In this document: positions 1 through 63,587 of the stretch, in pieces
How the letters are laid out: every line of letters starts with the position of its first letter
How positions within the stretch are numbered: the first letter of the stretch is position 1
IMG/VR virus record: IMGVR_UViG_3300031730_000004
Span: 1 to 63,587 of that record
From: a virus
Strand: one strand, 5' to 3'
DNA: 63,587 bases
Notes under the pieces: generated by a model
What the model saw: only the letters and a program-made list of their open reading frames with translations
What the model was told of the DNA's origin: nothing
Database searches by the model: none
Made by a program: the position numbers and the translations under genes

Positions 1-127
1 GGCGTTCGTCTACCCCCACCCGAATGCCATGGGGGAACTCAAGGCCGAGATCCCGACCTACTACGTCAAGGAAGGGCCGATTCGGGCTCTTGTGCTCAGC
101 CGGATGGTCGATTTCACGCTTGAGCAA
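1..127. repeat. Terminal overlap copy 1, identical to 63461-63587; marks a closed circular or terminally redundant genome of 63,460 bp
   Basis: Both window ends read ggcgttcgtctacccccacccgaatgccatggggg...ttcacgcttgagcaa, compared base by base. Confidence 0.95.
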
Positions 128-274
128 CTGTCCGCGCGCGGCGTCTTCAAGGTCGATATCGAGACCAGCGCCGAGCATTCGGCCGGTCGTCTCTGGGAAC
201 TAAAGGGTTTCAAGATGGCCAAGATCGGGTATAGCTTGAAGCTGAAAGCGCTTCCGGAGGTGCGATATGCCTGA
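1..274 (+). CDS. 3' part of the junction-spanning GNAT-like ORF that starts at 63264 (156 aa in the closed genome)
   Basis: The frame opened at ATG 63264 runs through the repeat into 128-274 (471 nt in total, stop TGA 272-274). Track ORF 29..274 is its tail. Confidence 0.5.
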   Translation, partial: AFVYPHPNAMGELKAEIPTYYVKEGPIRALVLSRMVDFTLEQLSARGVFKVDIETSAEHSAGRLWELKGFKMAKIGYSLKLKALPEVRYA

Positions 275-1511
275 CCTGGGAATTGGTGAAGCCCTCGCGG
301 GCCTCGGTTTGGGTGATGCTCTTGGCTTTGGCAGCCTGTTAGGCGGTGCGGCGGAAGCGGCTCCGGCCATTGGTGCGGGGTTGGAAACAGGGATCGGTAC
401 GATCGGCGGTGCCGCGGGCGCAGGTGCCGGCGGTTTGGCCGACATCGTAGGCTCGGGTGCGGGGCTGTTCGGCGGCACTGCTGGTCTTGAGGGCACGGCG
501 CTCGCTGGCGGCGTCGCTGGCGGCATCCCCGAACTGATCGGCGCTGGCGGCGCCACCGCGCTAGGTACCGCGGAAGCGTTCATGGGCGCTCCCGGGGCAT
601 CCGGGTTCGGTTCCGGCGCGGCGGCAAGCCCGACGGCGTTCGGCGGTGCGTCTTCCATTGGCGGCGTCCCGGCCAGCTCCTCGCTCAGCCCGTCCGTGGC
701 GAACGCCAATGCAGGCGCCTCGGTGTTCGATACCGGGGCCAATCCGATCACTGGCGTGAGCGGAACAGGCGCTCCCAGCGCGGCGGTCCCGGGGGGCGGC
801 GGTGCTAGTGCGATCTCGGCTCCTGCCGGGGTTTCCGCGCCGGTCGATCCGACGGCGGCTGGCGCTCCTGCCGCTGGGCAAGCAGCAGGTGCCGCACCAT
901 CCAGTTCGATTTCCGACCTGCTGAAAAGCACGGGATCCGGGGCGCTCAAGTCGCTGACTTCGAACCCGCTCGGCACTGCGCTCGGCGCGGCTGGCCTCGG
1001 CTACAACATCCTGTCAGGACAGAAGCAGTCGGCGAACCAGAAGGCGCTGACGGGCAACGCCCAGCAGGCGACCGCTAATTCCAATCAAATGGTGCAGCAA
1101 GGTGAGGCGCTGCAGAAATACCTGACTGACGGCACCTTGCCGCCGGCCTACCAGCAGCAGGTCGACCAGGCGATTCAGGCGGCCAAGACTACAGCTATTT
1201 CCAATGCAGCGGCACAGGGACAGCCTACTGATCCTAAGCTGAACACGACTCTTGCACAGAATCTTGCTGCTATCGATGCATCCAAACCGAAAATGCAAAC
1301 GGAAGTGGCCTCGCAGCTATTCTCGTCCGGACAGGGTCTGATCAGTTCCGGCATGGGGGCGGCTGGCTTGTCAGGCAACCTCTACCAGACCCTGGTCCAA
1401 AACGACACCCAGCAGGCGGCGAACACCGGCAAGGCGATTGCCACGCTAGCGGCGGCGCTCAACGGCAAGTCGCAGGCGAACCTCAACGGCATCACCATCA
1501 GTCAGGGATAA
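267..1511 (+). CDS. Gly/Ala/Ser-rich low-complexity virion protein, candidate internal/ejection protein
   Basis: 414-aa ORF. The ATG overlaps the upstream stop (ATGCCTGA). The first ~230 aa are G/A/S-rich and the C-terminus is Q/N/A-rich. It sits directly before two very large ORFs, as in podovirus internal-protein modules. Confidence 0.5.
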   Translation: MPDLGIGEALAGLGLGDALGFGSLLGGAAEAAPAIGAGLETGIGTIGGAAGAGAGGLADIVGSGAGLFGGTAGLEGTALAGGVAGGIPELIGAGGATALGTAEAFMGAPGASGFGSGAAASPTAFGGASSIGGVPASSSLSPSVANANAGASVFDTGANPITGVSGTGAPSAAVPGGGGASAISAPAGVSAPVDPTAAGAPAAGQAAGAAPSSSISDLLKSTGSGALKSLTSNPLGTALGAAGLGYNILSGQKQSANQKALTGNAQQATANSNQMVQQGEALQKYLTDGTLPPAYQQQVDQAIQAAKTTAISNAAAQGQPTDPKLNTTLAQNLAAIDASKPKMQTEVASQLFSSGQGLISSGMGAAGLSGNLYQTLVQNDTQQAANTGKAIATLAAALNGKSQANLNGITISQG

Positions 1512-1514
1512 CCG

Positions 1515-3275
1515 ATGGCTGACGTCCAGACCGATGAACCGATCAGGCTGCCCGATCAGGCGGCCGTCGACTCGTGGCGTCGGGGCGTGGATGCGGACCG
1601 CGGCGGTTCGCCTTCGACCCCGATCGCCGATCTCGTCCCGCAAGCGGAGGACTCGTCCGTGGGTGGCCTGGTGTCGAGCCTGACCGACCTGCGACGGAAG
1701 AAGGTGCAGTCCGATACCCGGATGTCCGCCGAGTCCGACGAGCAACAGTCCCGCGACCGAGCAGTGCGCAACCATGCTTTCCAGATGGAGGGCGTGGCCG
1801 CTTCGGAAATGCCCAAGCCCTGGAACGCCGAGGAACAGCACAAGAAGTGGGAGACCAATCCGATCGACGGCTTTGGCTCGATGGGGGGTCTGTTCGCCAT
1901 GGTGGCGTCCGCCTTCACCAAGGCGCCGATGGAAAACGCCATGAACGGGCTGGCCGGCGCGATCAACTCAACGCGCGAGGCCAATGAGCAGGGTTACCAG
2001 CGCGCTTACGACTCGTTCAAGGAGAACGTGAAGCTGGCCGACCAGCGCTTCAAGACCCAGCATGAGCTCTACACTGATGCACTCCAGCTGGGCTCGGCTG
2101 ACGCAGCGGCATCCGATGCCAAGTTCAGGAATGCCGCCGTCAAGTTCGGCGATAGCCAGATGCTGATGCTGGCCGAGCACGGCATGATCAAGGAAATTTA
2201 CGAATTGCAGGCGTCGCGCGCGGCAGCACACGAAGCAATGATGAAGTCGTCGGAAGCGATCGACCTGCATACTGTTCAGAAAGCGGCGGTGGACGCCATC
2301 AAGATGAACCCGCCGCAGACCGGTGATCCCGTCTCGGACAAGATGCAGCTGGCAGCCCAGATTCAGCGCGTCTACGACGGCGGCGGCAAGTATGGCTCGG
2401 CAGAGCAGGAAGCGGTCGGTCGGTACGTTTCTTCGCCTGAGAACATGAAGAAAAGCCCGCAGGAATTCGCGGATGGGCTGGCTAAGGTCCACGAAGAGTT
2501 CAGCACGAAGTACCCGAACACCGTGGGGTATCAGGCTGCGCGTCAAGCCGAGATGGACGCCAACGGCGGCAAGATCGATCCCGCGCGCGACGCGCAATTG
2601 CTTCAAGCGTTTGGGCTCACTGTATCACGCGGCGGTGCGAGCGGTGGATCGTCGCAAAGCTCGCAGGCGCGCAAGACCCGCGCGATCGAGGAGATTGTCG
2701 AGAAGCATAAGGCTGAAGGCAAGCCGATATCGATCGCCGAGGCCGAGCGCGAGTATAACAAGACCGTTCAGATCCCGAGCGCGCATGACGTGCATCAGGA
2801 TGACGTGCAGTACGACAAAGTCGAACGCATGAAGGACGGGATCACCAAGGTCGAAGGGCTATTGGCCAAGCATAAGTTCATCACCGGAGTCGGCGGCATG
2901 CTGACGCGGCCGCTTGAGGCAGTCGCGAACGTTCTCGGATCTAACGAAGCGGATCGCAGACAATTCGAACGTGATGTGCTGGAAATAAAGGAGTGGGGAC
3001 AATCGGCGCTCATGGATCGCAGCGGACGGCCTCTTTCTTCGGAAGCCTCCGAAGCGGGCAAGATATTCGCAGGGCTGAAGCCGGGTGACACGACCGCCAA
3101 CACGCTGCGCGCCTACATGGAGCTGCGTCCAATTCTCGCCAAGTTACAAGAACAAATCAAGGCCCGTGGTCAAGGTCGTGGTCCGGTATCCGGCGGGGGC
3201 GAAACACCGGCGACGCCACCGAAAGAAGAAACCGGTAAAGACGCCCCATGGCTCCGGGATCCGGTGAAACCCTGA
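1515..3275 (+). CDS. Large virion protein (586 aa), candidate internal/ejection protein
   Basis: Long ORF 4 nt after the previous stop. Position and size only; no motif recognised. Confidence 0.45.
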   Translation: MADVQTDEPIRLPDQAAVDSWRRGVDADRGGSPSTPIADLVPQAEDSSVGGLVSSLTDLRRKKVQSDTRMSAESDEQQSRDRAVRNHAFQMEGVAASEMPKPWNAEEQHKKWETNPIDGFGSMGGLFAMVASAFTKAPMENAMNGLAGAINSTREANEQGYQRAYDSFKENVKLADQRFKTQHELYTDALQLGSADAAASDAKFRNAAVKFGDSQMLMLAEHGMIKEIYELQASRAAAHEAMMKSSEAIDLHTVQKAAVDAIKMNPPQTGDPVSDKMQLAAQIQRVYDGGGKYGSAEQEAVGRYVSSPENMKKSPQEFADGLAKVHEEFSTKYPNTVGYQAARQAEMDANGGKIDPARDAQLLQAFGLTVSRGGASGGSSQSSQARKTRAIEEIVEKHKAEGKPISIAEAEREYNKTVQIPSAHDVHQDDVQYDKVERMKDGITKVEGLLAKHKFITGVGGMLTRPLEAVANVLGSNEADRRQFERDVLEIKEWGQSALMDRSGRPLSSEASEAGKIFAGLKPGDTTANTLRAYMELRPILAKLQEQIKARGQGRGPVSGGGETPATPPKEETGKDAPWLRDPVKP

Positions 3276-6200
3276 TGGATGACGGCCTCCCGCCTCTTGA
3301 CAGCGAAAGCATGGCGTCCGGCGATCCCGGCGGTGCGGCTGCGCTCGACCTCGGCGCGCAAACCACGAAGTCCAAGGATCTGCGCAAGGTTGGCTCGGCG
3401 CAGGACTACGAGGCGTTGCCGCACGGTTCTTCCTATCTGGATCCGGAGGGCAAGCAGCGTTTCAAGGCCATTCGCAACAAGGAAGACTGGCTGGCTGTCG
3501 AGGAAGGCGCCGAGTATGCCGATCCGAGCGGCCAGATCCGCACCAAGCCGTTTTATCAGGGCGTCGATTTCAGCGCCCAGGCCCTCTACGACATCGCCCA
3601 TTCCGACAAAGGCCGGAAGATGGCGCTGGAGAAGTTTTATCCCGGCAAGGTCCGCGAGGACCCGTCGGGCGGCTTCTACATCGAGGACGACGGCGGCAAG
3701 CTGCGCAAGCCGGGGCGCGGTCTGAGCGCCGCGACCGGATTTGCTGCGGCTGAGGCGATTCCCGGTGCGCTCGGCGCGCTTGGCAGTGTGATCGGCGGCG
3801 GCGTAGGCACCGTGGCCGAGCCCGGTGGCGGGACGGCCGTTGGCGGGGCTGCGGGGGCCTACGGCGGTGGCTACATGGGTCAGCGCATCAACGACATCTT
3901 TAGCCAGTTGGCCGGTGTGTATGACCCGGAAGGCGGTGAGGCGAACGCCCGGGTAGCCGGCGTGGCCAGTGCTGCCGGTGATGTCGGTGGCCGCGCTTTG
4001 TTCGCCCTTGCCCCGACCTTGAAGGAAGGTGCGCGCGCAGTCGGTAAAGGAGCAGCCAAGACCACTGCCAAGTTCCTTGGAGTAAACCCAGAGAGCCTGG
4101 AAACCGCCTTGCCGATCGCGGAAGCCGGCGAGAAGCCGGGCGGTCCGATGGGCTTGTCCAAGCCCGGCACCGCGGTGTCACCGTCAGCGATCTTCGAGTC
4201 CTCGCCACACCTGACCAACGTTGCCGAGATTTTGCAGCAGAAGTTCGACAAATCAGACACTTACTTGGCGAACGCCGAGAAGTTCATGGACAAGCGCGCC
4301 AAGGAGATCCTGGCCTCTAAGGACATCGGCTCGATCGTCGAGGGCTCGCTGACTCACCCGACCGCCGCGGTGCCGACCGAGAAGGCGGGCATCCTGCTCA
4401 AGGAGAGCGCGCAGGCCAAGGCCGTGCAGCAGTCAGCGGAAGCCGACGCGCGCCTGCAGGCCGAGCTCGCCAACCGGCGGGCAGCGGTGGAGACGAAGCA
4501 CGCCCCCGACATCGAGGCACACCGCGCGCGCAACTCGCAGGTGATCCAGACCGCCGAGCAGGCGAAATCGGCCGCCGATAACCTGGTGCAGGAGGGATTC
4601 CACGCAATCGACAAGCAGGCCGATGACGCGCTCAAGGTCGCCAAGGCCGGCTACAACTCGGGCGACCTCTGGCGTACTGTGGCCAAGAGCTTCGTCGACC
4701 TGCGAGCCTCAATTCAATCGCGCGCGACCAAGATGTACGGCGACGCCGAGACGGCCGCCGGCGGCCTCGTTCCGCCTGGTTCCAATGGCCTCGCGCAGCC
4801 GGCCCAGCAGCTGATTGCGGAATTGCCCGAAGGCTTCGAGTCGCTCCATCCATCGATTGTGCGCAAGCTGCGCGATATTGCGGGCGTCAAAGACGAGAAA
4901 ACCGGCGAGTGGATCAAGGAGCCGGCCGACGCGACGTGGGTGCAGTTGCACAACCTGCGTTCCCAGATCAGGCAGGACATCAAGTGGAACGACCTGACCT
5001 CGGACATCCGCAACGGGACGCTAAAGTTCCTCGACAATAAAATCAATGAGGTGCTTCATCCTGTTGAGGCTGGAGAAGTAGGACACGAAACGATTACCGG
5101 AGCCGCTGTAAAATACAGAGGTAAAATATACACGGGGGTTAATCATCAAGCCGCAGTGGAAGCGGCAGCAAAAGCTAATAATATTCCGATTAAAAAAACC
5201 ATCGATCTCAATACCATGATCGAAGCGGTAGAAGATTCGGAAGGATTCATGACGAGCGCAGGACGCCATGTTGGACGAGAAGAAGCCGCTTCTATCGCTG
5301 CTAAAGCCGAGCAAATCGGTAAACCCATAGATGAAGGACGTCTTCATGCCGGCGCTTTAAAAAAAGGCGCGAGCATACAGAAACCTTCCGCAGGCAGTGG
5401 CATTCAAGAAGCCTCTCGGCTCCTAAAAATGGCCGATGCCTTCTATCGCGAGAACATGGGCCCGCTGAACCAGCAACAACTCAAGGCATTGGTCCGCGCG
5501 CTCGACGTCGGTGGCATCCAGGCCGACCCCAAGGCGTTACTCAAGATCGCGATCCGCGACGGCCAGACCGAGGTTGCCGAGACCATCAAGAAGACGGTCG
5601 GGCCTGAGACGTGGAACGCGCTGCGCGCCGCCGATGTCAAGGAGATGCTGGCACAATCCCAGACACTGGCCGGCGATGGTACCTTCGATGGGGTACCGTT
5701 CGCGCGCCAAGTGCTCGATCGCAAGCGTAACGGCGTGCTCGAGGTGCTTCACGGTAAGGAAGGTGCGGCACGGTTGGAGCAGCAGGCGCGCTACATCGAG
5801 CAGCTGCGTGGCAAGCTCGACGTCAAACCCCGGCCGGGCGATACCGTTAATGACGTCATCCTGCGTGCCCGGTCCGCAGCGGCCGACGCCGAGAACCTCG
5901 CCAAGACCGACCCCCTCAAGGCGCTGTCCAACGAGATGAAGAAGGTCGAGGCGGCCACCCGCCGCGAGTTCAAGGCGAACCAGAAGCCCGACCCGCTGGC
6001 CTTTCTGACCAATTCCACGGTCGGGGCGAACGCGGCGGTCGACAAGCTGCTCGGCGATCCCGACCTGATCGTGGCGGCGTCCCGCGCCTTCCCGGGCGGC
6101 GAGAAGTCGCCTGAGTTCCAGCTGATGCGTCAGGTCTGGACCGAGCGCTTCCTGCGCGAGACCATGGATCCCGGCGAGAAGCTGGCGGCGACGTCTCCCG

Positions 6201-6649
6201 AGATCCAGGCGCTGATGTTTCCGGGCGTCACGCTCGAGGACATGCACATGCTGGCGAAGGAGATGAAGCTCCTGATGTCCGGTGCGACCACGCGTGGCGG
6301 GGGCGGTGATCTCGGCGGCTCGATCATGGCCCAGAGCGCCGTCGAGAACCCCCTTGGACGCGCCTCTGGGCTCGGAAAGCTAGCTGGGCCCGCCAAGGTG
6401 CTGCCCGGCGTCAATTTCGCCGCCCGCGCGGGCCTGACCGCCTACTACAACATGGTCCGGGGCCTGCTGACGTCCCCCTCGACTTTGCGCTGGCTCCGGA
6501 AGGGGTTACAGTCCCGCGACCCTGCCGCCAGGGAGAGCGCCCGCGCCGAGCTGCAGGCGGCCCTCCAGAAGGGCGGGGCCATGGGGGCATCGACCGGAAG
6601 CAGCCTGCATCAGTACTCGCAGCAGCCGGATCAGGGAGTACTTGAGTGA
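3275..6649 (+). CDS. Very large virion protein (1124 aa), candidate ejection/core protein carrying a low-GC inserted domain
   Basis: Longest ORF in the window. ATG 3275 overlaps the upstream stop (TGATG); an alternative in-frame ATG lies at 3248. Gly-rich stretch near aa 170-250 and helical A/E/K-rich regions. Confidence 0.55.
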   Translation: MDDGLPPLDSESMASGDPGGAAALDLGAQTTKSKDLRKVGSAQDYEALPHGSSYLDPEGKQRFKAIRNKEDWLAVEEGAEYADPSGQIRTKPFYQGVDFSAQALYDIAHSDKGRKMALEKFYPGKVREDPSGGFYIEDDGGKLRKPGRGLSAATGFAAAEAIPGALGALGSVIGGGVGTVAEPGGGTAVGGAAGAYGGGYMGQRINDIFSQLAGVYDPEGGEANARVAGVASAAGDVGGRALFALAPTLKEGARAVGKGAAKTTAKFLGVNPESLETALPIAEAGEKPGGPMGLSKPGTAVSPSAIFESSPHLTNVAEILQQKFDKSDTYLANAEKFMDKRAKEILASKDIGSIVEGSLTHPTAAVPTEKAGILLKESAQAKAVQQSAEADARLQAELANRRAAVETKHAPDIEAHRARNSQVIQTAEQAKSAADNLVQEGFHAIDKQADDALKVAKAGYNSGDLWRTVAKSFVDLRASIQSRATKMYGDAETAAGGLVPPGSNGLAQPAQQLIAELPEGFESLHPSIVRKLRDIAGVKDEKTGEWIKEPADATWVQLHNLRSQIRQDIKWNDLTSDIRNGTLKFLDNKINEVLHPVEAGEVGHETITGAAVKYRGKIYTGVNHQAAVEAAAKANNIPIKKTIDLNTMIEAVEDSEGFMTSAGRHVGREEAASIAAKAEQIGKPIDEGRLHAGALKKGASIQKPSAGSGIQEASRLLKMADAFYRENMGPLNQQQLKALVRALDVGGIQADPKALLKIAIRDGQTEVAETIKKTVGPETWNALRAADVKEMLAQSQTLAGDGTFDGVPFARQVLDRKRNGVLEVLHGKEGAARLEQQARYIEQLRGKLDVKPRPGDTVNDVILRARSAAADAENLAKTDPLKALSNEMKKVEAATRREFKANQKPDPLAFLTNSTVGANAAVDKLLGDPDLIVAASRAFPGGEKSPEFQLMRQVWTERFLRETMDPGEKLAATSPEIQALMFPGVTLEDMHMLAKEMKLLMSGATTRGGGGDLGGSIMAQSAVENPLGRASGLGKLAGPAKVLPGVNFAARAGLTAYYNMVRGLLTSPSTLRWLRKGLQSRDPAARESARAELQAALQKGGAMGASTGSSLHQYSQQPDQGVLE
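5021..5430 (+). other. In-frame low-GC insertion inside the 1124-aa virion protein
   Basis: Hand counts give 35-48% GC per 60-nt line at 5041-5220, against more than 60% in the flanks. The reading frame is uninterrupted. Encodes ...AAVKYRGKIYTGVNHQAAVEAAAKANNIPIKK...EDSEGFMTSAGRHVGREEAASIAAKAEQIGKPIDEGRLHAG... Confidence 0.8.
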
Positions 6650-6912
6650 CCGACTTTCTGACCGAGTACGAGGCGTTGGCGACCCAGGTGGCCGAGGAGG
6701 CGCGCATGGCGTCCACCGCGCTCGGCGACCGGATCGACGCGCTCAAGGCCCTGACGCCGTTTTACGTCCAGAAAATGAAGAACATGAAGCCGGTCAACGA
6801 GAGCGACCCTTTCCCCAATTTCGACAGTTTCCAGTCCAGTATCCACGCAACGGAGACCACAGATGGCGATGACGAACCCGGGCTTCGAGGTCGTAGGCGG
6901 AACGGAAACTGA
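6646..6912 (+). CDS. Hypothetical protein (88 aa)
   Basis: GTG start embedded in a GTGA overlap with the upstream stop; acidic C-terminus. Confidence 0.4.
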   Translation: MTDFLTEYEALATQVAEEARMASTALGDRIDALKALTPFYVQKMKNMKPVNESDPFPNFDSFQSSIHATETTDGDDEPGLRGRRRNGN

Positions 6913-7141
6913 GGCGCCGAAGCCCGACAACGGTGCTGCGGTTCGGATGCTCACATTGGCGCTCGCAGCGCTGTCCCAGCGGGCGCTGGTCGCCGTTGCC
7001 GACCTCTTCACTCTTCTGACGGTGGGCTCGGCCTTCTGGCTGTGGAGCTCAATCCCGGCGCCGAACGACCGGCAGATCATAGCACTGTCGATCTATGCGT
7101 GCTTCGTGCTCGCGGCTAACTGGATCGTGAGGAGGAAGTGA
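6863..7141 (+). CDS. Small membrane protein (92 aa, 2-3 predicted TM segments)
   Basis: Hydrophobic runs LTLALAALSQRALVAVADLFTLLTVGSAFWLW and IIALSIYACFVLAANWIV. Confidence 0.45.
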   Translation: MAMTNPGFEVVGGTETEAPKPDNGAAVRMLTLALAALSQRALVAVADLFTLLTVGSAFWLWSSIPAPNDRQIIALSIYACFVLAANWIVRRK

Positions 7142-8766
7142 TGCGACGCTTTTTGAAGAAACTGGCGCTCGGCGTCCTGCTCGCCCTGCCGTGGATCGGT
7201 GCCGCGTGCGCGGCCGAGGTCGATATCTATTGCGTGGTCAATCCCACCGCGCCGCCGTACCAGTGGACGCCTTGCCAGTCCGGCTTTCCGCTTTCAACCG
7301 TCAATATCGGACCGGATTCGCAAGCATCGCTGTCGTTTGCCAACGGCCAGCCGTACAGTCTGCTGGCCGAGGATTTCGGTTCCGGCACGCTCAACACCTC
7401 GACCCGCTGGAACCGGTCGATCACCGGTGGCGGCGGCAACGCCACTGCAGCAACCAACTCCGTAGGCGCGACCACAATCGGTACCGGTACCACCGCGAAC
7501 GGCTGGTCCACCCTCATCAGCCAGCGCACGATCTGGGACCGGAATCCCGGTTACAACTACTTCCAGGAAAACATCAACATCCCGATCCCGACCGTCACGC
7601 ATGCGTACATGCTGTTCGGGTTCGTGGGCTTTCCCTTTACATCAGGCCTGCCGTCGCCCACGCTTGCGACCCCGGCGCAGAACGCTGCGGCATTCGAGAT
7701 CGGCGTTACCGGCAAACTCAGTGCCGTCACGTTCGCTTCCGGCACCCGGCAGCTGATCGCCGATCTGTCGGTCGCGCAGGGGCTGACCCCGGGATCCACT
7801 CAGGTTTCGTCCGGCGTCCCCGGCACCTACACCGGCGGATGCGGCTGCATTCCGCAGATTTCTGCGCCCAAGAGCGCCGGGCTGACCATCACCGACAGCT
7901 ACAAATACGTGATCGTCTTCCGCGGTGACAATATCCTCTGGTACATCGAGCAGCCGACCGGCAACCTCGGTCTGGTCGCCTACACCACGCGCGGCGCGGT
8001 CGGCCTCGACGTCAATCAGGTCACCGTTGGCCACCTTGCCTTGGCCGATGCGACAGGACCGTCGGCAACCGCGACGATGCAGATCAATCAGGTGACGGTC
8101 GGAGACACCGGCAAGAATCCTGAGCCGGGGTTCGATCGGTCGGTCTATCCGCAGCAGACTCTGACCGCCGTCAACGATGCGGTCGGCATCAGCGCCATGG
8201 GCGCGGGTGCGTGCACGTTTACGACCGTGTCCAACACCAACGTCACCCTGGTGTTCGAAGCGACCGATCCGAACGGAACGAACTGGACGGCTGTAACCGG
8301 GTATCCGTGGGGCGGCGGGCCCGGTATTCAGACGGTGCCTTCCGGTACCAACGGGCAATGGACCATCCCCTGCGCAGGGTTCAACCAGGTACGCATGCGG
8401 GTCACTGTAATCGGTGCGACACCGACCGTGACGGCAACTGCGGAAGCAGGGGTTGGCACGCCGGGGACGACGAATGTCGTAGCGGCTGCCGCCGTTGGAA
8501 TCACGCCGACTGACCGCACCATTACCTCGGCAACCGGGTCTTCGCAAACGCTCGCCGCAGCTAACGCTTTCCGGCACTCGCTGACGATCGAGAACACCGG
8601 TAATGCCAACTGCGGGGTCAACCCCACGGGCGGTACCGCGGCGATCGGCGGAGCCGGCACGCTGACCCTCGTTCCAACAGGCTCATACACTCCGCGCATC
8701 CCGTCACTGGCTGCCATCACTGTGATCTGTACGTCCGGGCAATCGATCTATGGGGATGAAAACTGA
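7141..8766 (+). CDS. Tail-fibre-module protein with an N-terminal signal-peptide-like segment
   Basis: GGAGGAAG lies 5 nt before the ATG. N-terminus MRRFLKKLALGVLLALPWIGAACAAE. T/G/S/N-rich beta-type composition. Precedes the recognisable tail fibre. Confidence 0.5.
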   Translation: MRRFLKKLALGVLLALPWIGAACAAEVDIYCVVNPTAPPYQWTPCQSGFPLSTVNIGPDSQASLSFANGQPYSLLAEDFGSGTLNTSTRWNRSITGGGGNATAATNSVGATTIGTGTTANGWSTLISQRTIWDRNPGYNYFQENINIPIPTVTHAYMLFGFVGFPFTSGLPSPTLATPAQNAAAFEIGVTGKLSAVTFASGTRQLIADLSVAQGLTPGSTQVSSGVPGTYTGGCGCIPQISAPKSAGLTITDSYKYVIVFRGDNILWYIEQPTGNLGLVAYTTRGAVGLDVNQVTVGHLALADATGPSATATMQINQVTVGDTGKNPEPGFDRSVYPQQTLTAVNDAVGISAMGAGACTFTTVSNTNVTLVFEATDPNGTNWTAVTGYPWGGGPGIQTVPSGTNGQWTIPCAGFNQVRMRVTVIGATPTVTATAEAGVGTPGTTNVVAAAAVGITPTDRTITSATGSSQTLAAANAFRHSLTIENTGNANCGVNPTGGTAAIGGAGTLTLVPTGSYTPRIPSLAAITVICTSGQSIYGDEN

Positions 8767-9194
8767 TGCGCTATTTTCTCGTTTTCATTCTCGCCCTGTT
8801 TATCTCGAATGCGCAGGCGCAAACCGGGGACGTGTCCAATCCTCCGGGGCAAGGGGCATGGACCACGTACACGCCTACAGCTACTTGCGGCGCAGGAACG
8901 ATCACGACCGACACTGTAGCCGGAAGATTCAAGATCATCGGCAAGACCATCTTCGTGCAAATAAACCTGAGCATTTCTACCTTGGGAACCTGCACAGGAA
9001 ACGTCACTTTCAACTTTCCGACCGGCGGCACCGTCAATGCGACGGGAAGCGAGTACGTGGGGTCGGCGATCAACACCACGACTGGAGCGTCCGTTCCTGT
9101 TTTTGCCTTGACAGGCGTGGGCATCGCCATGTTTTTCGCGGCGGCGCCTACTGCCGTCCAGTATTTCGTGACGATAACCTACGAGACGACGTGA
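8766..9194 (+). CDS. Small tail-fibre-module protein with a signal-peptide-like N-terminus (142 aa)
   Basis: TGATG coupling to the upstream gene. N-terminus MRYFLVFILALFISNAQAQ. Confidence 0.5.
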   Translation: MRYFLVFILALFISNAQAQTGDVSNPPGQGAWTTYTPTATCGAGTITTDTVAGRFKIIGKTIFVQINLSISTLGTCTGNVTFNFPTGGTVNATGSEYVGSAINTTTGASVPVFALTGVGIAMFFAAAPTAVQYFVTITYETT

Positions 9195-9206
9195 GGGACA
9201 ACAGCC

Positions 9207-11579
9207 GTGCTTAGAAAAATCCTGCCATTCGTCGTCCTGCTTTTCGCCACCTCGGCCTTCGCACAAAGTGTTCAGCAGTCGGGCACCGTCACCAACAAAC
9301 ATATCCCCTACTGGGTGACATCAGGCGTGATCGCCGACGGCGGCAGTGCCACCGACAGCCCGATTTCCACGATGGGCGTCACCAATAATGGTGGTGCCGG
9401 TTTCTGCGTTTCCAGCGATCGGCAGTCAGCGGCGGGACGCAACCAGCTCTGTTTTGGTGCTTCCACGGCTGCCGCTGCCACCATCACCCTGCAAAACTAC
9501 GGCACGGCTGCTGCGCAGGCTCTGAACTTCGTCATCAATGGCGTGATGCAAAGCTTCATTGCCGGCACCGGAACTTTTACCGCCGGGCATATCCCCTGCT
9601 TCCTGAACTCCACCGGCACCATCCAGGACTGCGGTCTGGCCGCGTCCGCAGGCACGATCACAACGGGCGTCTGGAACGGAACGGCTGTTGCCGTGGGATT
9701 CGGCGGCACCGGAGGCACTACGCAGGCAACGGCACGGACTGGGCTCGGCCTTGGTACGATGTCCACTCAGAACGCCAATGCCGTAGCCATCACCGGTGGA
9801 ACGGTGACTGGATTGCCGACACCGACTGTCGCTGCCGACGCTGCGATAAAATCCTACGTCGATTCGGTGGCGACCGGCTTGAACATTCTGGCTCCTAGCA
9901 GGCTCGCAACTGCGGCCGTGCTTCCCAACAGTCCGACCTATAGTAACGGCGCGTCTGGCGTCGGCGCCACGCTGACTGCCGGATCTGCTACGACGCTTAC
10001 GGTGGACGGGACACTGGTCAACGCAAGCGACGTGGTCCTGGTAAAGAATCAGGCGGCGCCGGCCCAGAACGGCATCTACACACTGACCACGGCGGGTGGG
10101 GGCGTGGCATGGGTGCTGACCCGGGCCACTTACTTTGACCAGGCCGCCGAGATGAAGGTCGGATCGTACACTTTCATCACTGCTGGTGCGGCCAACACCA
10201 ATGCCTCTTTCACCTTGCAATCGACCGTTACGACGGTCGGCACCGATGCCGTGACGTTCGTGCAATTCTCATCGACCGGTTCGGGGGTGACCAGTCTGGG
10301 CGGATCAACCGGCACCATCACACTTGGCGGCGGGTTGGCGATCTCTGCGAACGCGCTGAACACGGCAGGCGGAATTGATTCCAATGTGATCAATTCAGTC
10401 GGCGGAAATTACACCGTTCTGACAACTGATGCTGGCAAGACCATTAACGTTTCGGGCGGACCATTCACGGTAACGCTTCCCGGTGTCGGCGGATTCGGCA
10501 CCACCGATGCGGTCAGCGTGTGTAACGCCAACGCCAACTCGATCACCCAGCATGCTGTCCTGTTGAGCGGCTTTCCCAACCCCATCCTATCCCGTTTGTA
10601 TATGAATCAGTGCGTCACCGTCGCCATCGAGAACGGAGTGTGGGAAGCCAAGATTGTCCCGGGAAGGTTCAGGCCTGCATTTATACCAACCTTGTTTGTC
10701 GATACCGGAGGCAGCGATACCAATGACGGACTGGTGTCCAATGCTCCCGGTAACGCGTTGCGTAACTCCAATACTTGCCCCGTTGTATTGGGACAGGAAT
10801 ACGATCTTCTGTTCTTTCAACCCATCTGTTCTTTAACGACGGGGCAAGTCTTTGGTCCTGTCGCCATTACCGGGCAATTCGTCAATTCTTCTGTCATGTA
10901 CTTCAATGGAAACGGAGGCAACTCCACGGTAAAAGCTACTGCGGCGACGGGCACTTCCGCCTTATTCCTCGCAGATTTTGCGCCATATGTGATTTCCGTC
11001 AACATGACGTGGGATTGCACGGGCGGTCTGTCCACTGGAGCGGGCTGCACAGCGCTTAGCTTGCACCAGCAAGGCGGAATGGATCTAAATTCCGGAACGG
11101 TACTTTCAGGCAATTCGGCAGTTCATGTCGGCCTTAGTTGTGACAGCATGTGCAAGGTTAACGGCGGTGCGACGATTACCTTGTCAGGCACGCTGTTGAA
11201 CGGCATGGTCGGAAATCTCGGAAGCATGTTCAACCTGGGAGGTGGCATCACCCTTGCCAACAGCACCGCGATCAGTAGTGATATCGTTCTGCTGACCGGA
11301 GGAAGCCAGATGAATTTCAGCGGCGGACTTACTGCGGGGTCCGGCATCAGTGTCAGTGAGATCTTCGGGGTTCGCGGAAATGGATCTCAGGCTTGCCTAT
11401 CGAATCTTACCGTATCCGGATCATTCGGCGCCGCTCGCCAGTGGGGGGTGCTTAACAACGGACAGCTGATCAACACCAGCGCACAAGTCGTCCCCGGCAG
11501 TACTTCGGGGATCAACACGCTGGCGACGTGGGGCAACGGCATTGTCGTCAATTCAGGCGCGAGCGCAGGAGGCTGCTGA
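9207..11579 (+). CDS. Tail fibre / receptor-binding protein (790 aa)
   Basis: Motif GFGGTGGTTQATARTGLGLGTMSTQNANAVAITGGTVTGL is the common phage tail-fibre collar-type motif. The C-terminal third is lower in GC and beta-helix-like. N-terminus MLRKILPFVVLLFATSAFAQ. Confidence 0.65.
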   Translation: MLRKILPFVVLLFATSAFAQSVQQSGTVTNKHIPYWVTSGVIADGGSATDSPISTMGVTNNGGAGFCVSSDRQSAAGRNQLCFGASTAAAATITLQNYGTAAAQALNFVINGVMQSFIAGTGTFTAGHIPCFLNSTGTIQDCGLAASAGTITTGVWNGTAVAVGFGGTGGTTQATARTGLGLGTMSTQNANAVAITGGTVTGLPTPTVAADAAIKSYVDSVATGLNILAPSRLATAAVLPNSPTYSNGASGVGATLTAGSATTLTVDGTLVNASDVVLVKNQAAPAQNGIYTLTTAGGGVAWVLTRATYFDQAAEMKVGSYTFITAGAANTNASFTLQSTVTTVGTDAVTFVQFSSTGSGVTSLGGSTGTITLGGGLAISANALNTAGGIDSNVINSVGGNYTVLTTDAGKTINVSGGPFTVTLPGVGGFGTTDAVSVCNANANSITQHAVLLSGFPNPILSRLYMNQCVTVAIENGVWEAKIVPGRFRPAFIPTLFVDTGGSDTNDGLVSNAPGNALRNSNTCPVVLGQEYDLLFFQPICSLTTGQVFGPVAITGQFVNSSVMYFNGNGGNSTVKATAATGTSALFLADFAPYVISVNMTWDCTGGLSTGAGCTALSLHQQGGMDLNSGTVLSGNSAVHVGLSCDSMCKVNGGATITLSGTLLNGMVGNLGSMFNLGGGITLANSTAISSDIVLLTGGSQMNFSGGLTAGSGISVSEIFGVRGNGSQACLSNLTVSGSFGAARQWGVLNNGQLINTSAQVVPGSTSGINTLATWGNGIVVNSGASAGGC

Positions 11580-11854
11580 TGAAATTCATTCTTCTTACGA
11601 TGATGTGTGCGTTCGGACCATGCTATGCTGGTGAACTGCTGCCGCTGGCCAACATGCCTCTCGCCGAAAAAGCCGATGTCCTCCAGGCAGCAAAGGACAG
11701 CGGGCTTCATATCGTGTGGAAAGACGAGCCAGATGCCTACATCAAAGGCGACGAACGCCAGAAGTGGGGCAGCGTCTGGTCAGATGAATCGCGGCTGATG
11801 CCGTTTTGGGAAGCGTACCGCAAAATAGGACGCGACCGCAAACCGAAACCGTAA
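11579..11854 (+). CDS. Small secreted-type protein (91 aa)
   Basis: The ATG overlaps the stop of the tail fibre (TGATG). N-terminus MKFILLTMMCAFGPCYAGE. Confidence 0.45.
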   Translation: MKFILLTMMCAFGPCYAGELLPLANMPLAEKADVLQAAKDSGLHIVWKDEPDAYIKGDERQKWGSVWSDESRLMPFWEAYRKIGRDRKPKP

Positions 11855-11857
11855 CTG

Positions 11858-12484
11858 ATGGCCTTCGTCAACGCCCTCTTCAACCTCTGGCCGTCCGGGG
11901 ACAAGCACATCCCCGGGCTTCGTGACGGCATCGCCGCGGCGGCGCCGACCGTATTTCCGAAGTACGGGATCACATCGAACCTGCTGATCTGTCACGTCAT
12001 GGCCCAGATCAGTCACGAGTGCGGGGCCGGCCTCGAGGTCGAAGAGAATCTGAACTACTCGGCCCTGCGAATGACCCAGGTCTGGCCGCACCGGTTTCCG
12101 ACCATCGCTAGCGCGATCCCCTTCTCGCACAACCCGCGGCTTCTCGCCAACAAGACCTACAACGGGAGAATGGGCAATGCTCTCAATTCCAATGACGGAT
12201 GGAATTATCGAGGTCGAGGAGCTACGCAAACAACTGGACACGATGGGTATAAGGCACTTGGTGAGAAGCTGGGACTCGATCTGCTTCTCCGTCCGGACAC
12301 CGTCAATGACCCATCCCGTTTTCTTGAGTGCGGGGTTGCGGATTTCGTCCTTTGCGGCTGCCTCCCCTACGCCATTCGAGACAATATAGCACTGGTCACC
12401 CTGAAGCTAAACGGCGGCTACACGGGTCTTTCCGAGCGAATCGCGTGGTTCAAGCGGTGGAGGGCGGCTCTGCCGCTGGACTAG
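11858..12484 (+). CDS. Endolysin, glycoside hydrolase family 19 (chitinase-like lysozyme)
   Basis: AQISHECG, EENLNYS and YRGRGATQTTGHDGY match the GH19 catalytic Glu pair and the GRGxxQxTG block. Confidence 0.8.
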   Translation: MAFVNALFNLWPSGDKHIPGLRDGIAAAAPTVFPKYGITSNLLICHVMAQISHECGAGLEVEENLNYSALRMTQVWPHRFPTIASAIPFSHNPRLLANKTYNGRMGNALNSNDGWNYRGRGATQTTGHDGYKALGEKLGLDLLLRPDTVNDPSRFLECGVADFVLCGCLPYAIRDNIALVTLKLNGGYTGLSERIAWFKRWRAALPLD

Positions 12485-12533
12485 GGAACTCAATTGTGGC
12501 ACGTTCGCCACAACTTCACCGGAGACCTCTCCA

Positions 12534-12707
12534 ATGTACACCGCATTCGACAAGGCGATCGTCGGCCTGATCATGGCCGGTGCCGCCGTCGCCAACTATT
12601 TCGGCTTCCACTTCGGCCTGACCGAGTCCAGTGTCAGCGGGATCGTCGGCATCCTCACCCCCATCCTCATATACTTTGTCCCCAACCTTCCGAAGGATCA
12701 GGCATGA
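12534..12707 (+). CDS. Holin-like small membrane protein (57 aa, below the ORF-track cutoff)
   Basis: Own translation: MYTAFDKAIVGLIMAGAAVANYFGFHFGLTESSVSGIVGILTPILIYFVPNLPKDQA. Two hydrophobic helices. The stop overlaps the next ATG (ATGA). Sits next to the endolysin. Confidence 0.45.
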   Translation: MYTAFDKAIVGLIMAGAAVANYFGFHFGLTESSVSGIVGILTPILIYFVPNLPKDQA

Positions 12708-13120
12708 AGAAGCTCATTCTGGTCGGCGCCGTCGCGCTGACCCTTGGCGGCTGCGCCACGCCGTTCGGCACCACTCTGAAGAACATCGGCACTGCCATCT
12801 CGGTCGGCACCGTCTCGATCGCCAACCCGGTGACCCCGACCCGGCTGAACCAGATGGAAAGCGCGATCACGTTGGTGTTCGCCGGCCTCAACACCTGGCG
12901 GGATACCTGCGTCAAGGGCATCATCCCGGCCTCCTGCAAGCAGCAGATCAACGCCGTGCAGGTTTACACTCGCCAGATCCCGCCCTACCTGGCGTCACTG
13001 CGCAGCTTCGTGAAGACCAACGACCAGGTCAACGCGGTCGCTGTCTTCAACAATCTCGCCAATCTGGTCGAGACCATCAAGACCCAGGCTGCCGCCGGCG
13101 GCGCACCGATCGGAGGCTGA
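12704..13120 (+). CDS. Lipoprotein (138 aa), candidate outer-membrane spanin component
   Basis: MKKLILVGAVALTLGGCATPF carries a lipobox (LGGC). Located in the lysis cluster. The internal ATG of track ORF 12494..13120 was chosen. Confidence 0.55.
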   Translation: MKKLILVGAVALTLGGCATPFGTTLKNIGTAISVGTVSIANPVTPTRLNQMESAITLVFAGLNTWRDTCVKGIIPASCKQQINAVQVYTRQIPPYLASLRSFVKTNDQVNAVAVFNNLANLVETIKTQAAAGGAPIGG

Positions 13121-13121
13121 T

Positions 13122-13331
13122 ATGGACATCATGGCAATTCTCGAACTCGTGTCGAAGGGACTGACGGTCGTCTCCATGATTGAGCAGGCGGGGCAGACAG
13201 TCGCCCCAGCCGTCAAGGTGATCGCCGACCTCGTCACCGGCGCATCGGCCGGCACGGTGACCGCGCAGCAACTGACCGACACCGAGACCGCTCTCGACAA
13301 GATGATTTCCGACTTCAACCTGCCGCTCTGA
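13122..13331 (+). CDS. Hypothetical protein (69 aa)
   Basis: ORF 2 nt after the previous stop. Confidence 0.4.
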   Translation: MDIMAILELVSKGLTVVSMIEQAGQTVAPAVKVIADLVTGASAGTVTAQQLTDTETALDKMISDFNLPL

Positions 13332-13344
13332 GAGGCAGGAAGTC

Positions 13345-13866
13345 ATGAGCGACGGATCGATCGACCTTCGGTTCGTCCGCAACAAAGGCTGGAAGTACAG
13401 CGTCGTGGCGTGGCGAGGCCTGATATGTTCGCCGTTTACGCCTACGCATGTCGAGGCCAGGACGAAGCGCAACACCTATCTCGGCATGCACGGCAAGCCG
13501 CACGATGGCTTCCCGGCGGGGATGGTCGAGCGCGCCGTGGGCTACGACGATGGCAAGGTCTACGTCATGCCGGACGGCCGACGATGCGACATCATCGTCT
13601 CCCTGCCCTGCACCAGGGACCAGGAGAACATATTTTACGCCTTCCTGGAGAAGTCGATTGGCGAGCCTTACGACTGGTGGGCGCCATGGACTTTCCTCTT
13701 GGGAGGGCATTACCATCACAAGTTCCATTCGACATGCGCGGCCAAAATCCACATGGCCTTGCGCGCATGCCGTTATTTCCGCTGGCCGACGTCGAGACCT
13801 GCGCACGAGTACGACCCGGCCGATATTCTTGCTATCCTGTCAACCCACGTAGAAATACCACATTGA
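13345..13866 (+). CDS. Possible permuted papain-like (YiiX/NlpC-P60-type) peptidase
   Basis: His-before-Cys order: PTHVEA ... GEPYDWW ... FHSTCAAKIHMAL. Weak motif-level resemblance only. Confidence 0.3.
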   Translation: MSDGSIDLRFVRNKGWKYSVVAWRGLICSPFTPTHVEARTKRNTYLGMHGKPHDGFPAGMVERAVGYDDGKVYVMPDGRRCDIIVSLPCTRDQENIFYAFLEKSIGEPYDWWAPWTFLLGGHYHHKFHSTCAAKIHMALRACRYFRWPTSRPAHEYDPADILAILSTHVEIPH

Positions 13867-13876
13867 GGGTGGATAG

Positions 13877-14179
13877 ATGCATGACCTGCTGTCTTATATC
13901 CACACGCAACTCATTCTCGTTGGTGTCGGCGGCGGGTTCCTTCATGCGCTCCACGAGCGCAAGATCGATCCGCGCGAGATCGCCCGCTACATTGCGGCCG
14001 GCGCACTGGTTTCGAACTTTATCGTGCCTTTGGTGTTGATCTTCGTGCCCAGCATTCCGGAGGAGGCCAGTGGCGGTATCGGGTTCATCATGGGGTATGG
14101 GGTTTTCCGCTTCTGCCGATTCGCCGACAGTTACCTGGACAAAAACCTGAAACCGTTCGAAGGACCAGAGCATGAATGA
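13877..14179 (+). CDS. Membrane protein (100 aa, ~3 TM), holin candidate
   Basis: Hydrophobic segments LILVGVGGGFLHAL, AAGALVSNFIVPLVLIFV and GGIGFIMGYGVF; lysis-cluster position. Confidence 0.4.
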   Translation: MHDLLSYIHTQLILVGVGGGFLHALHERKIDPREIARYIAAGALVSNFIVPLVLIFVPSIPEEASGGIGFIMGYGVFRFCRFADSYLDKNLKPFEGPEHE

Positions 14180-14495
14180 CCTGTTCAACCTCGTCGCCGC
14201 TACCTGCATCCTGCAGATGGCAGTCGTGCTGGCCATGGTGGAAGCCGATCGCGACTATAAGCGCGAATCGCTGCGCATCATCTGGTCCCGCCGAGCCGGA
14301 TTCGGCGCGGGCGCCGCGACTCTGATCTATTCCGGGATCACCCACAACTGGCAGATGGCAGCGTTGCTGATGGCAAGCGCGTGCGTCGTCATTTTCAGCG
14401 TCAACATCATATCGCTGCGGACGCGCAACAAGCCGCCGCTCCACGGTCACCGCCTGCTGGCCCGTACCGCGAACTTCTGGAGACGCTATCCGTGA
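14172..14495 (+). CDS. Membrane protein (107 aa, ~3 TM)
   Basis: LVAATCILQMAVVLAMV, GAGAATLIYSGI and AALLMASACVVIFSVNII. Confidence 0.45.
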   Translation: MNDLFNLVAATCILQMAVVLAMVEADRDYKRESLRIIWSRRAGFGAGAATLIYSGITHNWQMAALLMASACVVIFSVNIISLRTRNKPPLHGHRLLARTANFWRRYP

Positions 14496-14698
14496 CCTGC
14501 AGCCCCAGTGAGTGGACAACAATCGTTACCGCCTTCGCCTTATTGTTGTCCAGTTTAGTGGCAAGTTTCAGCGCCCTGCTTGCCCTGTTTCGCGTGTGTC
14601 AGTCGCACGACATGTTGAAGCAGATGAAAAGGGACAACGATGAAATTGCCCGTCGTCTTGCTGGCGCTGCTGTGCGCCCTGATATCCATCCCGGCTGA
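14492..14698 (+). CDS. N-terminally anchored small protein (68 aa), i-spanin-like topology
   Basis: GTG start in a GTGA overlap. TM segment TIVTAFALLLSSLVASFSALLALF followed by a charged tail. Its 3' end overlaps the next gene by 59 nt. Confidence 0.3.
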   Translation: MTCSPSEWTTIVTAFALLLSSLVASFSALLALFRVCQSHDMLKQMKRDNDEIARRLAGAAVRPDIHPG

Positions 14699-15017
14699 AG
14701 CGCGTCCTCGTAGCACTGATTTTACCGCCGTGGAGCATCCGGCAGGCTGTCCTTGGCGGGCATTCTGCGGGTGCGGCGCTGCGGTACGGATCTTCGGGCG
14801 ACCGGTGCGTGATCTCTGGCTGGCAGCCAACTGGTTTCGCTTTCCACGCGCGACGCCGGCGCCAGGGATGGCTGCAGTGCGACGGCATCATGTATTTGTG
14901 CTCGAGCAGTGGCTGGGCGGGACGACGTGGCTGGTGTTCGACGCCAACTCAGGACATCATGGCACCCGCGTACACGCACGCTCGATCTCGGGCTACGCGA
15001 TCGTCAACCCACACTAA
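14640..15017 (+). CDS. Secreted Cys/His protein (125 aa), possible CHAP/NlpC-like peptidase
   Basis: Signal peptide MKLPVVLLALLCALISIPAEA. Contains CPWRAFCGCG followed by RRHHVFVLEQW...FDANSGHH. Motif-level call only. Confidence 0.3.
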   Translation: MKLPVVLLALLCALISIPAEARPRSTDFTAVEHPAGCPWRAFCGCGAAVRIFGRPVRDLWLAANWFRFPRATPAPGMAAVRRHHVFVLEQWLGGTTWLVFDANSGHHGTRVHARSISGYAIVNPH

Positions 15018-15024
15018 CAACTCG

Positions 15025-15204
15025 TTAGCGTAAAACTGAAAGCAAGATGCGTTCATAGACGGTCGGGAACGCCTCGCTAAGTTCTTGAAGCAATTCCTCT
15101 GCGCGAGCGCGACCCATATTTAAGCCGGCCTTCTTGCACATCGTCGAAAGCACGCTGATGCCCATGTAAGCCGCATAGATCGCGTCTTCCTGCTCTTTGG
15201 TCAC
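15025..15204 (-). CDS. Hypothetical protein (59 aa, GTG start)
   Basis: Own translation: VTKEQEDAIYAAYMGISVLSTMCKKAGLNMGRARAEELLQELSEAFPTVYERILLSVLR. AAGGAAA lies 5 nt upstream. Confidence 0.35.
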   Translation of the reverse strand: MTKEQEDAIYAAYMGISVLSTMCKKAGLNMGRARAEELLQELSEAFPTVYERILLSVLR

Positions 15205-15232
15205 GGTGTTTTCCTTAAGTGGTGTTTATCGC

Positions 15233-15484
15233 TCAGTCGTCGAGTTCTTCCGGGAACTTCTCGAAATAGCTCTGCCGATCTAGGCGCTCTTGGATATCCT
15301 CGGCGTCGCTCAGCGCAAAACAATACGTGACGCCAACGATCTCTTTCATCCACATCCAAGTATGGTTAGGCGTTAGGCTGGTATATCTCCAACCAGCATC
15401 ACGCAGCGCCTTCGCAGTGATCTCGTTGGCCTCCTGCCGCAAATTAGCGGCCTTGTTGAACCATGACTTTTCAAAATCAGGCAT
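15233..15484 (-). CDS. Hypothetical protein (83 aa)
   Basis: AGGAGA RBS before the ATG; low-GC patch. Confidence 0.5.
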   Translation of the reverse strand: MPDFEKSWFNKAANLRQEANEITAKALRDAGWRYTSLTPNHTWMWMKEIVGVTYCFALSDAEDIQERLDRQSYFEKFPEELDD

Positions 15485-15505
15485 CCTGTTTCTCCTGTGC
15501 GGTCT

Positions 15506-15604
15506 TTAATGCGACATGGCGGCAGCGCCGAGGTAGATAAGCTCGAAAGTCAGGCCGAAAGCGATCGTCAAGGCGATGGCGGTCCAAACGATGCGCTCGA
15601 TCAC
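15506..15604 (-). CDS. Single-TM miniprotein (32 aa)
   Basis: Own translation: VIERIVWTAIALTIAFGLTFELIYLGAAAMSH. GTG start in a GTGA overlap with the upstream stop. Confidence 0.35.
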   Translation of the reverse strand: MIERIVWTAIALTIAFGLTFELIYLGAAAMSH

Positions 15605-15732
15605 GACTTGCCTCTCTGGTAACGTCGATGTTCCCGTTTGTCCGCGATCCACCCGCCCGCCACCCACAGCGCGTAGAACGGCGACAAGGCGATCGTCGTT
15701 GCGATCATAAGCCAGCGAACGAGGGTGATCAT
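15601..15732 (-). CDS. Small membrane protein (43 aa)
   Basis: MITLVRWLMIATTIALSPFYALWVAGGWIADKREHRRYQRGKS. ATGA overlap with the upstream stop. Confidence 0.4.
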   Translation of the reverse strand: MITLVRWLMIATTIALSPFYALWVAGGWIADKREHRRYQRGKS

Positions 15733-15914
15733 GCCCGGCCGCCGACTTCCAGATACCTTACCCGCAGTTCTACGCGGGGGGTGTTGGTCGGCTCGCGACC
15801 GTGCAAAACCCACTCACGCACGGTCGTGTACGACTCACCGAGCTCGCGGGCGAGGTCGGCTACACGCCAACCCCTCCGCTTCATGATCCGCTTCAGTCGC
15901 TTCTGGAACGTCAT
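15729..15914 (-). CDS. Small HTH DNA-binding protein (61 aa)
   Basis: GWRVADLARELGESYTTVREWV is a helix-turn-helix pattern. Confidence 0.55.
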   Translation of the reverse strand: MTFQKRLKRIMKRRGWRVADLARELGESYTTVREWVLHGREPTNTPRVELRVRYLEVGGRA

Positions 15915-15917
15915 GGT

Positions 15918-17342
15918 TTACCCCTGCTTGAAAAAGTCGTCGAGCATGGTGGCGAGCTCCGGGTTGGCCGAAGCCGGCTGGCCTTGGGCGAGCCCGAACC
16001 CCATGTCGGTCTGGCCGGGGAGCGCGCCGCCTCCGGCACCGGCCGATGCTTGCCCGGGATGCGGGAAGGGGGCCTGCGGGGCGCCGGCGGGTTGCTGGAT
16101 GGACTGTCCTGTCAGTGCTGCTCCATTGGCCGCCTGCATCTCTGCGGCCGTCCTGCGCCTCCGCTTGGTCGTGGGCTCAGCCTGCTGGCCCGGGTTCACC
16201 ACAGAGGGGGCAGCCCCGGTCGAGGAGGGTTGATTCATAGCCGCAGCGCCAGCAGGGAACGTACCGGCTTGCATGAAAGGGCCGGGCTGTTGCACCTGCT
16301 GGGGCGTTTGCTGGACGAACTGCTGCGATGGTCCGGTTGCCTGCAGACGCGGATCCGGCCACTGCACGGGCATCTGTTGCTGGGTGCCCTGCTGACCCTG
16401 ACCAGACCACTGCTGCGTGGGCTGAATCTGCGTATGAGGCAGGTTCAAATCACCCATTCCGGCGACTTGCGACTGTACCGGCTGTTGGACTTGCACGATC
16501 TGCCCTTGCGCAGGCTGAACCATTGGCTGAGGAGGTTGCCCGCTGAACTGAATCGTCGTCTGCTCATGCCCTGTAGGCTGATACGCGATCGCCCCCGCTG
16601 GCCGCGCCACGTCGTTCCGCCCCAGCAAAGCGTCAGTCTTCTTCTCGGCGTAGGCCGCCTGCCGCAGCTGGGCGGTCGGTTCGTCGATGTAGGACATCGC
16701 CCGGAAGCCAAGCGTGCCCTGCGAGATAAACCAGATGCGGGTGATCAGGTCGACGATGTTGGCGCCGTTGCCCTTGGCCGTGTTCACATACTCACGGAGC
16801 GGACCATGGCTGTTCGGCGGCACCGCCAGCAGGAACAGGGTCGGGAAGCCGGGGATCAGCAGCGCGATCTTCTGCTTGTGCGAGCACCAAGGGACCTTCT
16901 TATTGTTCTGGTTGATCTTGGTCCACTCGGACATGGGGCATTCCGCACAGGTGCGCGTCGGAGAGCCAGCCATTGGATGCGGCGGACGCAGCAGCGGAAC
17001 ATTTCCAGCCGAGATTGACGGACCAATGCCGTTGTCCGAGAAGCAGTCGGGACGCCCGCCTTCGGCGTTCTTGACGTAAGCTCCTGCGAAATAGATGCGC
17101 GACATGACATGGTTGACGTCGATGATCGCGGCGTCGAGGTACACGCCCAAACCGGGGCGATTCGCTTCTCCAGCATCGAAGGTCGGGACCGGGATCTCGT
17201 TGTTCGATGCGTCGATCAGCGTGAACCTACCGTCTTCAATCGAGACGTGCGGGGGCATCGCCGAACCGAGATTGGCCGAGAGGGCGGCGCCGACGTCGGG
17301 GGCCTGATAACCTTGCAAGTAGGCAGGAAGCTGGTTGGTCAA
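15918..17342 (-). CDS. SSB-like architecture protein (474 aa); putative ssDNA-binding/replication accessory protein
   Basis: Globular N-terminal ~240 aa with a Cys cluster (CFS..., CAECPMSEW, WCSHK). Then ~220 aa of Q/P/G low complexity. Acidic-aromatic C-terminus LATMLDDFFKQG. Confidence 0.35.
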   Translation of the reverse strand: MTNQLPAYLQGYQAPDVGAALSANLGSAMPPHVSIEDGRFTLIDASNNEIPVPTFDAGEANRPGLGVYLDAAIIDVNHVMSRIYFAGAYVKNAEGGRPDCFSDNGIGPSISAGNVPLLRPPHPMAGSPTRTCAECPMSEWTKINQNNKKVPWCSHKQKIALLIPGFPTLFLLAVPPNSHGPLREYVNTAKGNGANIVDLITRIWFISQGTLGFRAMSYIDEPTAQLRQAAYAEKKTDALLGRNDVARPAGAIAYQPTGHEQTTIQFSGQPPQPMVQPAQGQIVQVQQPVQSQVAGMGDLNLPHTQIQPTQQWSGQGQQGTQQQMPVQWPDPRLQATGPSQQFVQQTPQQVQQPGPFMQAGTFPAGAAAMNQPSSTGAAPSVVNPGQQAEPTTKRRRRTAAEMQAANGAALTGQSIQQPAGAPQAPFPHPGQASAGAGGGALPGQTDMGFGLAQGQPASANPELATMLDDFFKQG

Positions 17343-17346
17343 AGGT

Positions 17347-17862
17347 TTAACTCCGTTTGATGTTGAGACGACTGAAGTGAGAAATCGACAGCCCCGGTGG
17401 CAACTGCCCCTGGTGCTGGTCCATGTACTGCTTGACGGCGTCCTTGGTGACGTTGAAGGTCATCATAGCTCCGCCGCCCCAGTCCGGCTGATCCCAATTA
17501 TCCAACATCCAGTCCAGGATCGGCTCGCGCTGCTCGATCTTGAAATTCGTGATGTTCGAGATGTAAGCCGTCCCGGCGTCGGTGCGCGTGGAGTCGGCCT
17601 GCCGCTCGGCCAGTCGCCGGAATAGCTCGTCCTCGATCTCCTTGAGCTTTGCCTTGTGCGGGGCGCTCCACTCCGCGAGCTTTGCCGCTGCGGCTTTCAG
17701 GTTGTCCTCGATCTTGAAGTTCTCGGAGATCAGTTCCTCGTCGGTGCCTTGTGGGCGGTCGGGGGGAGGGTTGTTGTGGCCGGCGCGAGCCGGTGAGGCA
17801 TCATCACCGACATCCCGTTCGTTGGTGAGTTGCACGGCTTGGGTTTTCTTGCGAGGGGGCAT
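17347..17862 (-). CDS. Hypothetical coiled-coil protein (171 aa); Gp157/Gam-like placement is speculative
   Basis: N-terminal GHNNPPPD, then a helical K/E/A-rich segment. Lies inside the recombination/replication module. Confidence 0.4.
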   Translation of the reverse strand: MPPRKKTQAVQLTNERDVGDDASPARAGHNNPPPDRPQGTDEELISENFKIEDNLKAAAAKLAEWSAPHKAKLKEIEDELFRRLAERQADSTRTDAGTAYISNITNFKIEQREPILDWMLDNWDQPDWGGGAMMTFNVTKDAVKQYMDQHQGQLPPGLSISHFSRLNIKRS

Positions 17863-18038
17863 TAGATGTCCAACAATGTGATTGATTCATCCGAACCGGG
17901 AAGACGGTATTCCCTACGATGCCCAGGGCCTCTGCATTCGTACCAAGAAAGCCACACCATGTCTTCACGCTCGTTAATGCGAGTCGGGAATAAGGCAAAC
18001 CGGTACTTCCACTCATCGGTTGTGCTTTTGAGCAGCAT
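17862..18038 (-). CDS. Hypothetical protein (58 aa)
   Basis: Own translation: MLLKSTTDEWKYRFALFPTRINEREDMVWLSWYECRGPGHRREYRLPGSDESITLLDI. AAGGAGG RBS. Preferred over track ORFs 17804..18061 and 17866..18063. Confidence 0.5.
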   Translation of the reverse strand: MLLKSTTDEWKYRFALFPTRINEREDMVWLSWYECRGPGHRREYRLPGSDESITLLDI

Positions 18039-18152
18039 TTTAATTTCCTCCTTAAAACCATGATGCCGGGGCTTTTGTCACCCCGGCGGGTTCATGGCGG
18101 GCTCCTGTGTTGCATTTTTGCGGCTATAAACCGACTTCAGTGTTCGTAATTT

Positions 18153-19748
18153 CTACGAACTTCCGATGATTGTCAAGAGCGATCCTTGCAAGGACAAATT
18201 ATTTTCCAGTCGCCGGAAAATCTCGATCTCCAGCGGGTTCGACACGATCTGCACCACGTTCACCGGAAACTTCTGCCCGGGCCGATGCGCGCGGCGGTTA
18301 GCCTGGGCGTAGAGCTCGGCCTTATCAGTGGTTCCATACCAGATCACGGTGCGCGCCATGAACAGGTCGAGGCCGTGCGCCATGGTGCCGGGGTCGGCGA
18401 TGATGTCGTCAAGGTCGCCCTCCTGGAACGCGGCGAAAATGCGGGATCGGTCCTTCTGGCTGACGTTGCCATTGACGATCTCGACCTTCCGTCTGGTCTG
18501 CAGCTCCCGCTTCAGCATCTCGACCACCGACGTCAGGGGCGCGAATATCAGGGTCTTACCGGGCGCCTCGTCGAGGATCTCGTGCAGCGCGGCTATGCGG
18601 GGCTTGGCGTCGGTCTGGTGGACCTTGTGCTCGCTGTCATACACAGCGCCGAGTGAGATCTGAATAAACTTCTGGCGCGCGGCTGCTTCGTTCACAGCAC
18701 TCACCGCGGTGCCCGACGCCATGGTCACCTGCAGGTCACGCTTCAGTGTCTTCATCATGCGGTTCTGATCGGGCGTCAGTTCCACCGACCGCTGCTGGGT
18801 CACGCACTCCGGACCGTCCCAGATGTCGTGCAAATCATAGCGAATAGAAGGACTTAAAAGTGCGGCCGCTTTTTCATATCCGTCCTTTTTCGGCACCCAC
18901 TTGAACGAGTTCGGCTGCACCTGAAACATGGTGTCCAGCTTGAAACCTGTCTTCGATTTGCCGAAGGCGTTGTTCACCAGCTTGGCCAGGCCGTAGGCAT
19001 CGGTCGGAGCATTGGGTGTAGGTGTTCCTGTGAGAAGCCATAGATAATCTCGCTTTCCGAGAACCTCACGGGCAATCTTGTGCCTGAGAGTTCCGGGATC
19101 CTTATAAGCGGACGCTTCGTCGATAACACAGAGCCGAATGTCATTCCGCTTTGCGAGTTCTTCGGAAAAACCCCCCAGCAAAAATGTTCTTCGGGTGTGA
19201 GCGCCGGTACCAACGCCGTCAAAGTTGATGATGTAGAAATCAGCGTCTCGCGCGAGTCCCTCGGACCGTTTTGCCGGAGTGCCGTGGAGGATTTCAAACG
19301 TGCGACGTCCGAGGAAATTCTTGAAGATGGCGGAAGCCCAGACCCGCTCAAGGGTGGATAGCGGCGCCACCACAAGAGCGCGAAATGTTCCGGGAGCATG
19401 TTGCCTCATCAGGTAGTCGGCCGCCCACAGCGTCGACAGCGTTTTCATGGTGCCCATGTCGGACAGATTGAAGCAGCGCCGGTGCAACATCATGAAGTTT
19501 GCCATCACCAGCTGGTGAGGCAAGGGCTTGAACGGCGGGGCGATCGGAAAGTCGTAATTCTGGGCGGTGATGATCGGCGGAATCGGGTAGTTGTAGTAGG
19601 CAGCGACCTGCAAATTCGCCAGCGTCTTGGGAAAGCAGAAATAGTGCCCGTTGACCGGCTTGAGGTCGGGGATGTATTGCGCGAGCGCGCCGGGCTGGCC
19701 CGGGTAAATTATGATATCGCGGGATTCGTCGAGCCAGAAGGAGGTCAT
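18153..19748 (-). CDS. SNF2-family DNA helicase/translocase
   Basis: LVVAPLSTLERVW, DEASAYK, LLTGTPTPN and QANRRAHRPGQ are SNF2 motifs I-VI. Confidence 0.85.
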   Translation of the reverse strand: MTSFWLDESRDIIIYPGQPGALAQYIPDLKPVNGHYFCFPKTLANLQVAAYYNYPIPPIITAQNYDFPIAPPFKPLPHQLVMANFMMLHRRCFNLSDMGTMKTLSTLWAADYLMRQHAPGTFRALVVAPLSTLERVWASAIFKNFLGRRTFEILHGTPAKRSEGLARDADFYIINFDGVGTGAHTRRTFLLGGFSEELAKRNDIRLCVIDEASAYKDPGTLRHKIAREVLGKRDYLWLLTGTPTPNAPTDAYGLAKLVNNAFGKSKTGFKLDTMFQVQPNSFKWVPKKDGYEKAAALLSPSIRYDLHDIWDGPECVTQQRSVELTPDQNRMMKTLKRDLQVTMASGTAVSAVNEAAARQKFIQISLGAVYDSEHKVHQTDAKPRIAALHEILDEAPGKTLIFAPLTSVVEMLKRELQTRRKVEIVNGNVSQKDRSRIFAAFQEGDLDDIIADPGTMAHGLDLFMARTVIWYGTTDKAELYAQANRRAHRPGQKFPVNVVQIVSNPLEIEIFRRLENNLSLQGSLLTIIGSS

Positions 19749-19957
19749 AACTTTTCGACTAAACGCCGAACATGTGGCCCGCGAATGATCTTACATTCGA
19801 AATCCTCGTCACGCGCCGCCAGAATCTTTTCCGCTTCATCTTTCTGGTGTCTTGCCATTTCGCGCGTTTTTTCGATGATCTCAGCGCGAGTCAAGCGCCC
19901 CCATTCGTCCAGTCCGCCGACGCCTTTGAGATGACAACTTGTCAGTATGTCGCTCAC
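19745..19957 (-). CDS. Hypothetical protein (70 aa, GTG start)
   Basis: GTGA overlap with the VRR-NUC stop; ATGA overlap with the SNF2 start. Confidence 0.4.
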   Translation of the reverse strand: MSDILTSCHLKGVGGLDEWGRLTRAEIIEKTREMARHQKDEAEKILAARDEDFECKIIRGPHVRRLVEKL

Positions 19958-20265
19958 ACCACGATCCCCCTCGCCGCCAGCCACTCGGTCAACGCCCGAA
20001 TCACGACCTCGGCGGTGCCGGCTACGGCGTGCCCGCCGGCTTCCCGCACCTCCTTCATCCGCCGGTACTGGATCGCCGTCGGCTCCTTGTCCGGCCGCTT
20101 CACCTCGACGTTCCAGAACGCCCCGTCGAGGCACAGCGCGTAGTCGCCGGCGCCGGACTTGCCGAAGCCCATCGTGATCGTCTTGATGACATATACGCGG
20201 GTCGGGCCGAGTGCCTTCAGGAAGGCATCGATTGCCGCTTTTTCGTAGGATTCAGGGCCTTTCAT
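19954..20265 (-). CDS. VRR-NUC domain nuclease
   Basis: GAGDYALCLDGAFWNVEVKRP gives a D...EVK PD-(D/E)xK core. Typical pairing with an SNF2 helicase. Internal ATG (MKGPESY) chosen because of the ATGA overlap. Confidence 0.7.
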   Translation of the reverse strand: MKGPESYEKAAIDAFLKALGPTRVYVIKTITMGFGKSGAGDYALCLDGAFWNVEVKRPDKEPTAIQYRRMKEVREAGGHAVAGTAEVVIRALTEWLAARGIVV

Positions 20266-20978
20266 GCCTGCCTCTTCGGATTGTTCTCGCAGTCCAAAAC
20301 GCCACACCATCCGCACAGCGGGTTCTTGGTCTTCGGCCACTCGCCCGATGCCATGCAGTCCTCGATGACCTCGACCTTGTTGTTGATTTTGACCCACGTC
20401 GCGTTAAAGTCGGAGAGGTCATGCGGCCCGCCGATCCGGTTCTCTTTCAACCATGCATAATGACCGGCAACCTTGGTGATCGCCGGGATCGCGGCCTTCA
20501 ACGTCAGCGCTTGGATCTCAAGTTCGAACGGGTCTTCGTATTTCGAATTGCCCGTTTTGAAATCCGAGATGAACACGTTGACGCCGTTGAGCATGGTGAC
20601 GTCGATCTTGCAACGCAGCCAGACGTCTTTGTCGAAGAAGCCGGTCGGTTTGCAGTCCTTGGTGATGCCGGTCTTTTTCTCCGACTTTGCCTTCCGATCG
20701 ACATAGGCCGAAACGATCGGCTCCCAGTGCATCATGTCCTGCGGCAGCGGCTTGCCGCCGATCCGCAATTCCATCGCCTCGTGGACCTTGTTGCCGTAGT
20801 CGATTTCCGGCGTCTTGTCGAACGGCAGGTCGCGCTTCACGTACTGCCGGAAGCACTTGTACAGGCAAGTGTCCGCCGTTTTCAGCAGGGTGTAGGAGTA
20901 CACGATTGGCTTGAATGGCTGCACGGGCGCTCCTGCGCGGCGATCGAGAAACGGCGGGATGTCGGGGAAATCAGTCAC
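20262..20978 (-). CDS. Cas4/RecB-like PD-(D/E)XK exonuclease with a Cys cluster
   Basis: IDVTML...ISDFKTG core. Cys pattern CLYKC near the N-terminus and CGWCGVLDC at the C-terminus, the Cas4-type Fe-S arrangement. Confidence 0.75.
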   Translation of the reverse strand: MTDFPDIPPFLDRRAGAPVQPFKPIVYSYTLLKTADTCLYKCFRQYVKRDLPFDKTPEIDYGNKVHEAMELRIGGKPLPQDMMHWEPIVSAYVDRKAKSEKKTGITKDCKPTGFFDKDVWLRCKIDVTMLNGVNVFISDFKTGNSKYEDPFELEIQALTLKAAIPAITKVAGHYAWLKENRIGGPHDLSDFNATWVKINNKVEVIEDCMASGEWPKTKNPLCGWCGVLDCENNPKRQA

Positions 20979-21246
20979 GACGGTTACCTTGGTGTGATGT
21001 TAAAGCTAGTCGTTGTCGAAGTCGCCACGGGCAACGGCTTGATCGAAAGTCAAACTGCTCTGATAGAAAAACGGAATTGAATTGAGCCAGCAGATCATCC
21101 GGATCAAAGCCTTCTGATCGCAGGAAGGCGTCCAGCTCTGCGCCGTGCATGCCCTTGACGGCATCCTCGAATCCTTCGCCACAAGCTCGGCAATACTCGC
21201 CATCGGGGAGATCATTGCCATGGGCACACAAAATGCATCCGCTCAT
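20971..21246 (-). CDS. Small zinc-ribbon-like protein (91 aa)
   Basis: CILCAHG...YCRACGEG (CxxC...CxxC). Confidence 0.45.
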   Translation of the reverse strand: MSGCILCAHGNDLPDGEYCRACGEGFEDAVKGMHGAELDAFLRSEGFDPDDLLAQFNSVFLSEQFDFRSSRCPWRLRQRLALTSHQGNRRD

Positions 21247-21261
21247 TGCCCTACCTGTCTA

Positions 21262-21447
21262 TTAAGGAGCATCGCTCGACTCAATCCATCCGCAGCATCG
21301 ACCCTCGATTTGGTCTGCGGGATTGCAATTCGGCCATGCGCAATTCTTCGGTTTGTGCAGACGCTCTTTCTCCTGCTCGACTTGAAGATCGTGGAACATC
21401 TCGCTCATTCCAGGCCCGGTGTCCTGCGATGGGAAGCCTCGTGACAT
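21262..21447 (-). CDS. Hypothetical protein (61 aa)
   Basis: ORF in the operon frame; Cys-rich C-terminus. Confidence 0.4.
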   Translation of the reverse strand: MSRGFPSQDTGPGMSEMFHDLQVEQEKERLHKPKNCAWPNCNPADQIEGRCCGWIESSDAP

Positions 21448-21486
21448 CTTGATCTCCTGTTGGCTGTGACGACGCGATAATGAAAG

Positions 21487-21621
21487 CTACGAGGCGTCGA
21501 TCTCCGTCACCAGCGTCTCGACTGCCGTCTCGAGGTCGTCAACGAGATCCGACAGTATCGTGCCGGGCATGTCGCGGTGCTTCTCGATCAGGTCCTTGAG
21601 CTCCTGGGCGAAGGTGTTCAT
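21487..21621 (-). CDS. Hypothetical acidic protein (44 aa)
   Basis: Own translation: MNTFAQELKDLIEKHRDMPGTILSDLVDDLETAVETLVTEIDAS. ATGA overlap with the upstream stop. Confidence 0.35.
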   Translation of the reverse strand: MNTFAQELKDLIEKHRDMPGTILSDLVDDLETAVETLVTEIDAS

Positions 21622-21950
21622 TTCAGGCATTCCAAAACTGGCCCACGCTCGTGCGGCGCCAGCTCTTTCAGAATCTCATTGCAGCGATCGTAAACGCTGA
21701 CGATCGTCTTAGCGCTGGACGATGCCACTGCCTCGACCTTCGGCTTGCCAAGAGCACCCGGCGGCCGTCCGCGGCGCTTGGCAACCCGGCGCTTCTTCGG
21801 AACCGCTTTTTCACGCGAAAGTTGACGCTTACGTTCCAGGAAAGAAACGCTCTTGGCCTTCTTGGTCGGCTTCCGGCGCGGCTTCTTCACCGGCTTCGGA
21901 TCTTCGAACATCGGCGGGGGCGGCTCGAAGTCAGGGATTTGATCGTTCAT
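21618..21950 (-). CDS. Basic protein with an AT-hook-like motif (110 aa)
   Basis: KKPRRKPTKKAK and KRRGRPPG (GRP core). Confidence 0.45.
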   Translation of the reverse strand: MNDQIPDFEPPPPMFEDPKPVKKPRRKPTKKAKSVSFLERKRQLSREKAVPKKRRVAKRRGRPPGALGKPKVEAVASSSAKTIVSVYDRCNEILKELAPHERGPVLECLK

Positions 21951-22275
21951 CTGATATCTCCTTGGGGTTCACGGTATCGACGATCGCACCGACAATGCTC
22001 ATCGGCGCCCCGTCGTCGTCACGGGTGATCGAATGCTTGAGATCCGGCAAGTTAACACCGTGCTGCAGGGCCAAACTCATCAGGATTGCACTGTCGCGGC
22101 ACACCGCGTCGAGTTGTTGTCCAAGCTTGGCAGCACTTTTGTCGCGAATACGGTTGATGAAAATCTCGCCAAATCGCCCATCTTCGTAGAAGCCGGTGGT
22201 GACGTCATAGCGCTCACCCTGAAATTCAAGGGTGAAACTGACGGACGAACGGCGATTCGGGAGATTACTTCTCAT
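21931..22275 (-). CDS. TSCPD-domain-like protein (114 aa)
   Basis: GRFGEIFINRIRDKSAAKLGQQLDAVCRDSAILMSLALQHGVNLPDL resembles the TSCPD domain found at the C-terminus of class II ribonucleotide reductases. GGGAGA RBS before ATG 22275. Confidence 0.5.
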   Translation of the reverse strand: MRSNLPNRRSSVSFTLEFQGERYDVTTGFYEDGRFGEIFINRIRDKSAAKLGQQLDAVCRDSAILMSLALQHGVNLPDLKHSITRDDDGAPMSIVGAIVDTVNPKEISDERSNP

Positions 22276-24175
22276 AACATTCTCCCAGTGCCCCGTCGGC
22301 ATCGAGCGGCAAACCCGGCAACCAAGTGGGCGTCAGACGCATCTCGTCCAGACACAATTGCAGCATTTCCTCCTCACGCCCATCGCGAGGGATCAGCAAC
22401 AGTAGCTCATCGTAAGGCCAGTTCAAAGTACGAATGCCATATTTTTTCTTGATGCGGATCATGGCCTGCGAGACGATCACCGTCTCGATGCCTTCGCACA
22501 AATTCTGCAACAATTTCGACCCCCAGATGAAGCGCCAGCCGTCGCGCTTCTTGACACGCCAGCCGGTCTTCTGGATTTTGTCCTCGGGCTGCGCCATGTG
22601 GTACTCGATGGTGTCGTAGATCATCGGCCGGCCCTGAATATAAATCCGGTGATTCTCGATGTGCACGGGACCGTAATCAATGGGATCGCCGCCGGCCAAT
22701 CGCGCCAGCATCCGCTCGCATTGCGCCCAGTAGCCGGTGCCGCGGGCGCAGATCGATGGGTTGTCCTGTCGATACATGGCAACGAACCGGTCGGCCTCAT
22801 CCAGCGTCATGTCCACGCGCGGGCCGTAAGTGCCGGAGGCAGCGGTTGCCTTGAACTGCTTGCCGGACGCGCCGAAGCCGCACATCAAGCGGCCCTGCTT
22901 GCCCATGCCTCGCATCGCGGTCATCTCGTCGTAGCGAGGATCGCCGGTTTTCGGCTTATAGACCTCCATCTGGTAAAATTTCGAGGCGATATCGACGTAG
23001 GGATCCTCGCCGCGCCTGAACTTCTGGATCACCGGCTCATCAGCGCCACCCGCCAAGTAATGCGCGATCCGGCATTCGAGCTGCGACGAGTCTACCGGGG
23101 CCAGATAGTATCCCTGCGGCGCCTTGATTGCGCGTCGAATAGGTGAACCACGTTTAAAGTTGAGCCAGTTCGTTCCGCCGCCGCCAGACGGTCGTAGCGT
23201 TCCAGCTCCAGCGTAATGCAGGTAAACCGGAGCAGGTCCTCGACTAGCCACCCAGCCCAGGGTTTCGCTGCGGGTTTGCAGGAGGGTCGATTTCTCCGCG
23301 AGACGCGCTTCCGCCAGCGCACGAACGCGCGGGTTGTCGTGCTCACGCAGGTAATCCCGCATAAAGGGGTCGTTCTTGGCGATGGCTGGGATGTCACCGT
23401 TCTTGCCTTCCTTGTATTCGATCTCGATGCCCTCGGCTTCGAGTAACTCACAAAAGCGCTTGGATGATTGCAGGTCGCTGGACGCCACGCCGAGCGCTTC
23501 GTTGCCCTCGATCTTGCGCTTGGCTTCCGATTCCCACAGAGCGGCCAAGGTGCCGGTGTCGAGTTCAAGTACGGGATCGGTGAACATCTTGACGACCGAA
23601 TCGACGACATCGAGTTCGGAAACCGGAAAGCCGCGCTTCAGCAGCATCCCGAACAGCTTCCAGATCGACTCGACCTCGTCGCAGGCGCCCTCGCCGACCT
23701 GGCGCTGGACGTCCGGCGTCATCTGGTGCCAGTACTTGCCTTCGAACAAATTATATGGTGTGAATTTCTTTGATAGGCCGAACTGCTCCCGCACGCTGTC
23801 GAGGCTGACACTGATGTGATTGCCCAGCATCAGGCGGGCCATCGACAGCGTGCAGCCGGCCATCGCCGGGATCACTCCGTAGTGGTGCGAGAACGCCAGC
23901 TGATCGAACTGGGCGTGGTGGTTGACCATGAAGACGTCCGACCAGTCCTCGGTTTTCATGATGTGGTCGAGCTCGCGGGCGTCGTACCACACCGCAGAGG
24001 TGGCCGCCGACCACTTGAAGGCGCAGCCGTGGATCGACCAGCGAGGGTCGCGGACGTAGGACTCGGTGGTCATCGCCTTGATAGTGTAGGGGTTCGGTTC
24101 GCCATTGGGTTTATTGTCCCCGCGCAAATTTTTAGGGTCGTAGAAACACTCCAGGTCCGCGACAACGAGGCGCAT
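22265..24175 (-). CDS. Family A DNA polymerase with a 3'-5' exonuclease domain
   Basis: VADLECFYD (Exo I), NHHAQFDQLAF (Exo), VDSSQLECRIAHYLAG (motif A), RGMGKQGRLMCGFGASG (motif B) and PYDELLLLIP (motif C). Start MRLVV at 24175 chosen (TAATG overlap). Confidence 0.85.
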   Translation of the reverse strand: MRLVVADLECFYDPKNLRGDNKPNGEPNPYTIKAMTTESYVRDPRWSIHGCAFKWSAATSAVWYDARELDHIMKTEDWSDVFMVNHHAQFDQLAFSHHYGVIPAMAGCTLSMARLMLGNHISVSLDSVREQFGLSKKFTPYNLFEGKYWHQMTPDVQRQVGEGACDEVESIWKLFGMLLKRGFPVSELDVVDSVVKMFTDPVLELDTGTLAALWESEAKRKIEGNEALGVASSDLQSSKRFCELLEAEGIEIEYKEGKNGDIPAIAKNDPFMRDYLREHDNPRVRALAEARLAEKSTLLQTRSETLGWVASRGPAPVYLHYAGAGTLRPSGGGGTNWLNFKRGSPIRRAIKAPQGYYLAPVDSSQLECRIAHYLAGGADEPVIQKFRRGEDPYVDIASKFYQMEVYKPKTGDPRYDEMTAMRGMGKQGRLMCGFGASGKQFKATAASGTYGPRVDMTLDEADRFVAMYRQDNPSICARGTGYWAQCERMLARLAGGDPIDYGPVHIENHRIYIQGRPMIYDTIEYHMAQPEDKIQKTGWRVKKRDGWRFIWGSKLLQNLCEGIETVIVSQAMIRIKKKYGIRTLNWPYDELLLLIPRDGREEEMLQLCLDEMRLTPTWLPGLPLDADGALGECYEK

Positions 24176-24369
24176 TACACTTCCTTCGCTGTCAAGCACC
24201 CAACACACCAATCAATATCGCGCTGAGACATTTTTGGGTGTCGTTGGCGCGCAGCTTTGAGTTTGGCCGCATTCTTATCAGGCGCTTCCACAACGCCATA
24301 ATCTTCGACATCAGGGCGGCCTTCCATCCCTGTGGCAAGATAGTAATAGGTGACATGCCAGCGTTTCAT
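24175..24369 (-). CDS. Hypothetical protein (64 aa)
   Basis: ORF abutting the polymerase. Confidence 0.45.
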   Translation of the reverse strand: MKRWHVTYYYLATGMEGRPDVEDYGVVEAPDKNAAKLKAARQRHPKMSQRDIDWCVGCLTAKEV

Positions 24370-24693
24370 TTAGTTCGCCGCCTGCTTCATGATCTGGGCA
24401 ATGATCGACAACAGCACGTCGTCCCGATCGGCAATCTCCTCATCGGCGAACGCCAGAAACGGAATCTTCATCAGGTAATTCGGATGCGTCAGGTGGTCGG
24501 CCGGCGTCCGCCAGACCAGAATCCGCCGTCGGTCCTTGTTGTGGGGACCGAGGGATCTAAATTGCAATTCCGATTCGCTCAGCAGGTGCACGGAGCGCTG
24601 CTTGTCGCGGTACGGAGCCGGGCCTCCGGGCAAGCGGATTCGGGCTTGCCGGTCGGGGTGCTGATGGAAGAACTGGGCGTCGATGTCGGTCAC
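24370..24693 (-). CDS. Hypothetical protein (107 aa)
   Basis: ORF with contiguous operon packing. Confidence 0.45.
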   Translation of the reverse strand: MTDIDAQFFHQHPDRQARIRLPGGPAPYRDKQRSVHLLSESELQFRSLGPHNKDRRRILVWRTPADHLTHPNYLMKIPFLAFADEEIADRDDVLLSIIAQIMKQAAN

Positions 24694-24869
24694 CGCGGCA
24701 ACTTCCCTGTCTTCTTGAATTCCACGATTTCATCAGCCCTTTGCCCGGTGACGCCGTTCATCCAAAGGCCAATGCGCAGAAGCCCTTCATCGATCATTGG
24801 GAAAACGAAGACAGCCGCGATCAAAAAGACCGGACCAAGAACGATCGTCCACAAAAAACCATCGCTCAT
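24690..24869 (-). CDS. Small membrane protein (59 aa)
   Basis: MSDGFLWTIVLGPVFLIAAVFVFPMI; ATGA overlap upstream. Confidence 0.4.
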   Translation of the reverse strand: MSDGFLWTIVLGPVFLIAAVFVFPMIDEGLLRIGLWMNGVTGQRADEIVEFKKTGKLPR

Positions 24870-25582
24870 CTCACCATCTCCCTCATCTGATCTATATAGA
24901 AGGTACAAGTTAAAGTGGCCTCACCGTTGTGATTCCAGCAGGTTTCACCGGGCAAAGGCGTATAGTCCATTTCCCGCTGGACGAGACAAGGCGAATTATC
25001 GCCGGTCTTGATGTGCTGATCGACGCACTTTTCCAACGGACTTCTTGGTTCTGCATCCGGCCCTCGAATAACCGAGCATTTCCATGGTCCATCTATCTCG
25101 GGATGTTTCGATAGACCACACTCCAGCGAGTCCTTCGGGTACAAAAGCGTCCATTTGTGCGGCGGTATAATACCGTTTGGCGCAACACTGCCGCTCACCG
25201 TCGAAAACCCGCACCATTCGGCTACCTTGCTGACGTCTAAGTCAAAATAGGTGCCGGCCTTGATTGCAACTGTGTTAGGCGGGAAACACTCAATATCATC
25301 GCGCGTCATAATGCGGGTGATTACGGGCGGATGCGCCCAATTGTTGTAAACGCTGTAGCATGCCGCTAGCACCAGTAGCGCCACCAGCAGCGCCATCAGG
25401 AGCATCGCGCCAACCATCACACCGATAGCCGTCGCTTGCAGGAAGTCTGTCAAAAATTCTGCGACCTGTGGCCACCATCCGCGCCGTACCGGCTCCTCAT
25501 CATCGAACAGCCCCTGCTCGTGTGCCTCTTGCAAAGTCATGTGTTGCCGGTGTTCGTCTAGAATTATGGGTTTGTCGGTCAC
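24866..25582 (-). CDS. Membrane-anchored Cys-rich early protein (238 aa)
   Basis: TM segment AIGVMVGAMLLMALLVALLVLAACY, followed by a ~160-aa domain with 8 Cys; low-GC patch. Confidence 0.5.
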   Translation of the reverse strand: MTDKPIILDEHRQHMTLQEAHEQGLFDDEEPVRRGWWPQVAEFLTDFLQATAIGVMVGAMLLMALLVALLVLAACYSVYNNWAHPPVITRIMTRDDIECFPPNTVAIKAGTYFDLDVSKVAEWCGFSTVSGSVAPNGIIPPHKWTLLYPKDSLECGLSKHPEIDGPWKCSVIRGPDAEPRSPLEKCVDQHIKTGDNSPCLVQREMDYTPLPGETCWNHNGEATLTCTFYIDQMREMVR

Positions 25583-25992
25583 TTCACCATCTCCCTCGTC
25601 CGCGCCACGATCGACTTGGTCCAGTTCTTCAGCGCCACACCGACGTCCTCGGCGGTCGCCTCGGACGACGCCCGCGCCAACTCGACCATCATGGCGGCGA
25701 TCCGCTCGGCATCGGCCCGGAAGCGGTCCCGAGTGTGGGTCTGCGCCTGAGCGACCATGGCGCCCAGCACGTTGTCGAACTCGGTATCGAGGTCGTTGGC
25801 CGCGGCGCGTCCCGCTGGCGAGATCACGTTGTTGAAGTGGCCAGTAGGATCGCCCGGGTGGCGCTCGCGGACCAGCAGGCCCTTGAGAACGAGACTCTCG
25901 ACCGGCTCCTTCCAGCGACCGATGGGCATCAGGCGCTCGCCCTTGGCGGCGATCAGCAGGACGGTCTGCTCGTCGGTTGTGAGGTCAGTCAT
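25579..25992 (-). CDS. Hypothetical protein (137 aa)
   Basis: Internal ATG (MTDLTTDEQ) of track ORF 25579..26244 chosen. It leaves the next gene upstream a coherent frame. Confidence 0.45.
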   Translation of the reverse strand: MTDLTTDEQTVLLIAAKGERLMPIGRWKEPVESLVLKGLLVRERHPGDPTGHFNNVISPAGRAAANDLDTEFDNVLGAMVAQAQTHTRDRFRADAERIAAMMVELARASSEATAEDVGVALKNWTKSIVARTREMVK

Positions 25993-26272
25993 CAAGCGCC
26001 TCCTGCGCACGGATTGCGTTTCGATAAGCAATTTCGCCGGGACGTATTCCGCTGCGACGTTTGACGCCTGATCGGAGGCGTTTCTGGGGTGGCATTTTCT
26101 TCGATTCAACCCACGCAAGGAAATAAATATTGGCTTCGCGCCACGAAGCAAAACCGCGAGTGGCAAGCCGCCCGTTGACGAACACAACGTATTCTTCGGT
26201 GTCGACGGTGACCGGCGTCTTCGATATCCGAAGCAGCCCGACACCGTGCATGACGCGCCCGCCCTTCACCAT
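25985..26272 (-). CDS. Hypothetical protein (95 aa)
   Basis: MVKGGRVMHGV... inside track ORF 25985..26506; overlaps the upstream stop by 7 nt. Confidence 0.4.
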   Translation of the reverse strand: MVKGGRVMHGVGLLRISKTPVTVDTEEYVVFVNGRLATRGFASWREANIYFLAWVESKKMPPQKRLRSGVKRRSGIRPGEIAYRNAIRAQEALDD

Positions 26273-26496
26273 TCGAACACCCTCCCCGTCCGCAGTTGCG
26301 CCGCGGCGCCGGCACAAGCCATCCGATAGCGCTGCCAAGTCCATTCCGAGTGCTCCTCGCCGGCCTTGGTGTTGCGCGAGCCCTGCTCGAACTTGCGGAT
26401 CGCCGGCACCGAGTAGCCGGTCAGGTCCGCCAGCTGCCCGAGGGTGAGCTTGCGGGCGAGGCGCCAGGCCTTGGCTGATTCGTGGGGTTTGCTCAC
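26266..26496 (-). CDS. XRE/Cro-type HTH transcriptional regulator (76 aa)
   Basis: LARKLTLGQLADLTGYSVPAIRKFEQG is a classic XRE helix-turn-helix. Confidence 0.65.
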   Translation of the reverse strand: MSKPHESAKAWRLARKLTLGQLADLTGYSVPAIRKFEQGSRNTKAGEEHSEWTWQRYRMACAGAAAQLRTGRVFEW

Positions 26497-26675
26497 GTTC
26501 CCTCATATGCAGCGAGGTGAAATTTCAATCGTGCGATCGTCTTGTCGATGCTGGCTTCGGTGATGCTCAGAATCATGTTGGCCATCAGCTGGCACATCAG
26601 ATCCATGGCCAACGGTCCGTCAGCGGGCAGTGCCTTCAGAATCATTTCCTGAATATCGGCTTCAATGGTTTTCAT
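26493..26675 (-). CDS. Hypothetical protein (60 aa)
   Basis: GGAGGGGAAG RBS before ATG 26675 (MKTIEADIQEM...). Confidence 0.4.
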   Translation of the reverse strand: MKTIEADIQEMILKALPADGPLAMDLMCQLMANMILSITEASIDKTIARLKFHLAAYEGT

Positions 26676-26860
26676 CACTTCCCCTCCATCTTCAAAAGGT
26701 TCAACTCCGTGTTCGCCTCGTCCGGCAGATAGCCGAGGATGAAAAGGCTGCGGAGATATGTATTGTCGAGAATCTCCCGCTTGCGCCAGTGCTGATCCAT
26801 GCGGATCTTGGTCATGTCGCGATCGCGCGGGCGTTCGGAATCGCTGAAATGCGTTTGCAT
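26675..26860 (-). CDS. Hypothetical protein (61 aa); first gene of the second leftward operon
   Basis: AAGGGGAAAAT before ATG 26860 (MQTHFSDSERPRDRD...). Confidence 0.4.
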   Translation of the reverse strand: MQTHFSDSERPRDRDMTKIRMDQHWRKREILDNTYLRSLFILGYLPDEANTELNLLKMEGK

Positions 26861-26988
26861 ATTTTCCCCTTGTCTCTGGACAATGTATTTCACACGATTC
26901 TACGAACGTCAACGACAAAATAAAAGCAGGTGCATGGAAATGGGGGCTTGACGAAACCGTGACGGGGGAACAGTCTCCGCGTCCTCGT

Positions 26989-27026
26989 GAAACGGAAAAC
27001 CCCGCCAGCATGGGCGACTGGCGGGG
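26989..27026 (-). terminator. Rho-independent-type terminator for leftward transcription
   Basis: Perfect 9-bp stem CCCCGCCAG/CTGGCGGGG (27000-27008 and 27018-27026) with a 9-nt loop. On the minus strand it is followed by TTTTCCGTTTC. Confidence 0.55.
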
Positions 27027-27158
27027 CGATCACCGCTCGCGGGGACAAGGGGATGAACGCCGCGAGCCCCTTGATACCATCACCCGTAACATGAGGCAAG
27101 GGGCCCATGCCGTTGTTCATCAAGAGCTTGCCGCTGTCGTACGCAGTGGATTCGCCCC

Positions 27159-29369
27159 GTGCCAATTAAGGACTGGGCCCTTGCATACGCCAAAATAGGG
27201 TGGCCGGTTTTCCCCGTCACCAGATACAAAACGCCGTTCAAGGGCAGTCACGGGCACCTCGACGCAACCACGGACCCTGTCCAGATCGAAGCATGGTGGA
27301 CGGCGCGGCCAACGGCCAATATCGGTTTGGCTTGCGGTGACGTGGTCGTGATCGACGCTGATGGGGTTACCGCCGTCGCCCGCCTCAAGGCGATCGGCAC
27401 CCGCCACGGGGGCTTCCCGCGAACCGGGATGGTACGCACCGCACGCGGCATCCACCTCTATTTCAGAGCGCCCCCAGGCGTGCGGGTCGGAATGGGCGGC
27501 GAGCGACGCAAGCAAGCCGGCGACGACGGAATCGATTTCCGGGGTCACGGGGGCTGGGCGGTACTGCCCCCCTCGATCAATGCCAAGAACGGATTTGGGT
27601 GGACATGGATTTCACCCTTACCGCTCGCCGAGCTGCCAGATTGGCTTATGCCTGAAATAACGGGTCTGGCTGTTGCCCCACGCACTTCTTCTATCGGTCA
27701 TCTGGGCCCGCTACCAAAATATCTCGAAACCGTACAAATTCAACAAGATGTCGGTCGTGCCTTATCTGAAAACTTAAAGGCTGCGTACAGTCTTGCTGAA
27801 CATGCCAGACTTGAGTCAGCACTTAAAGCGACCTCTGCAAACGGCTATTACGACTGGGTTTCAGTTGGGATGGCGCTCAAGGATCTGGGGTGGGAGCGCT
27901 CCGACGGTACGGACCTCGGTTTTGTGATTTGGGATCAGTGGTCTCAGACTTGTCCCGAGAAGTACGCGCTACACGCTTGTGAAACCAAGTGGGCTTCGTT
28001 CAAACGGTCAGGAGTGTCGATCGGAACCGTCTACCATCTGGCGCGGCAGCATGGGTGGAATGGGGGCGCTCCAGCAATTGATCAGTTCACTGGAGCGCCT
28101 CACGCAGGGCAAGAGGCTCCTCGGCCAGCGCTTAACGGCCACGCCAGCGGGGCGCAAGCGCTCCCCGCGGCGTTCGGCGGGCAGCAGCCGATCTTTTTCC
28201 CGGACCGGACCGAGGAAGGCAAGACGCGGGCGACCATGCTCAACACCAAAGTGGCGATCGGCGGCCTCACGGTGGATTGCCGGTACGACCTGTTCCACAA
28301 CCGGATGCTGGTCGGCGGCGAGGTGATCTCGAAGTGGAGTTCCAGCGAGCTCTCGGACCACGTGGTGTCGATGCTGCGCGACATGATCCGCTACCGCTTC
28401 GGCTTCGATCCAGGCAAGCAGAACACCCAGGACGCCGCCGAAATACTGTGTCTGAACAGGATGTTCGATCCGATTCTTGATTATCTGGGTGCGCTTCAGT
28501 GGGACGGCCGACCCCGTCTCGACCAGTGGATGACGGCCTACCTCGGTGCTCCTGACACCGAGCTCAACCGCGCGGTCTCCCGCCTGTCCCTGATCGCCGC
28601 GGTGCGCCGCGTCCGCCACCCCGGAACCAAGTTCGATCAGATCATCGTGCTCGAGGGACCTCAAGGGCAAGGCAAGTCCGAGGCGATCGAGATCCTCGCT
28701 GGCGCCGACAACTTCTCGGACCAGAGCATTCTGGGGGTCGACGACCGCAAGCAGCAGGAACTGACCGAAGGGGTGTGGCTGTACGAGATCGGCGAGCTCA
28801 ACGGCATCAGGCGAACCGACATTGAGCACATCAAGGCGTTCGCCTCTCGCAAAACCGACCGCGCTAGGCCGGCCTATGGCCGCTACATGGTGCAGCAGCC
28901 GCGCCGCACCGTGTTCTTCGCCTCCTGCAACCGCAACGACTATCTGCAGGACGACACCGGCAACCGACGATTCTGGCCGGTCGAGGTGCGAACCATCGAT
29001 CTGGCCGGCCTGCGGCGCGATCGGGACCAGTTGTGGGCGGAAGCGGCTCACCGGGAAGGAACGGGTGAGTCGCACTATCTGCCCGAACGGCTGTGGCGCG
29101 TGGCCGGCGAGATCCAGGCCGAACGCATGGAGGCCGACGAGTGGGCGGACGCGATCGCCAATTACGTAGCGCTCAAAGAACTGACCAAGGTCAGCATCAT
29201 GCAGGTTCTGACCGACAACCAGTTTCTGCAGCTACAGCCCGGCCAAGTCGGCCAGAAAGAGCAAAGCCGCGCGGCGAGGGTGCTGCGCGGCCTTGGCTTC
29301 GAGCGCTATCGCGACGTCACGCCAGACAGCCACGGTCGTCGCCCGTGGCGCTACCGGAAGCCCGGTTAG
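27159..29369 (+). CDS. Bifunctional prim-pol / VirE-type primase-helicase (736 aa)
   Basis: N-terminal AKIGWPVFPV...GLACGDVVVIDADG (prim-pol fold with DxD). C-terminal VLEGPQGQGKS Walker A in a VirE/D5-like NTPase region. GTG start. Confidence 0.85.
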   Translation: MPIKDWALAYAKIGWPVFPVTRYKTPFKGSHGHLDATTDPVQIEAWWTARPTANIGLACGDVVVIDADGVTAVARLKAIGTRHGGFPRTGMVRTARGIHLYFRAPPGVRVGMGGERRKQAGDDGIDFRGHGGWAVLPPSINAKNGFGWTWISPLPLAELPDWLMPEITGLAVAPRTSSIGHLGPLPKYLETVQIQQDVGRALSENLKAAYSLAEHARLESALKATSANGYYDWVSVGMALKDLGWERSDGTDLGFVIWDQWSQTCPEKYALHACETKWASFKRSGVSIGTVYHLARQHGWNGGAPAIDQFTGAPHAGQEAPRPALNGHASGAQALPAAFGGQQPIFFPDRTEEGKTRATMLNTKVAIGGLTVDCRYDLFHNRMLVGGEVISKWSSSELSDHVVSMLRDMIRYRFGFDPGKQNTQDAAEILCLNRMFDPILDYLGALQWDGRPRLDQWMTAYLGAPDTELNRAVSRLSLIAAVRRVRHPGTKFDQIIVLEGPQGQGKSEAIEILAGADNFSDQSILGVDDRKQQELTEGVWLYEIGELNGIRRTDIEHIKAFASRKTDRARPAYGRYMVQQPRRTVFFASCNRNDYLQDDTGNRRFWPVEVRTIDLAGLRRDRDQLWAEAAHREGTGESHYLPERLWRVAGEIQAERMEADEWADAIANYVALKELTKVSIMQVLTDNQFLQLQPGQVGQKEQSRAARVLRGLGFERYRDVTPDSHGRRPWRYRKPG

Positions 29370-29689
29370 GGGGCGGGGGTCGGGGGAACCGATGCCTTCA
29401 GCGCGGTGGCGAGGTCGGTCAGCTTTGCCACGCTGGCCTCGATCGCCGGCGAGTGGTCGACCGGCGGGACGTTGGCGGCGAGGGCTGCCACCAGGGCGGC
29501 AATCTCGGCGGTGACGGCATCTGAAAGCGCTGAAACGGCGGCGTTGAGGTCGGCGAGGGCCTGAGCTTCGGTGTCGGCCATGTGATGGAATCCTTCGGTG
29601 ATGGCGGTTGCGATGAGGCGGGCGGCGTGATGGATAGCCTCGACCATGGCGTCGTTGTGGCGTTCGGCGGGATCGAATTTACCGGACAT
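29366..29689 (-). CDS. Hypothetical Ala-rich helical protein (107 aa)
   Basis: MSGKFDPAERHND... The stop codon overlaps the primase stop on the other strand (TTAG). Confidence 0.45.
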   Translation of the reverse strand: MSGKFDPAERHNDAMVEAIHHAARLIATAITEGFHHMADTEAQALADLNAAVSALSDAVTAEIAALVAALAANVPPVDHSPAIEASVAKLTDLATALKASVPPTPAP

Positions 29690-29727
29690 GCGGGTTCCAT
29701 GGGTGAGGCGGAGGACGATGTAGCACG

Positions 29728-29820
29728 CTATTTTCGAAATGTCACCCATCGGGGCATGAGGCGCCAGACCAACCATCCGAGGGCGGGGCCGGCGAGGAGG
29801 TGGGCGAGGAGGGGTTTCAC
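29728..29820 (-). CDS. Single-TM miniprotein (30 aa)
   Basis: Own translation: VKPLLAHLLAGPALGWLVWRLMPRWVTFRK. GTG in a GTGA overlap. Confidence 0.3.
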   Translation of the reverse strand: MKPLLAHLLAGPALGWLVWRLMPRWVTFRK

Positions 29821-30080
29821 TCGGACACCTCCACAGACTCGACTTCCTCGCAGGTTTCCCCGCGGTGGCTATAAAACAACCCCTGCTTGGCCCGTTCGGG
29901 CTTGGCTGTGCCCTCAATGACGAAGTTAGCGGCGGCGTGCAACATTCCATCGCGTGTACTGCGAAGCTCGCATGCTGCTTCAAACGTGCGACGGACCCAG
30001 TAGCGGCCGTGTGCGTAAAATGGCGAGCCCACGGACACATCCAGGAAGGCAATTTTTTTACCTGTTCGAATGATTTTCAT
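29817..30080 (-). CDS. Hypothetical protein (87 aa)
   Basis: MKIIRTGKKIAFLD...; ATGA overlap upstream. Confidence 0.45.
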   Translation of the reverse strand: MKIIRTGKKIAFLDVSVGSPFYAHGRYWVRRTFEAACELRSTRDGMLHAAANFVIEGTAKPERAKQGLFYSHRGETCEEVESVEVSE

Positions 30081-30310
30081 GCCCCGTTCCACTGATTGGC
30101 GAGCTCGCATGCCTTCCGCACGCCCTCGGCATAGGCTGCCATGGCCGCTTCGCGGGAAGGGAAGCAGCGGTCCCGGTAAACGTCGTTGATGCCGAGCTGC
30201 CAGGTGCGGCCGTTGCACCCGACCATGATGTCGGCCTCGCCGTGGGCGTGAACGAACAGGGAGGGCGAGTGTACCTCCCAGGTGAGGCCGTTGGATTCGA
30301 GGGTTTTCAT
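30077..30310 (-). CDS. Hypothetical protein (77 aa)
   Basis: Track ORF with operon packing. Confidence 0.5.
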   Translation of the reverse strand: MKTLESNGLTWEVHSPSLFVHAHGEADIMVGCNGRTWQLGINDVYRDRCFPSREAAMAAYAEGVRKACELANQWNGA

Positions 30311-30322
30311 TGTTTTTCCCCT

Positions 30323-30535
30323 TCAAAGTGTGACGCGAGCGGCGAGGCGCTCGCTGATGATGCCGTTCCGCGCGCAGGAGTCGACGAAGTCAACGAAAGT
30401 TGCGCGGGTGTCGGCCGGGTAGTCGCCGTTGCGGTATTTCTTGCGAACGGCGGTCGGGTGATTGCTCCAGAAATAGCGGCGGAAATCGTCCTGACTGGTG
30501 ATCGGGCGGGATGAAGCGTTGCGGTCGCGTTGCAT
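30323..30535 (-). CDS. Hypothetical protein (70 aa)
   Basis: Track ORF. Confidence 0.45.
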   Translation of the reverse strand: MQRDRNASSRPITSQDDFRRYFWSNHPTAVRKKYRNGDYPADTRATFVDFVDSCARNGIISERLAARVTL

Positions 30536-30544
30536 GGTGGTCCC

Positions 30545-31012
30545 CTATTTATAAACGGCAATCCCACGGGTGTAGCAGGAGCTGATGTCGCTTCCATCCC
30601 CGCCCTCGAGCGTGTTGAGATCACCCGACCGGAGGATATACAGCGCGCAGCCGCGCGGGTCGCCCTGGACGTAGGACGCAAAGCCGGGATAGCGGGCCAT
30701 GATCTGGGCCAAGCGCTTAAGGGCACCGCGCTCGCGGTCGGGCATAAGCGAGTAGGTCACGATATCCTTGCCCTCGCCATGGCGATAATGGTGATGTTCC
30801 AAGTAAGGCGGGCCATCGTCGTCATGGATAAAACCGGGCGTTACCTTTTTGTGGCCTCGAGCGATCGCCCATGATCCATAAGAGTTCCCATCGCCGCATT
30901 CCAGCTCATGCCAACGTTGCAAGGTCATGGAGATGCGGCGGAGCGCCGTGGCGTCTTCGTATGAGATGCCGGCGGCTTGCAGGTCGTCGATACAGGTTCG
31001 TTTGGCTAGCAT
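30545..31012 (-). CDS. Hypothetical protein (155 aa)
   Basis: Track ORF; GGGGAACCACC before the ATG. Confidence 0.5.
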   Translation of the reverse strand: MLAKRTCIDDLQAAGISYEDATALRRISMTLQRWHELECGDGNSYGSWAIARGHKKVTPGFIHDDDGPPYLEHHHYRHGEGKDIVTYSLMPDRERGALKRLAQIMARYPGFASYVQGDPRGCALYILRSGDLNTLEGGDGSDISSCYTRGIAVYK

Positions 31013-31063
31013 GGTGGTTCCCCTTGTTTGGTTCTGTTTTAGTACATTGTATTGGGCGAGGCG

Positions 31064-31165
31064 TCAAGACAGATAGATCAGTCCTGCCATGAGGTAACCA
31101 GCGAGGGCGCATAGTCCCAGGGAGGTGCCGACGGCGGTACAGCTGATGATTTCGGTGTGGGTCAC
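31064..31165 (-). CDS. Single-TM miniprotein (33 aa)
   Basis: Own translation: VTHTEIISCTAVGTSLGLCALAGYLMAGLIYLS. GTGA overlap. Confidence 0.3.
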   Translation of the reverse strand: MTHTEIISCTAVGTSLGLCALAGYLMAGLIYLS

Positions 31166-31473
31166 GATTGCGCCTCACTTGCGCGCTGGTAGGTATATTT
31201 GCCCAAACCGGTCAATTCATCGCGAGTTGGCGCGGCCTCGCCAATTGCCTTAAGGCAGCATGCCAGCAAGGGGCCGGTCATGCCGGCAACGATTGCGGCG
31301 CGCGGCAAAGCGCCTCTGGCAATGTCCTCGAGGATATCGTCCACCCGCATGAGGTACTGCCCCATGGCGTAGGGATTATAGCGCTTGCCGCGTGACTGGC
31401 GCACGTCGTATTGCGTGACCGCGTGCACCAAGGCGGACCGAACGGTACCGCCGAACATTCGGAATTGTGTCAT
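31162..31473 (-). CDS. Hypothetical protein (103 aa)
   Basis: MTQFRMFGGTV...; ATGA overlap upstream. Confidence 0.45.
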   Translation of the reverse strand: MTQFRMFGGTVRSALVHAVTQYDVRQSRGKRYNPYAMGQYLMRVDDILEDIARGALPRAAIVAGMTGPLLACCLKAIGEAAPTRDELTGLGKYTYQRASEAQS

Positions 31474-31781
31474 GGCTCGAATTCCATTGAATTGACGATG
31501 TGGTCCGGGTGTTTCGCCATGCCGCCGCAATCAAGAATGTACTGGATTTGCTGGCGGGCACGGGTTGCGTTCCTCTTGACCAGCTGTTCCATGAGGTAGT
31601 GGCAGGAATAGCCGTTCGGGTGAGTGGCAAGAAGCGACTCGCCGCGCGCGTGTTTGTGGAAAAGGCCATGCGTGTCGAGGTCGGCGATCGTGCGGACTTG
31701 CAGTATGCCGAATGGCGTTTCCACGGGCTGAAGAATGCTCTTGTCGCTTGGTGGGAATAGCGAGTCGCCAATGTGTCGCAT
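31470..31781 (-). CDS. Hypothetical protein (103 aa)
   Basis: Track ORF. Confidence 0.45.
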   Translation of the reverse strand: MRHIGDSLFPPSDKSILQPVETPFGILQVRTIADLDTHGLFHKHARGESLLATHPNGYSCHYLMEQLVKRNATRARQQIQYILDCGGMAKHPDHIVNSMEFEP

Positions 31782-31867
31782 CTGTCTTGCTCCAAGGTTT
31801 GAGGGACTTCTACTGCCTCAAGCCCGGTATCCTTTCGGAGCCGGGCACAAGGGAGGGTTTGGGCGGG

Positions 31868-32218
31868 CTATTTGCAGCCGTAGGCGCTGAAAGCGCGGCA
31901 AATGCGCATACGCGACGATTCGGTGAGGTGCTCGGGGAAGTGAAGGGAGCGCGATTCGTGGATTCCCTTCTCGATTTGCTCGCGCGTGCATTCGTTCCAG
32001 TTATGGAAGGTAAGCCACCGAACACCGCGCGCGGGGTAGCTGTCCGGCTCGCATGCGACGGCCCATGACGGCTCGCGATATTCCAAACCAAGGTGTACGG
32101 CATCGCTCAGCGAAACGTTCTCGATAACGAAACCGCGTTCGTCAGCCTCGCAAACGTCCTCGCCTTCGTCATGAGGGAAGTAGCGCTCGAAAGTGACTGA
32201 AAAGCCTTTGCGTGTCAT
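31868..32218 (-). CDS. Hypothetical protein (116 aa)
   Basis: GGAGGAACC RBS before the ATG. Confidence 0.5.
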   Translation of the reverse strand: MTRKGFSVTFERYFPHDEGEDVCEADERGFVIENVSLSDAVHLGLEYREPSWAVACEPDSYPARGVRWLTFHNWNECTREQIEKGIHESRSLHFPEHLTESSRMRICRAFSAYGCK

Positions 32219-32294
32219 TGGTCGGTTCCTCCGGGATAGTGGCTAGAATTGGTTTTAAAGGGGTCTGGGTGAGTTTTGGGTGGGAGGGGGCTAG

Positions 32295-32477
32295 TCAGGG
32301 GGGTAGCCCGGACCACATCGCCTTGAGGCTGGCGAGCTCCGCATAGCGTTCTGGCCATGTCGAGCGCAGCGTGGCCCAATCCATGCCAAAGGTGAGGCCG
32401 CCCCGCATGTCGCGGAAACACTGGTTGATGATTGCGTTGTAGCGGCGCAGTGCGCCTCGCTTGGTCCTGATAGTCAT
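32295..32477 (-). CDS. Hypothetical protein (60 aa); first gene of the leftward early operon
   Basis: GAGAGGGGAATTGAA before ATG 32477. Confidence 0.5.
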   Translation of the reverse strand: MTIRTKRGALRRYNAIINQCFRDMRGGLTFGMDWATLRSTWPERYAELASLKAMWSGLPP

Positions 32478-32506
32478 TTCAATTCCCCTCTCGTTGGTGT
32501 CCGGTC

Positions 32507-32535
32507 AATATACATTGTATCAGAGGCGGGGCAAG
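32507..32535 (-). promoter_or_regulatory. Candidate leftward early promoter with an overlapping palindromic operator
   Basis: Minus strand reads CTTGCC-N17-TATATT (-35 at 32530-32535, -10 at 32507-32512). The palindrome ATACATTGTAT at 32510-32520 overlaps the -10. Confidence 0.45.
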
Positions 32536-32571
32536 GGGATTCTCGCTTGGCGCCATCACAAGAACGTGAGT

Positions 32572-32850
32572 GGGACACTGGGCCATAGAGTGGGCCACCG
32601 TAACCCATTGATATTGGCTGGTTGTCCCACCTGTCCCAGTATGTCCCACTTGATTCTATATTGGTTTGTAGAAAGGGAGATAGGGACAGGTGGGGTATAC
32701 AGTGTATAGGGACAGTGGGGACAGGGGAATATAGGGGACAATAGGGAATCAGTGGGCCAAGGTGGGACAAGTGGGACAGCGTTGATATCATTGAGGTTTT
32801 TAGAATGACCAAGTGGGACCGAAGTGGGACGGACCGGGACATAGCGGGAC
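32572..32850. repeat. Iteron array: 14 exact GGGAC/GTCCC cores (mostly within GTGGGACA) plus about 5 one-mismatch copies; putative replication origin or multi-site protein-binding platform
   Basis: Three inverted copies TGTCCCA at 32623, 32632 and 32642 with 9-10 bp spacing. Then an AT-rich spacer at 32649-32680. Then forward copies at 32683, 32709, 32718, 32735, 32764, 32773, 32815, 32826, 32836 and 32846. One more forward copy at 32572. Confidence 0.75.
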
Positions 32851-32900
32851 AAATCGAGATAAAAGTCACTTTTTAGTGAGGCATTGTATTATTTTAGTGT

Positions 32901-32929
32901 TTGACAAGCCTAAATATACATTGTATCAC
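32901..32929 (+). promoter_or_regulatory. Candidate rightward early promoter with an overlapping palindromic operator
   Basis: TTGACA (32901-32906)-N17-TATCAC (32924-32929). The palindrome ATACATTGTAT at 32916-32926 overlaps the spacer and -10. The 16-mer AATATACATTGTATCA is identical to 32507-32522. Confidence 0.5.
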
Positions 32930-32991
32930 TATTTTCGAGCGTAAATTTAGGAACGGAAGTAGAACAAAATAGCGCGATTTAGGAGGATACA

Positions 32992-33087
32992 ATGTCTTTA
33001 GAGCATGCAATCCTGGTTATCATGATGGCTTTAGGGCTTATCCCGGATCTTAGTGCGTGGTATGCTATTGGGGATGACCTGGTTTAA
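32992..33087 (+). CDS. Single-TM miniprotein (31 aa); first ORF of the rightward block
   Basis: AGGAGG lies 5 nt before the ATG. Own translation: MSLEHAILVIMMALGLIPDLSAWYAIGDDLV. Confidence 0.4.
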   Translation: MSLEHAILVIMMALGLIPDLSAWYAIGDDLV

Positions 33088-33131
33088 GGTGACTGGTTAG
33101 TTTCAACAGCCCAAATGGCGGAGGTAGAGAG

Positions 33132-33380
33132 ATGCATGTTCAGGGGCGTAAGGTTTTCGTGACGCGATACGAGGTTGCGGCGTTCAATCGGGGATGGCCG
33201 TGCAGTAAACTGCGGTCGACGCGCAGCTATTGGTTTGAATTTGATTCGCGCGGTGATCTTGCCGACACGGACTTGCCGGAAAGCGATGACGGATCGGAGG
33301 CGAGCGCAATGGCCGACGATTGCAAGAAATACTTGGTTGAGGGTGAGGTGCCTGATTGGGCGGCTTGCACGACTGACTGA
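33132..33380 (+). CDS. Hypothetical acidic protein (82 aa)
   Basis: GGAGGTAGAGAG before the ATG. Confidence 0.5.
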   Translation: MHVQGRKVFVTRYEVAAFNRGWPCSKLRSTRSYWFEFDSRGDLADTDLPESDDGSEASAMADDCKKYLVEGEVPDWAACTTD

Positions 33381-33433
33381 CCGGTTAGCGCTTCGCTTTC
33401 CGGACGAGATGGTTTCAACAGGAGGGGAATGAG

Positions 33434-33640
33434 ATGGTGACGAACAGTGAGTATTGGGAAGGCAAAACGCTGGCATTGATCTATCGCTTAAACGCGCAGA
33501 AGGCTGCAGTGCAGGCGGGATGGCGCATTGCCGGCTTGATGGGTGCCGTGCAGGCATTTGAACACGTCGACTTTCCGGGAGGACACGTAGGGACGTGGGA
33601 GTCGCTTTGTGCAGAGTATGAGATCAAGGTGACCGGTTAG
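33434..33640 (+). CDS. Hypothetical protein (68 aa)
   Basis: AGGAGGGGAATGAG before the ATG. Confidence 0.5.
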   Translation: MVTNSEYWEGKTLALIYRLNAQKAAVQAGWRIAGLMGAVQAFEHVDFPGGHVGTWESLCAEYEIKVTG

Positions 33641-34002
33641 CGGCGGGCTTTCCATTTCGCCAGATTGAGCGCTCCGGCTTTCAGGCCGGGGCGTTCTTTT
33701 GTTTGGCGCAAGCGATTCGCGCGTTCGAGGCGCTCCCGTGCATCACGTTCGATCTTGTCTGCTAATAGCTGCAGTGCCCACGCCGGCGTGCCGCGTCGTC
33801 CTGAACGCCAGTTGAGCGCTACTGTGCGGTGAACGCGACCGTCTAGGAGCTCGACCAGATCCTTGCCCGTTGCACCTGGTCGGAGAGTGTTGGCTAACTC
33901 GAAAAGCGGTGTAGCGGGTTTCAAATCGAAATCTCCTCTGTGGCACAGAGTAGCGATATCTTCCTGCATGCATATGCATGGAGATTCCTGATCGCAAGCC
34001 AT
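33637..34002 (-). CDS. Isolated antisense gene (121 aa), possible DNA-binding regulator
   Basis: GGAGGTGAGGGG RBS. Basic C-terminus. The segment GKDLVELLDGRVHRTVALNWRSGRRGTPAWALQLL is HTH-like. The stop overlaps the stop of 33434..33640. Confidence 0.4.
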   Translation of the reverse strand: MACDQESPCICMQEDIATLCHRGDFDLKPATPLFELANTLRPGATGKDLVELLDGRVHRTVALNWRSGRRGTPAWALQLLADKIERDARERLERANRLRQTKERPGLKAGALNLAKWKARR

Positions 34003-34331
34003 TAACCCCTCACCTCCGACCGGTCACCGCGTCCCCTTGACGACGCACCCAGCACCGCCAGCCATATCCAACTCTTGAGTTAGATACGATAGACCCCATG
34101 TAAATAGATGAATGCTTAGTGTTTACATAGGCTTAGCTGTAGTTTCTAACGTGCAGCCTAGCACCTTGTCGAAATGGAACTCGGCCTCGAGCATGGTAAC
34201 GAAATAGTGATAGTCACGCGACCGTGATAGTTCCCGCGAAGCGATGGCCCTCGGCGAAATAAAATCTTGGGTAGGCCGGGTCGTCCGTCCCCCAAAAATT
34301 TTCCAAGTTACTATTGCAATTTGCAACAGAC

Positions 34332-34354
34332 GATTGTACTACACGAATATCGAC
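34332..34354 (+). promoter_or_regulatory. Copy of the ATTGTACTACAC..TATCGAC motif (variant), upstream of the RNA ligase
   Basis: gattgtactacacgaatatcgac. TTGCAA lies 17 nt upstream of TACTAC. Confidence 0.4.
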
Positions 34355-34450
34355 CGTTCGCCGCCACCCACTATCCACTCGACCTACGCCGCTCACCGGT
34401 GCGTTAAAACCGCAAAACGCTGAAAACCAACCTCTCGGAGCATCCAACGC

Positions 34451-34999
34451 ATGTCCGACCTTCCTGCCTTCGAACCCTTCGGCAAGATCCCCCGCCTGGC
34501 GCGGGAGTGTGTCGTGACCGAGAAGATCGACGGGACGAACGCCAGCGTGCTGATCACCGAGGACGGCGATGTCTTTGCCGCCTCCCGATCGCAATGGATC
34601 ACGCCCGAAGCGGACAATTACGGCTTCGCCCGCTGGGTCGTCGGCAACAAGGACGACCTTTTGCGGCTCGGCCCCGGCCGCCACTTCGGCGAGTGGTGGG
34701 GGCAGGGAATCCAGCGCAATTACTCCTTGCGGGAGAAGCGCTTCTCGCTGTTCAATGTCAGCAAGTGGAGCGACGGCGAGGTGCGCCCGGCCTGCTGCTC
34801 GGTCGTCCCCGTGCTGACCACCGATATGTTCGACGCTCCTGGCTTGTCGCACCGGATACTGAAACAACTTCGCGAAGAAGGCAGCCGCGCGTCTCCCGGA
34901 TTCATGAAGCCTGAGGGAATCGTCATTTTCCACATCGCCGCCAACCTCCTGTTCAAGAAGACCCTGGAACGGGACGAGGAGTGGAAGAGTAAGAAGTAG
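34451..34999 (+). CDS. Minimal ATP-dependent RNA ligase-like nucleotidyltransferase (182 aa)
   Basis: TEKIDGTN (motif I KxDG), GEWWG (motif III), PEGIVIF (motif IV) and LFKKT (motif V). Confidence 0.7.
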   Translation: MSDLPAFEPFGKIPRLARECVVTEKIDGTNASVLITEDGDVFAASRSQWITPEADNYGFARWVVGNKDDLLRLGPGRHFGEWWGQGIQRNYSLREKRFSLFNVSKWSDGEVRPACCSVVPVLTTDMFDAPGLSHRILKQLREEGSRASPGFMKPEGIVIFHIAANLLFKKTLERDEEWKSKK

Positions 35000-35002
35000 C
35001 AA

Positions 35003-35028
35003 CCCCAACTACACTACAACGTATCAAC
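35003..35028 (+). promoter_or_regulatory. Copy of the CCCCAAyTrTACTACA..TATCrAC motif
   Basis: ccccaactacactacaacgtatcaac, 14 nt before the ATG of 35042. Confidence 0.4.
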
Positions 35029-35041
35029 AGGAGACCGAGCA

Positions 35042-35287
35042 ATGGCCAACGTCTACGAAGGCACCCCCGACGGCCGTCAGGCCGAGACTGCAATTCCCGT
35101 CTCTCGCTTCCGCCCGCGCTACCGCGCCCTCACCGACGAGGAGAAACTCCTGCACGACGCCCTCAAGGACAAGGCCGCCGAGCTGGAAGTCCTGTTCCAG
35201 AAGGTCAAGCCCGGCAGGTACAACTCCCTCGCCGTCACCTCCCTGGAACAGGCGATCATGTGGATCGTCAAGGAGTTGACGTCGTGA
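35042..35287 (+). CDS. Small helical protein (81 aa) resembling the N4-gp49/Sf6-gp66 (Acb2/Vs.4-like) family
   Basis: YRALTDEEKLLHDALKDKAAELEVLF...RYNSLAVTSLEQAIMWIVKELT matches, from memory, the Y..L..EEK...IK and SLA.TKLEEA.MW..K blocks of that family. Confidence 0.4.
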   Translation: MANVYEGTPDGRQAETAIPVSRFRPRYRALTDEEKLLHDALKDKAAELEVLFQKVKPGRYNSLAVTSLEQAIMWIVKELTS

Positions 35288-35700
35288 CGACGATCACCAT
35301 CACTCCCGTCACCTCGACTTTCAACGAATCAGCTTTCCTCGAGGACCTGACCAAGCCCTCGCTGCATGCGCTGTCCTACGCGCTACGTCATCCCGACACC
35401 TGGCCCAAGGGGTTTGTCTGGAAATACAAGAACTGCGACCAGTGCGCGATGGGGCTGGCGCATCTGCTGTGGGACACAATCGCCATTTCGAACGACGCTG
35501 AACGCGCGGTGTCCTACGCGGCTTCCGGCTTCGCGATGCCGTACGAGGAGGCACGGGATATTTTCCTCGGCGAAGGCGACTGGATGCCGCTGCTCGTTGA
35601 GGGGCACTTGTGGTGGAAGACCACCGAGTATGATTTCAAGCGGGTCACCCCCGAGATGGTCGCCGATCAGATCGATGCTTATCTGGAGCGCGCGGAATGA
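35284..35700 (+). CDS. Hypothetical protein (138 aa, GTG start)
   Basis: GTGA overlap with the upstream stop. Confidence 0.45.
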   Translation: MTTITITPVTSTFNESAFLEDLTKPSLHALSYALRHPDTWPKGFVWKYKNCDQCAMGLAHLLWDTIAISNDAERAVSYAASGFAMPYEEARDIFLGEGDWMPLLVEGHLWWKTTEYDFKRVTPEMVADQIDAYLERAE

Positions 35701-36083
35701 CCCTCCGCGACAAGCTCCTGAACGCCATCGACGTCGAAGCGTTCTCCCGAAACGCTTCCGATGACGTGCTTCTGGACATTTTGCTGGCTCAACTCGAGCA
35801 GGCGAAGGCCGATGTGTTCGAGGCGAGGCAGGCTGTGATCAAGGAAGGCATGCGGGCAAACGATATCGAGAAGTGCTGGCGTGACGAAATGCATCGGGTA
35901 AAGACTGATCCGACTTACACAGCGCAGGGCACTTTCTTCTTCGTGGAATCATCGCGCGCCGATCGCACCGCGTATATCGTGACAATTTCCGGCCGGGAGG
36001 TCTCGATGGCGCGGCGCGGTGGGCGGATTGATTACCTTGTTCAGCGCATCAGCGCGCAGGAATACGAGAAGTGGACAGCATGA
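35697..36083 (+). CDS. Hypothetical protein (128 aa)
   Basis: ATGA overlap. Confidence 0.5.
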   Translation: MTLRDKLLNAIDVEAFSRNASDDVLLDILLAQLEQAKADVFEARQAVIKEGMRANDIEKCWRDEMHRVKTDPTYTAQGTFFFVESSRADRTAYIVTISGREVSMARRGGRIDYLVQRISAQEYEKWTA

Positions 36084-36262
36084 AATCCGACCTCGTCGAC
36101 ATCGCCTGCTTCGTCCGCATGGAGACGCCCCGCGCGTATCTGATCAACGACGGGCATCGGGAGGTCTGGGTGCCGAAGTCGCAATGTGAGGTTGAGCGCG
36201 GCGACAAGACGAGCATCTGCACGATGCCCGAGTGGCTCGCGAAGGAGAAGGAACTGATCTGA
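36080..36262 (+). CDS. Hypothetical protein (60 aa)
   Basis: ATGA overlap; MKSDLVDIACFVRMETPRAYLINDGHREVWVPKSQ. Confidence 0.45.
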   Translation: MKSDLVDIACFVRMETPRAYLINDGHREVWVPKSQCEVERGDKTSICTMPEWLAKEKELI

Positions 36263-36594
36263 TGTTTCACGTTGGGCAGAAAGTGGTGTGCGTGGATGCC
36301 AGCCTCTGGATGAATTATCCTTGGTGCAAGGGCACGGAGGTCGTGCAAGGCACTGTGTACACGGTTCGAGAGGTCGGAGTGACCACCGACGGGTTAGCGG
36401 GGGTCAGGTTATACGAGGTTGTACTGAGTGGCCAGATCTGCGCGATTACTTACAAGCCATTTCGTGATCGTTTCTATCGAGCGTCCCGCTTCCGCCCCCT
36501 CACCGACACCTCCCAGTCCACAAGCTTCACCACCGGCGCCCCGCGCGACTCTCGCAAGTGGGACAATCGGCGGAAGGTCAAGGTGCGCGCATGA
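36262..36594 (+). CDS. Hypothetical protein (110 aa), SH3-like N-terminal pattern
   Basis: TGATG overlap; MFHVGQKVVCVD...GTVYTVREV. Confidence 0.45.
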   Translation: MFHVGQKVVCVDASLWMNYPWCKGTEVVQGTVYTVREVGVTTDGLAGVRLYEVVLSGQICAITYKPFRDRFYRASRFRPLTDTSQSTSFTTGAPRDSRKWDNRRKVKVRA

Positions 36595-36689
36595 TCAAGG
36601 ACTTCATCATCGCGTTCCTGCTGTTTCTCATCGTCTCTGGCGCGATCTGGTACTTCGTGCAGATGTTCAAGGCGACATTCAGGGGGTAG
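36591..36689 (+). CDS. Single-TM miniprotein (32 aa)
   Basis: Own translation: MIKDFIIAFLLFLIVSGAIWYFVQMFKATFRG. ATGA overlap. Confidence 0.35.
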   Translation: MIKDFIIAFLLFLIVSGAIWYFVQMFKATFRG

Positions 36690-36692
36690 AGT

Positions 36693-36932
36693 ATGAGCGA
36701 GCCGCAGGTCACCTCGACGCACTGTTTCCGCGGCCACTTGCGGACGGAGAAGAGCACCCGCTGGTTCTTCGACAAGGGCAACGGTCGGAAGTATCCGATG
36801 TGCCGCAAGTGCGAGTCGATCCGGCGCAATGCGAAGTATGCGGACGACCCTGTTTATCGGGAGTGGTCGCGGGCGAAGTCACGGGCGTGGTGGACGGCGC
36901 ATCGGACGACAACGAGCCAGGAGAATGTGTGA
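36693..36932 (+). CDS. Small zinc-finger-like protein (79 aa)
   Basis: HCFRGH...CRKC Cys/His pattern. Confidence 0.45.
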   Translation: MSEPQVTSTHCFRGHLRTEKSTRWFFDKGNGRKYPMCRKCESIRRNAKYADDPVYREWSRAKSRAWWTAHRTTTSQENV

Positions 36933-37288
36933 TGGCCCTTGATTACAAAACAGCGGTTGAAACTATGCGGCACATGACCGGGACGTTTCCCAGCAATCAA
37001 GAGATGCGCGAGGCGGTCGATCGTGAATTGCGCAAGCTTAAGCATTCCAAAGCCGTCGGGTTGAGCAGATCTGCGCCGGATACATACGAGGAATATGCCG
37101 ACGTCCGGCTTCGTTTTTGGGCAGGTATTGACGCCGCCAAACCCGGCGCTGACCGGACGATGGTTTTCCCCGTTTATCCCGTCCCGCCTTGCCCGATCGC
37201 CGAAGCAGCGTTTCCCGCATCCAAACCAAACACCGACCACATCTGGGACATGATCGTGCTGGCGGCCCGCGCCTCGAGGTACGAGTGA
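36932..37288 (+). CDS. Hypothetical protein (118 aa)
   Basis: TGATG overlap; internal start of track ORF 36428..37288. Confidence 0.45.
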   Translation: MALDYKTAVETMRHMTGTFPSNQEMREAVDRELRKLKHSKAVGLSRSAPDTYEEYADVRLRFWAGIDAAKPGADRTMVFPVYPVPPCPIAEAAFPASKPNTDHIWDMIVLAARASRYE

Positions 37289-37584
37289 CCCCCGAACAAC
37301 TCCGTACCGCCGGCATCCGCCTCTATGGCCGCAAGCGCTGGAAGTCGCATCTGGCCCGCGCGCTCGCAGTCGACGTCTCCACCATCCACCGCATGTGTGC
37401 CCGCCCCGAGATCCCCGGCCCCTACGAGGTCGCCATCAAGGGCTTGGTGCAGAACAAGCAGGCCCAGGAGCGCCTGGAACGCGAGGCTCGCAAGCTCGGC
37501 CTGGTCCCGAGGAAGCGCCGCAAGAAAGTGCTGAAGCCGAGAGAGCGCAAACTGATTCCGTATGCCGGGCAAGAAACCACTTGA
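37285..37584 (+). CDS. Basic HTH-like protein (99 aa, GTG start)
   Basis: GTGA overlap. SHLARALAVDVSTIHRMCAR is HTH-like. Lys/Arg-rich tail. Confidence 0.4.
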   Translation: MTPEQLRTAGIRLYGRKRWKSHLARALAVDVSTIHRMCARPEIPGPYEVAIKGLVQNKQAQERLEREARKLGLVPRKRRKKVLKPRERKLIPYAGQETT

Positions 37585-37589
37585 CACCA

Positions 37590-37615
37590 CCCCAATTGTA
37601 CTACACTGTATCGAC
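37590..37615 (+). promoter_or_regulatory. Best copy of the CCCCAATTGTACTACACTGTATCGAC motif
   Basis: Starts 6 nt after the stop of 37285..37584, at the head of a 150-nt intergenic gap. Confidence 0.45.
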
Positions 37616-37742
37616 ATCCTGCTGTTCCTCCCACTTTCCTTCCAGCAGGTCCTCGTCCTTCCCTGACAACGAGGAAACTTCGGGGCGCCGCCTCGCCAAC
37701 GTGGAGTAGCGCCGTGGCGCCCCGCTTTTTCAGGAGACTGTG

Positions 37743-38000
37743 ATGGATGAAATCGACGAGGCAAGAATACGCAAGTTCGCCGCAGAAAAGGGGCACAATC
37801 CAGAGCAGATTCTTGCACAGTGGCATTTCGATAAGCTTATTGGTCCGGTGTTCGAGAAAATACCTGCGGAAATCCAGGTCGAGATCCTTCTTCTTGGCTT
37901 GGTTAGGAGTCTTCTGGCCGCGCCGGCGGATAAGGCCAACAAGCTGTGCGTGTCGTGCAAGATCACGCTTGCAAAGTTGCCGTTCGGCAAAACGAATTAA
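37743..38000 (+). CDS. Hypothetical protein (85 aa)
   Basis: CAGGAGACTGTG before the ATG. Confidence 0.45.
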   Translation: MDEIDEARIRKFAAEKGHNPEQILAQWHFDKLIGPVFEKIPAEIQVEILLLGLVRSLLAAPADKANKLCVSCKITLAKLPFGKTN

Positions 38001-38010
38001 GGAGTTCAAT

Positions 38011-38418
38011 ATGACGTTCCAGGCCAAGCTGGTCGATCCGAACGGGAAGCCGAAGGCGGTGGTCGCGACTCACGACCGCGTGGCATCAGGCAAGGAGTTC
38101 CAGTTGTTCCAGCATATGCTCGGGATCATGGCGCTCGGTTGCGTGCCGGATGCAGAGGGGCGGTTTGACGCAGCAGGGCACCAGATGACGCGCGTGCTGT
38201 CGCCTGACGAAATCGTTTATCGCGCTGAGGCGCTGGTGCGCAAGGCGATGTGGATCGCGGAGGACAACGGATGGGTCGTCACGGCGCCCGACATCGACCA
38301 GCTTTACGATGACCACGACAGTGTAGATTCGCAGCGTGTCGGGTTCGGGACGCATAAATCGACTTCGATCATGGACGAGATCGCCAAAGTATCTCAAGAC
38401 GACGACATCCCGTTCTGA
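38011..38418 (+). CDS. Protein (135 aa) ending in the SSB C-terminal tip motif DDDIPF
   Basis: TAAGGAG RBS. C-terminus ...MDEIAKVSQDDDIPF. The body is not Gly-rich and not recognisably an OB-fold SSB. Confidence 0.5.
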   Translation: MTFQAKLVDPNGKPKAVVATHDRVASGKEFQLFQHMLGIMALGCVPDAEGRFDAAGHQMTRVLSPDEIVYRAEALVRKAMWIAEDNGWVVTAPDIDQLYDDHDSVDSQRVGFGTHKSTSIMDEIAKVSQDDDIPF

Positions 38419-38624
38419 TGATCCGCCCCCTTCGATCCACCCGCAAGCGGCGTCCCAAACGCAGGGAGGTCTCGCGTTCCTTCCGGATACCTCCGGACGT
38501 CGACCGCGAGTTGGCGAAGGTGGCGGCCGAGAAGGCGTGGACCAAGAGCTTCCTGATCAGGGACATTTTGTACTCCTGGTTTACCTACCGGGCGAAGAAA
38601 GGGGAGATCGATGACAAGGGATGA
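38418..38624 (+). CDS. Ribbon-helix-helix (CopG/Arc-like) DNA-binding protein (68 aa)
   Basis: VSRSFRIPPDVDRELAKVAAEKAWTKSFLIRDIL fits a beta-strand plus two helices, the RHH pattern. Confidence 0.6.
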   Translation: MIRPLRSTRKRRPKRREVSRSFRIPPDVDRELAKVAAEKAWTKSFLIRDILYSWFTYRAKKGEIDDKG

Positions 38625-39069
38625 GGTGAGGGCGGTTGTAAAGGATTTTTGGAAAGCGCCAAATAGACGGTCTGAAGCTGGTGTACAAGCGGGTCGTCTT
38701 TGGCTAGGTCCGCTCGGCGGTTTGACCATTGTTATCGTTCTCCTGTGGATCGGACACGCGTATCCGCGGGATATCGACGGTCGCTATGCGGCCTCGCCGT
38801 TGAAGAAGTGGTTCGACGGGCTCGCGTCCGGCAAGGGACCGTGCTGTTCCGATGCTGACGGCACCGCGCTGTCGGATGTCGACTGGGAAGCGAAGGACGG
38901 GCATTACCACGTGCGCATCGATGGCGCGTGGTGGCTCGTGCCGGACGAGGCCGTGCTCAAGGAACCGAACCTGTCGCAGCGTACCATGGTCTGGCCGATC
39001 TATTACCGATCGGACCTGAGCCCGGTCCGGATCGAAATTCGCTGCTTTATTGTGGGAGCGCAGGGATGA
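38611..39069 (+). CDS. Membrane-anchored protein (152 aa) with a CC-containing periplasmic-type domain
   Basis: TM segment LGGLTIVIVLLWIGHAY, then ...GKGPCCSDADGTALSDVDW... Confidence 0.5.
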   Translation: MTRDEVRAVVKDFWKAPNRRSEAGVQAGRLWLGPLGGLTIVIVLLWIGHAYPRDIDGRYAASPLKKWFDGLASGKGPCCSDADGTALSDVDWEAKDGHYHVRIDGAWWLVPDEAVLKEPNLSQRTMVWPIYYRSDLSPVRIEIRCFIVGAQG

Positions 39070-39560
39070 AGCGCAACGTTATAGCGCTTGTTCGCTTGAA
39101 AGAGGTTTTGCGTTACGATCCGGATACAGGATTGTTTTGGTGGATTATTAAACGCAACGGTACGATTACTGGTAAGCCTGCAGGCGTTCTCGGAAAATAC
39201 GTGCGAATCAAGATTGACGGAAAATCGTATTCGGCGTCGTGCATGGCGTGGTTGTGGATGACGGGTGAATGGCCAACACAAGAAGTCGACCACAAAGATT
39301 TGAACAAGCACAATAACAAATGGGAAAATCTTCGAGCAGCAACTCGTTCGCAAAACACGACGAACATACCGCGAAGGAAAAGTGGGTCGAATAAATACAA
39401 AGGAGTTACTCGGCACAAGCATTCAGGTAAGTGGTCGGTGTGCATCACAATAGATGGAAAGCAGAGAACGCTTGGACGTTTTCACGATCAAGAGAAGGCG
39501 GCGGCCGCTTACGCGGAAGCAGCTAAAAAGCACTATGGCGAATTTGCGAGGCTTAAATGA
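39066..39560 (+). CDS. HNH homing endonuclease with an AP2 DNA-binding domain
   Basis: VDHKDLNKHNNKWENLRAATRSQN (HNH_3-like) and YKGVTRHKHSGKWSVCITIDGKQRTLGRFHDQEKAAAAY (AP2); low-GC patch. Confidence 0.8.
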   Translation: MKRNVIALVRLKEVLRYDPDTGLFWWIIKRNGTITGKPAGVLGKYVRIKIDGKSYSASCMAWLWMTGEWPTQEVDHKDLNKHNNKWENLRAATRSQNTTNIPRRKSGSNKYKGVTRHKHSGKWSVCITIDGKQRTLGRFHDQEKAAAAYAEAAKKHYGEFARLK

Positions 39561-40564
39561 AGATCGGCGTTTGTACCACGACTATAAGGAAACCTGAAGC
39601 GTTGAAAGTACTGCGCAAATTTGCAGGACACAACGTGAAGTTTTTTATCGCGTTGGACACAAATTCGGACTTCAAAGCCATTTCGACGTGGGGAGACCTC
39701 GACGACCAGTTTTGTTGGATGACGCCGGATTGGCAGAAAAAATTCAAGTGCTCCGAAGCGCTCGGATGGCGAACATTGAGCCGCAGGAACACGGCTTTTC
39801 TCGCTGCCCTCGAATGGGGGTGCGATGCAATCTATTCTCACGACGATGACAACCTCGTAACCGAGGTAACTTTTTTCGAGCAGATCGCCATTAACTTCGA
39901 ACCGTTCAACGGCATCAAGGTCACCGGTACCAACGGCTGGTTCGATCCAGGCAGTCTGCTGATCCCGGCCACCCGCCATCGCGGTTTCCCGCACGGCAAG
40001 CCCGTCAGCAAGACCGCTCACCCCGTCACCAACGCCAGGGTAGGTGTCGCCGCTGGCCTCGTCACCGGCGACCCCGACATCGACGCCACGACCCGCATGG
40101 AGCATCGCCCCGACATCGGCAGCGTTCACATCCTGGGCTCGACCGGCGTGGTCGTCGACCCGCACACCTGGACCGTCTTCAACAGCCAGAACACTGCGGT
40201 GATCCGCGAGCTGATGCCGGCGTGGTTCATGATGCCCGGGGTCGGCCGCCACGACGACATATATGCTTCTCTCATTGTTCAGCGCGTCGCCCGCGAGCGG
40301 GATCTCCACGTCCATTTCGGCCCGCCCTTCACCTACCAGCAGCGCAACGCGCATGATCTGGTCAAGGACCTGCGCGCCGAGATCGATGGGATGGAGAACG
40401 TCTGCAAGCTGGCGACCCTGCTCGACCACATCGTTCTGCCGGGCAAGAGCGTGATCGAGGACACCTGCATCATCTACTCGGCGCTTCGCTACTGCGATTT
40501 CCTGCCGATCGAATCGGCGAATGCGGCGCTGCTGTGGATCGAGGATGTGGGGAGTGTGCTTTGA
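39557..40564 (+). CDS. GT75 / reversibly-glycosylated-polypeptide (UDP-arabinopyranose mutase or STELLO)-like enzyme
   Basis: VCTTTIRKPE, SHDDDNL (DxD), RHRGFPHG, GDPDIDATT, FNSQNTAVIREL and GRHDDIYAS align by eye with the RGP-family blocks IPTIR, TIDDDCF, VRGYPFS, IPDYDAPTQ, MNLAFDREL and GRYDDMWAG. Confidence 0.6.
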   Translation: MKIGVCTTTIRKPEALKVLRKFAGHNVKFFIALDTNSDFKAISTWGDLDDQFCWMTPDWQKKFKCSEALGWRTLSRRNTAFLAALEWGCDAIYSHDDDNLVTEVTFFEQIAINFEPFNGIKVTGTNGWFDPGSLLIPATRHRGFPHGKPVSKTAHPVTNARVGVAAGLVTGDPDIDATTRMEHRPDIGSVHILGSTGVVVDPHTWTVFNSQNTAVIRELMPAWFMMPGVGRHDDIYASLIVQRVARERDLHVHFGPPFTYQQRNAHDLVKDLRAEIDGMENVCKLATLLDHIVLPGKSVIEDTCIIYSALRYCDFLPIESANAALLWIEDVGSVL

Positions 40565-40719
40565 TCGTGAAGCTGGTGCTAGGTACGAAATCTGATCCAG
40601 GGCCGAAGGTAATTGTCGAGTCGAACATCAAGTTTACTGAAGTCACGGCGTTTGATAATTGGCTGAAAGTCCAGAAGCTGGCGCGCGACTGGCTCAGGAT
40701 GGAGTTGGACAAGGGATGA
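40561..40719 (+). CDS. Hypothetical small protein (~52 aa, TTG or GTG start)
   Basis: TTGA overlap with the upstream stop; GGGGAG lies 6 nt upstream. Confidence 0.3.
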   Translation: MIVKLVLGTKSDPGPKVIVESNIKFTEVTAFDNWLKVQKLARDWLRMELDKG

Positions 40720-41984
40720 AACTCGCCATCGGCTTCTCAACCAAGGACCAGGTCGGCCTCACCCGGCATACCTTGCTGCGAGTTCTTCGGCACGACGATT
40801 TTGACTTGCTATGGGCCGATGGGTCGCGCACGTCGGAAGGGCAATCCTTTTTTACTCGTAACGCCGTCGGCCGTACGATTGCGTACCCGGAGGTTTACGG
40901 CGGCGCCGACGCGGCGATCGCATTCAAATTGAGCACGGCCTTGGCCTCGTCCGCCAACTACACCCACATCGGCCTGCTCGAGAACGACGTCCTCCTCGAC
41001 GAGGACTGGTACGAGCCGACAATTGAACTGTTCGAGAAGGGGAAGCAAGATGGCCTCGCTGTCGGTGCGGTTAGCGCACGATCTTATGTGGACCGTGTAC
41101 TGGTGCAGCGGGATGGCTATGCCGTTATGCACAATGTGGGCGCCGGCATGGCCATCTTTACGAGGGAGGCCGCCGAGATCGTCCTTCGTTCCTTTCGCAC
41201 GGCATGGTGGCCCGCTAATCGTCTTATTTTTGCTCAGTTATCTGGCATCGATCTAGCCACCTACGCCGCCTTCCGCGGCAACGACCAGTGGGTGACGACC
41301 GACTGGGGCTGGGAAGCCCAACTCGCCAGCCATGGATTGGCCACCCTGGCTCTGACCCCGGCGAAGTGCCAGATGATCGGACAGAACCCGCCTTTGGAGC
41401 AGCAAGGCTTGCATCTCACGGCTCTGAACATTGTTTCGGGGCGTTGGACAGGAGATTCTGGGAAGTGGGATGATCCCGAAGTTGATTTTCAGCGCTATGT
41501 CAACGTCCTCGACGCCCTTCGCTATGACGGTGCCCGAACCGACCTCCCCGGAATCATCCACCGCGACGGCGCCGGCATGCTGTTTTTCCCGCATCAACTC
41601 GGCTATTTCGCAGGGGGTCCCGCATGGCTAGGAACTTTGGAATTGCAATGGAACCAGGGTTTCGGCCCGTTCGCCTACCGCGCTGGTCCGGGCGGCGCTA
41701 TTCTCGCCTTGCACTTGTCTGGTTCCTCCTCGTTCCTCGTCAGTGGCGGTGTTGCCGGCGCCCGCGTCGCGATCAAGGACACCCGCTCTGGATTTAACTT
41801 CGCCCCTATGCTGCCACCCTCTCACGAGCCTGCCTCGCTGAACGTCCCGGGCGGCCCGATCCCGCGCAGAATTGTGCTTGAGATGGATGAGGGCGCGGTG
41901 TTTTATGGCGTCCAGACCGCCGATCCCCAGATGCTGGATGCGACGTTCAGGTTTGACTGGACACAATTACCAAAGGCTGTGTGA
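40716..41984 (+). CDS. GT-A fold (GT2-like) glycosyltransferase (422 aa)
   Basis: MKLAIGFSTKD...LLWADGSRTSEG...GGADAAIAFKL...IGLLENDVLLDEDW resembles a GT2 Rossmann-like core with a DxD-type acidic motif. ATGA overlap. Confidence 0.45.
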   Translation: MKLAIGFSTKDQVGLTRHTLLRVLRHDDFDLLWADGSRTSEGQSFFTRNAVGRTIAYPEVYGGADAAIAFKLSTALASSANYTHIGLLENDVLLDEDWYEPTIELFEKGKQDGLAVGAVSARSYVDRVLVQRDGYAVMHNVGAGMAIFTREAAEIVLRSFRTAWWPANRLIFAQLSGIDLATYAAFRGNDQWVTTDWGWEAQLASHGLATLALTPAKCQMIGQNPPLEQQGLHLTALNIVSGRWTGDSGKWDDPEVDFQRYVNVLDALRYDGARTDLPGIIHRDGAGMLFFPHQLGYFAGGPAWLGTLELQWNQGFGPFAYRAGPGGAILALHLSGSSSFLVSGGVAGARVAIKDTRSGFNFAPMLPPSHEPASLNVPGGPIPRRIVLEMDEGAVFYGVQTADPQMLDATFRFDWTQLPKAV

Positions 41985-42985
41985 TGAAAAAGTGTCTAAT
42001 TCTCGGCGCCGCCGGATTTTTGGCTGGCCACCTCGAACACCGCCTCCGCGCCGAAGGTCACTTCGTCGTCAGCGTCGCCCGCAAACCCCCTCCCTTCCGG
42101 CCGTCGGTGGCCAATGAGTACAATATCCTGGATCTTACGAATACTGCCGATTTCCATCATCATTTTTTCCGTCATCACTTTGATGAATGCTACCAGCTGG
42201 CAGGCGAGGTTGGCGGTCTTGGGTTCATTGGTGATAGGAATCACGATATCGAGATTCTCACCAATTCCTTGAAAATAAACCTCCACACCCTCGAAGCGAT
42301 CCACAAGACAGGTGCATGCAACCGCATCTTCTTCGCCTCTTCCCAGTGCGTCTATCCCGACAACCGCTTCGAGATCGACCCCTTTGCCGCCGAGCGCATC
42401 GCCCCGCCGCCCAAGCCCTGGGCCGAGACCGACGCCCAGTTCGAGAACAACTTCGCGTTTGCCAAGGAGAAACTGTATGCCGAGTCTCTGTACCTCGCCT
42501 TTTCCCGAAATCACGGAATTGACGTTCGGATCGGACGGCTCGGTAACACTTACGGTCCGTATTGCACATGGGACAGTGCGCGGGCTAAAGCTCCAGCCGC
42601 AATCTGCCGCCGAGTTGCGCAGTCACCTTATGCCGGCGTGGTTGAGCTTTGGGGAGACGGGAAGGCCAGCCGCTCCTTCACCTACGTCGATGACGCCGTC
42701 GAAGGCATGATCCGGCTGATGGCTTCGCCCCACCAGATGCCGGTCAACATCGCTCATTGCGAGACGACGACGATCGCCGAGTTGTTCGAGACCGTATGCC
42801 AGGTCGCCGGCAAGGTGCTGGCGTGGAAGCCGTCGGTCGGCCCCGAGGGCGTCCGCCACCGTGGCTCCGACAATACCCGGATCAAGCAGCTTCTGAACTG
42901 GGAGCCTTCGATTTCGCTGGAAGAAGGATTGCGCCAGACGTATCCCTGGATTAGGGATCAAGCCTTGACAAAGGCCGATACATAG
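41981..42985 (+). CDS. NAD-dependent extended SDR, GDP-mannose 3,5-epimerase-like
   Basis: ILGAAGFLAGHL (GxxGxxG), FFASSQCVYPD, RIGRLGNTYGPYCTWDSARAKAPAAICRR, ELWGDGKASRSFTYVDD and VGPEGVRHRGSDN match GME hallmark blocks recalled from plant GME. Confidence 0.8.
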   Translation: MMKKCLILGAAGFLAGHLEHRLRAEGHFVVSVARKPPPFRPSVANEYNILDLTNTADFHHHFFRHHFDECYQLAGEVGGLGFIGDRNHDIEILTNSLKINLHTLEAIHKTGACNRIFFASSQCVYPDNRFEIDPFAAERIAPPPKPWAETDAQFENNFAFAKEKLYAESLYLAFSRNHGIDVRIGRLGNTYGPYCTWDSARAKAPAAICRRVAQSPYAGVVELWGDGKASRSFTYVDDAVEGMIRLMASPHQMPVNIAHCETTTIAELFETVCQVAGKVLAWKPSVGPEGVRHRGSDNTRIKQLLNWEPSISLEEGLRQTYPWIRDQALTKADT

Positions 42986-42989
42986 CATA

Positions 42990-43005
42990 CCCCAATTGTA
43001 CTACA
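42990..43005 (+). promoter_or_regulatory. Copy of the CCCCAATTGTACTACA motif directly before the recombinase RBS
   Basis: ccccaattgtactaca followed by aaaggagaggacgtcATG. Confidence 0.4.
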
Positions 43006-43020
43006 AAAGGAGAGGACGTC

Positions 43021-43716
43021 ATGATTCTCGGATACATCAGGTGCTCGACGGCAGACCAGGCCAAGGACGATCGCTCGTCCCTGCAGGTTCAGACTGACAT
43101 CATCGAGGGCTACGCCCGCACCCGCGGCGCCGACCGGTTCGGCGTCCAGATTTTCACCGATGCCGGTGTATCCGGCGCGGTCAAGCTTGCCGCGCGCCCC
43201 GCAGGCAGCGATCTCCTTGCCGCCTTAGCCCCGGGCGACACGGTGATTGCGAGCAAGCTTGACCGCATGTTTCGCTCCGCCTCCGATGCCCTCAACATGC
43301 TGGAGCTGTTCAAGGCGAAGGGCGTCCACCTCGTCCTGTTCGACATGGGCGTCGATCCGGTCACCGGCGATGGCACCGCCCGCCTTTTGTTCATCATCCT
43401 GGCCGCAGTCGCTGACATGGAGCGCGTCCGGATCAAGGAGCGCACCGCCGAGGGCAGGAAGGCGAAGAAGGCGAGGGGCGGGGTGATCGGCAAGGTCCCG
43501 TTCGGTTACCGGAAGGTCGGCGAGGGGCGGGCGGCGGTGTTGGAGAGGGATGAACGAGAGATAGCTGCTGCCGCGAGAATGCGGCGTCTGTATCAGGATC
43601 GCTACGCGCTTCCGCAGATTGCCGAGTTGCTGTCGAACGATGGATACGTGTCTCGCACCGGTAAGCCCTACACGCCGATGGCGATCCGGCGGGTGGTGAC
43701 GGAGGCGAGACAATGA
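43021..43716 (+). CDS. Serine recombinase (231 aa): resolvase catalytic domain plus a short recombinase-type C-terminal domain
   Basis: MILGYIRCSTADQ (Ser nucleophile), SKLDRMFRS, ERVRIKERTAEG, then GKVPFGYRK...IAELLSNDGYVSRTGKPYTPMAIRRVV. Confidence 0.85.
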   Translation: MILGYIRCSTADQAKDDRSSLQVQTDIIEGYARTRGADRFGVQIFTDAGVSGAVKLAARPAGSDLLAALAPGDTVIASKLDRMFRSASDALNMLELFKAKGVHLVLFDMGVDPVTGDGTARLLFIILAAVADMERVRIKERTAEGRKAKKARGGVIGKVPFGYRKVGEGRAAVLERDEREIAAAARMRRLYQDRYALPQIAELLSNDGYVSRTGKPYTPMAIRRVVTEARQ

Positions 43717-43982
43717 CCGACGGCCCCTTCACCGACGACATGGCGCGCAAGTTTCTGCAGACCGCCAGGATGCAGCGGGAGATCATTCCCCACATGGAGG
43801 AGATGGCCCAGAAGCTGGCGGCGGCCGGGGTTGCTTCGGAGATGGTGAAGGGCGACTCGGCTGAGTATTCCATATATCGCTGGTGCGAAGTGATTCGCGA
43901 TCGTGCCATGGTGTTGCTGCGCGAGAAGCGTGATGAAGCGAAGCGAGTGCTCGAGACCAAACAGATCGAGAAAAAGAAATGA
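43713..43982 (+). CDS. Hypothetical protein (89 aa)
   Basis: ATGA overlap. Confidence 0.45.
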   Translation: MTDGPFTDDMARKFLQTARMQREIIPHMEEMAQKLAAAGVASEMVKGDSAEYSIYRWCEVIRDRAMVLLREKRDEAKRVLETKQIEKKK

Positions 43983-44143
43983 CCTCCGAACTCGAAGAAC
44001 TGATTCGGCGCGCAAGGGCACACGTGGATGCGATGACGCCCGAAGAAAAGGAAGCGATGCTCCGTAGGCAGGCCGAAGGTTGGGCGCGATCGGAAGCACA
44101 ATGGGCCGAGGACTTCCGGGAAGGGAAGTGCGAACGTGATTGA
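43979..44143 (+). CDS. Hypothetical protein (54 aa)
   Basis: Own translation: MTSELEELIRRARAHVDAMTPEEKEAMLRRQAEGWARSEAQWAEDFREGKCERD. ATGA overlap. Confidence 0.35.
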   Translation: MTSELEELIRRARAHVDAMTPEEKEAMLRRQAEGWARSEAQWAEDFREGKCERD

Positions 44144-44342
44144 TCCAGCCGAGTTCGAAGCCAAGTGCAAGGAGCTGTGCCCGCACTGCGCGGCCGGCGA
44201 AGCTGTGCGGGTGCGCACTGACACCGGCGAGATCGTCCACGACTTCTCGTTCGGTTCGGTAGATCCGCTTCTCGGCCGCCCCCGCGGCATGGGCCATTCG
44301 ATCTGTCAGGCACATGAGTTCAGGAAAGCGAACGGACAATAA
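44136..44342 (+). CDS. Hypothetical Cys/His protein (68 aa, GTG start)
   Basis: CPHC...HSICQAH. Confidence 0.4.
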   Translation: MIDPAEFEAKCKELCPHCAAGEAVRVRTDTGEIVHDFSFGSVDPLLGRPRGMGHSICQAHEFRKANGQ

Positions 44343-44842
44343 TGCCGACTGGGCACGGTAAAGGCAGCATCGCAACCCAGTTCAAACCGGGGCAGCGTTT
44401 GACGTTTGAAGAACGATACGAACGTCTTGCTTTTCCGGAACCTAATTCTGGATGTTTCATTTGGATGGGAGCGCTAAACTGGAACGGTTACGGCAAGATG
44501 GGCATCGGCCTTGTGTCAGAGGGCACTCATCGGATGCAGTATGCGCACATTGTTGCTTACGAGCATTTTGTTGGACGGGTTCCAGAAGGAAAGGTGCTTG
44601 ATCACAAATGCCGAATGCGATGCTGTGTGAACCCGGATCATCTTGAACCAGTGACGCAAATAGAAAATATCAGACGCGGCACGGCCAGTGAAGTTACTCG
44701 CGCTAGAATGGCAGCAATAACGCATTGCAAGCGCGGTCATCCGCTGAGCGGACCTAATTTAAATTTATACCGTGGCGTGAGGCTGTGTCGCGCTTGCCGC
44801 GCAATGTATTCTAAAAAACAGGAAGCGAAACGCCGTGGGTAA
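44342..44842 (+). CDS. HNH homing endonuclease
   Basis: NGYGKMGIG...VLDHKCRMRCCVNPDHLEPVTQIEN, plus THCKRGHPL...CRACR; low-GC patch. Confidence 0.8.
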   Translation: MPTGHGKGSIATQFKPGQRLTFEERYERLAFPEPNSGCFIWMGALNWNGYGKMGIGLVSEGTHRMQYAHIVAYEHFVGRVPEGKVLDHKCRMRCCVNPDHLEPVTQIENIRRGTASEVTRARMAAITHCKRGHPLSGPNLNLYRGVRLCRACRAMYSKKQEAKRRG

Positions 44843-46232
44843 TCGCGAACAAGCACAAAATCTTTTGCTTAAGGGAGAGCAGGCTGCGCAAGATAAGTCG
44901 GCGCCTACAAATATGGACCATGCCTACCAGCTGACTTCCAGTGCTTGCTACGCCGATCCATCTTACGGTCACGCTTTTTATGCGAATGGTTGTGCCGCTT
45001 CCGACTTGGTTCGTCCTCATGCGGCGGTGGCTCTTTTTCGTCGTGCGATTGAAAACGACTTGGATGCTGACGAGCGTCCGAAAGCATTGATTAATCTTGC
45101 ATGGGAATTAATGAAAATTGGCGGGCATCAGGAAGCTGTTACGCACTTGTACGAGGCCCTTCGGCTGAATCCAAAACTCGCACTGGGATATATGCACCTT
45201 TCTATGTGCGAGCAGACCTTCGGCAATACGGCCGAGGCGGTCGGCTACGCCCTGAAGTGCTTCGAGCTTGCCGACCCCAACGACGGCCAGGGATACCCGA
45301 TCGCTGAGTTCCAGTTGGCGTTCGCGTTGTTGTTCGACGGGCAGTACGCCGCCGGCTTGAAGCATTTCGAGTCCCGGTTTGCCGCGCGGCTGCCGAATTT
45401 CCTGCTGTATCCGTACCCGAAGTGGCGAGGCGAGAATGGCAAGACGTTATTTCTGGTTGCCGATCAGGGTCTTGGTGACACGCTCTCTTACGCCAGATTC
45501 GTTGAGGCCGCAGCTTCCCGCTGCCGCTATATTCACATGTGCGTTCAGAGTGAGTTACGGCGCGTCTTCGAGCATGCTTTTCGGCATCTACGAAATCTCA
45601 ATTTCCTTCCATCGCCGTCCAATTTCCCTGGCGACGCCGACGCCTGGTCCACGTTCGTAAGCCTACCGTTCGCACTCGGTCTTACGGACGATGAAATAAA
45701 ATCGGCCCCCAATATCGACATGCCCCGGCCTCCCATGAGCAACCAATGGAAGGTCACGGACCGCAAGTTCCACATCGGAATAGCGTGGGCCGGCAGCCCG
45801 ATGAACGACATCGACAAGCACCGGAACATCCCGATCCACCACTTTGTGGAGCTTTACAAGGTCCCCGGGATACAGCTTTACTCGTTGCAAGTCGACGCCA
45901 AGAAGACCGACCTGAACCTGTGGGGCTTTGCCCCGCTCATTCGTGACCTGTCAGGATACATTCGCGATGTCGCAGACACGGTTTCCATCCTCCAGGAGCT
46001 CGATCTCGTCGTTACGGTTGAATCGGCTCTTGGCCACATATGCTCAATGTCTGGAAGGGACTGCTGGGTGCCCTACAGTCACCTCGGCAGAGATTATCGC
46101 ATCGGTGTATCGGAAGCATCGACGCGCCTTTGGACCCCCAAGCACCGCATCTTCCAGCAATCCGAAGACATGCGATGGGAGCCCGTGTTCGAGCGGATCG
46201 TCGAAGCTTTGAGGGAGAAGGTGTCCTTTTAA
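44835..46232 (+). CDS. TPR-repeat protein fused to a GT-B (GT9/heptosyltransferase-like) glycosyltransferase domain
   Basis: N-terminal TPR-like helices (AFYANGCAASDLVRPHAAVALFRRAIE..., EAVTHLYEALRLNPK). C-terminal LFLVADQGLGDTLSYARFV and GIAWAGSPMNDIDKHRNIP, typical of GT9-like domains. Confidence 0.55.
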   Translation: MGNREQAQNLLLKGEQAAQDKSAPTNMDHAYQLTSSACYADPSYGHAFYANGCAASDLVRPHAAVALFRRAIENDLDADERPKALINLAWELMKIGGHQEAVTHLYEALRLNPKLALGYMHLSMCEQTFGNTAEAVGYALKCFELADPNDGQGYPIAEFQLAFALLFDGQYAAGLKHFESRFAARLPNFLLYPYPKWRGENGKTLFLVADQGLGDTLSYARFVEAAASRCRYIHMCVQSELRRVFEHAFRHLRNLNFLPSPSNFPGDADAWSTFVSLPFALGLTDDEIKSAPNIDMPRPPMSNQWKVTDRKFHIGIAWAGSPMNDIDKHRNIPIHHFVELYKVPGIQLYSLQVDAKKTDLNLWGFAPLIRDLSGYIRDVADTVSILQELDLVVTVESALGHICSMSGRDCWVPYSHLGRDYRIGVSEASTRLWTPKHRIFQQSEDMRWEPVFERIVEALREKVSF

Positions 46233-46254
46233 ACACCACTTAAGGAAAACAAAC

Positions 46255-46890
46255 ATGAGAACCAAGCCAATTCTTTGCGTCGATTTCGATGGCGTCATTC
46301 ACAGTTATACGAGCGGCTGGAAGGGCGCGACCGTCATCCCTGATCCGCCGACCCAAGGTGCGTTGCGCTGGCTATGGAAGGCGACCGAATGGTTCAACGT
46401 CCAGATCTATTCGTCGCGGTCGAAAGATCCAGAAGCACGGCTTGCGATGGGTCGATGGATGATTGAACATTCCAAGATCGAGTTCGGCGCAGACCATCCG
46501 ATGGCGATGTCAGATGATGACGGCGACGCTGGTCCAGTTTATCCAATCGGAATCGCCTATGAGAAGCCCGCTGCGTTCCTGACGATCGATGACCGCGCGA
46601 TATGCTTCGAAGGTGATTGGAGCGAGATCGAGCCGGCTGACCTGCTCAACTTCAAACCGTGGAATAAGCGAGACCTCGGTGCAACCGGAACCTTCCCGCA
46701 GGGCGTTCTCAATGACGACGATCAGGGCGCGCTCAAGATCGGCATCGCCTATAACAAACGCGACGGCCTCGTGCACCTGAATTTCGGCAAGCCGATTGCA
46801 TGGACCGCATTCGCGCCGGAGATGGCCGTCAATCTTGCGCGCATGCTGTTGAAGCATGCTGGCGCGAAGAAGGTCGAGATCGAGATTTAG
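46255..46890 (+). CDS. HAD-superfamily phosphatase-like protein
   Basis: ILCVDFDGVIH (DxDG motif I), IYSSRS (motif II), EKPAAFLTIDDR (motifs III/IV). Confidence 0.6.
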   Translation: MRTKPILCVDFDGVIHSYTSGWKGATVIPDPPTQGALRWLWKATEWFNVQIYSSRSKDPEARLAMGRWMIEHSKIEFGADHPMAMSDDDGDAGPVYPIGIAYEKPAAFLTIDDRAICFEGDWSEIEPADLLNFKPWNKRDLGATGTFPQGVLNDDDQGALKIGIAYNKRDGLVHLNFGKPIAWTAFAPEMAVNLARMLLKHAGAKKVEIEI

Positions 46891-46906
46891 CTTTAACGAG
46901 TTGACA

Positions 46907-47182
46907 ATGAAAGGCTTCAAGATGGACAAATTGCTGGTCCCGCCAATGATGGCCGATCGAGTCATTTGCCAATGGCAGTTCGAGGGCGGCGGCTTTGTCG
47001 CAGTCATCTCGTTTGGCGGCCCTTCGACCGCCGAAAAGCTTGATGCCATTCAACGAATGATCGACCTCAAGCGGGAGGAGATCGCAAAATCAGTCCCGGG
47101 TTTTAAAGCTGCTCAGCAGGCTGAGAGTGATCCGCCGGTGACGTCGGATTGTCCCGGGACTGATACCTTAACCATCGGATAG
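46907..47182 (+). CDS. Hypothetical protein (91 aa)
   Basis: Internal ATG of track ORF 46856..47182. Confidence 0.4.
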   Translation: MKGFKMDKLLVPPMMADRVICQWQFEGGGFVAVISFGGPSTAEKLDAIQRMIDLKREEIAKSVPGFKAAQQAESDPPVTSDCPGTDTLTIG

Positions 47183-47278
47183 GGAAAAGGATCTGGCTAT
47201 TCGATGGAGCTTTGCTGCCGGCACGGTATCGATCCAGACGAAATGGTTTCCCGCTAACGAGTTGAAAAGGTCACCGAC

Positions 47279-47497
47279 ATGCCCTGGTCCAAACCAGTTT
47301 TCTCCTCGATGGTTTCCGAAGTTGGCTGGGACGAGTCGACCGAGGAACTCCTCGTAACCTTCGCCAAGAACGGCAAGACGGCGGCCTACAAGGGGTTTGA
47401 CGAGGGCAAGGCCGAGCAACTGTCGCGTGTGCCGTCGGTTGGCGGCATGTTCCTCGACGAGATCAAGCCGTTTGCGAGCGGGTGGCGATATGTCTGA
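47279..47497 (+). CDS. KTSC-domain protein (72 aa)
   Basis: SSMVSEVGWDESTEELLVTFAKNGKTAAYKGFDEGKAEQLSRVPSVGGMF fits the KTSC pattern. Confidence 0.6.
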   Translation: MPWSKPVFSSMVSEVGWDESTEELLVTFAKNGKTAAYKGFDEGKAEQLSRVPSVGGMFLDEIKPFASGWRYV

Positions 47498-47747
47498 CGA
47501 ACAACCCGACGAGTCCGAAGCCCGCGCCGTTTTGTTCGACCAGATGGCGGCCCAGATCCGTCTGAACAAGGATGCGATCTTCGGCGGCGCCTTCCTGATG
47601 GTGCCCCCCGCCGGCGATCCGTTTTCATCGCTGATGCTCAATCAGGACGAGGCGTCGATCTTCTGGGCCGCGGTGCAGACGCTGGCAAACATGGCCCTGG
47701 AATCCCTCCAGCAGGCCAGCCGGCAGCAGGGGTTTCAGAGGCGATGA
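47490..47747 (+). CDS. Hypothetical protein (85 aa); the small-terminase role is unassigned
   Basis: The ATG overlaps the upstream 3' end. Confidence 0.4.
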   Translation: MSDEQPDESEARAVLFDQMAAQIRLNKDAIFGGAFLMVPPAGDPFSSLMLNQDEASIFWAAVQTLANMALESLQQASRQQGFQRR

Positions 47748-48244
47748 CTGCTCGTCGTACCATAGCCGCCAGCGATAATCTCGCCGTTTTGAACGGCGCG
47801 AAGTCGAAGAACAACGGCCGGTATAACGGCAACGGGCGCCATTGGGCCACGCCGCCAGAGGTGTTTGCCCCGCTGCACGCAGAGTTCGATTTCACGCTAG
47901 ATCCATGTTGCTCGATCGAGACGGCAAAATGTCCGCAATTCTTCACCGAGCGCGAGAATGGTCTTATCCAAAGCTGGGTTGGCCACCGGGTATTCATGAA
48001 CCCGCCCTACGGCCGCGAGGTCTATGCTTGGACACGGAAGGCGCGTCTCGAGCAATCAGCCGGCGCTTTCGTGGTCGGCCTTTTGCCTGCGTCGACTGAC
48101 CTCGCATGGTGGCATGACGACGTGGTCGGGCATGCTGAGGTGCGGTATCTACGTGGCCGCGTCAGATTTATGACGGGCGGCCCATACCGAGCTTCTGGAT
48201 TTTTCGCCAGCGTCGTCGTGATTTGGCGTCCCAAGTTTCGTTGA
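47744..48244 (+). CDS. Phage Dam-type DNA N6-adenine methyltransferase (orphan)
   Basis: WATPPEVFAPLHAEFDFTLDPC...VFMNPPYGREV (NPPY catalytic motif). No cognate nuclease nearby. Confidence 0.8.
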   Translation: MTARRTIAASDNLAVLNGAKSKNNGRYNGNGRHWATPPEVFAPLHAEFDFTLDPCCSIETAKCPQFFTERENGLIQSWVGHRVFMNPPYGREVYAWTRKARLEQSAGAFVVGLLPASTDLAWWHDDVVGHAEVRYLRGRVRFMTGGPYRASGFFASVVVIWRPKFR

Positions 48245-48268
48245 CCTGACCGGGAATTGCCCCTATCT
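48241..48268 (+). promoter_or_regulatory. Candidate late promoter immediately before terL
   Basis: TTGACC-N16-CTATCT resembles the alphaproteobacterial CTTGAC-N16/17-CTATAT consensus (recalled). The -10 ends 8 nt before ATG 48277. Confidence 0.35.
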
Positions 48269-48276
48269 TGCCGGCC

Positions 48277-50196
48277 ATGGCTGGCTGGTCTCGAGAGAAG
48301 CGCCTGGCGTTTGAGGCGGCGTTTTACGCCTTCCTGAGCCAATGCCGGATCAATTCGAAGGAAGGCGGGTTCATCTCGCTCGGCGACAACATCTATTACG
48401 GCCAGCGGCTGTTCATCACGGCCATTCTTGACGGGCTTGAACAGGACATCCACGACTTCTACTGCCTGAAATCCCGCCAGCTCGGCATCACCACGATCTG
48501 CCGGGCGCTTTCTGCCTTCTATCTTGGTGTGCACCGCGGACTTTCCGGCGCCTTGGTGTTCGATTCCAACCAAAATATGAACCTGGCGCGGGCTGAACTC
48601 ACAACGATGATCACGGATCTTCCGGAGCGACTTAAATTCCCCGAAATCAAGAAGAAGGGCGGTGACAATCGCGACGGTCTGACCTTGATCAACAACTCCA
48701 AGATATTGTTCAAGTCGGCCGGCATCAAGAAGACCAAAACGTCCGGCACGCTCGGCCGATCGGCCGGCTTGTCGATGGCGCACATGTCTGAACTCTGTTC
48801 CTACGACAACAAGGAAGGCCTGGTTTCCTTCCGCCGCTCGCTGTCTCAGTTTAATCCTGACCGCCTTTATATCTACGAGTCGACCGCTCGCGGCCCGAAC
48901 CAGTGGAAGGACATGTGGGATATCGCGCGCGAGGATACCGACCACTGCATCTGTGTTTTCATCGGCTGGTGGGCGCATGATTTGCAGCGCATTGACCGTT
49001 CGGATGCAAGGGATTGGCCGTTGTACGGTGTCCAGCCGCCGACGCAGTCGGAGCAGAGCAAGATCGATGCCGTTAAGGAAATGTACGGCTACGAGATTTC
49101 CCAAGAGCAGTTGGCATGGTACCGTAAGCTGGTTGATCCTGCCGCGCGCGTCGAGGGCGATGTCGATGCCGGCTTCGAGGGCGACTCGTTGCAGAAGCAG
49201 GAAGATCCGTGGACCGAGGACGAGGCATTCCAGCAGACCGGCAGCACCTTTTTTGCCGGTGAATCGCTAAAGGATCAGTCCGACAAGTACGTCCAACGCA
49301 AGTCCATGCCTTACATGTTTCTCGGAGGGTCTGAATTTTCGGATATGAAGGTCTATAAGGCCGAGACCACTCGCAACATCGAGTTGAAGGTGTGGGAGCC
49401 GCCGTCGCCCAGTGCAGTCTACGTTATCAGCATCGATCCCGCGTTCGGCGAGAACGAGAACAACGACCGTTCCGCGATCCAGGTTTTGCGTTGTTACGCC
49501 GACGGATGCGATCAGGTTGCCGAGTACGCCTACACCATGATTTCCACGAAACACTTGGCACATGTCGCGGCTGGTATCATGGCATGGTACGGCAACGAGC
49601 CGCTCAGCGAGGTTTATTACATCCTGGAAATCAACGGTCCCGGCGGCGCGGTGCTTCAGGAACTGAAGTCTTTGAAGTTCCAGATCGAAAACGGCTACGC
49701 GCCGATGGAGGAGCAGGGACTTAAGAACATCTTCCGTAACGTCAAGCAATTCATGTACGCCCGTCCGGACTCGCTGTCGGGTGGAGCTTCGGCATGGCAC
49801 TGGAAGACGTCGCCCAGCAACAAAGAGGCGATCATGGAGGAGCTTCGAGGCTTCGTTTCCAATGGGCAGCTTCGTATCCGATCGCACGATCTCGTTGAGG
49901 AGATGAAGAACGTGACTCGGGACGGCGCATCGATCGCTGCGGAGGGCGATTTGAAGGATGATCGGGTCGTGGCAGCCGCTATGGGCACGCACTACTGGGA
50001 TTCCAAGATCCGGCGCAACCTGATCGTTCAAAAGCGGACCCGATCGGCGGAAGCCGCCAAGCGGCAGGCCAGCATTATTGACACCACGTCGCTGTTCAAC
50101 CAGAACATGATGGCGTCGTTCATGAACCAGAAGGCGCAGACCCGGGTACAGGCGCAGCGACTGGCGATGAAGAACGCATGGAGGTACGGACGGTGA
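48277..50196 (+). CDS. terL: Terminase large subunit
   Basis: LKSRQLGITT (Walker-A-like), YIYESTARGPNQW, and a nuclease-domain pattern VYVISIDPAFGENENNDRSAIQVL. Followed by the portal gene. Confidence 0.8.
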   Translation: MAGWSREKRLAFEAAFYAFLSQCRINSKEGGFISLGDNIYYGQRLFITAILDGLEQDIHDFYCLKSRQLGITTICRALSAFYLGVHRGLSGALVFDSNQNMNLARAELTTMITDLPERLKFPEIKKKGGDNRDGLTLINNSKILFKSAGIKKTKTSGTLGRSAGLSMAHMSELCSYDNKEGLVSFRRSLSQFNPDRLYIYESTARGPNQWKDMWDIAREDTDHCICVFIGWWAHDLQRIDRSDARDWPLYGVQPPTQSEQSKIDAVKEMYGYEISQEQLAWYRKLVDPAARVEGDVDAGFEGDSLQKQEDPWTEDEAFQQTGSTFFAGESLKDQSDKYVQRKSMPYMFLGGSEFSDMKVYKAETTRNIELKVWEPPSPSAVYVISIDPAFGENENNDRSAIQVLRCYADGCDQVAEYAYTMISTKHLAHVAAGIMAWYGNEPLSEVYYILEINGPGGAVLQELKSLKFQIENGYAPMEEQGLKNIFRNVKQFMYARPDSLSGGASAWHWKTSPSNKEAIMEELRGFVSNGQLRIRSHDLVEEMKNVTRDGASIAAEGDLKDDRVVAAAMGTHYWDSKIRRNLIVQKRTRSAEAAKRQASIIDTTSLFNQNMMASFMNQKAQTRVQAQRLAMKNAWRYGR

Positions 50197-50288
50197 TTCA
50201 ATACGTTTTCGTAGCGTTGGGCGCGCTCACAGCTATTGCCGCTGTTGGATCGCTGCTCGTCTTGACCGCAAAAGCATGGGATCGCTGA
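50193..50288 (+). CDS. Single-TM miniprotein (31 aa)
   Basis: Own translation: VIQYVFVALGALTAIAAVGSLLVLTAKAWDR. GTGA overlap with the terL stop and TGATG overlap with the next start. Confidence 0.35.
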   Translation: MIQYVFVALGALTAIAAVGSLLVLTAKAWDR

Positions 50289-50833
50289 TGGCCGTCATCC
50301 TCAAATGCCCCGCCTGCCGGGAAAAGTTCAAGTACGACGTCAGTCAGGGCTGGCCCGACGAGTGCCCGATCTGCAAGACCGACATCAACAACCGGCGCGC
50401 CGACGACGATGTGGTGATGCCGAATATCCTGTCGTTCAAGACCAAGAACAACGACAAGGTCGCTCGCGACATCATGGACGGCTCGGTGCAGCGTGCTGAG
50501 ATGGCTGCTGTCATGGCCGGCACCAGCGTCGAGGACATGGCGGGTCTTAAGATCACTAACCTCAACGATCGCAACGACACCCAGTTTGCAACCAAGGATG
50601 AGGTCAACGATGTAACCCGGCACATGGATGTGATGAAGGCGCAGGGCATGCCGGTTGGATTCGGTGCCGGCTCGGCTCAAGCCATGGGGCAGGCCGCTCA
50701 AGCGCACGTCGGTGACAGCCCTTACGCTGGTCTGCGTGAGCGTAACCGGTTACAGAAATTCTTGCCTCCTATCGGACAGGCCCCGCTGCCTCGCCAGATC
50801 ACTGATAATCCGAATTACCGGTCGCCGGTATGA
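50288..50833 (+). CDS. Zinc-ribbon protein (181 aa)
   Basis: MAVILKCPACREKF...CPICK. An alternative ATG lies at 50276. Confidence 0.45.
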   Translation: MAVILKCPACREKFKYDVSQGWPDECPICKTDINNRRADDDVVMPNILSFKTKNNDKVARDIMDGSVQRAEMAAVMAGTSVEDMAGLKITNLNDRNDTQFATKDEVNDVTRHMDVMKAQGMPVGFGAGSAQAMGQAAQAHVGDSPYAGLRERNRLQKFLPPIGQAPLPRQITDNPNYRSPV

Positions 50834-52557
50834 TTCGCGACATCCCGACAGACACGAAGCTGCTTGTTCCGTTCGCGAACGAGTTGATCGAGACCTGTCG
50901 GGTCAGTCAGGCCAATCGCGCCGCTTATTATCGCTTGCTCAACATGATCGCCGAGACCGGCCGCGCGGACGGCGGCAAGGCGCTCATCAACACGATGAAC
51001 TATCACCTCGAGCGGACGCAGTCGCATCTGTTCTCGCCGATCGAACTGAAGTTCGCCTGTGACTTCGACAACGACTACAAGCCTAACGACATCAAGCGCG
51101 GGCAGGTCGTCGCCAAGCACCTGACGCGGCACTGGGAGCGGTCGGGGTCCGGCACTTTGTTTGGTCAGGGCGTCAAGGAATCGTTGAAGTACGGCGCTTC
51201 GATTTTCAAGCAGTGGCCGAAGTCGGAAGGCTCGGCCGGCAAGGAGCGCATTTCTTACGAGAAGCAGCTGGTGATGCCGTGGAATTTCGGCGTCTACAAA
51301 GAGAGCGAAGCCGACATCGATAACCAGGAAGCGCTGTGCGAGACGTCGTACCTGACCGGCCCCGAGGTGTGGCAGCGGATTTATCGGCTGCCGAAGGCCG
51401 AGGAGATGTTCAAGAACATCATGGTGCACGCCCACATGGGGCAGAGCACCGGCAGTGGTCCGGACAGCTTTTTTCATCAGGTGCTGTCGACCTCGGTGCT
51501 CAACACCGGAGTGCAGCAGTCGACACGGCCACTGCCTGGCGGCATCGTACAGCTCGGCAATGACCCGAACTATCCGACCATCAGCCCGATCGACGGGGCG
51601 CCGACCGTCAAGTTTCACGAGTTGTGGGTCAAGGACGAGGACGACTACGTCACGATCCAGATTGTCGAGCCCGACATCCTCGTGACGCGGTTCAAGCTGT
51701 CGAATTTGATCGGCATTCCGCTCACCCAGCCGTACCGGCTGATTCAGCCGAACCCGTTGCCCGGTTGGTTCTGGGGGCGCAGCGAGCTGATCGATTTGAT
51801 TGAACCGCAGGCGTTCCTGGCGCAATTGTGCGATGACCTGAAGCGGCTGATCGGTCTTCAGATCGACAAGATCCTGTCATTCAGCGGTGAGAACACGATC
51901 ACGGATGAGTCCTACGCGCAATTTCGTCTGTTGGGCTATATGAATCTCGGACAAGGCGGCAAGGCCGAGGATCTGACCCCGAAATTCCCGTCTGAACTGC
52001 TGCCTATCATCAAGTACGTGCAGGAACAGATCAACACGCTCGGGTCATTCCCCGAAATCATGCAGGGCAAGGGTGAGGCGGGCGTGCGTGCCGGTGCTCA
52101 TGCCGAGACGCTGATGAAAACGGCCTCGCCGACCTTGCGCGATCGCGCGCTGCTGACCGAACAGCAACTGGCGTCATGCGCCGACCTCACAATGACGATG
52201 ATGGAGGCGAAAGAGGACCGGAAGTACTGGACCAATCCGGAGGACATGGAGGGGACCGGCTTCATGATCACCGATATCCCTGAGGACTGGCGCATCACCG
52301 TCGACAGTCACTCGTCGAGCCCGATATTCGCTGACGAATCGACGCAATTGCTGTTTGCCTTGCGCAAGGCGGGCGATGTCGACGGTGAGTTCATCATCGA
52401 TCACACCGCGGTGCCCGACAAGGAAAGTGCGAAGGCGTCGCTCAAGCAGCGCAAGCTGGCGGGCGAGCAGATGCAGGAGAAACTGCTCGGTCAGTTGTCA
52501 CCCGAGGGCAAGGACAAGGCGATCGAGGGCATGCTCAAGGGGCATGGAAGGCATTGA
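50830..52557 (+). CDS. Portal protein (575 aa)
   Basis: Size and position downstream of terL and upstream of the scaffold and capsid genes. No motif verified. Confidence 0.6.
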   Translation: MIRDIPTDTKLLVPFANELIETCRVSQANRAAYYRLLNMIAETGRADGGKALINTMNYHLERTQSHLFSPIELKFACDFDNDYKPNDIKRGQVVAKHLTRHWERSGSGTLFGQGVKESLKYGASIFKQWPKSEGSAGKERISYEKQLVMPWNFGVYKESEADIDNQEALCETSYLTGPEVWQRIYRLPKAEEMFKNIMVHAHMGQSTGSGPDSFFHQVLSTSVLNTGVQQSTRPLPGGIVQLGNDPNYPTISPIDGAPTVKFHELWVKDEDDYVTIQIVEPDILVTRFKLSNLIGIPLTQPYRLIQPNPLPGWFWGRSELIDLIEPQAFLAQLCDDLKRLIGLQIDKILSFSGENTITDESYAQFRLLGYMNLGQGGKAEDLTPKFPSELLPIIKYVQEQINTLGSFPEIMQGKGEAGVRAGAHAETLMKTASPTLRDRALLTEQQLASCADLTMTMMEAKEDRKYWTNPEDMEGTGFMITDIPEDWRITVDSHSSSPIFADESTQLLFALRKAGDVDGEFIIDHTAVPDKESAKASLKQRKLAGEQMQEKLLGQLSPEGKDKAIEGMLKGHGRH

Positions 52558-52559
52558 AC

Positions 52560-52597
52560 GACTCCGGAACGTCTTTCAGGGCATTCGTTCCGGAGTC
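52560..52597. terminator. 12-bp perfect hairpin between the convergent portal gene and the antisense cassette
   Basis: GACTCCGGAACG (52560-52571) pairs with CGTTCCGGAGTC (52586-52597) around a 14-nt loop. No clear U-run. Confidence 0.45.
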
Positions 52598-52642
52598 TAT
52601 CAGCCTTCTTCACCAAGAATGCCACTGGCAGGCTGAATAGCG

Positions 52643-53014
52643 TTAGCCTCTGAACCCGCCGCCCATCGGCGTCAGCACGCCCGGCACTTGCCCGCGCGAT
52701 GCCGGACCGATCAACGGATCGCTTTTCGCCGCAGCGACGAACTTGATCTTGACCCGCTCCTCGGCCAGCGAGCGCTGGATGCGCGCGGCTTCGATGAGGT
52801 CGAGGTCTTCGAGCATCACGCCGTGGATCTGCGAGACAGGAATGGCGTAGGTTTGCCCGAAATCATCGGAGCCGATCAACACGTTAAGTTCGGTGCCGCC
52901 ACTCATGATGTTGCCGACGTAAGCATTGTAGGCTTCACCGGCTTTTTCTTCGGTCTTGAAGAGAAGCGCCCACGCCGAGCCGCTTGGTCCGAAGTTGATC
53001 GTCAGGCTGTACAT
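52643..53014 (-). CDS. Hypothetical protein (123 aa); second gene of the antisense cassette
   Basis: AAGGA lies 8 nt before ATG 53014 (MYSLTINFGPSG...). Confidence 0.45.
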   Translation of the reverse strand: MYSLTINFGPSGSAWALLFKTEEKAGEAYNAYVGNIMSGGTELNVLIGSDDFGQTYAIPVSQIHGVMLEDLDLIEAARIQRSLAEERVKIKFVAAAKSDPLIGPASRGQVPGVLTPMGGGFRG

Positions 53015-53018
53015 CAGG

Positions 53019-53240
53019 TCATCCTTTTTTGCGCGGGTCATCGGCCCACTCGTTGAAAGCGTCCACGGGGAATCGATATGGACCGTTGTCGGTGAAGCGG
53101 GTGAAGGGCGGGCGGTGCCGCTTGCGCCTGATATAGCGATACAACGTGTCGAGACTGACACCGATGTGGTTGGCGGCTTCTTTTGCGGTGAACCAGCGGC
53201 GGGCATGAGGCTCAATTTGCATGGAAACGTCGTATAGCAT
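53019..53240 (-). CDS. Excisionase/AlpA/MerR-like HTH DNA-binding protein
   Basis: RWFTAKEAANHIGVSLDTLYRYIRR. The start may instead be ATG 53222. Confidence 0.6.
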   Translation of the reverse strand: MLYDVSMQIEPHARRWFTAKEAANHIGVSLDTLYRYIRRKRHRPPFTRFTDNGPYRFPVDAFNEWADDPRKKG

Positions 53241-53375
53241 CTGAAAAAGCTTTTAGCAATCCTAAAATCGTTGGAATTGCATGCCCTTGCGGTATGGCCT
53301 TCCTCTGGGAACCAAACGAGGTTGTCCCGGCACGAAGAAGTGCGTCCCGTTCACACCACTCCAAGGAGTCGAGCC

Positions 53376-53420
53376 ATGATCGAGCGCAATCGGCGCGGCA
53401 AGCGCAAGCACCGCAAGTGA
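53376..53420 (+). CDS. 14-codon basic upstream ORF coupled to the next gene
   Basis: AAGGAG lies 7 nt before the ATG. Encodes MIERNRRGKRKHRK. Its TGA overlaps ATG 53420 (TGATG). Confidence 0.25.
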   Translation: MIERNRRGKRKHRK

Positions 53421-53809
53421 TGCCTACCCCAGCTCCTGCAGCTCCGGGCGGACAGCCTGCGCAACCTCCATTCGGTTCGACACCCGCCACGGGCTCGACG
53501 CCGAACAAGGGTTACGAAGCTGCCGGATTGCAGAAGCTGGGGGTCGTCGTCAAGCAACTGGAGTCGCTGTTGCCGGAAGTCGGTGCCGGCTCGGATATCG
53601 GCAAGGCCGTCCTCGAATCCCTCAACAAGCTGGTCAAGTTCGTGCCCAACGGGTCCGTGACGCCGGCCGCTCAGAAGAACTCGATCGAGGCGCAGCAGCG
53701 GCAGATGGCCCAGAACAACCAGCAGATGCAGGCCGTGCAGCAGATGCGTCAGAAGATGGCACAGGGCGCGCAGGGCGGCGGACAGCCAGGGATGGGAGCG
53801 GCAGCGTGA
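53420..53809 (+). CDS. Head-module protein (129 aa), Pro/Gln-rich
   Basis: Internal ATG of track ORF 53294..53809. The N-terminal extension has implausible composition. Confidence 0.45.
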   Translation: MPTPAPAAPGGQPAQPPFGSTPATGSTPNKGYEAAGLQKLGVVVKQLESLLPEVGAGSDIGKAVLESLNKLVKFVPNGSVTPAAQKNSIEAQQRQMAQNNQQMQAVQQMRQKMAQGAQGGGQPGMGAAA

Positions 53810-53979
53810 GCATTTTCGAATCCAAGGAACAGATGCCGCCGAAGGATATCAGCCCGGACGTGGTGCGGACCGCGATGACCCCGGCCGAGGTGCATCACAA
53901 CTACATGCCGGCGACGATGCCGCATCGTCAGGCCAGCGTCGAAAACATCCAGCGGCCCCGCCGCGGCCACGACTACTGA
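53806..53979 (+). CDS. Hypothetical protein (57 aa, GTG start)
   Basis: GTGA overlap. Own translation: VSIFESKEQMPPKDISPDVV... Confidence 0.35.
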   Translation: MSIFESKEQMPPKDISPDVVRTAMTPAEVHHNYMPATMPHRQASVENIQRPRRGHDY

Positions 53980-53989
53980 GGAGCGATCC

Positions 53990-54178
53990 ATGTCCAACGT
54001 CAACATCTTCCAGAACAGCACGAAGTCGATCCCGACCTCCGACGCCCAGATCGTTCGCGTCGACATGGAGCAGATCGACATCGGCGGCCGCAAGTCGCAT
54101 CTGCCCGGCCAGTCCAAGGCCACCGACATGACGCTCAGTCACGTCCCGAACATGTCGTCGATGCCGGGGACCAAGTAA
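53990..54178 (+). CDS. Hypothetical protein (62 aa)
   Basis: GAGGAGCGATCC before the ATG. Confidence 0.45.
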   Translation: MSNVNIFQNSTKSIPTSDAQIVRVDMEQIDIGGRKSHLPGQSKATDMTLSHVPNMSSMPGTK

Positions 54179-54181
54179 GTC

Positions 54182-54790
54182 ATGGCGAAGACAGTCGAAA
54201 TCGACGAGGCCGAGTACAACCAGATGGTCGCCCTGCGGGGCATCGCGACCAAGATTGTCGCCAATCCCGCTGCGCGCCGCCGCCTCGAGGAAGCCCAGAA
54301 GCTGGTCGACCCCAACGCGCCGACCCCCATGCTGGATGCCGATCGACTTCAGGCCGAGCCGGTGAATGCGCTCAAGACCGAGCTTTCCACCGAGATCGCC
54401 GCGCTTAGGAAAGAGCGCGAGGACGAGAAGCGAGAGAACGCGCTGGCGCGTATCGCCTCTGAGCAGGAGCGCGGGTTCCGTCGCCTGAAGACTGAGCACC
54501 GCTACACTGACGAGGGTGTCGAGGCGATCCGCAAGCTGATGGAGACCAAGGGTCTCATCGATGTGGATGACGCGGTCGCCATTTTCGAGCGCGCCAACCC
54601 GCCGCAGATGCCGACATCGCCGTCCGGCGGGCTTACCGGCCCGTCATGGGGCTTCACCGACACCAGCGCCGAGTCCGACCAGGCCGTGAAGGATCTGATC
54701 GGCACCAAGGGCGACGTCGAGTCGATCGTTGACCGTATGGCGATGACGGCTTTGAACGAGTTCAGGCAGGCTCACGGGGGTCGTCGTTGA
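54182..54790 (+). CDS. Scaffolding protein candidate (202 aa)
   Basis: Charged helical protein (EIAALRKEREDEKRENALARIASEQERG) between the portal and the major capsid gene. Confidence 0.5.
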   Translation: MAKTVEIDEAEYNQMVALRGIATKIVANPAARRRLEEAQKLVDPNAPTPMLDADRLQAEPVNALKTELSTEIAALRKEREDEKRENALARIASEQERGFRRLKTEHRYTDEGVEAIRKLMETKGLIDVDDAVAIFERANPPQMPTSPSGGLTGPSWGFTDTSAESDQAVKDLIGTKGDVESIVDRMAMTALNEFRQAHGGRR

Positions 54791-55532
54791 TATGACGCAG
54801 TTCGTAGCCAGCATCGCGCAGAAAGTCGGGATAGGTTTTTGCCATCTCGATGATGAATGCGATTTTGTCTACGACGCGTTGGCCGGGTCCGTGATTGCTG
54901 TTGAACAATTCGAGGTTGCTCAGGTCATTGTTGGATCGGTTTCCGTCCCTGTGATGGACGGTTTCTTCGGAAAGCAGATCGCGGGCAAGGAATTTCGACA
55001 TGACGTAGCGATGCTCCATGATATGCTTGCGTCCAGTACGCCCAAGCACCGGGATGGTTATCCACATGTAGCCGTTTCGTTTTTTATGCTTTCCGTATTC
55101 GCCGCGCTCAAATCGTTCCAGCGCTTTGGTCGATTGCGACATTACTTTGCAATCGTGGTTGCAGTATTTTTGCTGTTCGTAAAGGCGGCCGCCTGGTTTA
55201 CGACGTTTGGGATTTTCTTTGCCGCACGACAGGCATACGAAGGTGTTGCCCGATTCGCTTGTTTTGCGGCGACCTACGCCCGAACACTGTCGCGAGCAGT
55301 ACCAAGGATCTCGTCCGTATTTCTTGTGGTATGCGGCGACGAAGTTCTTCATCATCGAGAAATTTTTGCCGCACTCGCGGCAAGTGAAGTTCACGGGAGT
55401 GCGTCCTTCGGACGGGATTCCTTTGGAAAAGCGGTGCGCGCTCCGGCACGCGAGACCGCAGTACTTTCTGTTTTCGCTAGGGAAACAGGCGAAAGGTTGC
55501 TGGCAGTTTTCACAGACTTTCTCAATCGGCAT
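54762..55532 (-). CDS. HNH endonuclease with three zinc-finger-like repeats, antisense within the head module
   Basis: HHRDGNRSNNDLSNLELFNSNHG (HNH). Repeats CENCQQPF...CGLAC, CRECGKNF...CSRQC and CLSCGKEN...CNHDC. AAGGAG RBS before ATG 55532. Low GC. Confidence 0.75.
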   Translation of the reverse strand: MPIEKVCENCQQPFACFPSENRKYCGLACRSAHRFSKGIPSEGRTPVNFTCRECGKNFSMMKNFVAAYHKKYGRDPWYCSRQCSGVGRRKTSESGNTFVCLSCGKENPKRRKPGGRLYEQQKYCNHDCKVMSQSTKALERFERGEYGKHKKRNGYMWITIPVLGRTGRKHIMEHRYVMSKFLARDLLSEETVHHRDGNRSNNDLSNLELFNSNHGPGQRVVDKIAFIIEMAKTYPDFLRDAGYELRHINDDPREPA

Positions 55533-55609
55533 CGATTGGCTCCTTTGTTTGGCGACGAAGGCACCATATCGATGTCGATTGGGATTGTCAAGTAAATAGG
55601 TATGAACAA

Positions 55610-56650
55610 ATGCCTCTCCCGGGTCTAGGAGTTTCCCCCGCTGCGGGTTCACTTTATACGGAGTTGTCTGCAGTAACTCGCAGGGCATTTGTTCCCCGTT
55701 TGTTCGTCCAAATTTATTTTGGAAGTCCAACTCTGTTCTATATGACCGGCAACGCGCAGCGCGCGGCCGGCGGCCTGAACCAAGTGACCATACCTTTGCA
55801 AGGTAACTCGATGGTCCAAGGTCAATTTACTGGTTACGGCGGTGGATTCAACAGCCCTGTCATCACCCCCGGCGTACAAAACGGTCAGTGGAATCTGGCG
55901 TACTGGGTGGTCCCGGTGCCGCTGCCGTTCGGCGAGACCGTGATCCAGGCCACCGAGCGCGAAGTCTCTCTGCTCAAGACCCGCATGAACGACGTCTATG
56001 CGGTCACCCGTCAGCAGTTCGCGCGTCTGAGCTTCACCAACAACACTGCCAACCCGCTATTCCCCGACTCGTTCTACAATGCATTCGATGACGGGACGAA
56101 TGTGCCGACCTATGGCGGCATTAACCGCAACGCGCAGGGCAACGCGGCGTTCAAGGGCCAGTACATCAATCTCAATTCCGGCACGTACTCGCAAGGTGCG
56201 GCGGGCTTCACGCGCGCCGGTATGGCGACGCTGCTGGCCGGTACCACCGACGCGGCCGGCGGCGAGTCCGTCACCTTCGTCGTGATGAACCCGGGCGACT
56301 ACGCGACGCTCAACAACACCTTCATTTCGATCGAGCAGATCAATCCGTCGCCGGGCTCGCAGTACACGATGGACACCGCGGTGCGGTCGTCCTTCCCAAA
56401 CTTGGTCGTATCAGGCATCCCGATCTTCGCTGACCACTTCTGCCCGAAGGGCGAGGTCTTCGGCATCAACGTCAAGTACACCTCGATGTACATGTCGGAG
56501 GATGCCGCGTTCGACTTCAGCGGGTTCTACTCGCTGGTCCCCCTCGGGCAGATCGGCCAGCAGGGCGTGGTGGTCTGCGGTTACGACATTCTTTCCGCCA
56601 AGTCGGTTTCCGGCTTTCACGGGTTCGGCCTTCTCGGCGCCGCGTTTTAA
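55610..56650 (+). CDS. Major capsid protein candidate (346 aa)
   Basis: Size and position after the scaffold gene. High coding regularity. No motif verified. Confidence 0.6.
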   Translation: MPLPGLGVSPAAGSLYTELSAVTRRAFVPRLFVQIYFGSPTLFYMTGNAQRAAGGLNQVTIPLQGNSMVQGQFTGYGGGFNSPVITPGVQNGQWNLAYWVVPVPLPFGETVIQATEREVSLLKTRMNDVYAVTRQQFARLSFTNNTANPLFPDSFYNAFDDGTNVPTYGGINRNAQGNAAFKGQYINLNSGTYSQGAAGFTRAGMATLLAGTTDAAGGESVTFVVMNPGDYATLNNTFISIEQINPSPGSQYTMDTAVRSSFPNLVVSGIPIFADHFCPKGEVFGINVKYTSMYMSEDAAFDFSGFYSLVPLGQIGQQGVVVCGYDILSAKSVSGFHGFGLLGAAF

Positions 56651-56662
56651 GGAGAGCTTCAC

Positions 56663-57862
56663 ATGCCGATCGGTTTGTCAGGTCCCGGCGTCGGACTTCC
56701 CTTCCCGCAGAATCTTTTTCCTTCGGAGCTTCAAAACGCGCCGCAGGACGCTTCGAGCAACCGCCTTGCGCTGGCGCCCGGAGATACGTTCGTCGTTCCG
56801 GCCGGCGACTGGTTCATCGCTCTCGGCATGTACTGCGTACTGCAGTACCTAGATCCCGTCACCAACACCTGGACGACGGCACCCGGCGCGGCATGGACCC
56901 GCGGCACGCATTTTGTACCTTCAGACGGGTTCACCACTCGCGTCGCCAATCTGACTGGTTGCGTGGTCAGCGCTTCGGTCGTCAATGGCGGCACAGCTTA
57001 TGTTCAGGCAACCACGACGATCACGGCGATCGGCGGATTCGCGACTGGCGGTGCGGTGCCGACTTTCCTGCCGATCGTTGGTGGTGCTCTCGGTCCGGTA
57101 GCTTACACCCTGACTTCGACCAACGCAGGCGCGGGCTACGGTGTGGCACCGATCATCATGATCCCGCCTCCGCCCCCGGCACAGGTCAACGCCAACGGCG
57201 TTGGCGGTATTCAGGCGGTGGCTTTCGCGGTGATTGCCAGCGGCACGATCTCGTCGGTCAGCATTATCAACCCCGGTGCCGGTTATCCGACGACCCCCGT
57301 GGCCGTCGTGGTGCCCAGTCCGTTCGACCCGAATCTTGCGACCGGTATCACCAACGCCACCGTGTCGCTCTCGCTGACCTCAAGCGGAGTGATCATGGGT
57401 GCGCTGTGCACCAACAACGGGAGCCCGCTTACCAACGGCTCGCTGACGTCGATCACGCTGTCGATCGGCGGCGCCGGCTCGTCCGGCTCGCTGACGGCGA
57501 ATGTGATGCAGACGATCATCACGGCGACTGTGACGGGCGCAGGTACTGGCTACGGCACGTCGGCAATCCCGCTTCTGACCGCTGGCGGTGCTCCGGTTCA
57601 GGGCACGATCACCAACGGTCCAGATTCACTGTTCCTGGCGTTTTCGCCGCGACCGGCCAACATCGTCATCACCCCGGGCAACACGTCGATCTCGGTCGCA
57701 ACCGCGGGCGTGATCTACGATGGCGGTTTGTTCGAAGCCGCGCCGAACACCTTGCTGACCATTGGCGCGGGCGGCGGTGGTGCGGGCACCGTCACCATCG
57801 CAACGGTCGGGTTGAACATGGGAAGTCGCGGCGACATCGTTATCATTCAACCGACGCCGTAA
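56663..57862 (+). CDS. Virion protein (399 aa) with four G-x-G-Y repeat units
   Basis: NGGTAY, NAGAGYGVAP, NPGAGYPTTP and GAGTGYGTSA spaced ~55-90 aa apart. Confidence 0.5.
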   Translation: MPIGLSGPGVGLPFPQNLFPSELQNAPQDASSNRLALAPGDTFVVPAGDWFIALGMYCVLQYLDPVTNTWTTAPGAAWTRGTHFVPSDGFTTRVANLTGCVVSASVVNGGTAYVQATTTITAIGGFATGGAVPTFLPIVGGALGPVAYTLTSTNAGAGYGVAPIIMIPPPPPAQVNANGVGGIQAVAFAVIASGTISSVSIINPGAGYPTTPVAVVVPSPFDPNLATGITNATVSLSLTSSGVIMGALCTNNGSPLTNGSLTSITLSIGGAGSSGSLTANVMQTIITATVTGAGTGYGTSAIPLLTAGGAPVQGTITNGPDSLFLAFSPRPANIVITPGNTSISVATAGVIYDGGLFEAAPNTLLTIGAGGGGAGTVTIATVGLNMGSRGDIVIIQPTP

Positions 57863-57871
57863 GGAACGGGC

Positions 57872-58129
57872 ATGGCCCAGACCTTCAGCCAATCCCTGAC
57901 GGGCATCAACGCAGGTGCCCGTTACAACACGCCGGCGACAGTGCGGATCGGCGACCTCGACGCTGCCGGCAACGCGCTGAACAGCAGCACGGCGGTCGGT
58001 GCCCAGCAGGGCTCGATGGCAAGGGGCAACCAGATTCTGTGCAAGAATCCGGACGGGTCGCAGTCCTGGTACACGATCGACGCCGAGCGCACGATCCCGG
58101 GCGTATCCGTTGTGATGAGGCCGGTATAG
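57872..58129 (+). CDS. Small virion-module protein (85 aa)
   Basis: Track ORF. Confidence 0.45.
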   Translation: MAQTFSQSLTGINAGARYNTPATVRIGDLDAAGNALNSSTAVGAQQGSMARGNQILCKNPDGSQSWYTIDAERTIPGVSVVMRPV

Positions 58130-58156
58130 TCTGGCCCGGCAAAGGAGTAATTTGCC

Positions 58157-58921
58157 GTGCTCACCGCCTATCAGACAGCGACCCGATCCCTGCTTCAGCT
58201 CCCTGGTAGTGCTTCAACCAGCCTCTACTCAGATCCGGATCTGACGCGCTTCATCAATGTCGCGCGTGGACAGGTCGCCGGTGAGGGCGAGTGTATCTGG
58301 GTGCACGGCACAATTCCGACCGTTGCCGGCCAAACCCCTTATCGATTCCAGGACATTAACGTCGGGCTACCGACGAACACGGGGGTGCAAGGCGTCATCA
58401 AGATCAGCAGCATGAGTTATGTCGCGGGAAGTGGGCAACTATGGATCCCGCCGCGCCCTTGGCCATGGTTCTCGCTGTACGAGTTGAACAATGCCGCGCC
58501 GGTCCCCGGTCCCCCGAAGACATGGGCCCAGTACGGTCAGGGCGCGGCTCCGACCGGCGTCAGCGGCTCCACGATCGGCGGGGGCAGCTTCTACGTATCG
58601 CCGATTCCGGATGACGTCTATACGCTGACATGCAACAGCGTCTGCTATCCGATCGCACTTGTCGACGACAACACGATCGAGGCGCTGCCCTATTTCTGGA
58701 CCGATGCGGTGCCGTTCTTCGCCGCTTACTTCGCACTGATGTCGGCGCAGACCAACGCGCGAATGGCGGATGCCGCCAACATGTACAAGGGGCATTACGC
58801 CGAGTTCATGGACCGGGCGCGGAAGCAGTCGAATCCTGATGTTGGCCGCTGGCAGTACCGGCAGTCCGGTGATCCGGCACAGGGTCCGAAGATGGGGATT
58901 TCGAAGGGAGGTGCCGCATGA
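58157..58921 (+). CDS. Virion-module protein (254 aa, GTG start)
   Basis: AAAGGAG lies 8 nt upstream. Confidence 0.5.
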   Translation: MLTAYQTATRSLLQLPGSASTSLYSDPDLTRFINVARGQVAGEGECIWVHGTIPTVAGQTPYRFQDINVGLPTNTGVQGVIKISSMSYVAGSGQLWIPPRPWPWFSLYELNNAAPVPGPPKTWAQYGQGAAPTGVSGSTIGGGSFYVSPIPDDVYTLTCNSVCYPIALVDDNTIEALPYFWTDAVPFFAAYFALMSAQTNARMADAANMYKGHYAEFMDRARKQSNPDVGRWQYRQSGDPAQGPKMGISKGGAA

Positions 58922-59859
58922 GCACCCCCGACGCGCATTTCTACCTCAAGCAGGTGCAGCGACTGCTGCGCGAGCAGCGGCAGGAGTTTGAGAACCCCGA
59001 GGATTTGCTGTCCTACATCAATCTGGCGCGTCGCGAGGTCGCCGGCCGCACCCAGAGCATCCGCCGCCTGACGCCGATCTCGGGGCAGGTGGTGTCGTCG
59101 ACGGTGACCGCAGGCGGCAGTGGCTACGTGAATCCGGTTGCTACGATCACCACGCCTGATTTCCCCAGTGGCGTGTTGCCGTCGCCGCAGGGGCGGCAGG
59201 CTACGGCGGGCGTCGTGATGAGCGGTGGCGTGGTCACCGGGGTCGATATCAATGACGGCGGTGACGGTTATTTTCAGCCGCAGGTGACGATCACCGATTC
59301 GACGGGACCGGGCACCGGCGCAACGGCAACGCTGACCATATCGCCGATCAACACGCTCAACGCCGGGCAGGAGGTTTACAATTTCAGTGACATTGTCATT
59401 GGCCAGTGGCCGGGCGTCGCTTCGGTTCATGCGATCAAATCTGCGAGCGTGATATACGCGAATTACCGCTACTCGTTGCCGATGTACGCGTTTTCAACTT
59501 ATCAATCGATGATCAGGCAGTACCCGTTTCAGTACACTTATGTGCCGACGTTCTGTTCGCAGTTCGGTCAAGGCGCGGGCGGTAGCTTCTATGCGTACCC
59601 GCTGCCTTCGCAGACCTACCAGTGGGAGTTCGATTGCTTCTGCCTTCCGGAAGATTTGGAACTAGACAATTCGATACCCGAGGCGATACCCGAACCGTGG
59701 ACCGATGCGGTTCAGTACATGGCTACGCAGTTGGCGTACCAAGAACTTCAGAACTGGAATGCCGCGAAGCTCTACGAGCAGCAATTCGATAAGCGCACAC
59801 TCGGCTATTCGTCGAATGCTCGTCCGGGACGCGCAGTGAATCCATACGGGCGCTACTGA
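58918..59859 (+). CDS. Virion-module protein (313 aa) with two G-G-x-G-Y units
   Basis: ATGA overlap; TAGGSGYVNP and NDGGDGYFQP. Confidence 0.5.
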   Translation: MSTPDAHFYLKQVQRLLREQRQEFENPEDLLSYINLARREVAGRTQSIRRLTPISGQVVSSTVTAGGSGYVNPVATITTPDFPSGVLPSPQGRQATAGVVMSGGVVTGVDINDGGDGYFQPQVTITDSTGPGTGATATLTISPINTLNAGQEVYNFSDIVIGQWPGVASVHAIKSASVIYANYRYSLPMYAFSTYQSMIRQYPFQYTYVPTFCSQFGQGAGGSFYAYPLPSQTYQWEFDCFCLPEDLELDNSIPEAIPEPWTDAVQYMATQLAYQELQNWNAAKLYEQQFDKRTLGYSSNARPGRAVNPYGRY

Positions 59860-61466
59860 TGATTGAAGCCCAGCAACCTCAAGCCGAACAGCCGTCCCAG
59901 TACCTTCCCGCAGGTCCTCCTGATCCGTTGATCTTCGAGGACTTCGAGGGCATCAATACGGCGACGTTGCGCCCGGGCGTGGATGACAAGGAGACGGCGT
60001 GGCTGGACGGCTTCATGCCTCTGGCCAAGCGCAACCTTCGAACCATGTACGGCAAGGGACCGTCGATATTCACGGCGCCGACCAGTTCGATCGTATGTTT
60101 TGACATCATCAACCTCGGCTCGTCTCCTGTTGCCATAGTCGCGCTTGCCAACGGTAGTTTGTATCAGGTCAGCCTGGCGACCAGCGTCGCTACGCTCATG
60201 GCCGGACCTGGCACGATTCAAAATCCGAGCCGCTCGACGATAGGGGTCACGCAGTGGGGTAACCAGTACGCGCTGATCGTTGCCTTGCAAACCAACGGTT
60301 ACTTCATCTGGGACGGAACGACGTTCTTCCCTCCGGGAGCTACCGGACCGACTGGGGGCACCGTGCCGCTCGGTCTGGGCGGATCGGCGATTGAAACTTT
60401 CACGGGTAGAGTCTGGCTTGCCGGCGCGGCGACAGTTGCTTTTTCGGCTCCGGGCTCGTTCATCGATTTCTCGTCCGCTAATGGCGGCGGTAACTTCACG
60501 TCTGTCGATAGTTTCCTGCGGCGGCAGTTCACATCTCTGAAGCAGACCAACGGGTTCTTGTACCTGATCGGCGACTCTTCGATCAATTATATTTCAGGCG
60601 TGCAGACGTCCGGGGTGCCGCCAGTTACAACATTCACTAACCAGAATGCTGACCCCGAAGTGGGTTCTCCGTGGGCGGGCACCGTCATGGTGTTCAACCG
60701 CAATATCATGCTGGCCAACGCTTTCGGCGTTCATGTTTCCTACGGTGGTGCGGTGACGAAGGTCAGCGAGAAACTGGATGGTGTGTACAATACCTCTCCC
60801 AACTTCAACAACCAGCTTCCCAGCTCGGCCAAGGCGATCATTTTCGGCAAGAAGTGCTTCGTTCTGCTCCTTTCCATAGTCGATCCCATCACCGGTCAGA
60901 CGACCAACAAGCTGTTTCTCTGGAACGGCAAGTTCTGGTGGGCGTCATCGCAGGACGTCTCGCTGGTCTACATTAATTTTCAGGAATTGGACTCAGTGCT
61001 GACGACGTGGGGTACGGACAGCATTTCACTTTTTGCGCTTTTTCAGCAACCTTCGATCGCTTTTGAAAAGATAGCCCAGACCAAGTTATGGGATAAGCCG
61101 GGAGGGTACCAGTTCACGAAGTTTGTCACTCGTTTTTGGGCGATATTCAGGCTGTACGACCCCCGAAGTCCGACGGTCACGGTATCGATCGACAATGAAA
61201 CGGCTTCTGATTCCAACACGATCAACATGGTCCCCCCGGGCGGCGGTACGACATGGGTTACCTCGACGGGCGCGGATTCAACGTGGCTTACGGCGGGTAA
61301 CGTTTTGTCGGTGTGGTTAGCGGCGGGGGTGAACTACTCGGTGGTATCGGCGCAGGCCGTAGCGCAGTCGGGAGTTCTAACCGGCTTCACGATGACGACT
61401 AATTCAGCGGATATGGCCTTGGTGTCGGCCATGATTCATGATGAAGTCGCCGGGTACCGAGGATAG
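59859..61466 (+). CDS. Virion/tail-module protein (535 aa)
   Basis: TGATG overlap; beta-rich composition. Confidence 0.5.
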   Translation: MIEAQQPQAEQPSQYLPAGPPDPLIFEDFEGINTATLRPGVDDKETAWLDGFMPLAKRNLRTMYGKGPSIFTAPTSSIVCFDIINLGSSPVAIVALANGSLYQVSLATSVATLMAGPGTIQNPSRSTIGVTQWGNQYALIVALQTNGYFIWDGTTFFPPGATGPTGGTVPLGLGGSAIETFTGRVWLAGAATVAFSAPGSFIDFSSANGGGNFTSVDSFLRRQFTSLKQTNGFLYLIGDSSINYISGVQTSGVPPVTTFTNQNADPEVGSPWAGTVMVFNRNIMLANAFGVHVSYGGAVTKVSEKLDGVYNTSPNFNNQLPSSAKAIIFGKKCFVLLLSIVDPITGQTTNKLFLWNGKFWWASSQDVSLVYINFQELDSVLTTWGTDSISLFALFQQPSIAFEKIAQTKLWDKPGGYQFTKFVTRFWAIFRLYDPRSPTVTVSIDNETASDSNTINMVPPGGGTTWVTSTGADSTWLTAGNVLSVWLAAGVNYSVVSAQAVAQSGVLTGFTMTTNSADMALVSAMIHDEVAGYRG

Positions 61467-61469
61467 GGC

Positions 61470-62252
61470 ATGGCGTTCAGCATCACCCAGTTTCAGAACA
61501 ACACGACGAACCTGCTTTCTGCCCTGGACAACAACTTCGTGACGGGCAGCGCGCAAGCGCCAATCCCTTGCTCTGTTGCTGGCACCAACACGCTGACGCT
61601 GACGCAAAGTGCAGCAGGGCTTGTCCCTTCATCTCCGGTTACAGCTTACACCAATGGCATGCGGTTTACCGGCATTGCGGCGGCAACCAATACGGCTTCA
61701 GTTACGGCAGTCGTGGGATCTTTGGCGGCACTTAATGTCTACAAGGATTCGTTGTCAGGACCGGTGGTGTTGACGGGGCAGGAGATCGTTGCTTCTTGTG
61801 CCTTCAGTCTGGTTTACGATTCAACCCTCAATTCCGGAAGCGGCGGGTTTCATCTTATTTCCACGACTGCACAGGCTTCATCCAGGATCAATCCCTCGTC
61901 GATACAGGTTAACGGCAACAGCATCCTGACCAACTTGGTGTCCGGCACTTTCGCGCTCACTTTCACCGCGACCCCCGGGTGGTCGTCTCAGGACCAGTTG
62001 TTTTCGTTTACCGCAGCGATTGCTGCTGCCCAGAGTTCACAACTGCCCGCAGTAGGGGATTTCGTCCAAGTGACTCCTCCTTCCATTGCTGCCGCGGGCG
62101 TTAGTTACGCCGCAATGGTCACAGCGGGAGGTTCCCTGAGTTCAACAGCATCGGCATCGACGCTTGCCATCCGGCTGATCAACTCGGCGTCGGCGTCGCT
62201 GGCTTCCAACAGCGGCGTGTATCGCTACGCAGCTATGAGGTCATCGCCATGA
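61470..62252 (+). CDS. Virion/tail-module protein (260 aa), fibre-like S/T/A-rich
   Basis: Track ORF. Confidence 0.5.
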   Translation: MAFSITQFQNNTTNLLSALDNNFVTGSAQAPIPCSVAGTNTLTLTQSAAGLVPSSPVTAYTNGMRFTGIAAATNTASVTAVVGSLAALNVYKDSLSGPVVLTGQEIVASCAFSLVYDSTLNSGSGGFHLISTTAQASSRINPSSIQVNGNSILTNLVSGTFALTFTATPGWSSQDQLFSFTAAIAAAQSSQLPAVGDFVQVTPPSIAAAGVSYAAMVTAGGSLSSTASASTLAIRLINSASASLASNSGVYRYAAMRSSP

Positions 62253-62590
62253 GTGGCCTTGCGAGCCTCTACAACGTTCCGAGCACTGACGAGGAGCGGG
62301 CGCAATGGGCGTTCGCGCACATGGCGCACCACCGGGATATCAGCCGGCGAATATATCTTCTGGTTAAGGTGGCGCTGCCGGAGTATATCCTTGACCCGAT
62401 CGATCCGAACGATCCCGGCGAGTGGGAATACCAGCACCAGATCATGCACGACAACCAGAACGAAATTCTTGGTATTCAGGGGCAGGATCTCACCGGCATC
62501 GACTGGAGTAATCGCAACCTGATGGCGGCGTGGATACAGTTGAACAGTTCGGAGCACTATCAGGCGTCGAACATATTGGGAATTGGATGA
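62249..62590 (+). CDS. Hypothetical virion-module protein (113 aa)
   Basis: ATGA overlap. Confidence 0.45.
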   Translation: MSGLASLYNVPSTDEERAQWAFAHMAHHRDISRRIYLLVKVALPEYILDPIDPNDPGEWEYQHQIMHDNQNEILGIQGQDLTGIDWSNRNLMAAWIQLNSSEHYQASNILGIG

Positions 62591-62591
62591 C

Positions 62592-63056
62592 ATGGCTGAA
62601 GCAGCACTGAAAATCGAACCGCGCGAACTGGCCTTTGTCCGCAGGTTCGAACTCGCCGACCTCACCACGCATGGACCGTGGCTGATGAAGCGGTTCATGC
62701 TCAAGCTGCCCGACGTGCGCGAGCAGTACATCGGCGGTTACCTGCGCGGGCTGGTCTACGACAACGAGCATCTGTTCCTCTATCAGGATAATGCGGTGGC
62801 GCTGGCCCAGATCGTGCACAGCCCCGGCATCAAGTCGGTCAAGGTGGTGCAGGAGCGCTTCGTCTGGATGCGCAACCGCGAGGACAAGGCGCAGCAGGAA
62901 GCCGCCGCTGACTTCTACGAGCACTTCAAGGCATGGGCCAAGCGGCTCGGCGCCGAGCGCATCAACGTGCGTGAAGACTCCGACGTGCCGAAGGCCATGA
63001 TCGAAGCCCGACTCGGCCGCCTGTTCGACACCACCGTCAGCCACGCGAGGGTGTGA
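62592..63056 (+). CDS. Hypothetical protein (154 aa)
   Basis: ATG 62592, one nt after the upstream stop codon (TGA 62588-62590); the track start 62583 is a TTG. Confidence 0.45.
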   Translation: MAEAALKIEPRELAFVRRFELADLTTHGPWLMKRFMLKLPDVREQYIGGYLRGLVYDNEHLFLYQDNAVALAQIVHSPGIKSVKVVQERFVWMRNREDKAQQEAAADFYEHFKAWAKRLGAERINVREDSDVPKAMIEARLGRLFDTTVSHARV

Positions 63057-63262
63057 TGGAACTCAAGACGCAATGTACATGGCACTACATGGTCGATGGT
63101 TCGATCGTGGTTAAGGAAGAGGGGCAACCGCTGAAAGTGATTGAGCCGCAAGAAGACGGCTATATCCGATTCCAGTTACAAAAAGAGGGACCGGCGATGA
63201 CCGATCCTCCGATCCGGTTGGCTACGGCCGATGAAAATTACCGCTTTCTAATGGGCTGGTGA
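63053..63262 (+). CDS. Hypothetical protein (69 aa)
   Basis: ATGA overlap. Confidence 0.45.
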   Translation: MMELKTQCTWHYMVDGSIVVKEEGQPLKVIEPQEDGYIRFQLQKEGPAMTDPPIRLATADENYRFLMGW

Positions 63263-63263
63263 C

Positions 63264-63587
63264 ATGGTCGACTTCGCCCTTGAGCCCCTGATCACCGCGC
63301 AGCCCGACATAGACCGGATGCTGCCGGCGCAGTGGGCGCACACGGGCGATTCCGAGGTTCAGTGCAAGCCGAACTGGAATCTGTACCGGCAGCTCAACGA
63401 GCGCGGAGCTGCGTTCCTGGTCATGGCCCGGCAGGACGGTGAGGCGGTCGGTTACCTCGCGGCGTTCGTCTACCCCCACCCGAATGCCATGGGGGAACTC
63501 AAGGCCGAGATCCCGACCTACTACGTCAAGGAAGGGCCGATTCGGGCTCTTGTGCTCAGCCGGATGGTCGATTTCACGCTTGAGCAA
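63264..63587 (+). CDS. 5' part of the junction-spanning GNAT-like acetyltransferase candidate
   Basis: MVDFALEPL...AFLVMARQDGEAVGYLAAFVYPHP...YYVKEGPIRALVLSRMVDFTLEQLSARG has a weak GNAT beta4-alpha3 pattern. Continues at 128-274. Confidence 0.4.
   Translation, partial: MVDFALEPLITAQPDIDRMLPAQWAHTGDSEVQCKPNWNLYRQLNERGAAFLVMARQDGEAVGYLAAFVYPHPNAMGELKAEIPTYYVKEGPIRALVLSRMVDFTLEQ
63461..63587. repeat. Terminal overlap copy 2, identical to 1-127
   Basis: Same 127 nt as the window start. Confidence 0.95.

Follow-up and report, generated by a model that had tools for sequence, protein, structure and literature searches.

Here we report a dense array of short phased repeats (iterons) in an uncultured phage, which on sequence and comparative analysis is very probably a phage replication origin of the SaPI Rep/PriRep type, P4-like, with the phage's own primase-helicase as its predicted initiator. 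The array occupies positions 32572-32850 of a stretch of viral DNA of 63,587 nucleotides (IMG/VR record IMGVR_UViG_3300031730_000004), which was analysed over its whole length and is called the window below. A sequence-only reading of this DNA had already proposed an origin in this place and the prim-pol/VirE primase as its binder. Both proposals have now gained comparative support, from the linkage of the array architecture to the primase gene in distant relatives, from the match of the helicase to a SaPI Rep protein and from the covariation of a C-terminal wing with the repeat word. The kind of origin is already known; the iteron word is new, and the position of the array is unusual, 3.2 kb from the predicted initiator gene and between divergent early promoters.

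The iteron array and its setting

A motif count over the whole window found 14 exact GGGAC/GTCCC cores within the 279 bp from 32572 to 32850, eleven of them forward (32572, 32683, 32709, 32718, 32735, 32764, 32773, 32815, 32826, 32836 and 32846) and three inverted (32624, 32633 and 32643). The remaining 63.3 kb of the window contain 108 cores, which corresponds to 1.7 per kb. The sequence-only reading had set 14 cores against roughly one by chance; the same 14 were recovered, with 0.48 expected per 279 bp and a Poisson probability of about 2e-16 for 14 or more. When 122 sites were placed at random the largest cluster ever obtained was 7, and mononucleotide shuffles of the array region gave a mean of 0.66 cores and a maximum of 6. 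The heptamer GTGGGAC occurs ten times in the window, and seven of these copies fall inside the array region. The consensus of the array is aAGTGGGACAg, and it consists of the 14 exact 5-nt cores plus three one-mismatch copies (TGGGCCA at 32579, 32591 and 32753). No second comparable k-mer cluster was detected in the 63.6-kb window, the next-best 6-mer cluster comprising 6 copies of an unrelated word. The GC-skew profile tracks the direction of transcription and was of no help in mapping the origin.

The array opens on the left with forward iterons (32571-32597, plus strand), namely TGGGACA at 32571 and the degenerate TGGGCCA at 32579 and 32591, and relatives carry two or three forward copies at the homologous position. 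Three inverted iterons follow (32623-32649, minus strand, reading TGTCCCA on the top strand), which start at 32623, 32632 and 32642 and are thus spaced 9 and 10 bp apart. A phased inverted triple, made of whatever word, is present at the homologous position in nearly all relatives examined, with two copies in a few loci. Adjoining the triple is a first AT-rich island (32649-32682), a putative DNA-unwinding element that contains the conserved TTCTATAT box; its 30-mer at 32653-32682 has a dG of -33.5, at about the 99.9th percentile of low duplex stability for 30-mers of the window (-33.8). The TT(A)TTCTATATA box is kept in the relatives L008, L010 and L017, with similar boxes in L035 and others.

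To the right of this island the top strand carries a purine/G-run block (32682-32760, plus strand), in which (A/G)GGGACA occurs at 32682, 32708, 32717 and 32734, together with AGGGAAT and the TGGGCCA at 32753. Its purine fraction is 0.72-0.75, and it holds 16-18 G versus 1-5 C per 40 nt. Similar G-run blocks, lacking the iteron word, stand after the AT box in L005, L009-L011, L017, L018, L035 and L057. Since the four central copies (cores at 32683, 32709, 32718 and 32735) read A/G-GGGACA and not TGGGACA, and since the block is also found in such iteron-free form in relatives, perhaps not all four are true binding sites.

Beyond the block lies a forward pair of TGGGACA iterons (32763-32779, plus strand; copies at 32763 and 32772, with their cores 9 bp apart), which in an alignment matches, column for column, iteron pairs built from another word in L099, L061, L009 and L034. 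Next comes a conserved non-iteron core, CGTTGATATC, followed by a second AT-rich island (together 32780-32813, plus strand), whose 30-mer at 32784-32813 has a dG of -34.4. The sequence CGTTGATA is kept in four of the seven aligned relatives and is one base off in L009 (TGTTGATA). A promoter scan reported GGGACA-16-TATCAT, preceded by TG, on the plus strand at 32764-32791, and the core CGTTGATATC may serve as a TG-extended -10-like element or as a site for a host factor. The array closes with four forward iterons (32814-32851, plus strand), TGGGACC, TGGGACG, CGGGACA and CGGGACA, whose cores between 32815 and 32846 are 11, 10 and 10 bp apart. The three conserved non-iteron elements, that is, the TTCTATATA box, the G-run block and the CGTTGATAT core, could reflect an ori-internal promoter or R-loop, a host-factor site, or merely the composition of an unwinding element. 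On these details the sequence-only reading proved accurate: the inverted triple at 9-10 bp, the phasing of the forward copies, the AT-rich stretch after the triple and the occurrence of one-mismatch copies, AGGGAAT in the purine block included, were all recovered.

The array is located inside a 515-bp non-coding gap (32478-32991) that separates divergent gene sets. Leftward, small orphan genes on the minus strand make up a 3.1-kb early operon (29366-32477). Rightward, the plus-strand genes begin with a 31-aa ORF at 32992; further on are an RNA ligase (34451-34999), an Acb2/Tad1-like protein, sugar-modifying enzymes, a serine recombinase and a Dam methylase, and then the terminase and structural genes. 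The promoter scan placed a leftward early promoter-like site, TTGCCC-16-TATATT, at 32507-32534 on the minus strand, outside the iteron array, and a rightward early promoter-like site, TTGACA-17-TATCAC, whose hexamers were read by eye, lies at 32901-32929 on the plus strand. A 16-nt operator-like palindrome, AATATACATTGTATCA, is present in two exact copies (32507-32522 and 32913-32928), each overlapping a promoter-like -10 region, and a TCAC-N6-GTGA palindrome is found at 32866-32879. The rightward promoter, with its operator and leader, accounts for the AT-rich block at 32855-32990, and in the relatives L099 and L061 a TTGACA likewise stands immediately past the array. The array is situated between two early promoters, yet it is distinct from their operators.

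To the left of the array, replication genes encode Pol A (22265-24211) and, on the minus strand, an SNF2 helicase and a PD-(D/E)XK nuclease, and the terminase large subunit, TerL (48268-50196), is encoded 15 kb from the array. When ten flanking proteins were searched against Pfam and PHROGs, the RNA ligase was the sole match; the nine small early proteins had no match in either database and thus yielded no binder candidate. A megablast search of 31500-34500 against GenBank phages returned no match. The terminase and Pol A have only distant relatives, at 37% identity or less, and the phage lineage has no close relative among the GenBank phage records.

Relatives with the same layout and different words

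About 20 syntenic environmental regions were retrieved from IMG/VR, metagenomes and public assemblies by searches anchored on proteins. No GGGAC cluster was found in these syntenic relatives, and it was from this absence that the use of a different word in each relative came to light. An array built to one design stands at the corresponding place in all of the roughly 20 relatives. In the orientation of the window, this design runs from two or three forward copies through three inverted copies at 9-10 bp, a TT(A)TTCTATATA-like AT box and a purine/G-run block of 60-100 bp to further forward copies, the CGTTGATAT core or a variant of it, another two to four forward copies and the rightward promoter. 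Conservation of the array in related phages, which the sequence-only reading had put forward as a check, holds for the layout in about 20 relatives and not for the word, which differs in each.

The words are GTGGTGAC/AGTGGTGAC in L005 and L034, ATGGTGACA/CATGGTGACA in L009, ATGGTGAC/TATGGTGAC in L030, GGTGACA in L033, GGTGAC(A) in L018, GGTCACA in L021, CGGAACA in L008 and L031, GGCACA in L010, GGAACAG/GGCACA in L011, GGTAGGAA in L017, TGGGAACA in L061 and GG(G)ACA in L069, and other repeat words across the relatives include GGAACA and GGTAACA. In the alignment, homologous copies switch their word in concert while the CGTTGATA core stays nearly constant. Such a concerted change is what one would predict if the copies are cognate sites of a phage-encoded protein that binds specific sequences and evolves fast.

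For distant homologs of the primase, the stop codon of the primase-helicase gene marks the beginning of the strongest 5-mer cluster found within 7 kb. Arrays in this position were recorded in L035, L036/L037, L045, L047, L050, L054-L057, L060, L065, L067, L099, L061, L131 and L132, some of which are bacterial-genome contigs. Where their sequence was read, the arrays are composed of forward copies, an inverted triple, an AT-rich island and forward copies. Two loci, L072 and L084, seemed to be exceptions, but there the DNA that follows the primase gene looks like coding sequence of the other strand, and both contigs stop short of the syntenic region. Primase homologs are also encoded in contigs of MAGs with the labels Rhizobiales and Terracidiphilus, and in genomes of Hyphomicrobiales.

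In the window, the array begins 3.2 kb past the primase stop codon at 29369, with none at 29369-29800, and its orientation relative to the primase gene is the same as in the distant relatives. Given this shared orientation, the simplest history appears to be that insertion of the leftward early operon (29366-32477) separated the primase gene from its array in the lineage of the window, so that the origin would now sit between divergent early promoters.

The primase-helicase and its C-terminal wing

The predicted initiator is a primase-helicase of 736 aa encoded at 27159-29369 on the plus strand, with Pfam matches to Prim-Pol (E-value 6.6e-38), PriCT_2 (1.1e-16) and VapE-like (1.7e-69) domains. 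Its helicase part, residues 400-609, matches the SaPI1 Rep1-DNA complex (PDB 7PDS) with an E-value of 6.5e-33. A scan of about 70 ORFs against Pfam found no other initiator family and no family of the ParA/ParB or integrase type.

The end of the protein (29187-29366, plus strand) is predicted to form a winged helix, with ERYRDVTPDSHGRRPWRY as its wing, and to be the reader of the iterons. The last 137 residues were modelled with AlphaFold2 from 60 homologs, with a mean pLDDT of 87 and values of 94-97 for the terminal helix-helix-beta-hairpin unit. The model has the H-H-H-beta-beta topology of a winged helix, with KEQSRAARVLRGL as the recognition helix and ERYR-DVTPDSHGRRP-WRYR as the wing. A Foldseek search of the PDB with this model returned mostly winged-helix DNA binders (DnaD-N, PadR, SarA, MecI/BlaI, Fur, FoxO and TFIIE types), none of them significant, with a best E-value of 0.095 and with 7pds_B at rank 31 (E-value 0.57). 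A sequence-profile search of the primase C-terminus against PDB sequences gave chance matches only. The model supports assignment of the C-terminus to the winged-helix fold class, an assignment that does not demonstrate homology to the winged-helix domain of the SaPI proteins.

A comparison of 13 distinct loci from the close family showed a pairing without exception between the first strand of the wing and the iteron word. A wing of RYQ(K/R)R or RFQKR goes with GGTGAC(A) in seven loci (L029, L034, L033, L036, L009, L030 and L099), RYRKR, KYRKR or KHKKR with GGAACA in L061, L011 and L031, and RYHKR with GGnCAC in L038, while GGGACA in the window and GG(G)ACA in L069 are accompanied by the wing with a longer loop, RYRD..GRRPWRY. 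Identity between the primase-helicases of L061 and L099 is 98% for the core and 55% for the tail, and their iteron words differ between identical flanks. The window and L009, which has the closest core, share 82% of the core and 48% of the tail and have different words, and the window and L069 share 75% and 69%, respectively, and have similar words. On these sequence comparisons the covariation of wing and word is independent of the helicase-core tree and not simply phylogeny. It constitutes strong circumstantial evidence rather than proof, since the approximately 13 loci represent perhaps only four or five independent switches.

Proposed mechanism, rival readings and known systems

By analogy with the SaPI Reps (PMC9371898), we infer a possible course of binding, melting, loading and priming. 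The 7-8-nt iterons (A/G)GTGGGAC(A) would be the target of the C-terminal winged helix of the primase-helicase; they flank the first AT-rich island in opposed orientation, with the inverted triple (32623-32649) to its left and forward copies from 32682 to its right. Helicase hexamers would assemble on both flanks, the island (32649-32682) would melt and the helicase would load itself, after which the Prim-Pol domain would prime synthesis by the phage Pol A (22265-24211). The extra phased forward copies at 32763-32851 may recruit or stack further protomers. A more elaborate version, in which the origin is coupled mechanistically to the early transcriptional switch, seems unlikely to us. In such a hybrid origin, both iteron-dependent and transcription-primed and served by a self-loading primase-helicase, the TTCTATATA box and/or the TG-extended -10-like CGTTGATAT core would act as ori-internal promoters. 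The G-run block (here 32660-32760), whose G residues are on the non-template strand when transcription runs rightward, might then hold a persistent R-loop that opens or primes the origin, as in ColE1 or T4, and a repressor on the flanking ATACAWTGTAT operators might gate helicase loading.

Given its place between divergent early promoters, the array may have a transcriptional role, alone or in addition to another. That it is a multi-site operator controlling these promoters, bound by p121 (33637-34002) or another small early protein, is distinctly improbable in our judgement. The array does lie between P_L and P_R, with palindromic operators on its flanks, the HTH-like p121 (minus strand) is tightly linked to it in about 20 relatives, and a 77-aa ORF adjoins it in L005, L008 and L026. 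Four different p121 helices, however, occur with GGTGAC, and near-identical helices with GGTGACA, GGTCACA and GGACA; p121 was rejected as the iteron binder on the ground that its putative recognition helix does not co-vary with the word, and it is more likely the repressor that acts at the conserved operator palindromes. Arrays of the same layout are moreover found without detectable p121 in L036, L050, L054, L055 and L057, and in distant relatives the array comes after the primase gene, with a single promoter beside it. The 77-aa ORF is absent from the window and was rejected as a binder for that reason, and the conserved ATACAWTGTAT and TCAC-N6-GTGA palindromes already account for operators of the repressor type. 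We hold it very unlikely that the array is a partition (centromere-like) site of a plasmid-prophage, which the sequence-only reading had listed as an alternative. Short phased repeats in both orientations do resemble parS/parC, and a small serine recombinase and repressor-type operators are compatible with a temperate lifestyle, but no ParA/ParB/ParM/ParR-type family was found among about 70 ORFs searched against Pfam, the array stays linked to the primase-helicase gene across relatives and varies together with the wing of its product, and an AT-rich centre between opposed repeats is typical of an origin.

The other alternative of the sequence-only reading, a pac-type site recognised by the terminase, is, we believe, highly improbable: TerL (48268-50196) is 15 kb away, whereas pac is normally in or beside the gene for the small terminase. 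Some pac sites are repeated short motifs bound by the small terminase, and related assemblies of similar length start at different points, which fits circular or permuted headful genomes. In relatives, including some bacterial-genome contigs, however, the array is attached to the primase gene and not to the terminase, and changes in the repeat word go along with changes in the C-terminus of the primase. A structured or protein-sponge RNA, for example of the CsrA/RsmA type with GGA motifs, would be suggested by the GGA within GGGACA and by the promoter-like site inside the array. The probability of this reading is close to negligible, as the GGTGAC, GGTCAC and GGTAAC words of relatives have no GGA and leave the architecture unchanged, the copies lie on both strands, and the Rfam matches were below threshold and attributable to chance. 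A CsrA sponge or other RNA was rejected on the same grounds, the words without GGA and nothing above the Rfam threshold.

The preferred reading, an origin served by the phage's own primase-helicase, has its nearest model in the staphylococcal pathogenicity islands. The SaPI Reps are self-loading initiator helicases whose C-terminal winged-helix domain recognises iterons of 5-6 nt (PMC9371898). Their origins have 6-12 iterons immediately downstream of rep, with an AT-rich centre and at least two iterons per side in opposite directions, and in SaPI5 pri and rep are fused (PMC9371898, which cites Ubeda et al. 2007, 2012 on the SaPI origins). PDB entries for these systems are 7PDS and 7OLA. The window resembles these systems in its VapE-like helicase initiator, in having primase and helicase on one polypeptide as in PriRep5 of SaPI5, and in its AT island (32649-32682) with three minus-strand copies to the left and forward copies to the right. 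Its C-terminal winged helix is predicted to read the iterons, a function shown for the SaPIs, and the covariation suggests that its short iterons likewise have cognate specificity toward the protein C-terminus. The distant relatives of the phage, as noted, have the array at the stop codon of the gene, as do the SaPIs. In the window, by contrast, the origin would lie 3.2 kb from the gene, past the leftward early operon, a difference of location rather than of mechanism. The window also has 13-17 copies versus 6-12 and a word of 7-8 nt versus 5-6 nt, and its conserved G-run/purine block and CGTTGATAT core are not described for SaPIs. It belongs to a 63.6-kb phage with its own Pol A and not to a satellite, and the Rhizobiales, Terracidiphilus and Hyphomicrobiales contigs with homologous primase genes are far from the staphylococci.

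The alpha protein of P4 is a multifunctional primase-helicase with a C-terminal origin-binding domain, which binds octamer iterons, direct and inverted, adjoining AT-rich DNA, and P4 replication needs two cis sites, ori and crr. Unlike P4, the window has one array only, with no crr-like second cluster, and the primase domain of alpha is of a different type from the AEP Prim-Pol of the window. PDB searches with the window primase-helicase gave no sequence match to P4 alpha. In lambdoid origins, phased iterons adjoin an AT-rich, strand-asymmetric unwinding region near an early promoter, and the specificities of initiator and iterons are cognate and are swapped as modules between relatives. The phased iterons, AT-rich flank, cognate modular swaps and nearby early promoter of the window are alike in these respects. 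In lambda, however, the iterons are inside the initiator gene, and O is not a helicase and needs P and the host DnaB, whereas the array of the window is non-coding and its initiator is a predicted self-loading primase-helicase. The statement of the sequence-only reading that no described system uses this repeat accordingly stands for the word itself and falls for the kind of system, of which the SaPI ori and the P4 ori are described examples.

The analysis provides a concrete, testable pair of origin and initiator for an uncultured lineage of soil and peat phages of about 60-65 kb. Its value is in annotation and in the building of replicons, and the understanding of origins is left unchanged. 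If the wing reads the word, exchanging ERYRDVTPDSHGRRPWRY for VRYQKRTAEGKRIWRY would shift the preference from GGGACA to GGTGACA. Wing and word swapping together would amount to a small, testable recognition code, and would account for the different repeat word of every relative. The findings further suggest that the SaPI-style arrangement, a self-loading VapE-type helicase with iterons around an AT-rich centre, extends beyond the staphylococcal islands to environmental phages and to alphaproteobacterial and acidobacterial contigs.

Operators and a putative repressor beside the predicted origin

The iteron array that forms the predicted replication origin has a divergent early promoter-like site on each flank, and in both sites the -10 element is overlapped by an exact copy of the palindrome AATATACATTGTATCA, which resembles an operator (window 32507-32522 and 32913-32928). 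Half-sites are located at window 32882-32889 and 32986-32995, and a second palindrome type, TCAC-N6-GTGA, is found at window 32866-32879. Both types are also found in relatives, and in combination they resemble a classical repressor/operator switch on the flanks of the predicted origin. The operator-binding repressor is probably a 121-aa HTH-like protein with the motif W..GRR..P.WA, encoded on the minus strand (window 33637-34002), opposite to the direction of the rightward operon. Its family is very small: 5.8 billion proteins contain about 20 clusters of it. In relatives its gene is never more than about 1.5 kb away from the array. The iterons and the helix of this protein do not co-vary.

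In some relatives the array is separated from the leftward operator by an additional ORF of 77-78 aa (L005 2866-3096, L008 6707-6940, L026 approximately 9030-9270), with the conserved motif Y-P-(F/L)..M.(V/I)G(Q/D). It had no Pfam family above threshold and no homolog in the window. Separately, L008 contains about 13 tandem 15-bp repeats (GCGCCACCAAGGTCC; 8900-9100), which fall within a leftward early ORF, encode a short peptide repeat and are absent from the window.

Other genes of the window

The early right operon encodes, on the plus strand, an 81-aa protein with an Acb2/Tad1 hairpin domain (window 35042-35287, E=2.3e-14), likely an anti-CBASS/anti-Thoeris signal sponge. The protein is also found in the related loci L010-L019. 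Further to the right are a glycosyltransferase-like gene and an NAD-dependent epimerase/dehydratase (window 39557-42985), a small serine recombinase with a resolvase domain (window 43021-43716) and, just upstream of the terminase, a Dam-type N6-adenine methyltransferase (window 47744-48244).

The primase-helicase and the iterons

The gene of the primase-helicase, the predicted initiator, is the sole plus-strand gene of the left arm, all remaining genes of which are on the minus strand. It is divergent from the Pol A operon, with a gap of about 150 bp (window 27011-27159), and convergent with the leftward early operon, which it meets at its own stop codon (window 29366-29369). This arrangement is consistent with insertion of the early operon between the primase gene and the predicted origin.

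The primase-helicases of two metagenomic contigs, L061 and L099, are 98% identical in their cores but only 55% identical in their C-terminal tails. Their arrays are built from different words, GGGAACA in L061 (1245-1541) and GGTGACA in L099 (1725-2010), and are bordered by identical flanks. The pair amounts to a specificity-swap experiment done by nature.

Follow-up and report, generated by a model that had tools for sequence, protein, structure and literature searches.

A set of four sugar-related enzymes in an uncultured 64-kb phage was found to belong to a core syntenic module of an entire uncultured phage clade, which is the main point overlooked by an earlier, sequence-only reading of this DNA. 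Besides the four enzymes, the module comprises a small serine recombinase and two small genes, and it lies just upstream of terL. Most likely, this tight operon remodels a GDP-sugar of the host, giving an unusual sugar of L-type or with a contracted ring, and then couples the product to a target, which is probably a protein. The relevant features, numbered along the window (the whole stretch of 63,587 nucleotides analysed), are as follows:

39069..39560, +, HNH-AP2 homing-endonuclease-like gene (Pfam HNH_3, AP2; phrog_99 1e-61)
39557..40564, +, GT75-family, MtdL-like protein; putative GDP-L-hexose pyranose-furanose mutase (phmmer against PDB, family profile)
40567..40719, +, possible 50-aa ORF between the GT75 and GT-A genes (sequence reading)
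40716..41984, +, GT-A-fold glycosyltransferase (~1-230) with C-terminal beta-sandwich (~300-422, CBM6/DipZ-like) (AlphaFold, Foldseek)
41984..42985, +, GME-like extended SDR (Pfam, PDB search, residue fingerprint)
43021..43716, +, small serine recombinase of resolvase/invertase type, 231 aa (Pfam Resolvase 1e-32; PHROG integrase and DNA invertase families)
44136..44342, +, 68-aa Cys/His-rich small protein (tblastn survey)
44342..44842, +, HNH endonuclease (Pfam HNH_3 4.9e-14)
44835..46232, +, TPR (~1-190) and GT-B (~200-465) glycosyltransferase of OGT/SPINDLY-like architecture with a GT9-like catalytic domain (model, Foldseek)
46255..46890, +, HAD-like protein (N-terminal ~140 aa) (phrog_23773 9e-20; phrog_1238 1.6e-9)
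47279..47497, +, KTSC-domain protein, downstream neighbour (Pfam KTSC 5.4e-10)
47744-48244, Dam-family N6-adenine methyltransferase, directly behind the island

The sequence-only reading had described a phage-borne multi-enzyme glycosylation island of five sugar-related enzymes. The island is supported, and all five ORFs were found on the + strand where they had been placed; a sugar-enzyme identity was upheld for four of the five (GT75, GT-A, SDR and TPR-GT-B), the last being HAD-like by motifs only.

A core module and its accessory genes

The module was found, in the same gene order, in 16 of 16 related contigs with enough sequence, all of them fully covered on the upstream side, with protein identities as low as about 40%. 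Its carriers form a divergent uncultured clade of phages of about 62-65 kb. The module is therefore a core phage function and not a sporadic moron; the association of its genes is no product of chance, because the gene order recurs in every adequate related contig. The island genes sit within a long + strand array running into terL, with no separately oriented cassette, and no transmembrane segment was predicted in any island protein. Downstream, the KTSC gene occurs in 31 related loci, including all those with full upstream coverage.

Reading of the sequence revealed start/stop overlaps at HNH/GT75, GT-A/SDR, recombinase/s1, s1/s2, s2/s3, s3/HNH2 and HNH2/TPR-GT. This packing comes near to the earlier claim that the first three enzyme genes are translationally coupled: the codons of GT-A and SDR overlap (the SDR likely starts at ATG 41984, GTG 41981 also being open), but a gap of 152 nt separates GT75 from GT-A. 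The gap is exactly filled by the possible 50-aa ORF, the stop of which overlaps the GT-A start (ATGA); L003 has a 63-aa ORF in the same place, with no detectable similarity to it.

The earlier reading was right that a serine recombinase, an HNH gene and small ORFs interrupt the set. In the clade, the recombinase always lies between the SDR and TPR-GT genes. The 68-aa protein was detected by tblastn in 21 loci at 36-75% identity, just upstream of TPR-GT in most relatives; a family search with it gave no match. The HNH gene at 44342 is sporadic, being found in some loci only and at varying positions; it probably inserted as mobile DNA between the 68-aa protein gene and TPR-GT and lies outside the sugar system. 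Likewise, the HNH-AP2 gene (its ORF is listed from 38928, 39069 being a candidate start read from the sequence) occurs in few loci and is not a member of the sugar system, although its stop overlaps the GT75 start. The protein at 46255, which had been counted in the set as a HAD phosphatase, does carry HAD-like motifs, seen by eye only (DFDGV near the N-terminus, and IDDR); it matched PHROG families, and no Pfam (even at E<=5), NCBIfam or PDB entry. A Bradyrhizobium phage encodes a protein with 54% identity to it in a setting unrelated to sugars, and the gene at 46255 is absent or differently placed across related genomes, making it a movable accessory outside the core.

The four sugar enzymes

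By sequence comparison, the nearest characterised relative of the 39557 protein is the bacterial mutase MtdL (7XPR/7YUA), with E=2.6e-28 by phmmer against the PDB and 3.6e-38 with a family profile. A plant arabinose mutase identity was rejected: Pfam returned only sub-threshold STELLO/RGP matches, with the plant RGP/UAM model at E 2.8e-4, and Thr stands where plant enzymes have a guanine-excluding Asp. The arabinose-type, RGP-like chemistry suggested earlier thus gives way to the far stronger MtdL match. Homologues number 977, the nearest on 61-65 kb contigs. Conserved residues are R77, D96-D97-D98-N99, R142, D174, S210-Q211, R231, D234, R263 and H266; with catalytic roles as assigned in PMC9937993, the nucleophile Arg, the general-base Asp, the DDD motif and the Gln and Arg substrate ligands are all kept. 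The equivalents of R257 and D260, proposed for ring contraction, are invariant in the family. Two positions depart from MtdL, namely D87, replaced by L74, and the Mn ligand H287, replaced by Q261. MtdL mutants D87N and D87S have no mutase activity, yet plant mutases with Ser at this position are active (PMC9937993). The inactive plant paralogue AtRGP5 is missing two residues, His287 and Arg257 (PMC9937993); of these, the phage protein keeps the Arg and has Gln for the His.

The GT-A transferase proposed at 40716 was confirmed at the level of fold. In its AlphaFold model (pLDDT 86.8), a GT-A fold at the N-terminus is followed by a C-terminal beta-sandwich, and Foldseek against the PDB retrieved GnT-I, GnT-II, LH3, SpsA, WrtF and TarP (E about 1e-7 to 1e-5). 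In the family alignment, an invariant E89-x-D91 takes the place of DXD. Sequence-family searches gave no match, and none of its 643 homologues contains a Pfam domain.

The SDR (Pfam Epimerase 5.9e-36) is GME-type judging by score and residues: its best solved structure is Arabidopsis GME (E=4.7e-61; the top-scoring entry is 2C5A, the GME Y174F mutant), the next family being GDP-fucose synthase at 6.5e-24, and it keeps the GME-specific Cys/Lys/Arg, not the Cys/His/Lys of GMER (fingerprint residues from PMC8787198). However, throughout the clade Phe160 stands where the catalytic Tyr is expected, and Ala33-Arg34 replaces the NAD-binding (NAD-ribose) Asp. When the 150 closest cluster representatives were compared, Phe together with Ala/Gly/Ser-Arg was seen in copies belonging to this phage module and in no others; a further representative (P0485) combines Phe with a retained Asp. 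Canonical GME chemistry appears doubtful, because it requires transient C4 oxidation and both the Tyr and the NAD-binding Asp are absent. Thus, the GME family and the L-sugar call of the sequence-only reading stand, but GDP-L-galactose or GDP-L-gulose cannot be assumed as the product. Both the SDR and GT75 lack residues thought essential in characterised relatives, and these departures are clade-wide.

The TPR-fused GT-B transferase anticipated at 44835 is evident from its model (pLDDT 93.6), with TPR at the N-terminus and GT-B at the C-terminus. SPINDLY (SPY), XcOGT and human OGT headed the Foldseek matches in the PDB (E 1.8e-10 and weaker), with low TM-scores of 0.3-0.4 to OGT and SPY, to which the TPR region may contribute. 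In BFVD, full-length phage TPR proteins matched at TM 0.67-0.71, and the C-terminal domain matched GT9-annotated viral models. Pfam Glyco_transf_9 was weakly detected in 3 of 12 family members (best E 4e-4), and no sequence-level match to any solved glycosyltransferase was found. With 1113 homologues at up to 86% identity, it is better conserved than any other protein of the module.

Proposed function and alternatives

We consider it about an even chance that the genes of the island form a conserved operon which makes a GDP-L-hexose/furanose and then O-glycosylates protein in the cytoplasm; its substrates, reaction order and acceptor we infer as follows. The GME-derived SDR would turn a host GDP-hexose (GDP-mannose or a derivative) into an L-configured GDP-hexose, and the MtdL-like GT75 would contract the ring to give a GDP-hexofuranose. 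No GDP-mannose synthesis genes are present, and the donor therefore depends on the host. Two soluble cytoplasmic glycosyltransferases would consume the resulting donors: TPR-GT-B may use its TPR arm to pick a protein as acceptor, like OGT, SPINDLY and FlmG, and add the first sugar, and the GT-A/beta-sandwich enzyme may add or extend the glycan. We agree with the earlier view that the target is open; the acceptor is most likely a phage (virion) protein, because the module is universal, syntenic, beside terL on the late-gene strand and without a membrane component, a host protein being the next option. Against this best reading are the loss of Tyr and Asp from the SDR and of the Mn-ligand His287 and Asp87 from GT75, as well as the low TM-scores to OGT and SPY and the reliance on a host donor. 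TPR domains, moreover, bind many kinds of partner.

An unlikely but leading alternative is that the host cell surface is modified from the cytoplasmic side, through O-antigen, capsule or EPS precursors or a flagellin/pilin-type surface protein, which would imply superinfection exclusion, receptor masking or lysogenic conversion. The CBM6-like beta-sandwich could bind a glycan acceptor, LPS cores are the classical substrate of GT9-type domains, flagellins are modified by FlmG-type TPR-glycosyltransferases, and the recombinase within the module, together with bacterial-looking flanks in contig L005, hints at temperate relatives. Conversion genes, however, are usually variable morons, whereas this module stays universal and syntenic despite the divergence of its carriers, and it lies within the array that leads into terL, not in a cassette of its own orientation. 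Nor was a membrane Gtr-type partner, flippase, bactoprenol-linked enzyme or other membrane protein found for the island.

Rather improbable is a scheme in which GT75, instead of acting as a mutase, glycosylates arginine (on itself or elsewhere) or primes a glycan, with the SDR that lacks Tyr as a non-redox partner binding or epimerising sugar nucleotides; a pyranose glycan on protein Arg would result. GT75 enzymes combine mutase activity with Arg auto-glycosylation (PMC9937993); here neither the nucleophile Arg nor the base Asp varies, the mutase-linked His and Asp87 are replaced, and the redox residues are gone from the SDR. The invariance of the ring-contraction residues and the tolerance of Ser for Asp87 in plant mutases nevertheless argue against it, and a separate acceptor protein is not evident.

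Slightly less probable again is glycosylation of phage DNA, a new base-sugar modification guarding against restriction. Phage DNA glycosyltransferases of both GT-A and GT-B fold exist, an anti-restriction role would suit a core, clade-wide function, and the module adjoins HNH endonucleases and the Dam-type methyltransferase, a gene at odds with the earlier statement that no base-modifying gene is present. Partners for classical glucosylation of hmC (as had been claimed) or hmU are missing: no Pfam family for nucleotide metabolism, whether hydroxymethylase, thymidylate synthase, kinase, DpdA-type or other, was found in the 63.6-kb window. Furthermore, the TPR arm and OGT/SPY-like architecture point to protein acceptors, and no known DNA glycosyltransferase appeared among the Foldseek/BFVD matches. 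Decoration of an antibiotic-like or signalling small molecule is very improbable: the only characterised bacterial GT75 enzymes, MtdL and Hyg20, do come from actinomycete natural-product pathways, but the window has no scaffold-forming biosynthetic genes, TPR-GT architecture does not suggest such an acceptor, and the module is conserved as a phage core feature.

Relation to known systems

The claim that pairing an RGP-type with a GME-type enzyme is undescribed proved overstated, since the A201A route in bacteria joins the chemistries and a cultured phage carries both gene types. In that route, MtdL acts on GDP-L-galactose, the product of GME (PMC9937993, PMC8787198). MtdL and Hyg20 (GDP-L-Gal/GDP-L-Fuc mutases of A201A and hygromycin A; 7XPR, 7YUA, 7XPU, 8HL8) are the best solved-structure match of the phage GT75, which retains DDD, the nucleophile Arg and the equivalents of Asp195, Asp260, Ser228-Gln229, Arg257, Arg289 and His292, has Thr in place of Ser86, which fits GDP and not UDP, and neighbours an SDR of the family supplying MtdL's substrate GDP-L-Gal. 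In contrast, His287 is Gln and Asp87 is Leu/Ile/Met/Thr throughout the phage subfamily, including gp110 of cyanophage S-T4, and the phage protein, a putative mutase, is about 40 residues shorter and belongs to a phage core operon instead of an antibiotic gene cluster. The SDR aligns over its full length with GME (Arabidopsis 2C59/2C5A; Methylacidiphilum GM35E) and has equivalents of Ser143, Cys145, Lys178, Asn203, Lys217, Arg243 and Arg306, but Tyr174 is replaced by Phe, the NAD-ribose Asp by Ala/Gly/Ser followed by Arg, and Glu216 by Ala.

The cultured Synechococcus phage S-T4, a T4-like myovirus unrelated to this clade, has a sugar island (gp104-gp119) with glycosyltransferases, in which a GT75 homologue (gp110) and a GME-like SDR (gp119) lie about 6 kb apart. 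Identity to the proteins described here is 32% for gp110, in which Gln and a hydrophobic residue stand at the same two positions, and 38% for gp119, which, unlike the SDR of this clade, keeps the canonical Tyr. The S-T4 island further contains genes of the heptose pathway and for a cytidylyltransferase, and the arrangement of TPR-GT, recombinase and KTSC is missing from it.

Cytoplasmic glycosyltransferases of mycobacteriophages (cluster F and others) have been proposed or shown to decorate capsid or tail proteins, using GT2/GT4-type enzymes and host donors; to our knowledge, these systems have no mutase/epimerase pair and no TPR-GT, and are not universal in a clade. Such virion glycosylation, mentioned in PMC11256854, is a precedent for the favoured target by analogy only. 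FlmG, a bacterial TPR-glycosyltransferase that O-glycosylates flagellin in the cytoplasm (PMC7591256), provides a further precedent. Like FlmG and the GT41-type enzymes SPINDLY, OGT and XcOGT, the phage protein has a TPR superhelix N-terminal to GT-B and is soluble and cytoplasmic, although its 465 aa make it much smaller, its GT-B is compact, and its sequence signal is that of GT9 and not of GT41. Of these, the O-fucosyltransferase SPINDLY depends on GDP-fucose, that is, on a GDP-L-sugar donor.

A sugar-gene module in an uncultured phage clade

The window is essentially a complete genome, that of an uncultured tailed phage, and encodes a DNA polymerase of family A, a helicase of the SNF2 type, a PrimPol/VapE primase, TerL and a major head protein. 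The sugar-gene island described in the sequence-only reading is real: all five ORFs were confirmed on the + strand, four of the five assignments to sugar enzymes were verified, and the fifth, HAD-like, is plausible from its motifs. The interpretation placed on them was supported in part.

Genes of the island and its flanks
39069-39560, HNH endonuclease with an AP2 domain, within the operon, its stop codon overlapping the start of the GT75 gene
39557-40564, + strand, GT75 protein
152-nt gap between the GT75 and GT-A genes, exactly filled by a candidate ORF of 50 aa that ends in a stop overlapping the start of the GT-A gene
40716-41984, + strand, GT-A protein
41981/41984-42985, + strand, short-chain dehydrogenase/reductase (SDR) resembling GDP-mannose 3,5-epimerase (GME)
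43021-43716, small serine recombinase (231 aa), between SDR and TPR-GT in every clade member examined
44136-44342, 68-aa protein with CxxxCPHC ... HSICQAH, directly upstream of TPR-GT in most relatives
44342-44842, second HNH endonuclease (HNH2), splitting the conserved 68-aa-protein/TPR-GT pair, with overlapping stop and start codons
44835-46232, + strand, TPR-glycosyltransferase (TPR-GT)
46255-46890, + strand, HAD-like protein
47744-48244, Dam-family orphan N6-adenine methyltransferase, between the island and terL

Translational coupling, proposed for the first three sugar genes, is roughly right for the entire array. Start/stop overlaps occur at most junctions (HNH/GT75, as ATGA; GT-A/SDR; recombinase/s1, s1/s2, s2/s3 and s3/HNH2, where s1-s3 are small ORFs between the recombinase and HNH2; and HNH2/TPR-GT); the sole sizeable gap is the 152 nt from GT75 to GT-A.

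The point overlooked by the sequence-only reading is that these genes make up a module that is core to a whole phage clade. Homologues are numerous (977 for GT75, 643 for GT-A and 1113 for TPR-GT), many lie on contigs of 61-65 kb, and they carry no annotation or merely "TPR repeat protein". Synteny was surveyed by tblastn across the contexts of six proteins and 37 IMG/VR loci found via TerL. All 16 loci whose sequence reaches far enough upstream of terL share one gene order: GT75, GT-A, SDR, serine recombinase, 68-aa Cys/His-rich protein, TPR-GT, KTSC-domain protein and terL; shorter loci agree as far as their sequence extends. The same order was found in genomes whose proteins are only ~40-50% identical to those of the window (loci L007 and L009-L012), and no module genes were detected within 10 kb upstream of terL in L050, a distant phage with 35% TerL identity. 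The module is thus a core feature of this uncultured clade, which is large and widespread in the environment, and its presence implies a glycan essential to the phage life cycle.

Other neighbours are less constant. Both HNH genes are sporadic in relatives, suggesting homing-endonuclease insertions, and the Dam-family gene occurs in some relatives only, on the opposite strand in contig L003. The HAD-like gene, counted as an island member by the sequence-only reading, is missing or differently placed in relatives; it is an accessory gene outside the sugar system. Its translation contains the HAD-like motifs DFDGV and IDDR, yet no match was found in Pfam, NCBIfam or the PDB even at E <= 5; only PHROGs gave matches, to two families, of which one bears the label "phosphoheptose isomerase". 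In GenBank it is closest to free-standing genes of Bradyrhizobium, Microcystis and Leptospira phages, and over its N-terminal 140 aa it shares 54% identity with a hypothetical protein from Bradyrhizobium phage ppBjS10J-1. A link to heptose, raised by the PHROG label and a GT9-like domain in TPR-GT, was rejected: the HAD-like protein has no real similarity to gp109 of cyanophage S-T4, and no heptose-pathway genes are present. The recombinase may be a phage integrase, an invertase or tied to the function of the module. The 68-aa protein is possibly zinc-binding, judging from its Cys/His pattern, and might be a partner or specificity factor of TPR-GT.

An identical GT75 protein is present on a public contig of 63,601 bp. 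Among GenBank phages, megablast with the island gave no DNA-level match; the best tblastn match of TerL among deposited phages was only 37% identical, indicating that the clade has no cultured relative. A GT75 profile scan of the genome collection for prophages or a host found nothing, and the corresponding TPR-GT scan recovered only three MAG contigs, binned as Solirubrobacteraceae, Verrucomicrobia and Rhodospirillaceae, bins that are untrustworthy for host assignment. GcrA-family genes in contigs L002 and L005, together with the Bradyrhizobium-phage match of the HAD-like protein, are weak hints of alphaproteobacterial hosts, with which the labels of the MAG bins disagree. Two ORFs of the structural region (1-14,000 or 50,000-63,587) match the SU10-type adaptor family (best E 9.4e-12), the only Pfam match there and only a hint of kinship to SU10-type podoviruses. 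No tRNA was found in the window, and promoter and terminator sites were no more numerous than expected by chance.

In L005, a 155-kb ENA contig, phage homology begins precisely where the window has its divergent intergenic region (~35,010-35,040, before 35042), preceded by ~5 kb (L005 1-5200) of bacterial-type genes encoding a GMC oxidoreductase, an NMT1-like protein and a globin. This is either a prophage junction, with attP at this site and a temperate clade, or an assembly chimera. The adjacent 81-aa ORF (35042-35287) is probably an Acb2/Tad1 hairpin-domain protein of the anti-CBASS/Thoeris sponge family: the Pfam match (2.3e-14) came from a pooled scan, and its placement on this ORF follows from a corresponding Acb2-type gene in L005, where the + strand early block begins. 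Homologues occur in L002, L005, L009 and L012.

Two deviant sugar-nucleotide enzymes

Pfam profiles matched the GT75 protein only below threshold (STELLO, 2.1e-5, 23.9 bits against a cutoff of 27.8; RGP, 2.8e-4, 20.6 bits against 23.8). Among solved structures, residues 61-292 matched four entries deposited as "Transglycosylse" (E = 2.6e-28 with the single sequence), and a profile of 38 family sequences improved the match to 3.6e-38. These entries (7XPR, 7XPU, 8HL8 and relatives) represent MtdL, the GT75 mutase that acts on GDP-L-galactopyranose/L-fucopyranose in the A201A pathway (PMC9937993). The arabinose-type chemistry first proposed is therefore not supported, the window protein being related to GDP-L-hexose mutases.

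Several residues of MtdL are retained. Its DXD motif (D109-D111) corresponds to D96-D97-D98 of the phage protein, Arg159, the autoglycosylated nucleophile (PMC9937993), to R142, Asp195 to D174, Asp260 to D234, Gln229 to Q211 and Arg257 to R231, all invariant in the 38 family members and distant relatives. Equivalents of the DDD-N motif, Ser228-Gln229, Arg289 and His292 are also invariant, even in members only 40% identical and in S-T4 gp110. Two positions differ. The Mn2+ ligand His287, one of two residues missing from the inactive plant paralogue AtRGP5 (PMC9937993), is Gln261 in the window protein; Gln was also found in five of five relatives compared and is nearly invariant in the 38-member alignment. 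Leu74 stands at the position of Asp87, where relatives have Ile, Met or Thr; MtdL is inactivated by D87N or D87S, whereas plant mutases are active with Ser at this position (PMC9937993). These two substitutions set the phage enzymes apart as a GT75 subfamily of their own, in which the pocket for metal and sugar is altered.

As for the nucleotide, Thr73 occupies the position of MtdL Ser86, where plants have an Asp that abolishes GDP binding (PMC9937993). T13, I15 and D40 of MtdL have putative counterparts in T8-x-I10 and D34, picked out by reading the motifs in a region outside the HMMER alignment; they would favour a GDP-sugar as substrate.

The SDR is of the extended type (Pfam Epimerase, 5.9e-36), and its best solved relative is Arabidopsis GME (4.7e-61), ahead of the next family, GDP-fucose synthase (GMER; 6.5e-24). 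Measured against the GME fingerprint (PMC8787198), the phage enzyme has equivalents of Ser143, Cys145, Lys178, Asn203, Lys217, Arg243 and Arg306, and thus the GME-type Cys/Lys/Arg combination rather than the Cys/His/Lys of GMER. C123 and K203 (the Cys145/Lys217 acid-base pair) and R294 (Arg306) are invariant in an alignment of four phage-module sequences; in a broader set, a short F-type cluster representative (P0373) deviates at two of these positions.

The Ser-Tyr-Lys triad of GME is needed for transient oxidation at C4. Of Ser143-Tyr174-Lys178, the phage SDR keeps Ser121 and Lys164, but Tyr174 is replaced by Phe160. Phe was found in every phage-module copy examined, whereas across the query and its 150 nearest 50%-identity cluster representatives the position is Tyr in 133 of 151 and Phe in ten. 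All four Phe-type representatives whose context was fetched lie in the same phage module. The score of the Y174F mutant structure 2C5A, which exceeds that of wild-type GME, fits Phe160.

Direct inspection of positions 33-34 revealed a change in the cofactor pocket that correlates with loss of the Tyr. The Asp at the end of beta-2, which binds the NAD ribose and is shared by 111 of 120 Tyr-type relatives, gives way to Ala33-Arg34 in the window SDR; phage copies carry Ala, Gly or Ser followed by Arg, a classical NADP-type signature. A further Phe-type representative, P0485, keeps the Asp (the fetched contexts are those of four other Phe-type representatives). A search of the Tyr-less clade for a conserved Tyr or His that might compensate found none. 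With both the Tyr and the NAD-type Asp lost and nothing compensating, comparison of the sequences identifies the phage SDR as a derived, strongly conserved GME variant that is probably unable to perform the canonical C4 oxidation. It might instead act as an epimerase on a sugar with a pre-formed 4-keto group, such as host GDP-4-keto-6-deoxy-mannose, or use another mechanism. In both families, the replacements at residues deemed essential are under strong purifying selection.

Glycosyltransferases and possible acceptors

The GT-A ORF has no match in Pfam, PHROGs, NCBIfam or PDB sequences, but a model built from a 40-sequence alignment was confident (pLDDT 86.8). Residues ~1-230 are predicted to adopt a GT-A fold, for which Foldseek retrieved the LH3 glycosyltransferase domain and GnT-I, GnT-II, SpsA, WrtF and TarP (E 3e-7 to 1e-4; probability 1.00 for the latter five). 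WrtF is a GDP-fucose enzyme. An invariant E89-x-D91 stands at the expected position of the metal-binding motif in the family alignment, and residues ~300-422 were modelled as a beta-sandwich resembling CBM6 and the C-terminal domain of DipZ.

TPR-GT is the most conserved module member (~70-86% identity in close relatives, 45-60% in more distant ones). Sequence searches detected only TPR repeats, but in the model (pLDDT 93.6) a TPR superhelix leads into a compact GT-B domain of two Rossmann folds. The top PDB structure matches were SPINDLY, Xanthomonas OGT and human OGT (E 1.8e-10 and weaker), so that the predicted protein shares the architecture of GT41 (OGT/SPINDLY). SPINDLY is a GDP-fucose-dependent protein O-fucosyltransferase. 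The catalytic domain itself gave no GT41 match in Pfam or PDB sequences; its sole weak match was Pfam Glyco_transf_9, in three of 12 family members (best E 4e-4). Against a viral structure library, the full-length model matched phage "TPR proteins" (TM 0.67-0.71) and the C-terminal half alone matched proteins annotated as GT9, RfaF and Aah/TibC. The one distant cellular homologue, L008, lies in an uninformative neighbourhood of housekeeping genes.

It is well supported that the module remodels a GDP-sugar and transfers the sugar, that both glycosyltransferases are soluble, and that the TPR plus GT-B architecture is that of the cytoplasmic protein O-glycosyltransferases OGT, SPINDLY and FlmG (PMC7591256 for FlmG). 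Equally well supported is the precedent for the GME-to-GT75 logic in the A201A pathway, whose epimerase we take to be GME-type; MtdL converts GDP-L-Galp, the GME product, to GDP-L-Galf for A201A (PMC9937993, PMC8787198). The favoured reading is cytoplasmic protein O-glycosylation, in which the GT-A/beta-sandwich enzyme would extend the glycan. We infer that the sugar most likely goes to a virion protein, since the module is universal in the clade, lies on the same strand as the packaging and structural genes that it abuts, and lacks a membrane component.

Modification of the host surface or of a host protein is a rival to virion glycosylation. No transmembrane helix was predicted in any island protein (highest 19-residue Kyte-Doolittle mean 1.42), and the membrane GtrA/GtrB/GtrC proteins of Gtr-type O-antigen conversion are absent from the island. 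A new DNA modification is another rival. The suggestion that the island has no classical glucosyl-hmC/hmU partner held up: among 78 other ORFs of the window scanned, Pfam detected no thymidylate-synthase/hydroxymethylase, nucleotide kinase, deaminase, queuosine/DpdA-type or other nucleotide-metabolism family, nor any further sugar gene. PADLOC matched the Dam methyltransferase as the sole defence-system family, and no island protein fits a defence model. Two further rivals are an Arg-glycosyltransferase role for the GT75 protein, whose homologue MtdL glycosylates its own Arg, and decoration of a small molecule, set against a TPR-GT built like protein glycosyltransferases.

The fullest form of the favoured reading is rather unlikely: that a whole clade of 62-65 kb phages relies on a route of its own to an L-hexofuranose (or other rare GDP-L-sugar) through two deviant enzymes, a GME descendant lacking the redox Tyr and NAD pocket and a Gln-for-His GT75 mutase, after which the OGT-like TPR-GT O-glycosylates virion proteins. 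If true, this would be the first furanosylating protein-glycosylation system in a virus and a new reaction mode of the GME scaffold.

Comparison with known systems

GME is one of few routes to L-sugars, and the module supplies natural variants of two biotechnologically interesting families, the furanose-forming GT75 mutases and GME. Its interest stems from these deviant enzymes and from their clade-wide conservation; resolving their roles may expose new sugar-nucleotide chemistry and a new modification of phage surface or host, relevant to phage-host recognition. The furanose pathway of Campylobacter was rejected as a model, its mutase being FAD-dependent and unrelated to GT75.

The claim that an RGP-type enzyme paired with a GME-type epimerase is undescribed in phages was overstated. 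Cyanophage S-T4 (NC_048049) encodes a GT75 homologue, gp110, with the same Gln and hydrophobic substitutions as the phage subfamily and, ~6 kb away, gp119, a canonical Tyr-containing GME-like SDR that is 38% identical to the window SDR (L001 5860-6768 and L051 325-1425, respectively). The published annotation lists gp110 as a hypothetical or "putative membrane" protein; a furanose pathway missed by that annotation is probable in this cultured phage. In a full-text literature search for GT75 with bacteriophage, neither term appeared in the titles or abstracts of the seven matching papers, of which two, on soil viruses, name GT75 only once or twice. What appears new is a module of four enzymes and a recombinase whose fixed arrangement marks the clade, a GME variant of NADP type that lacks the Tyr, a GT75 subfamily with Gln and the coupling of these enzymes to an OGT-like TPR-glycosyltransferase. 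To our knowledge, phage-encoded glycosylation is known in scattered cases only, namely DNA glucosylation, O-antigen conversion and the virion glycans of mycobacteriophages; here, a complete module for donor remodelling and transfer is a clade-wide core trait.
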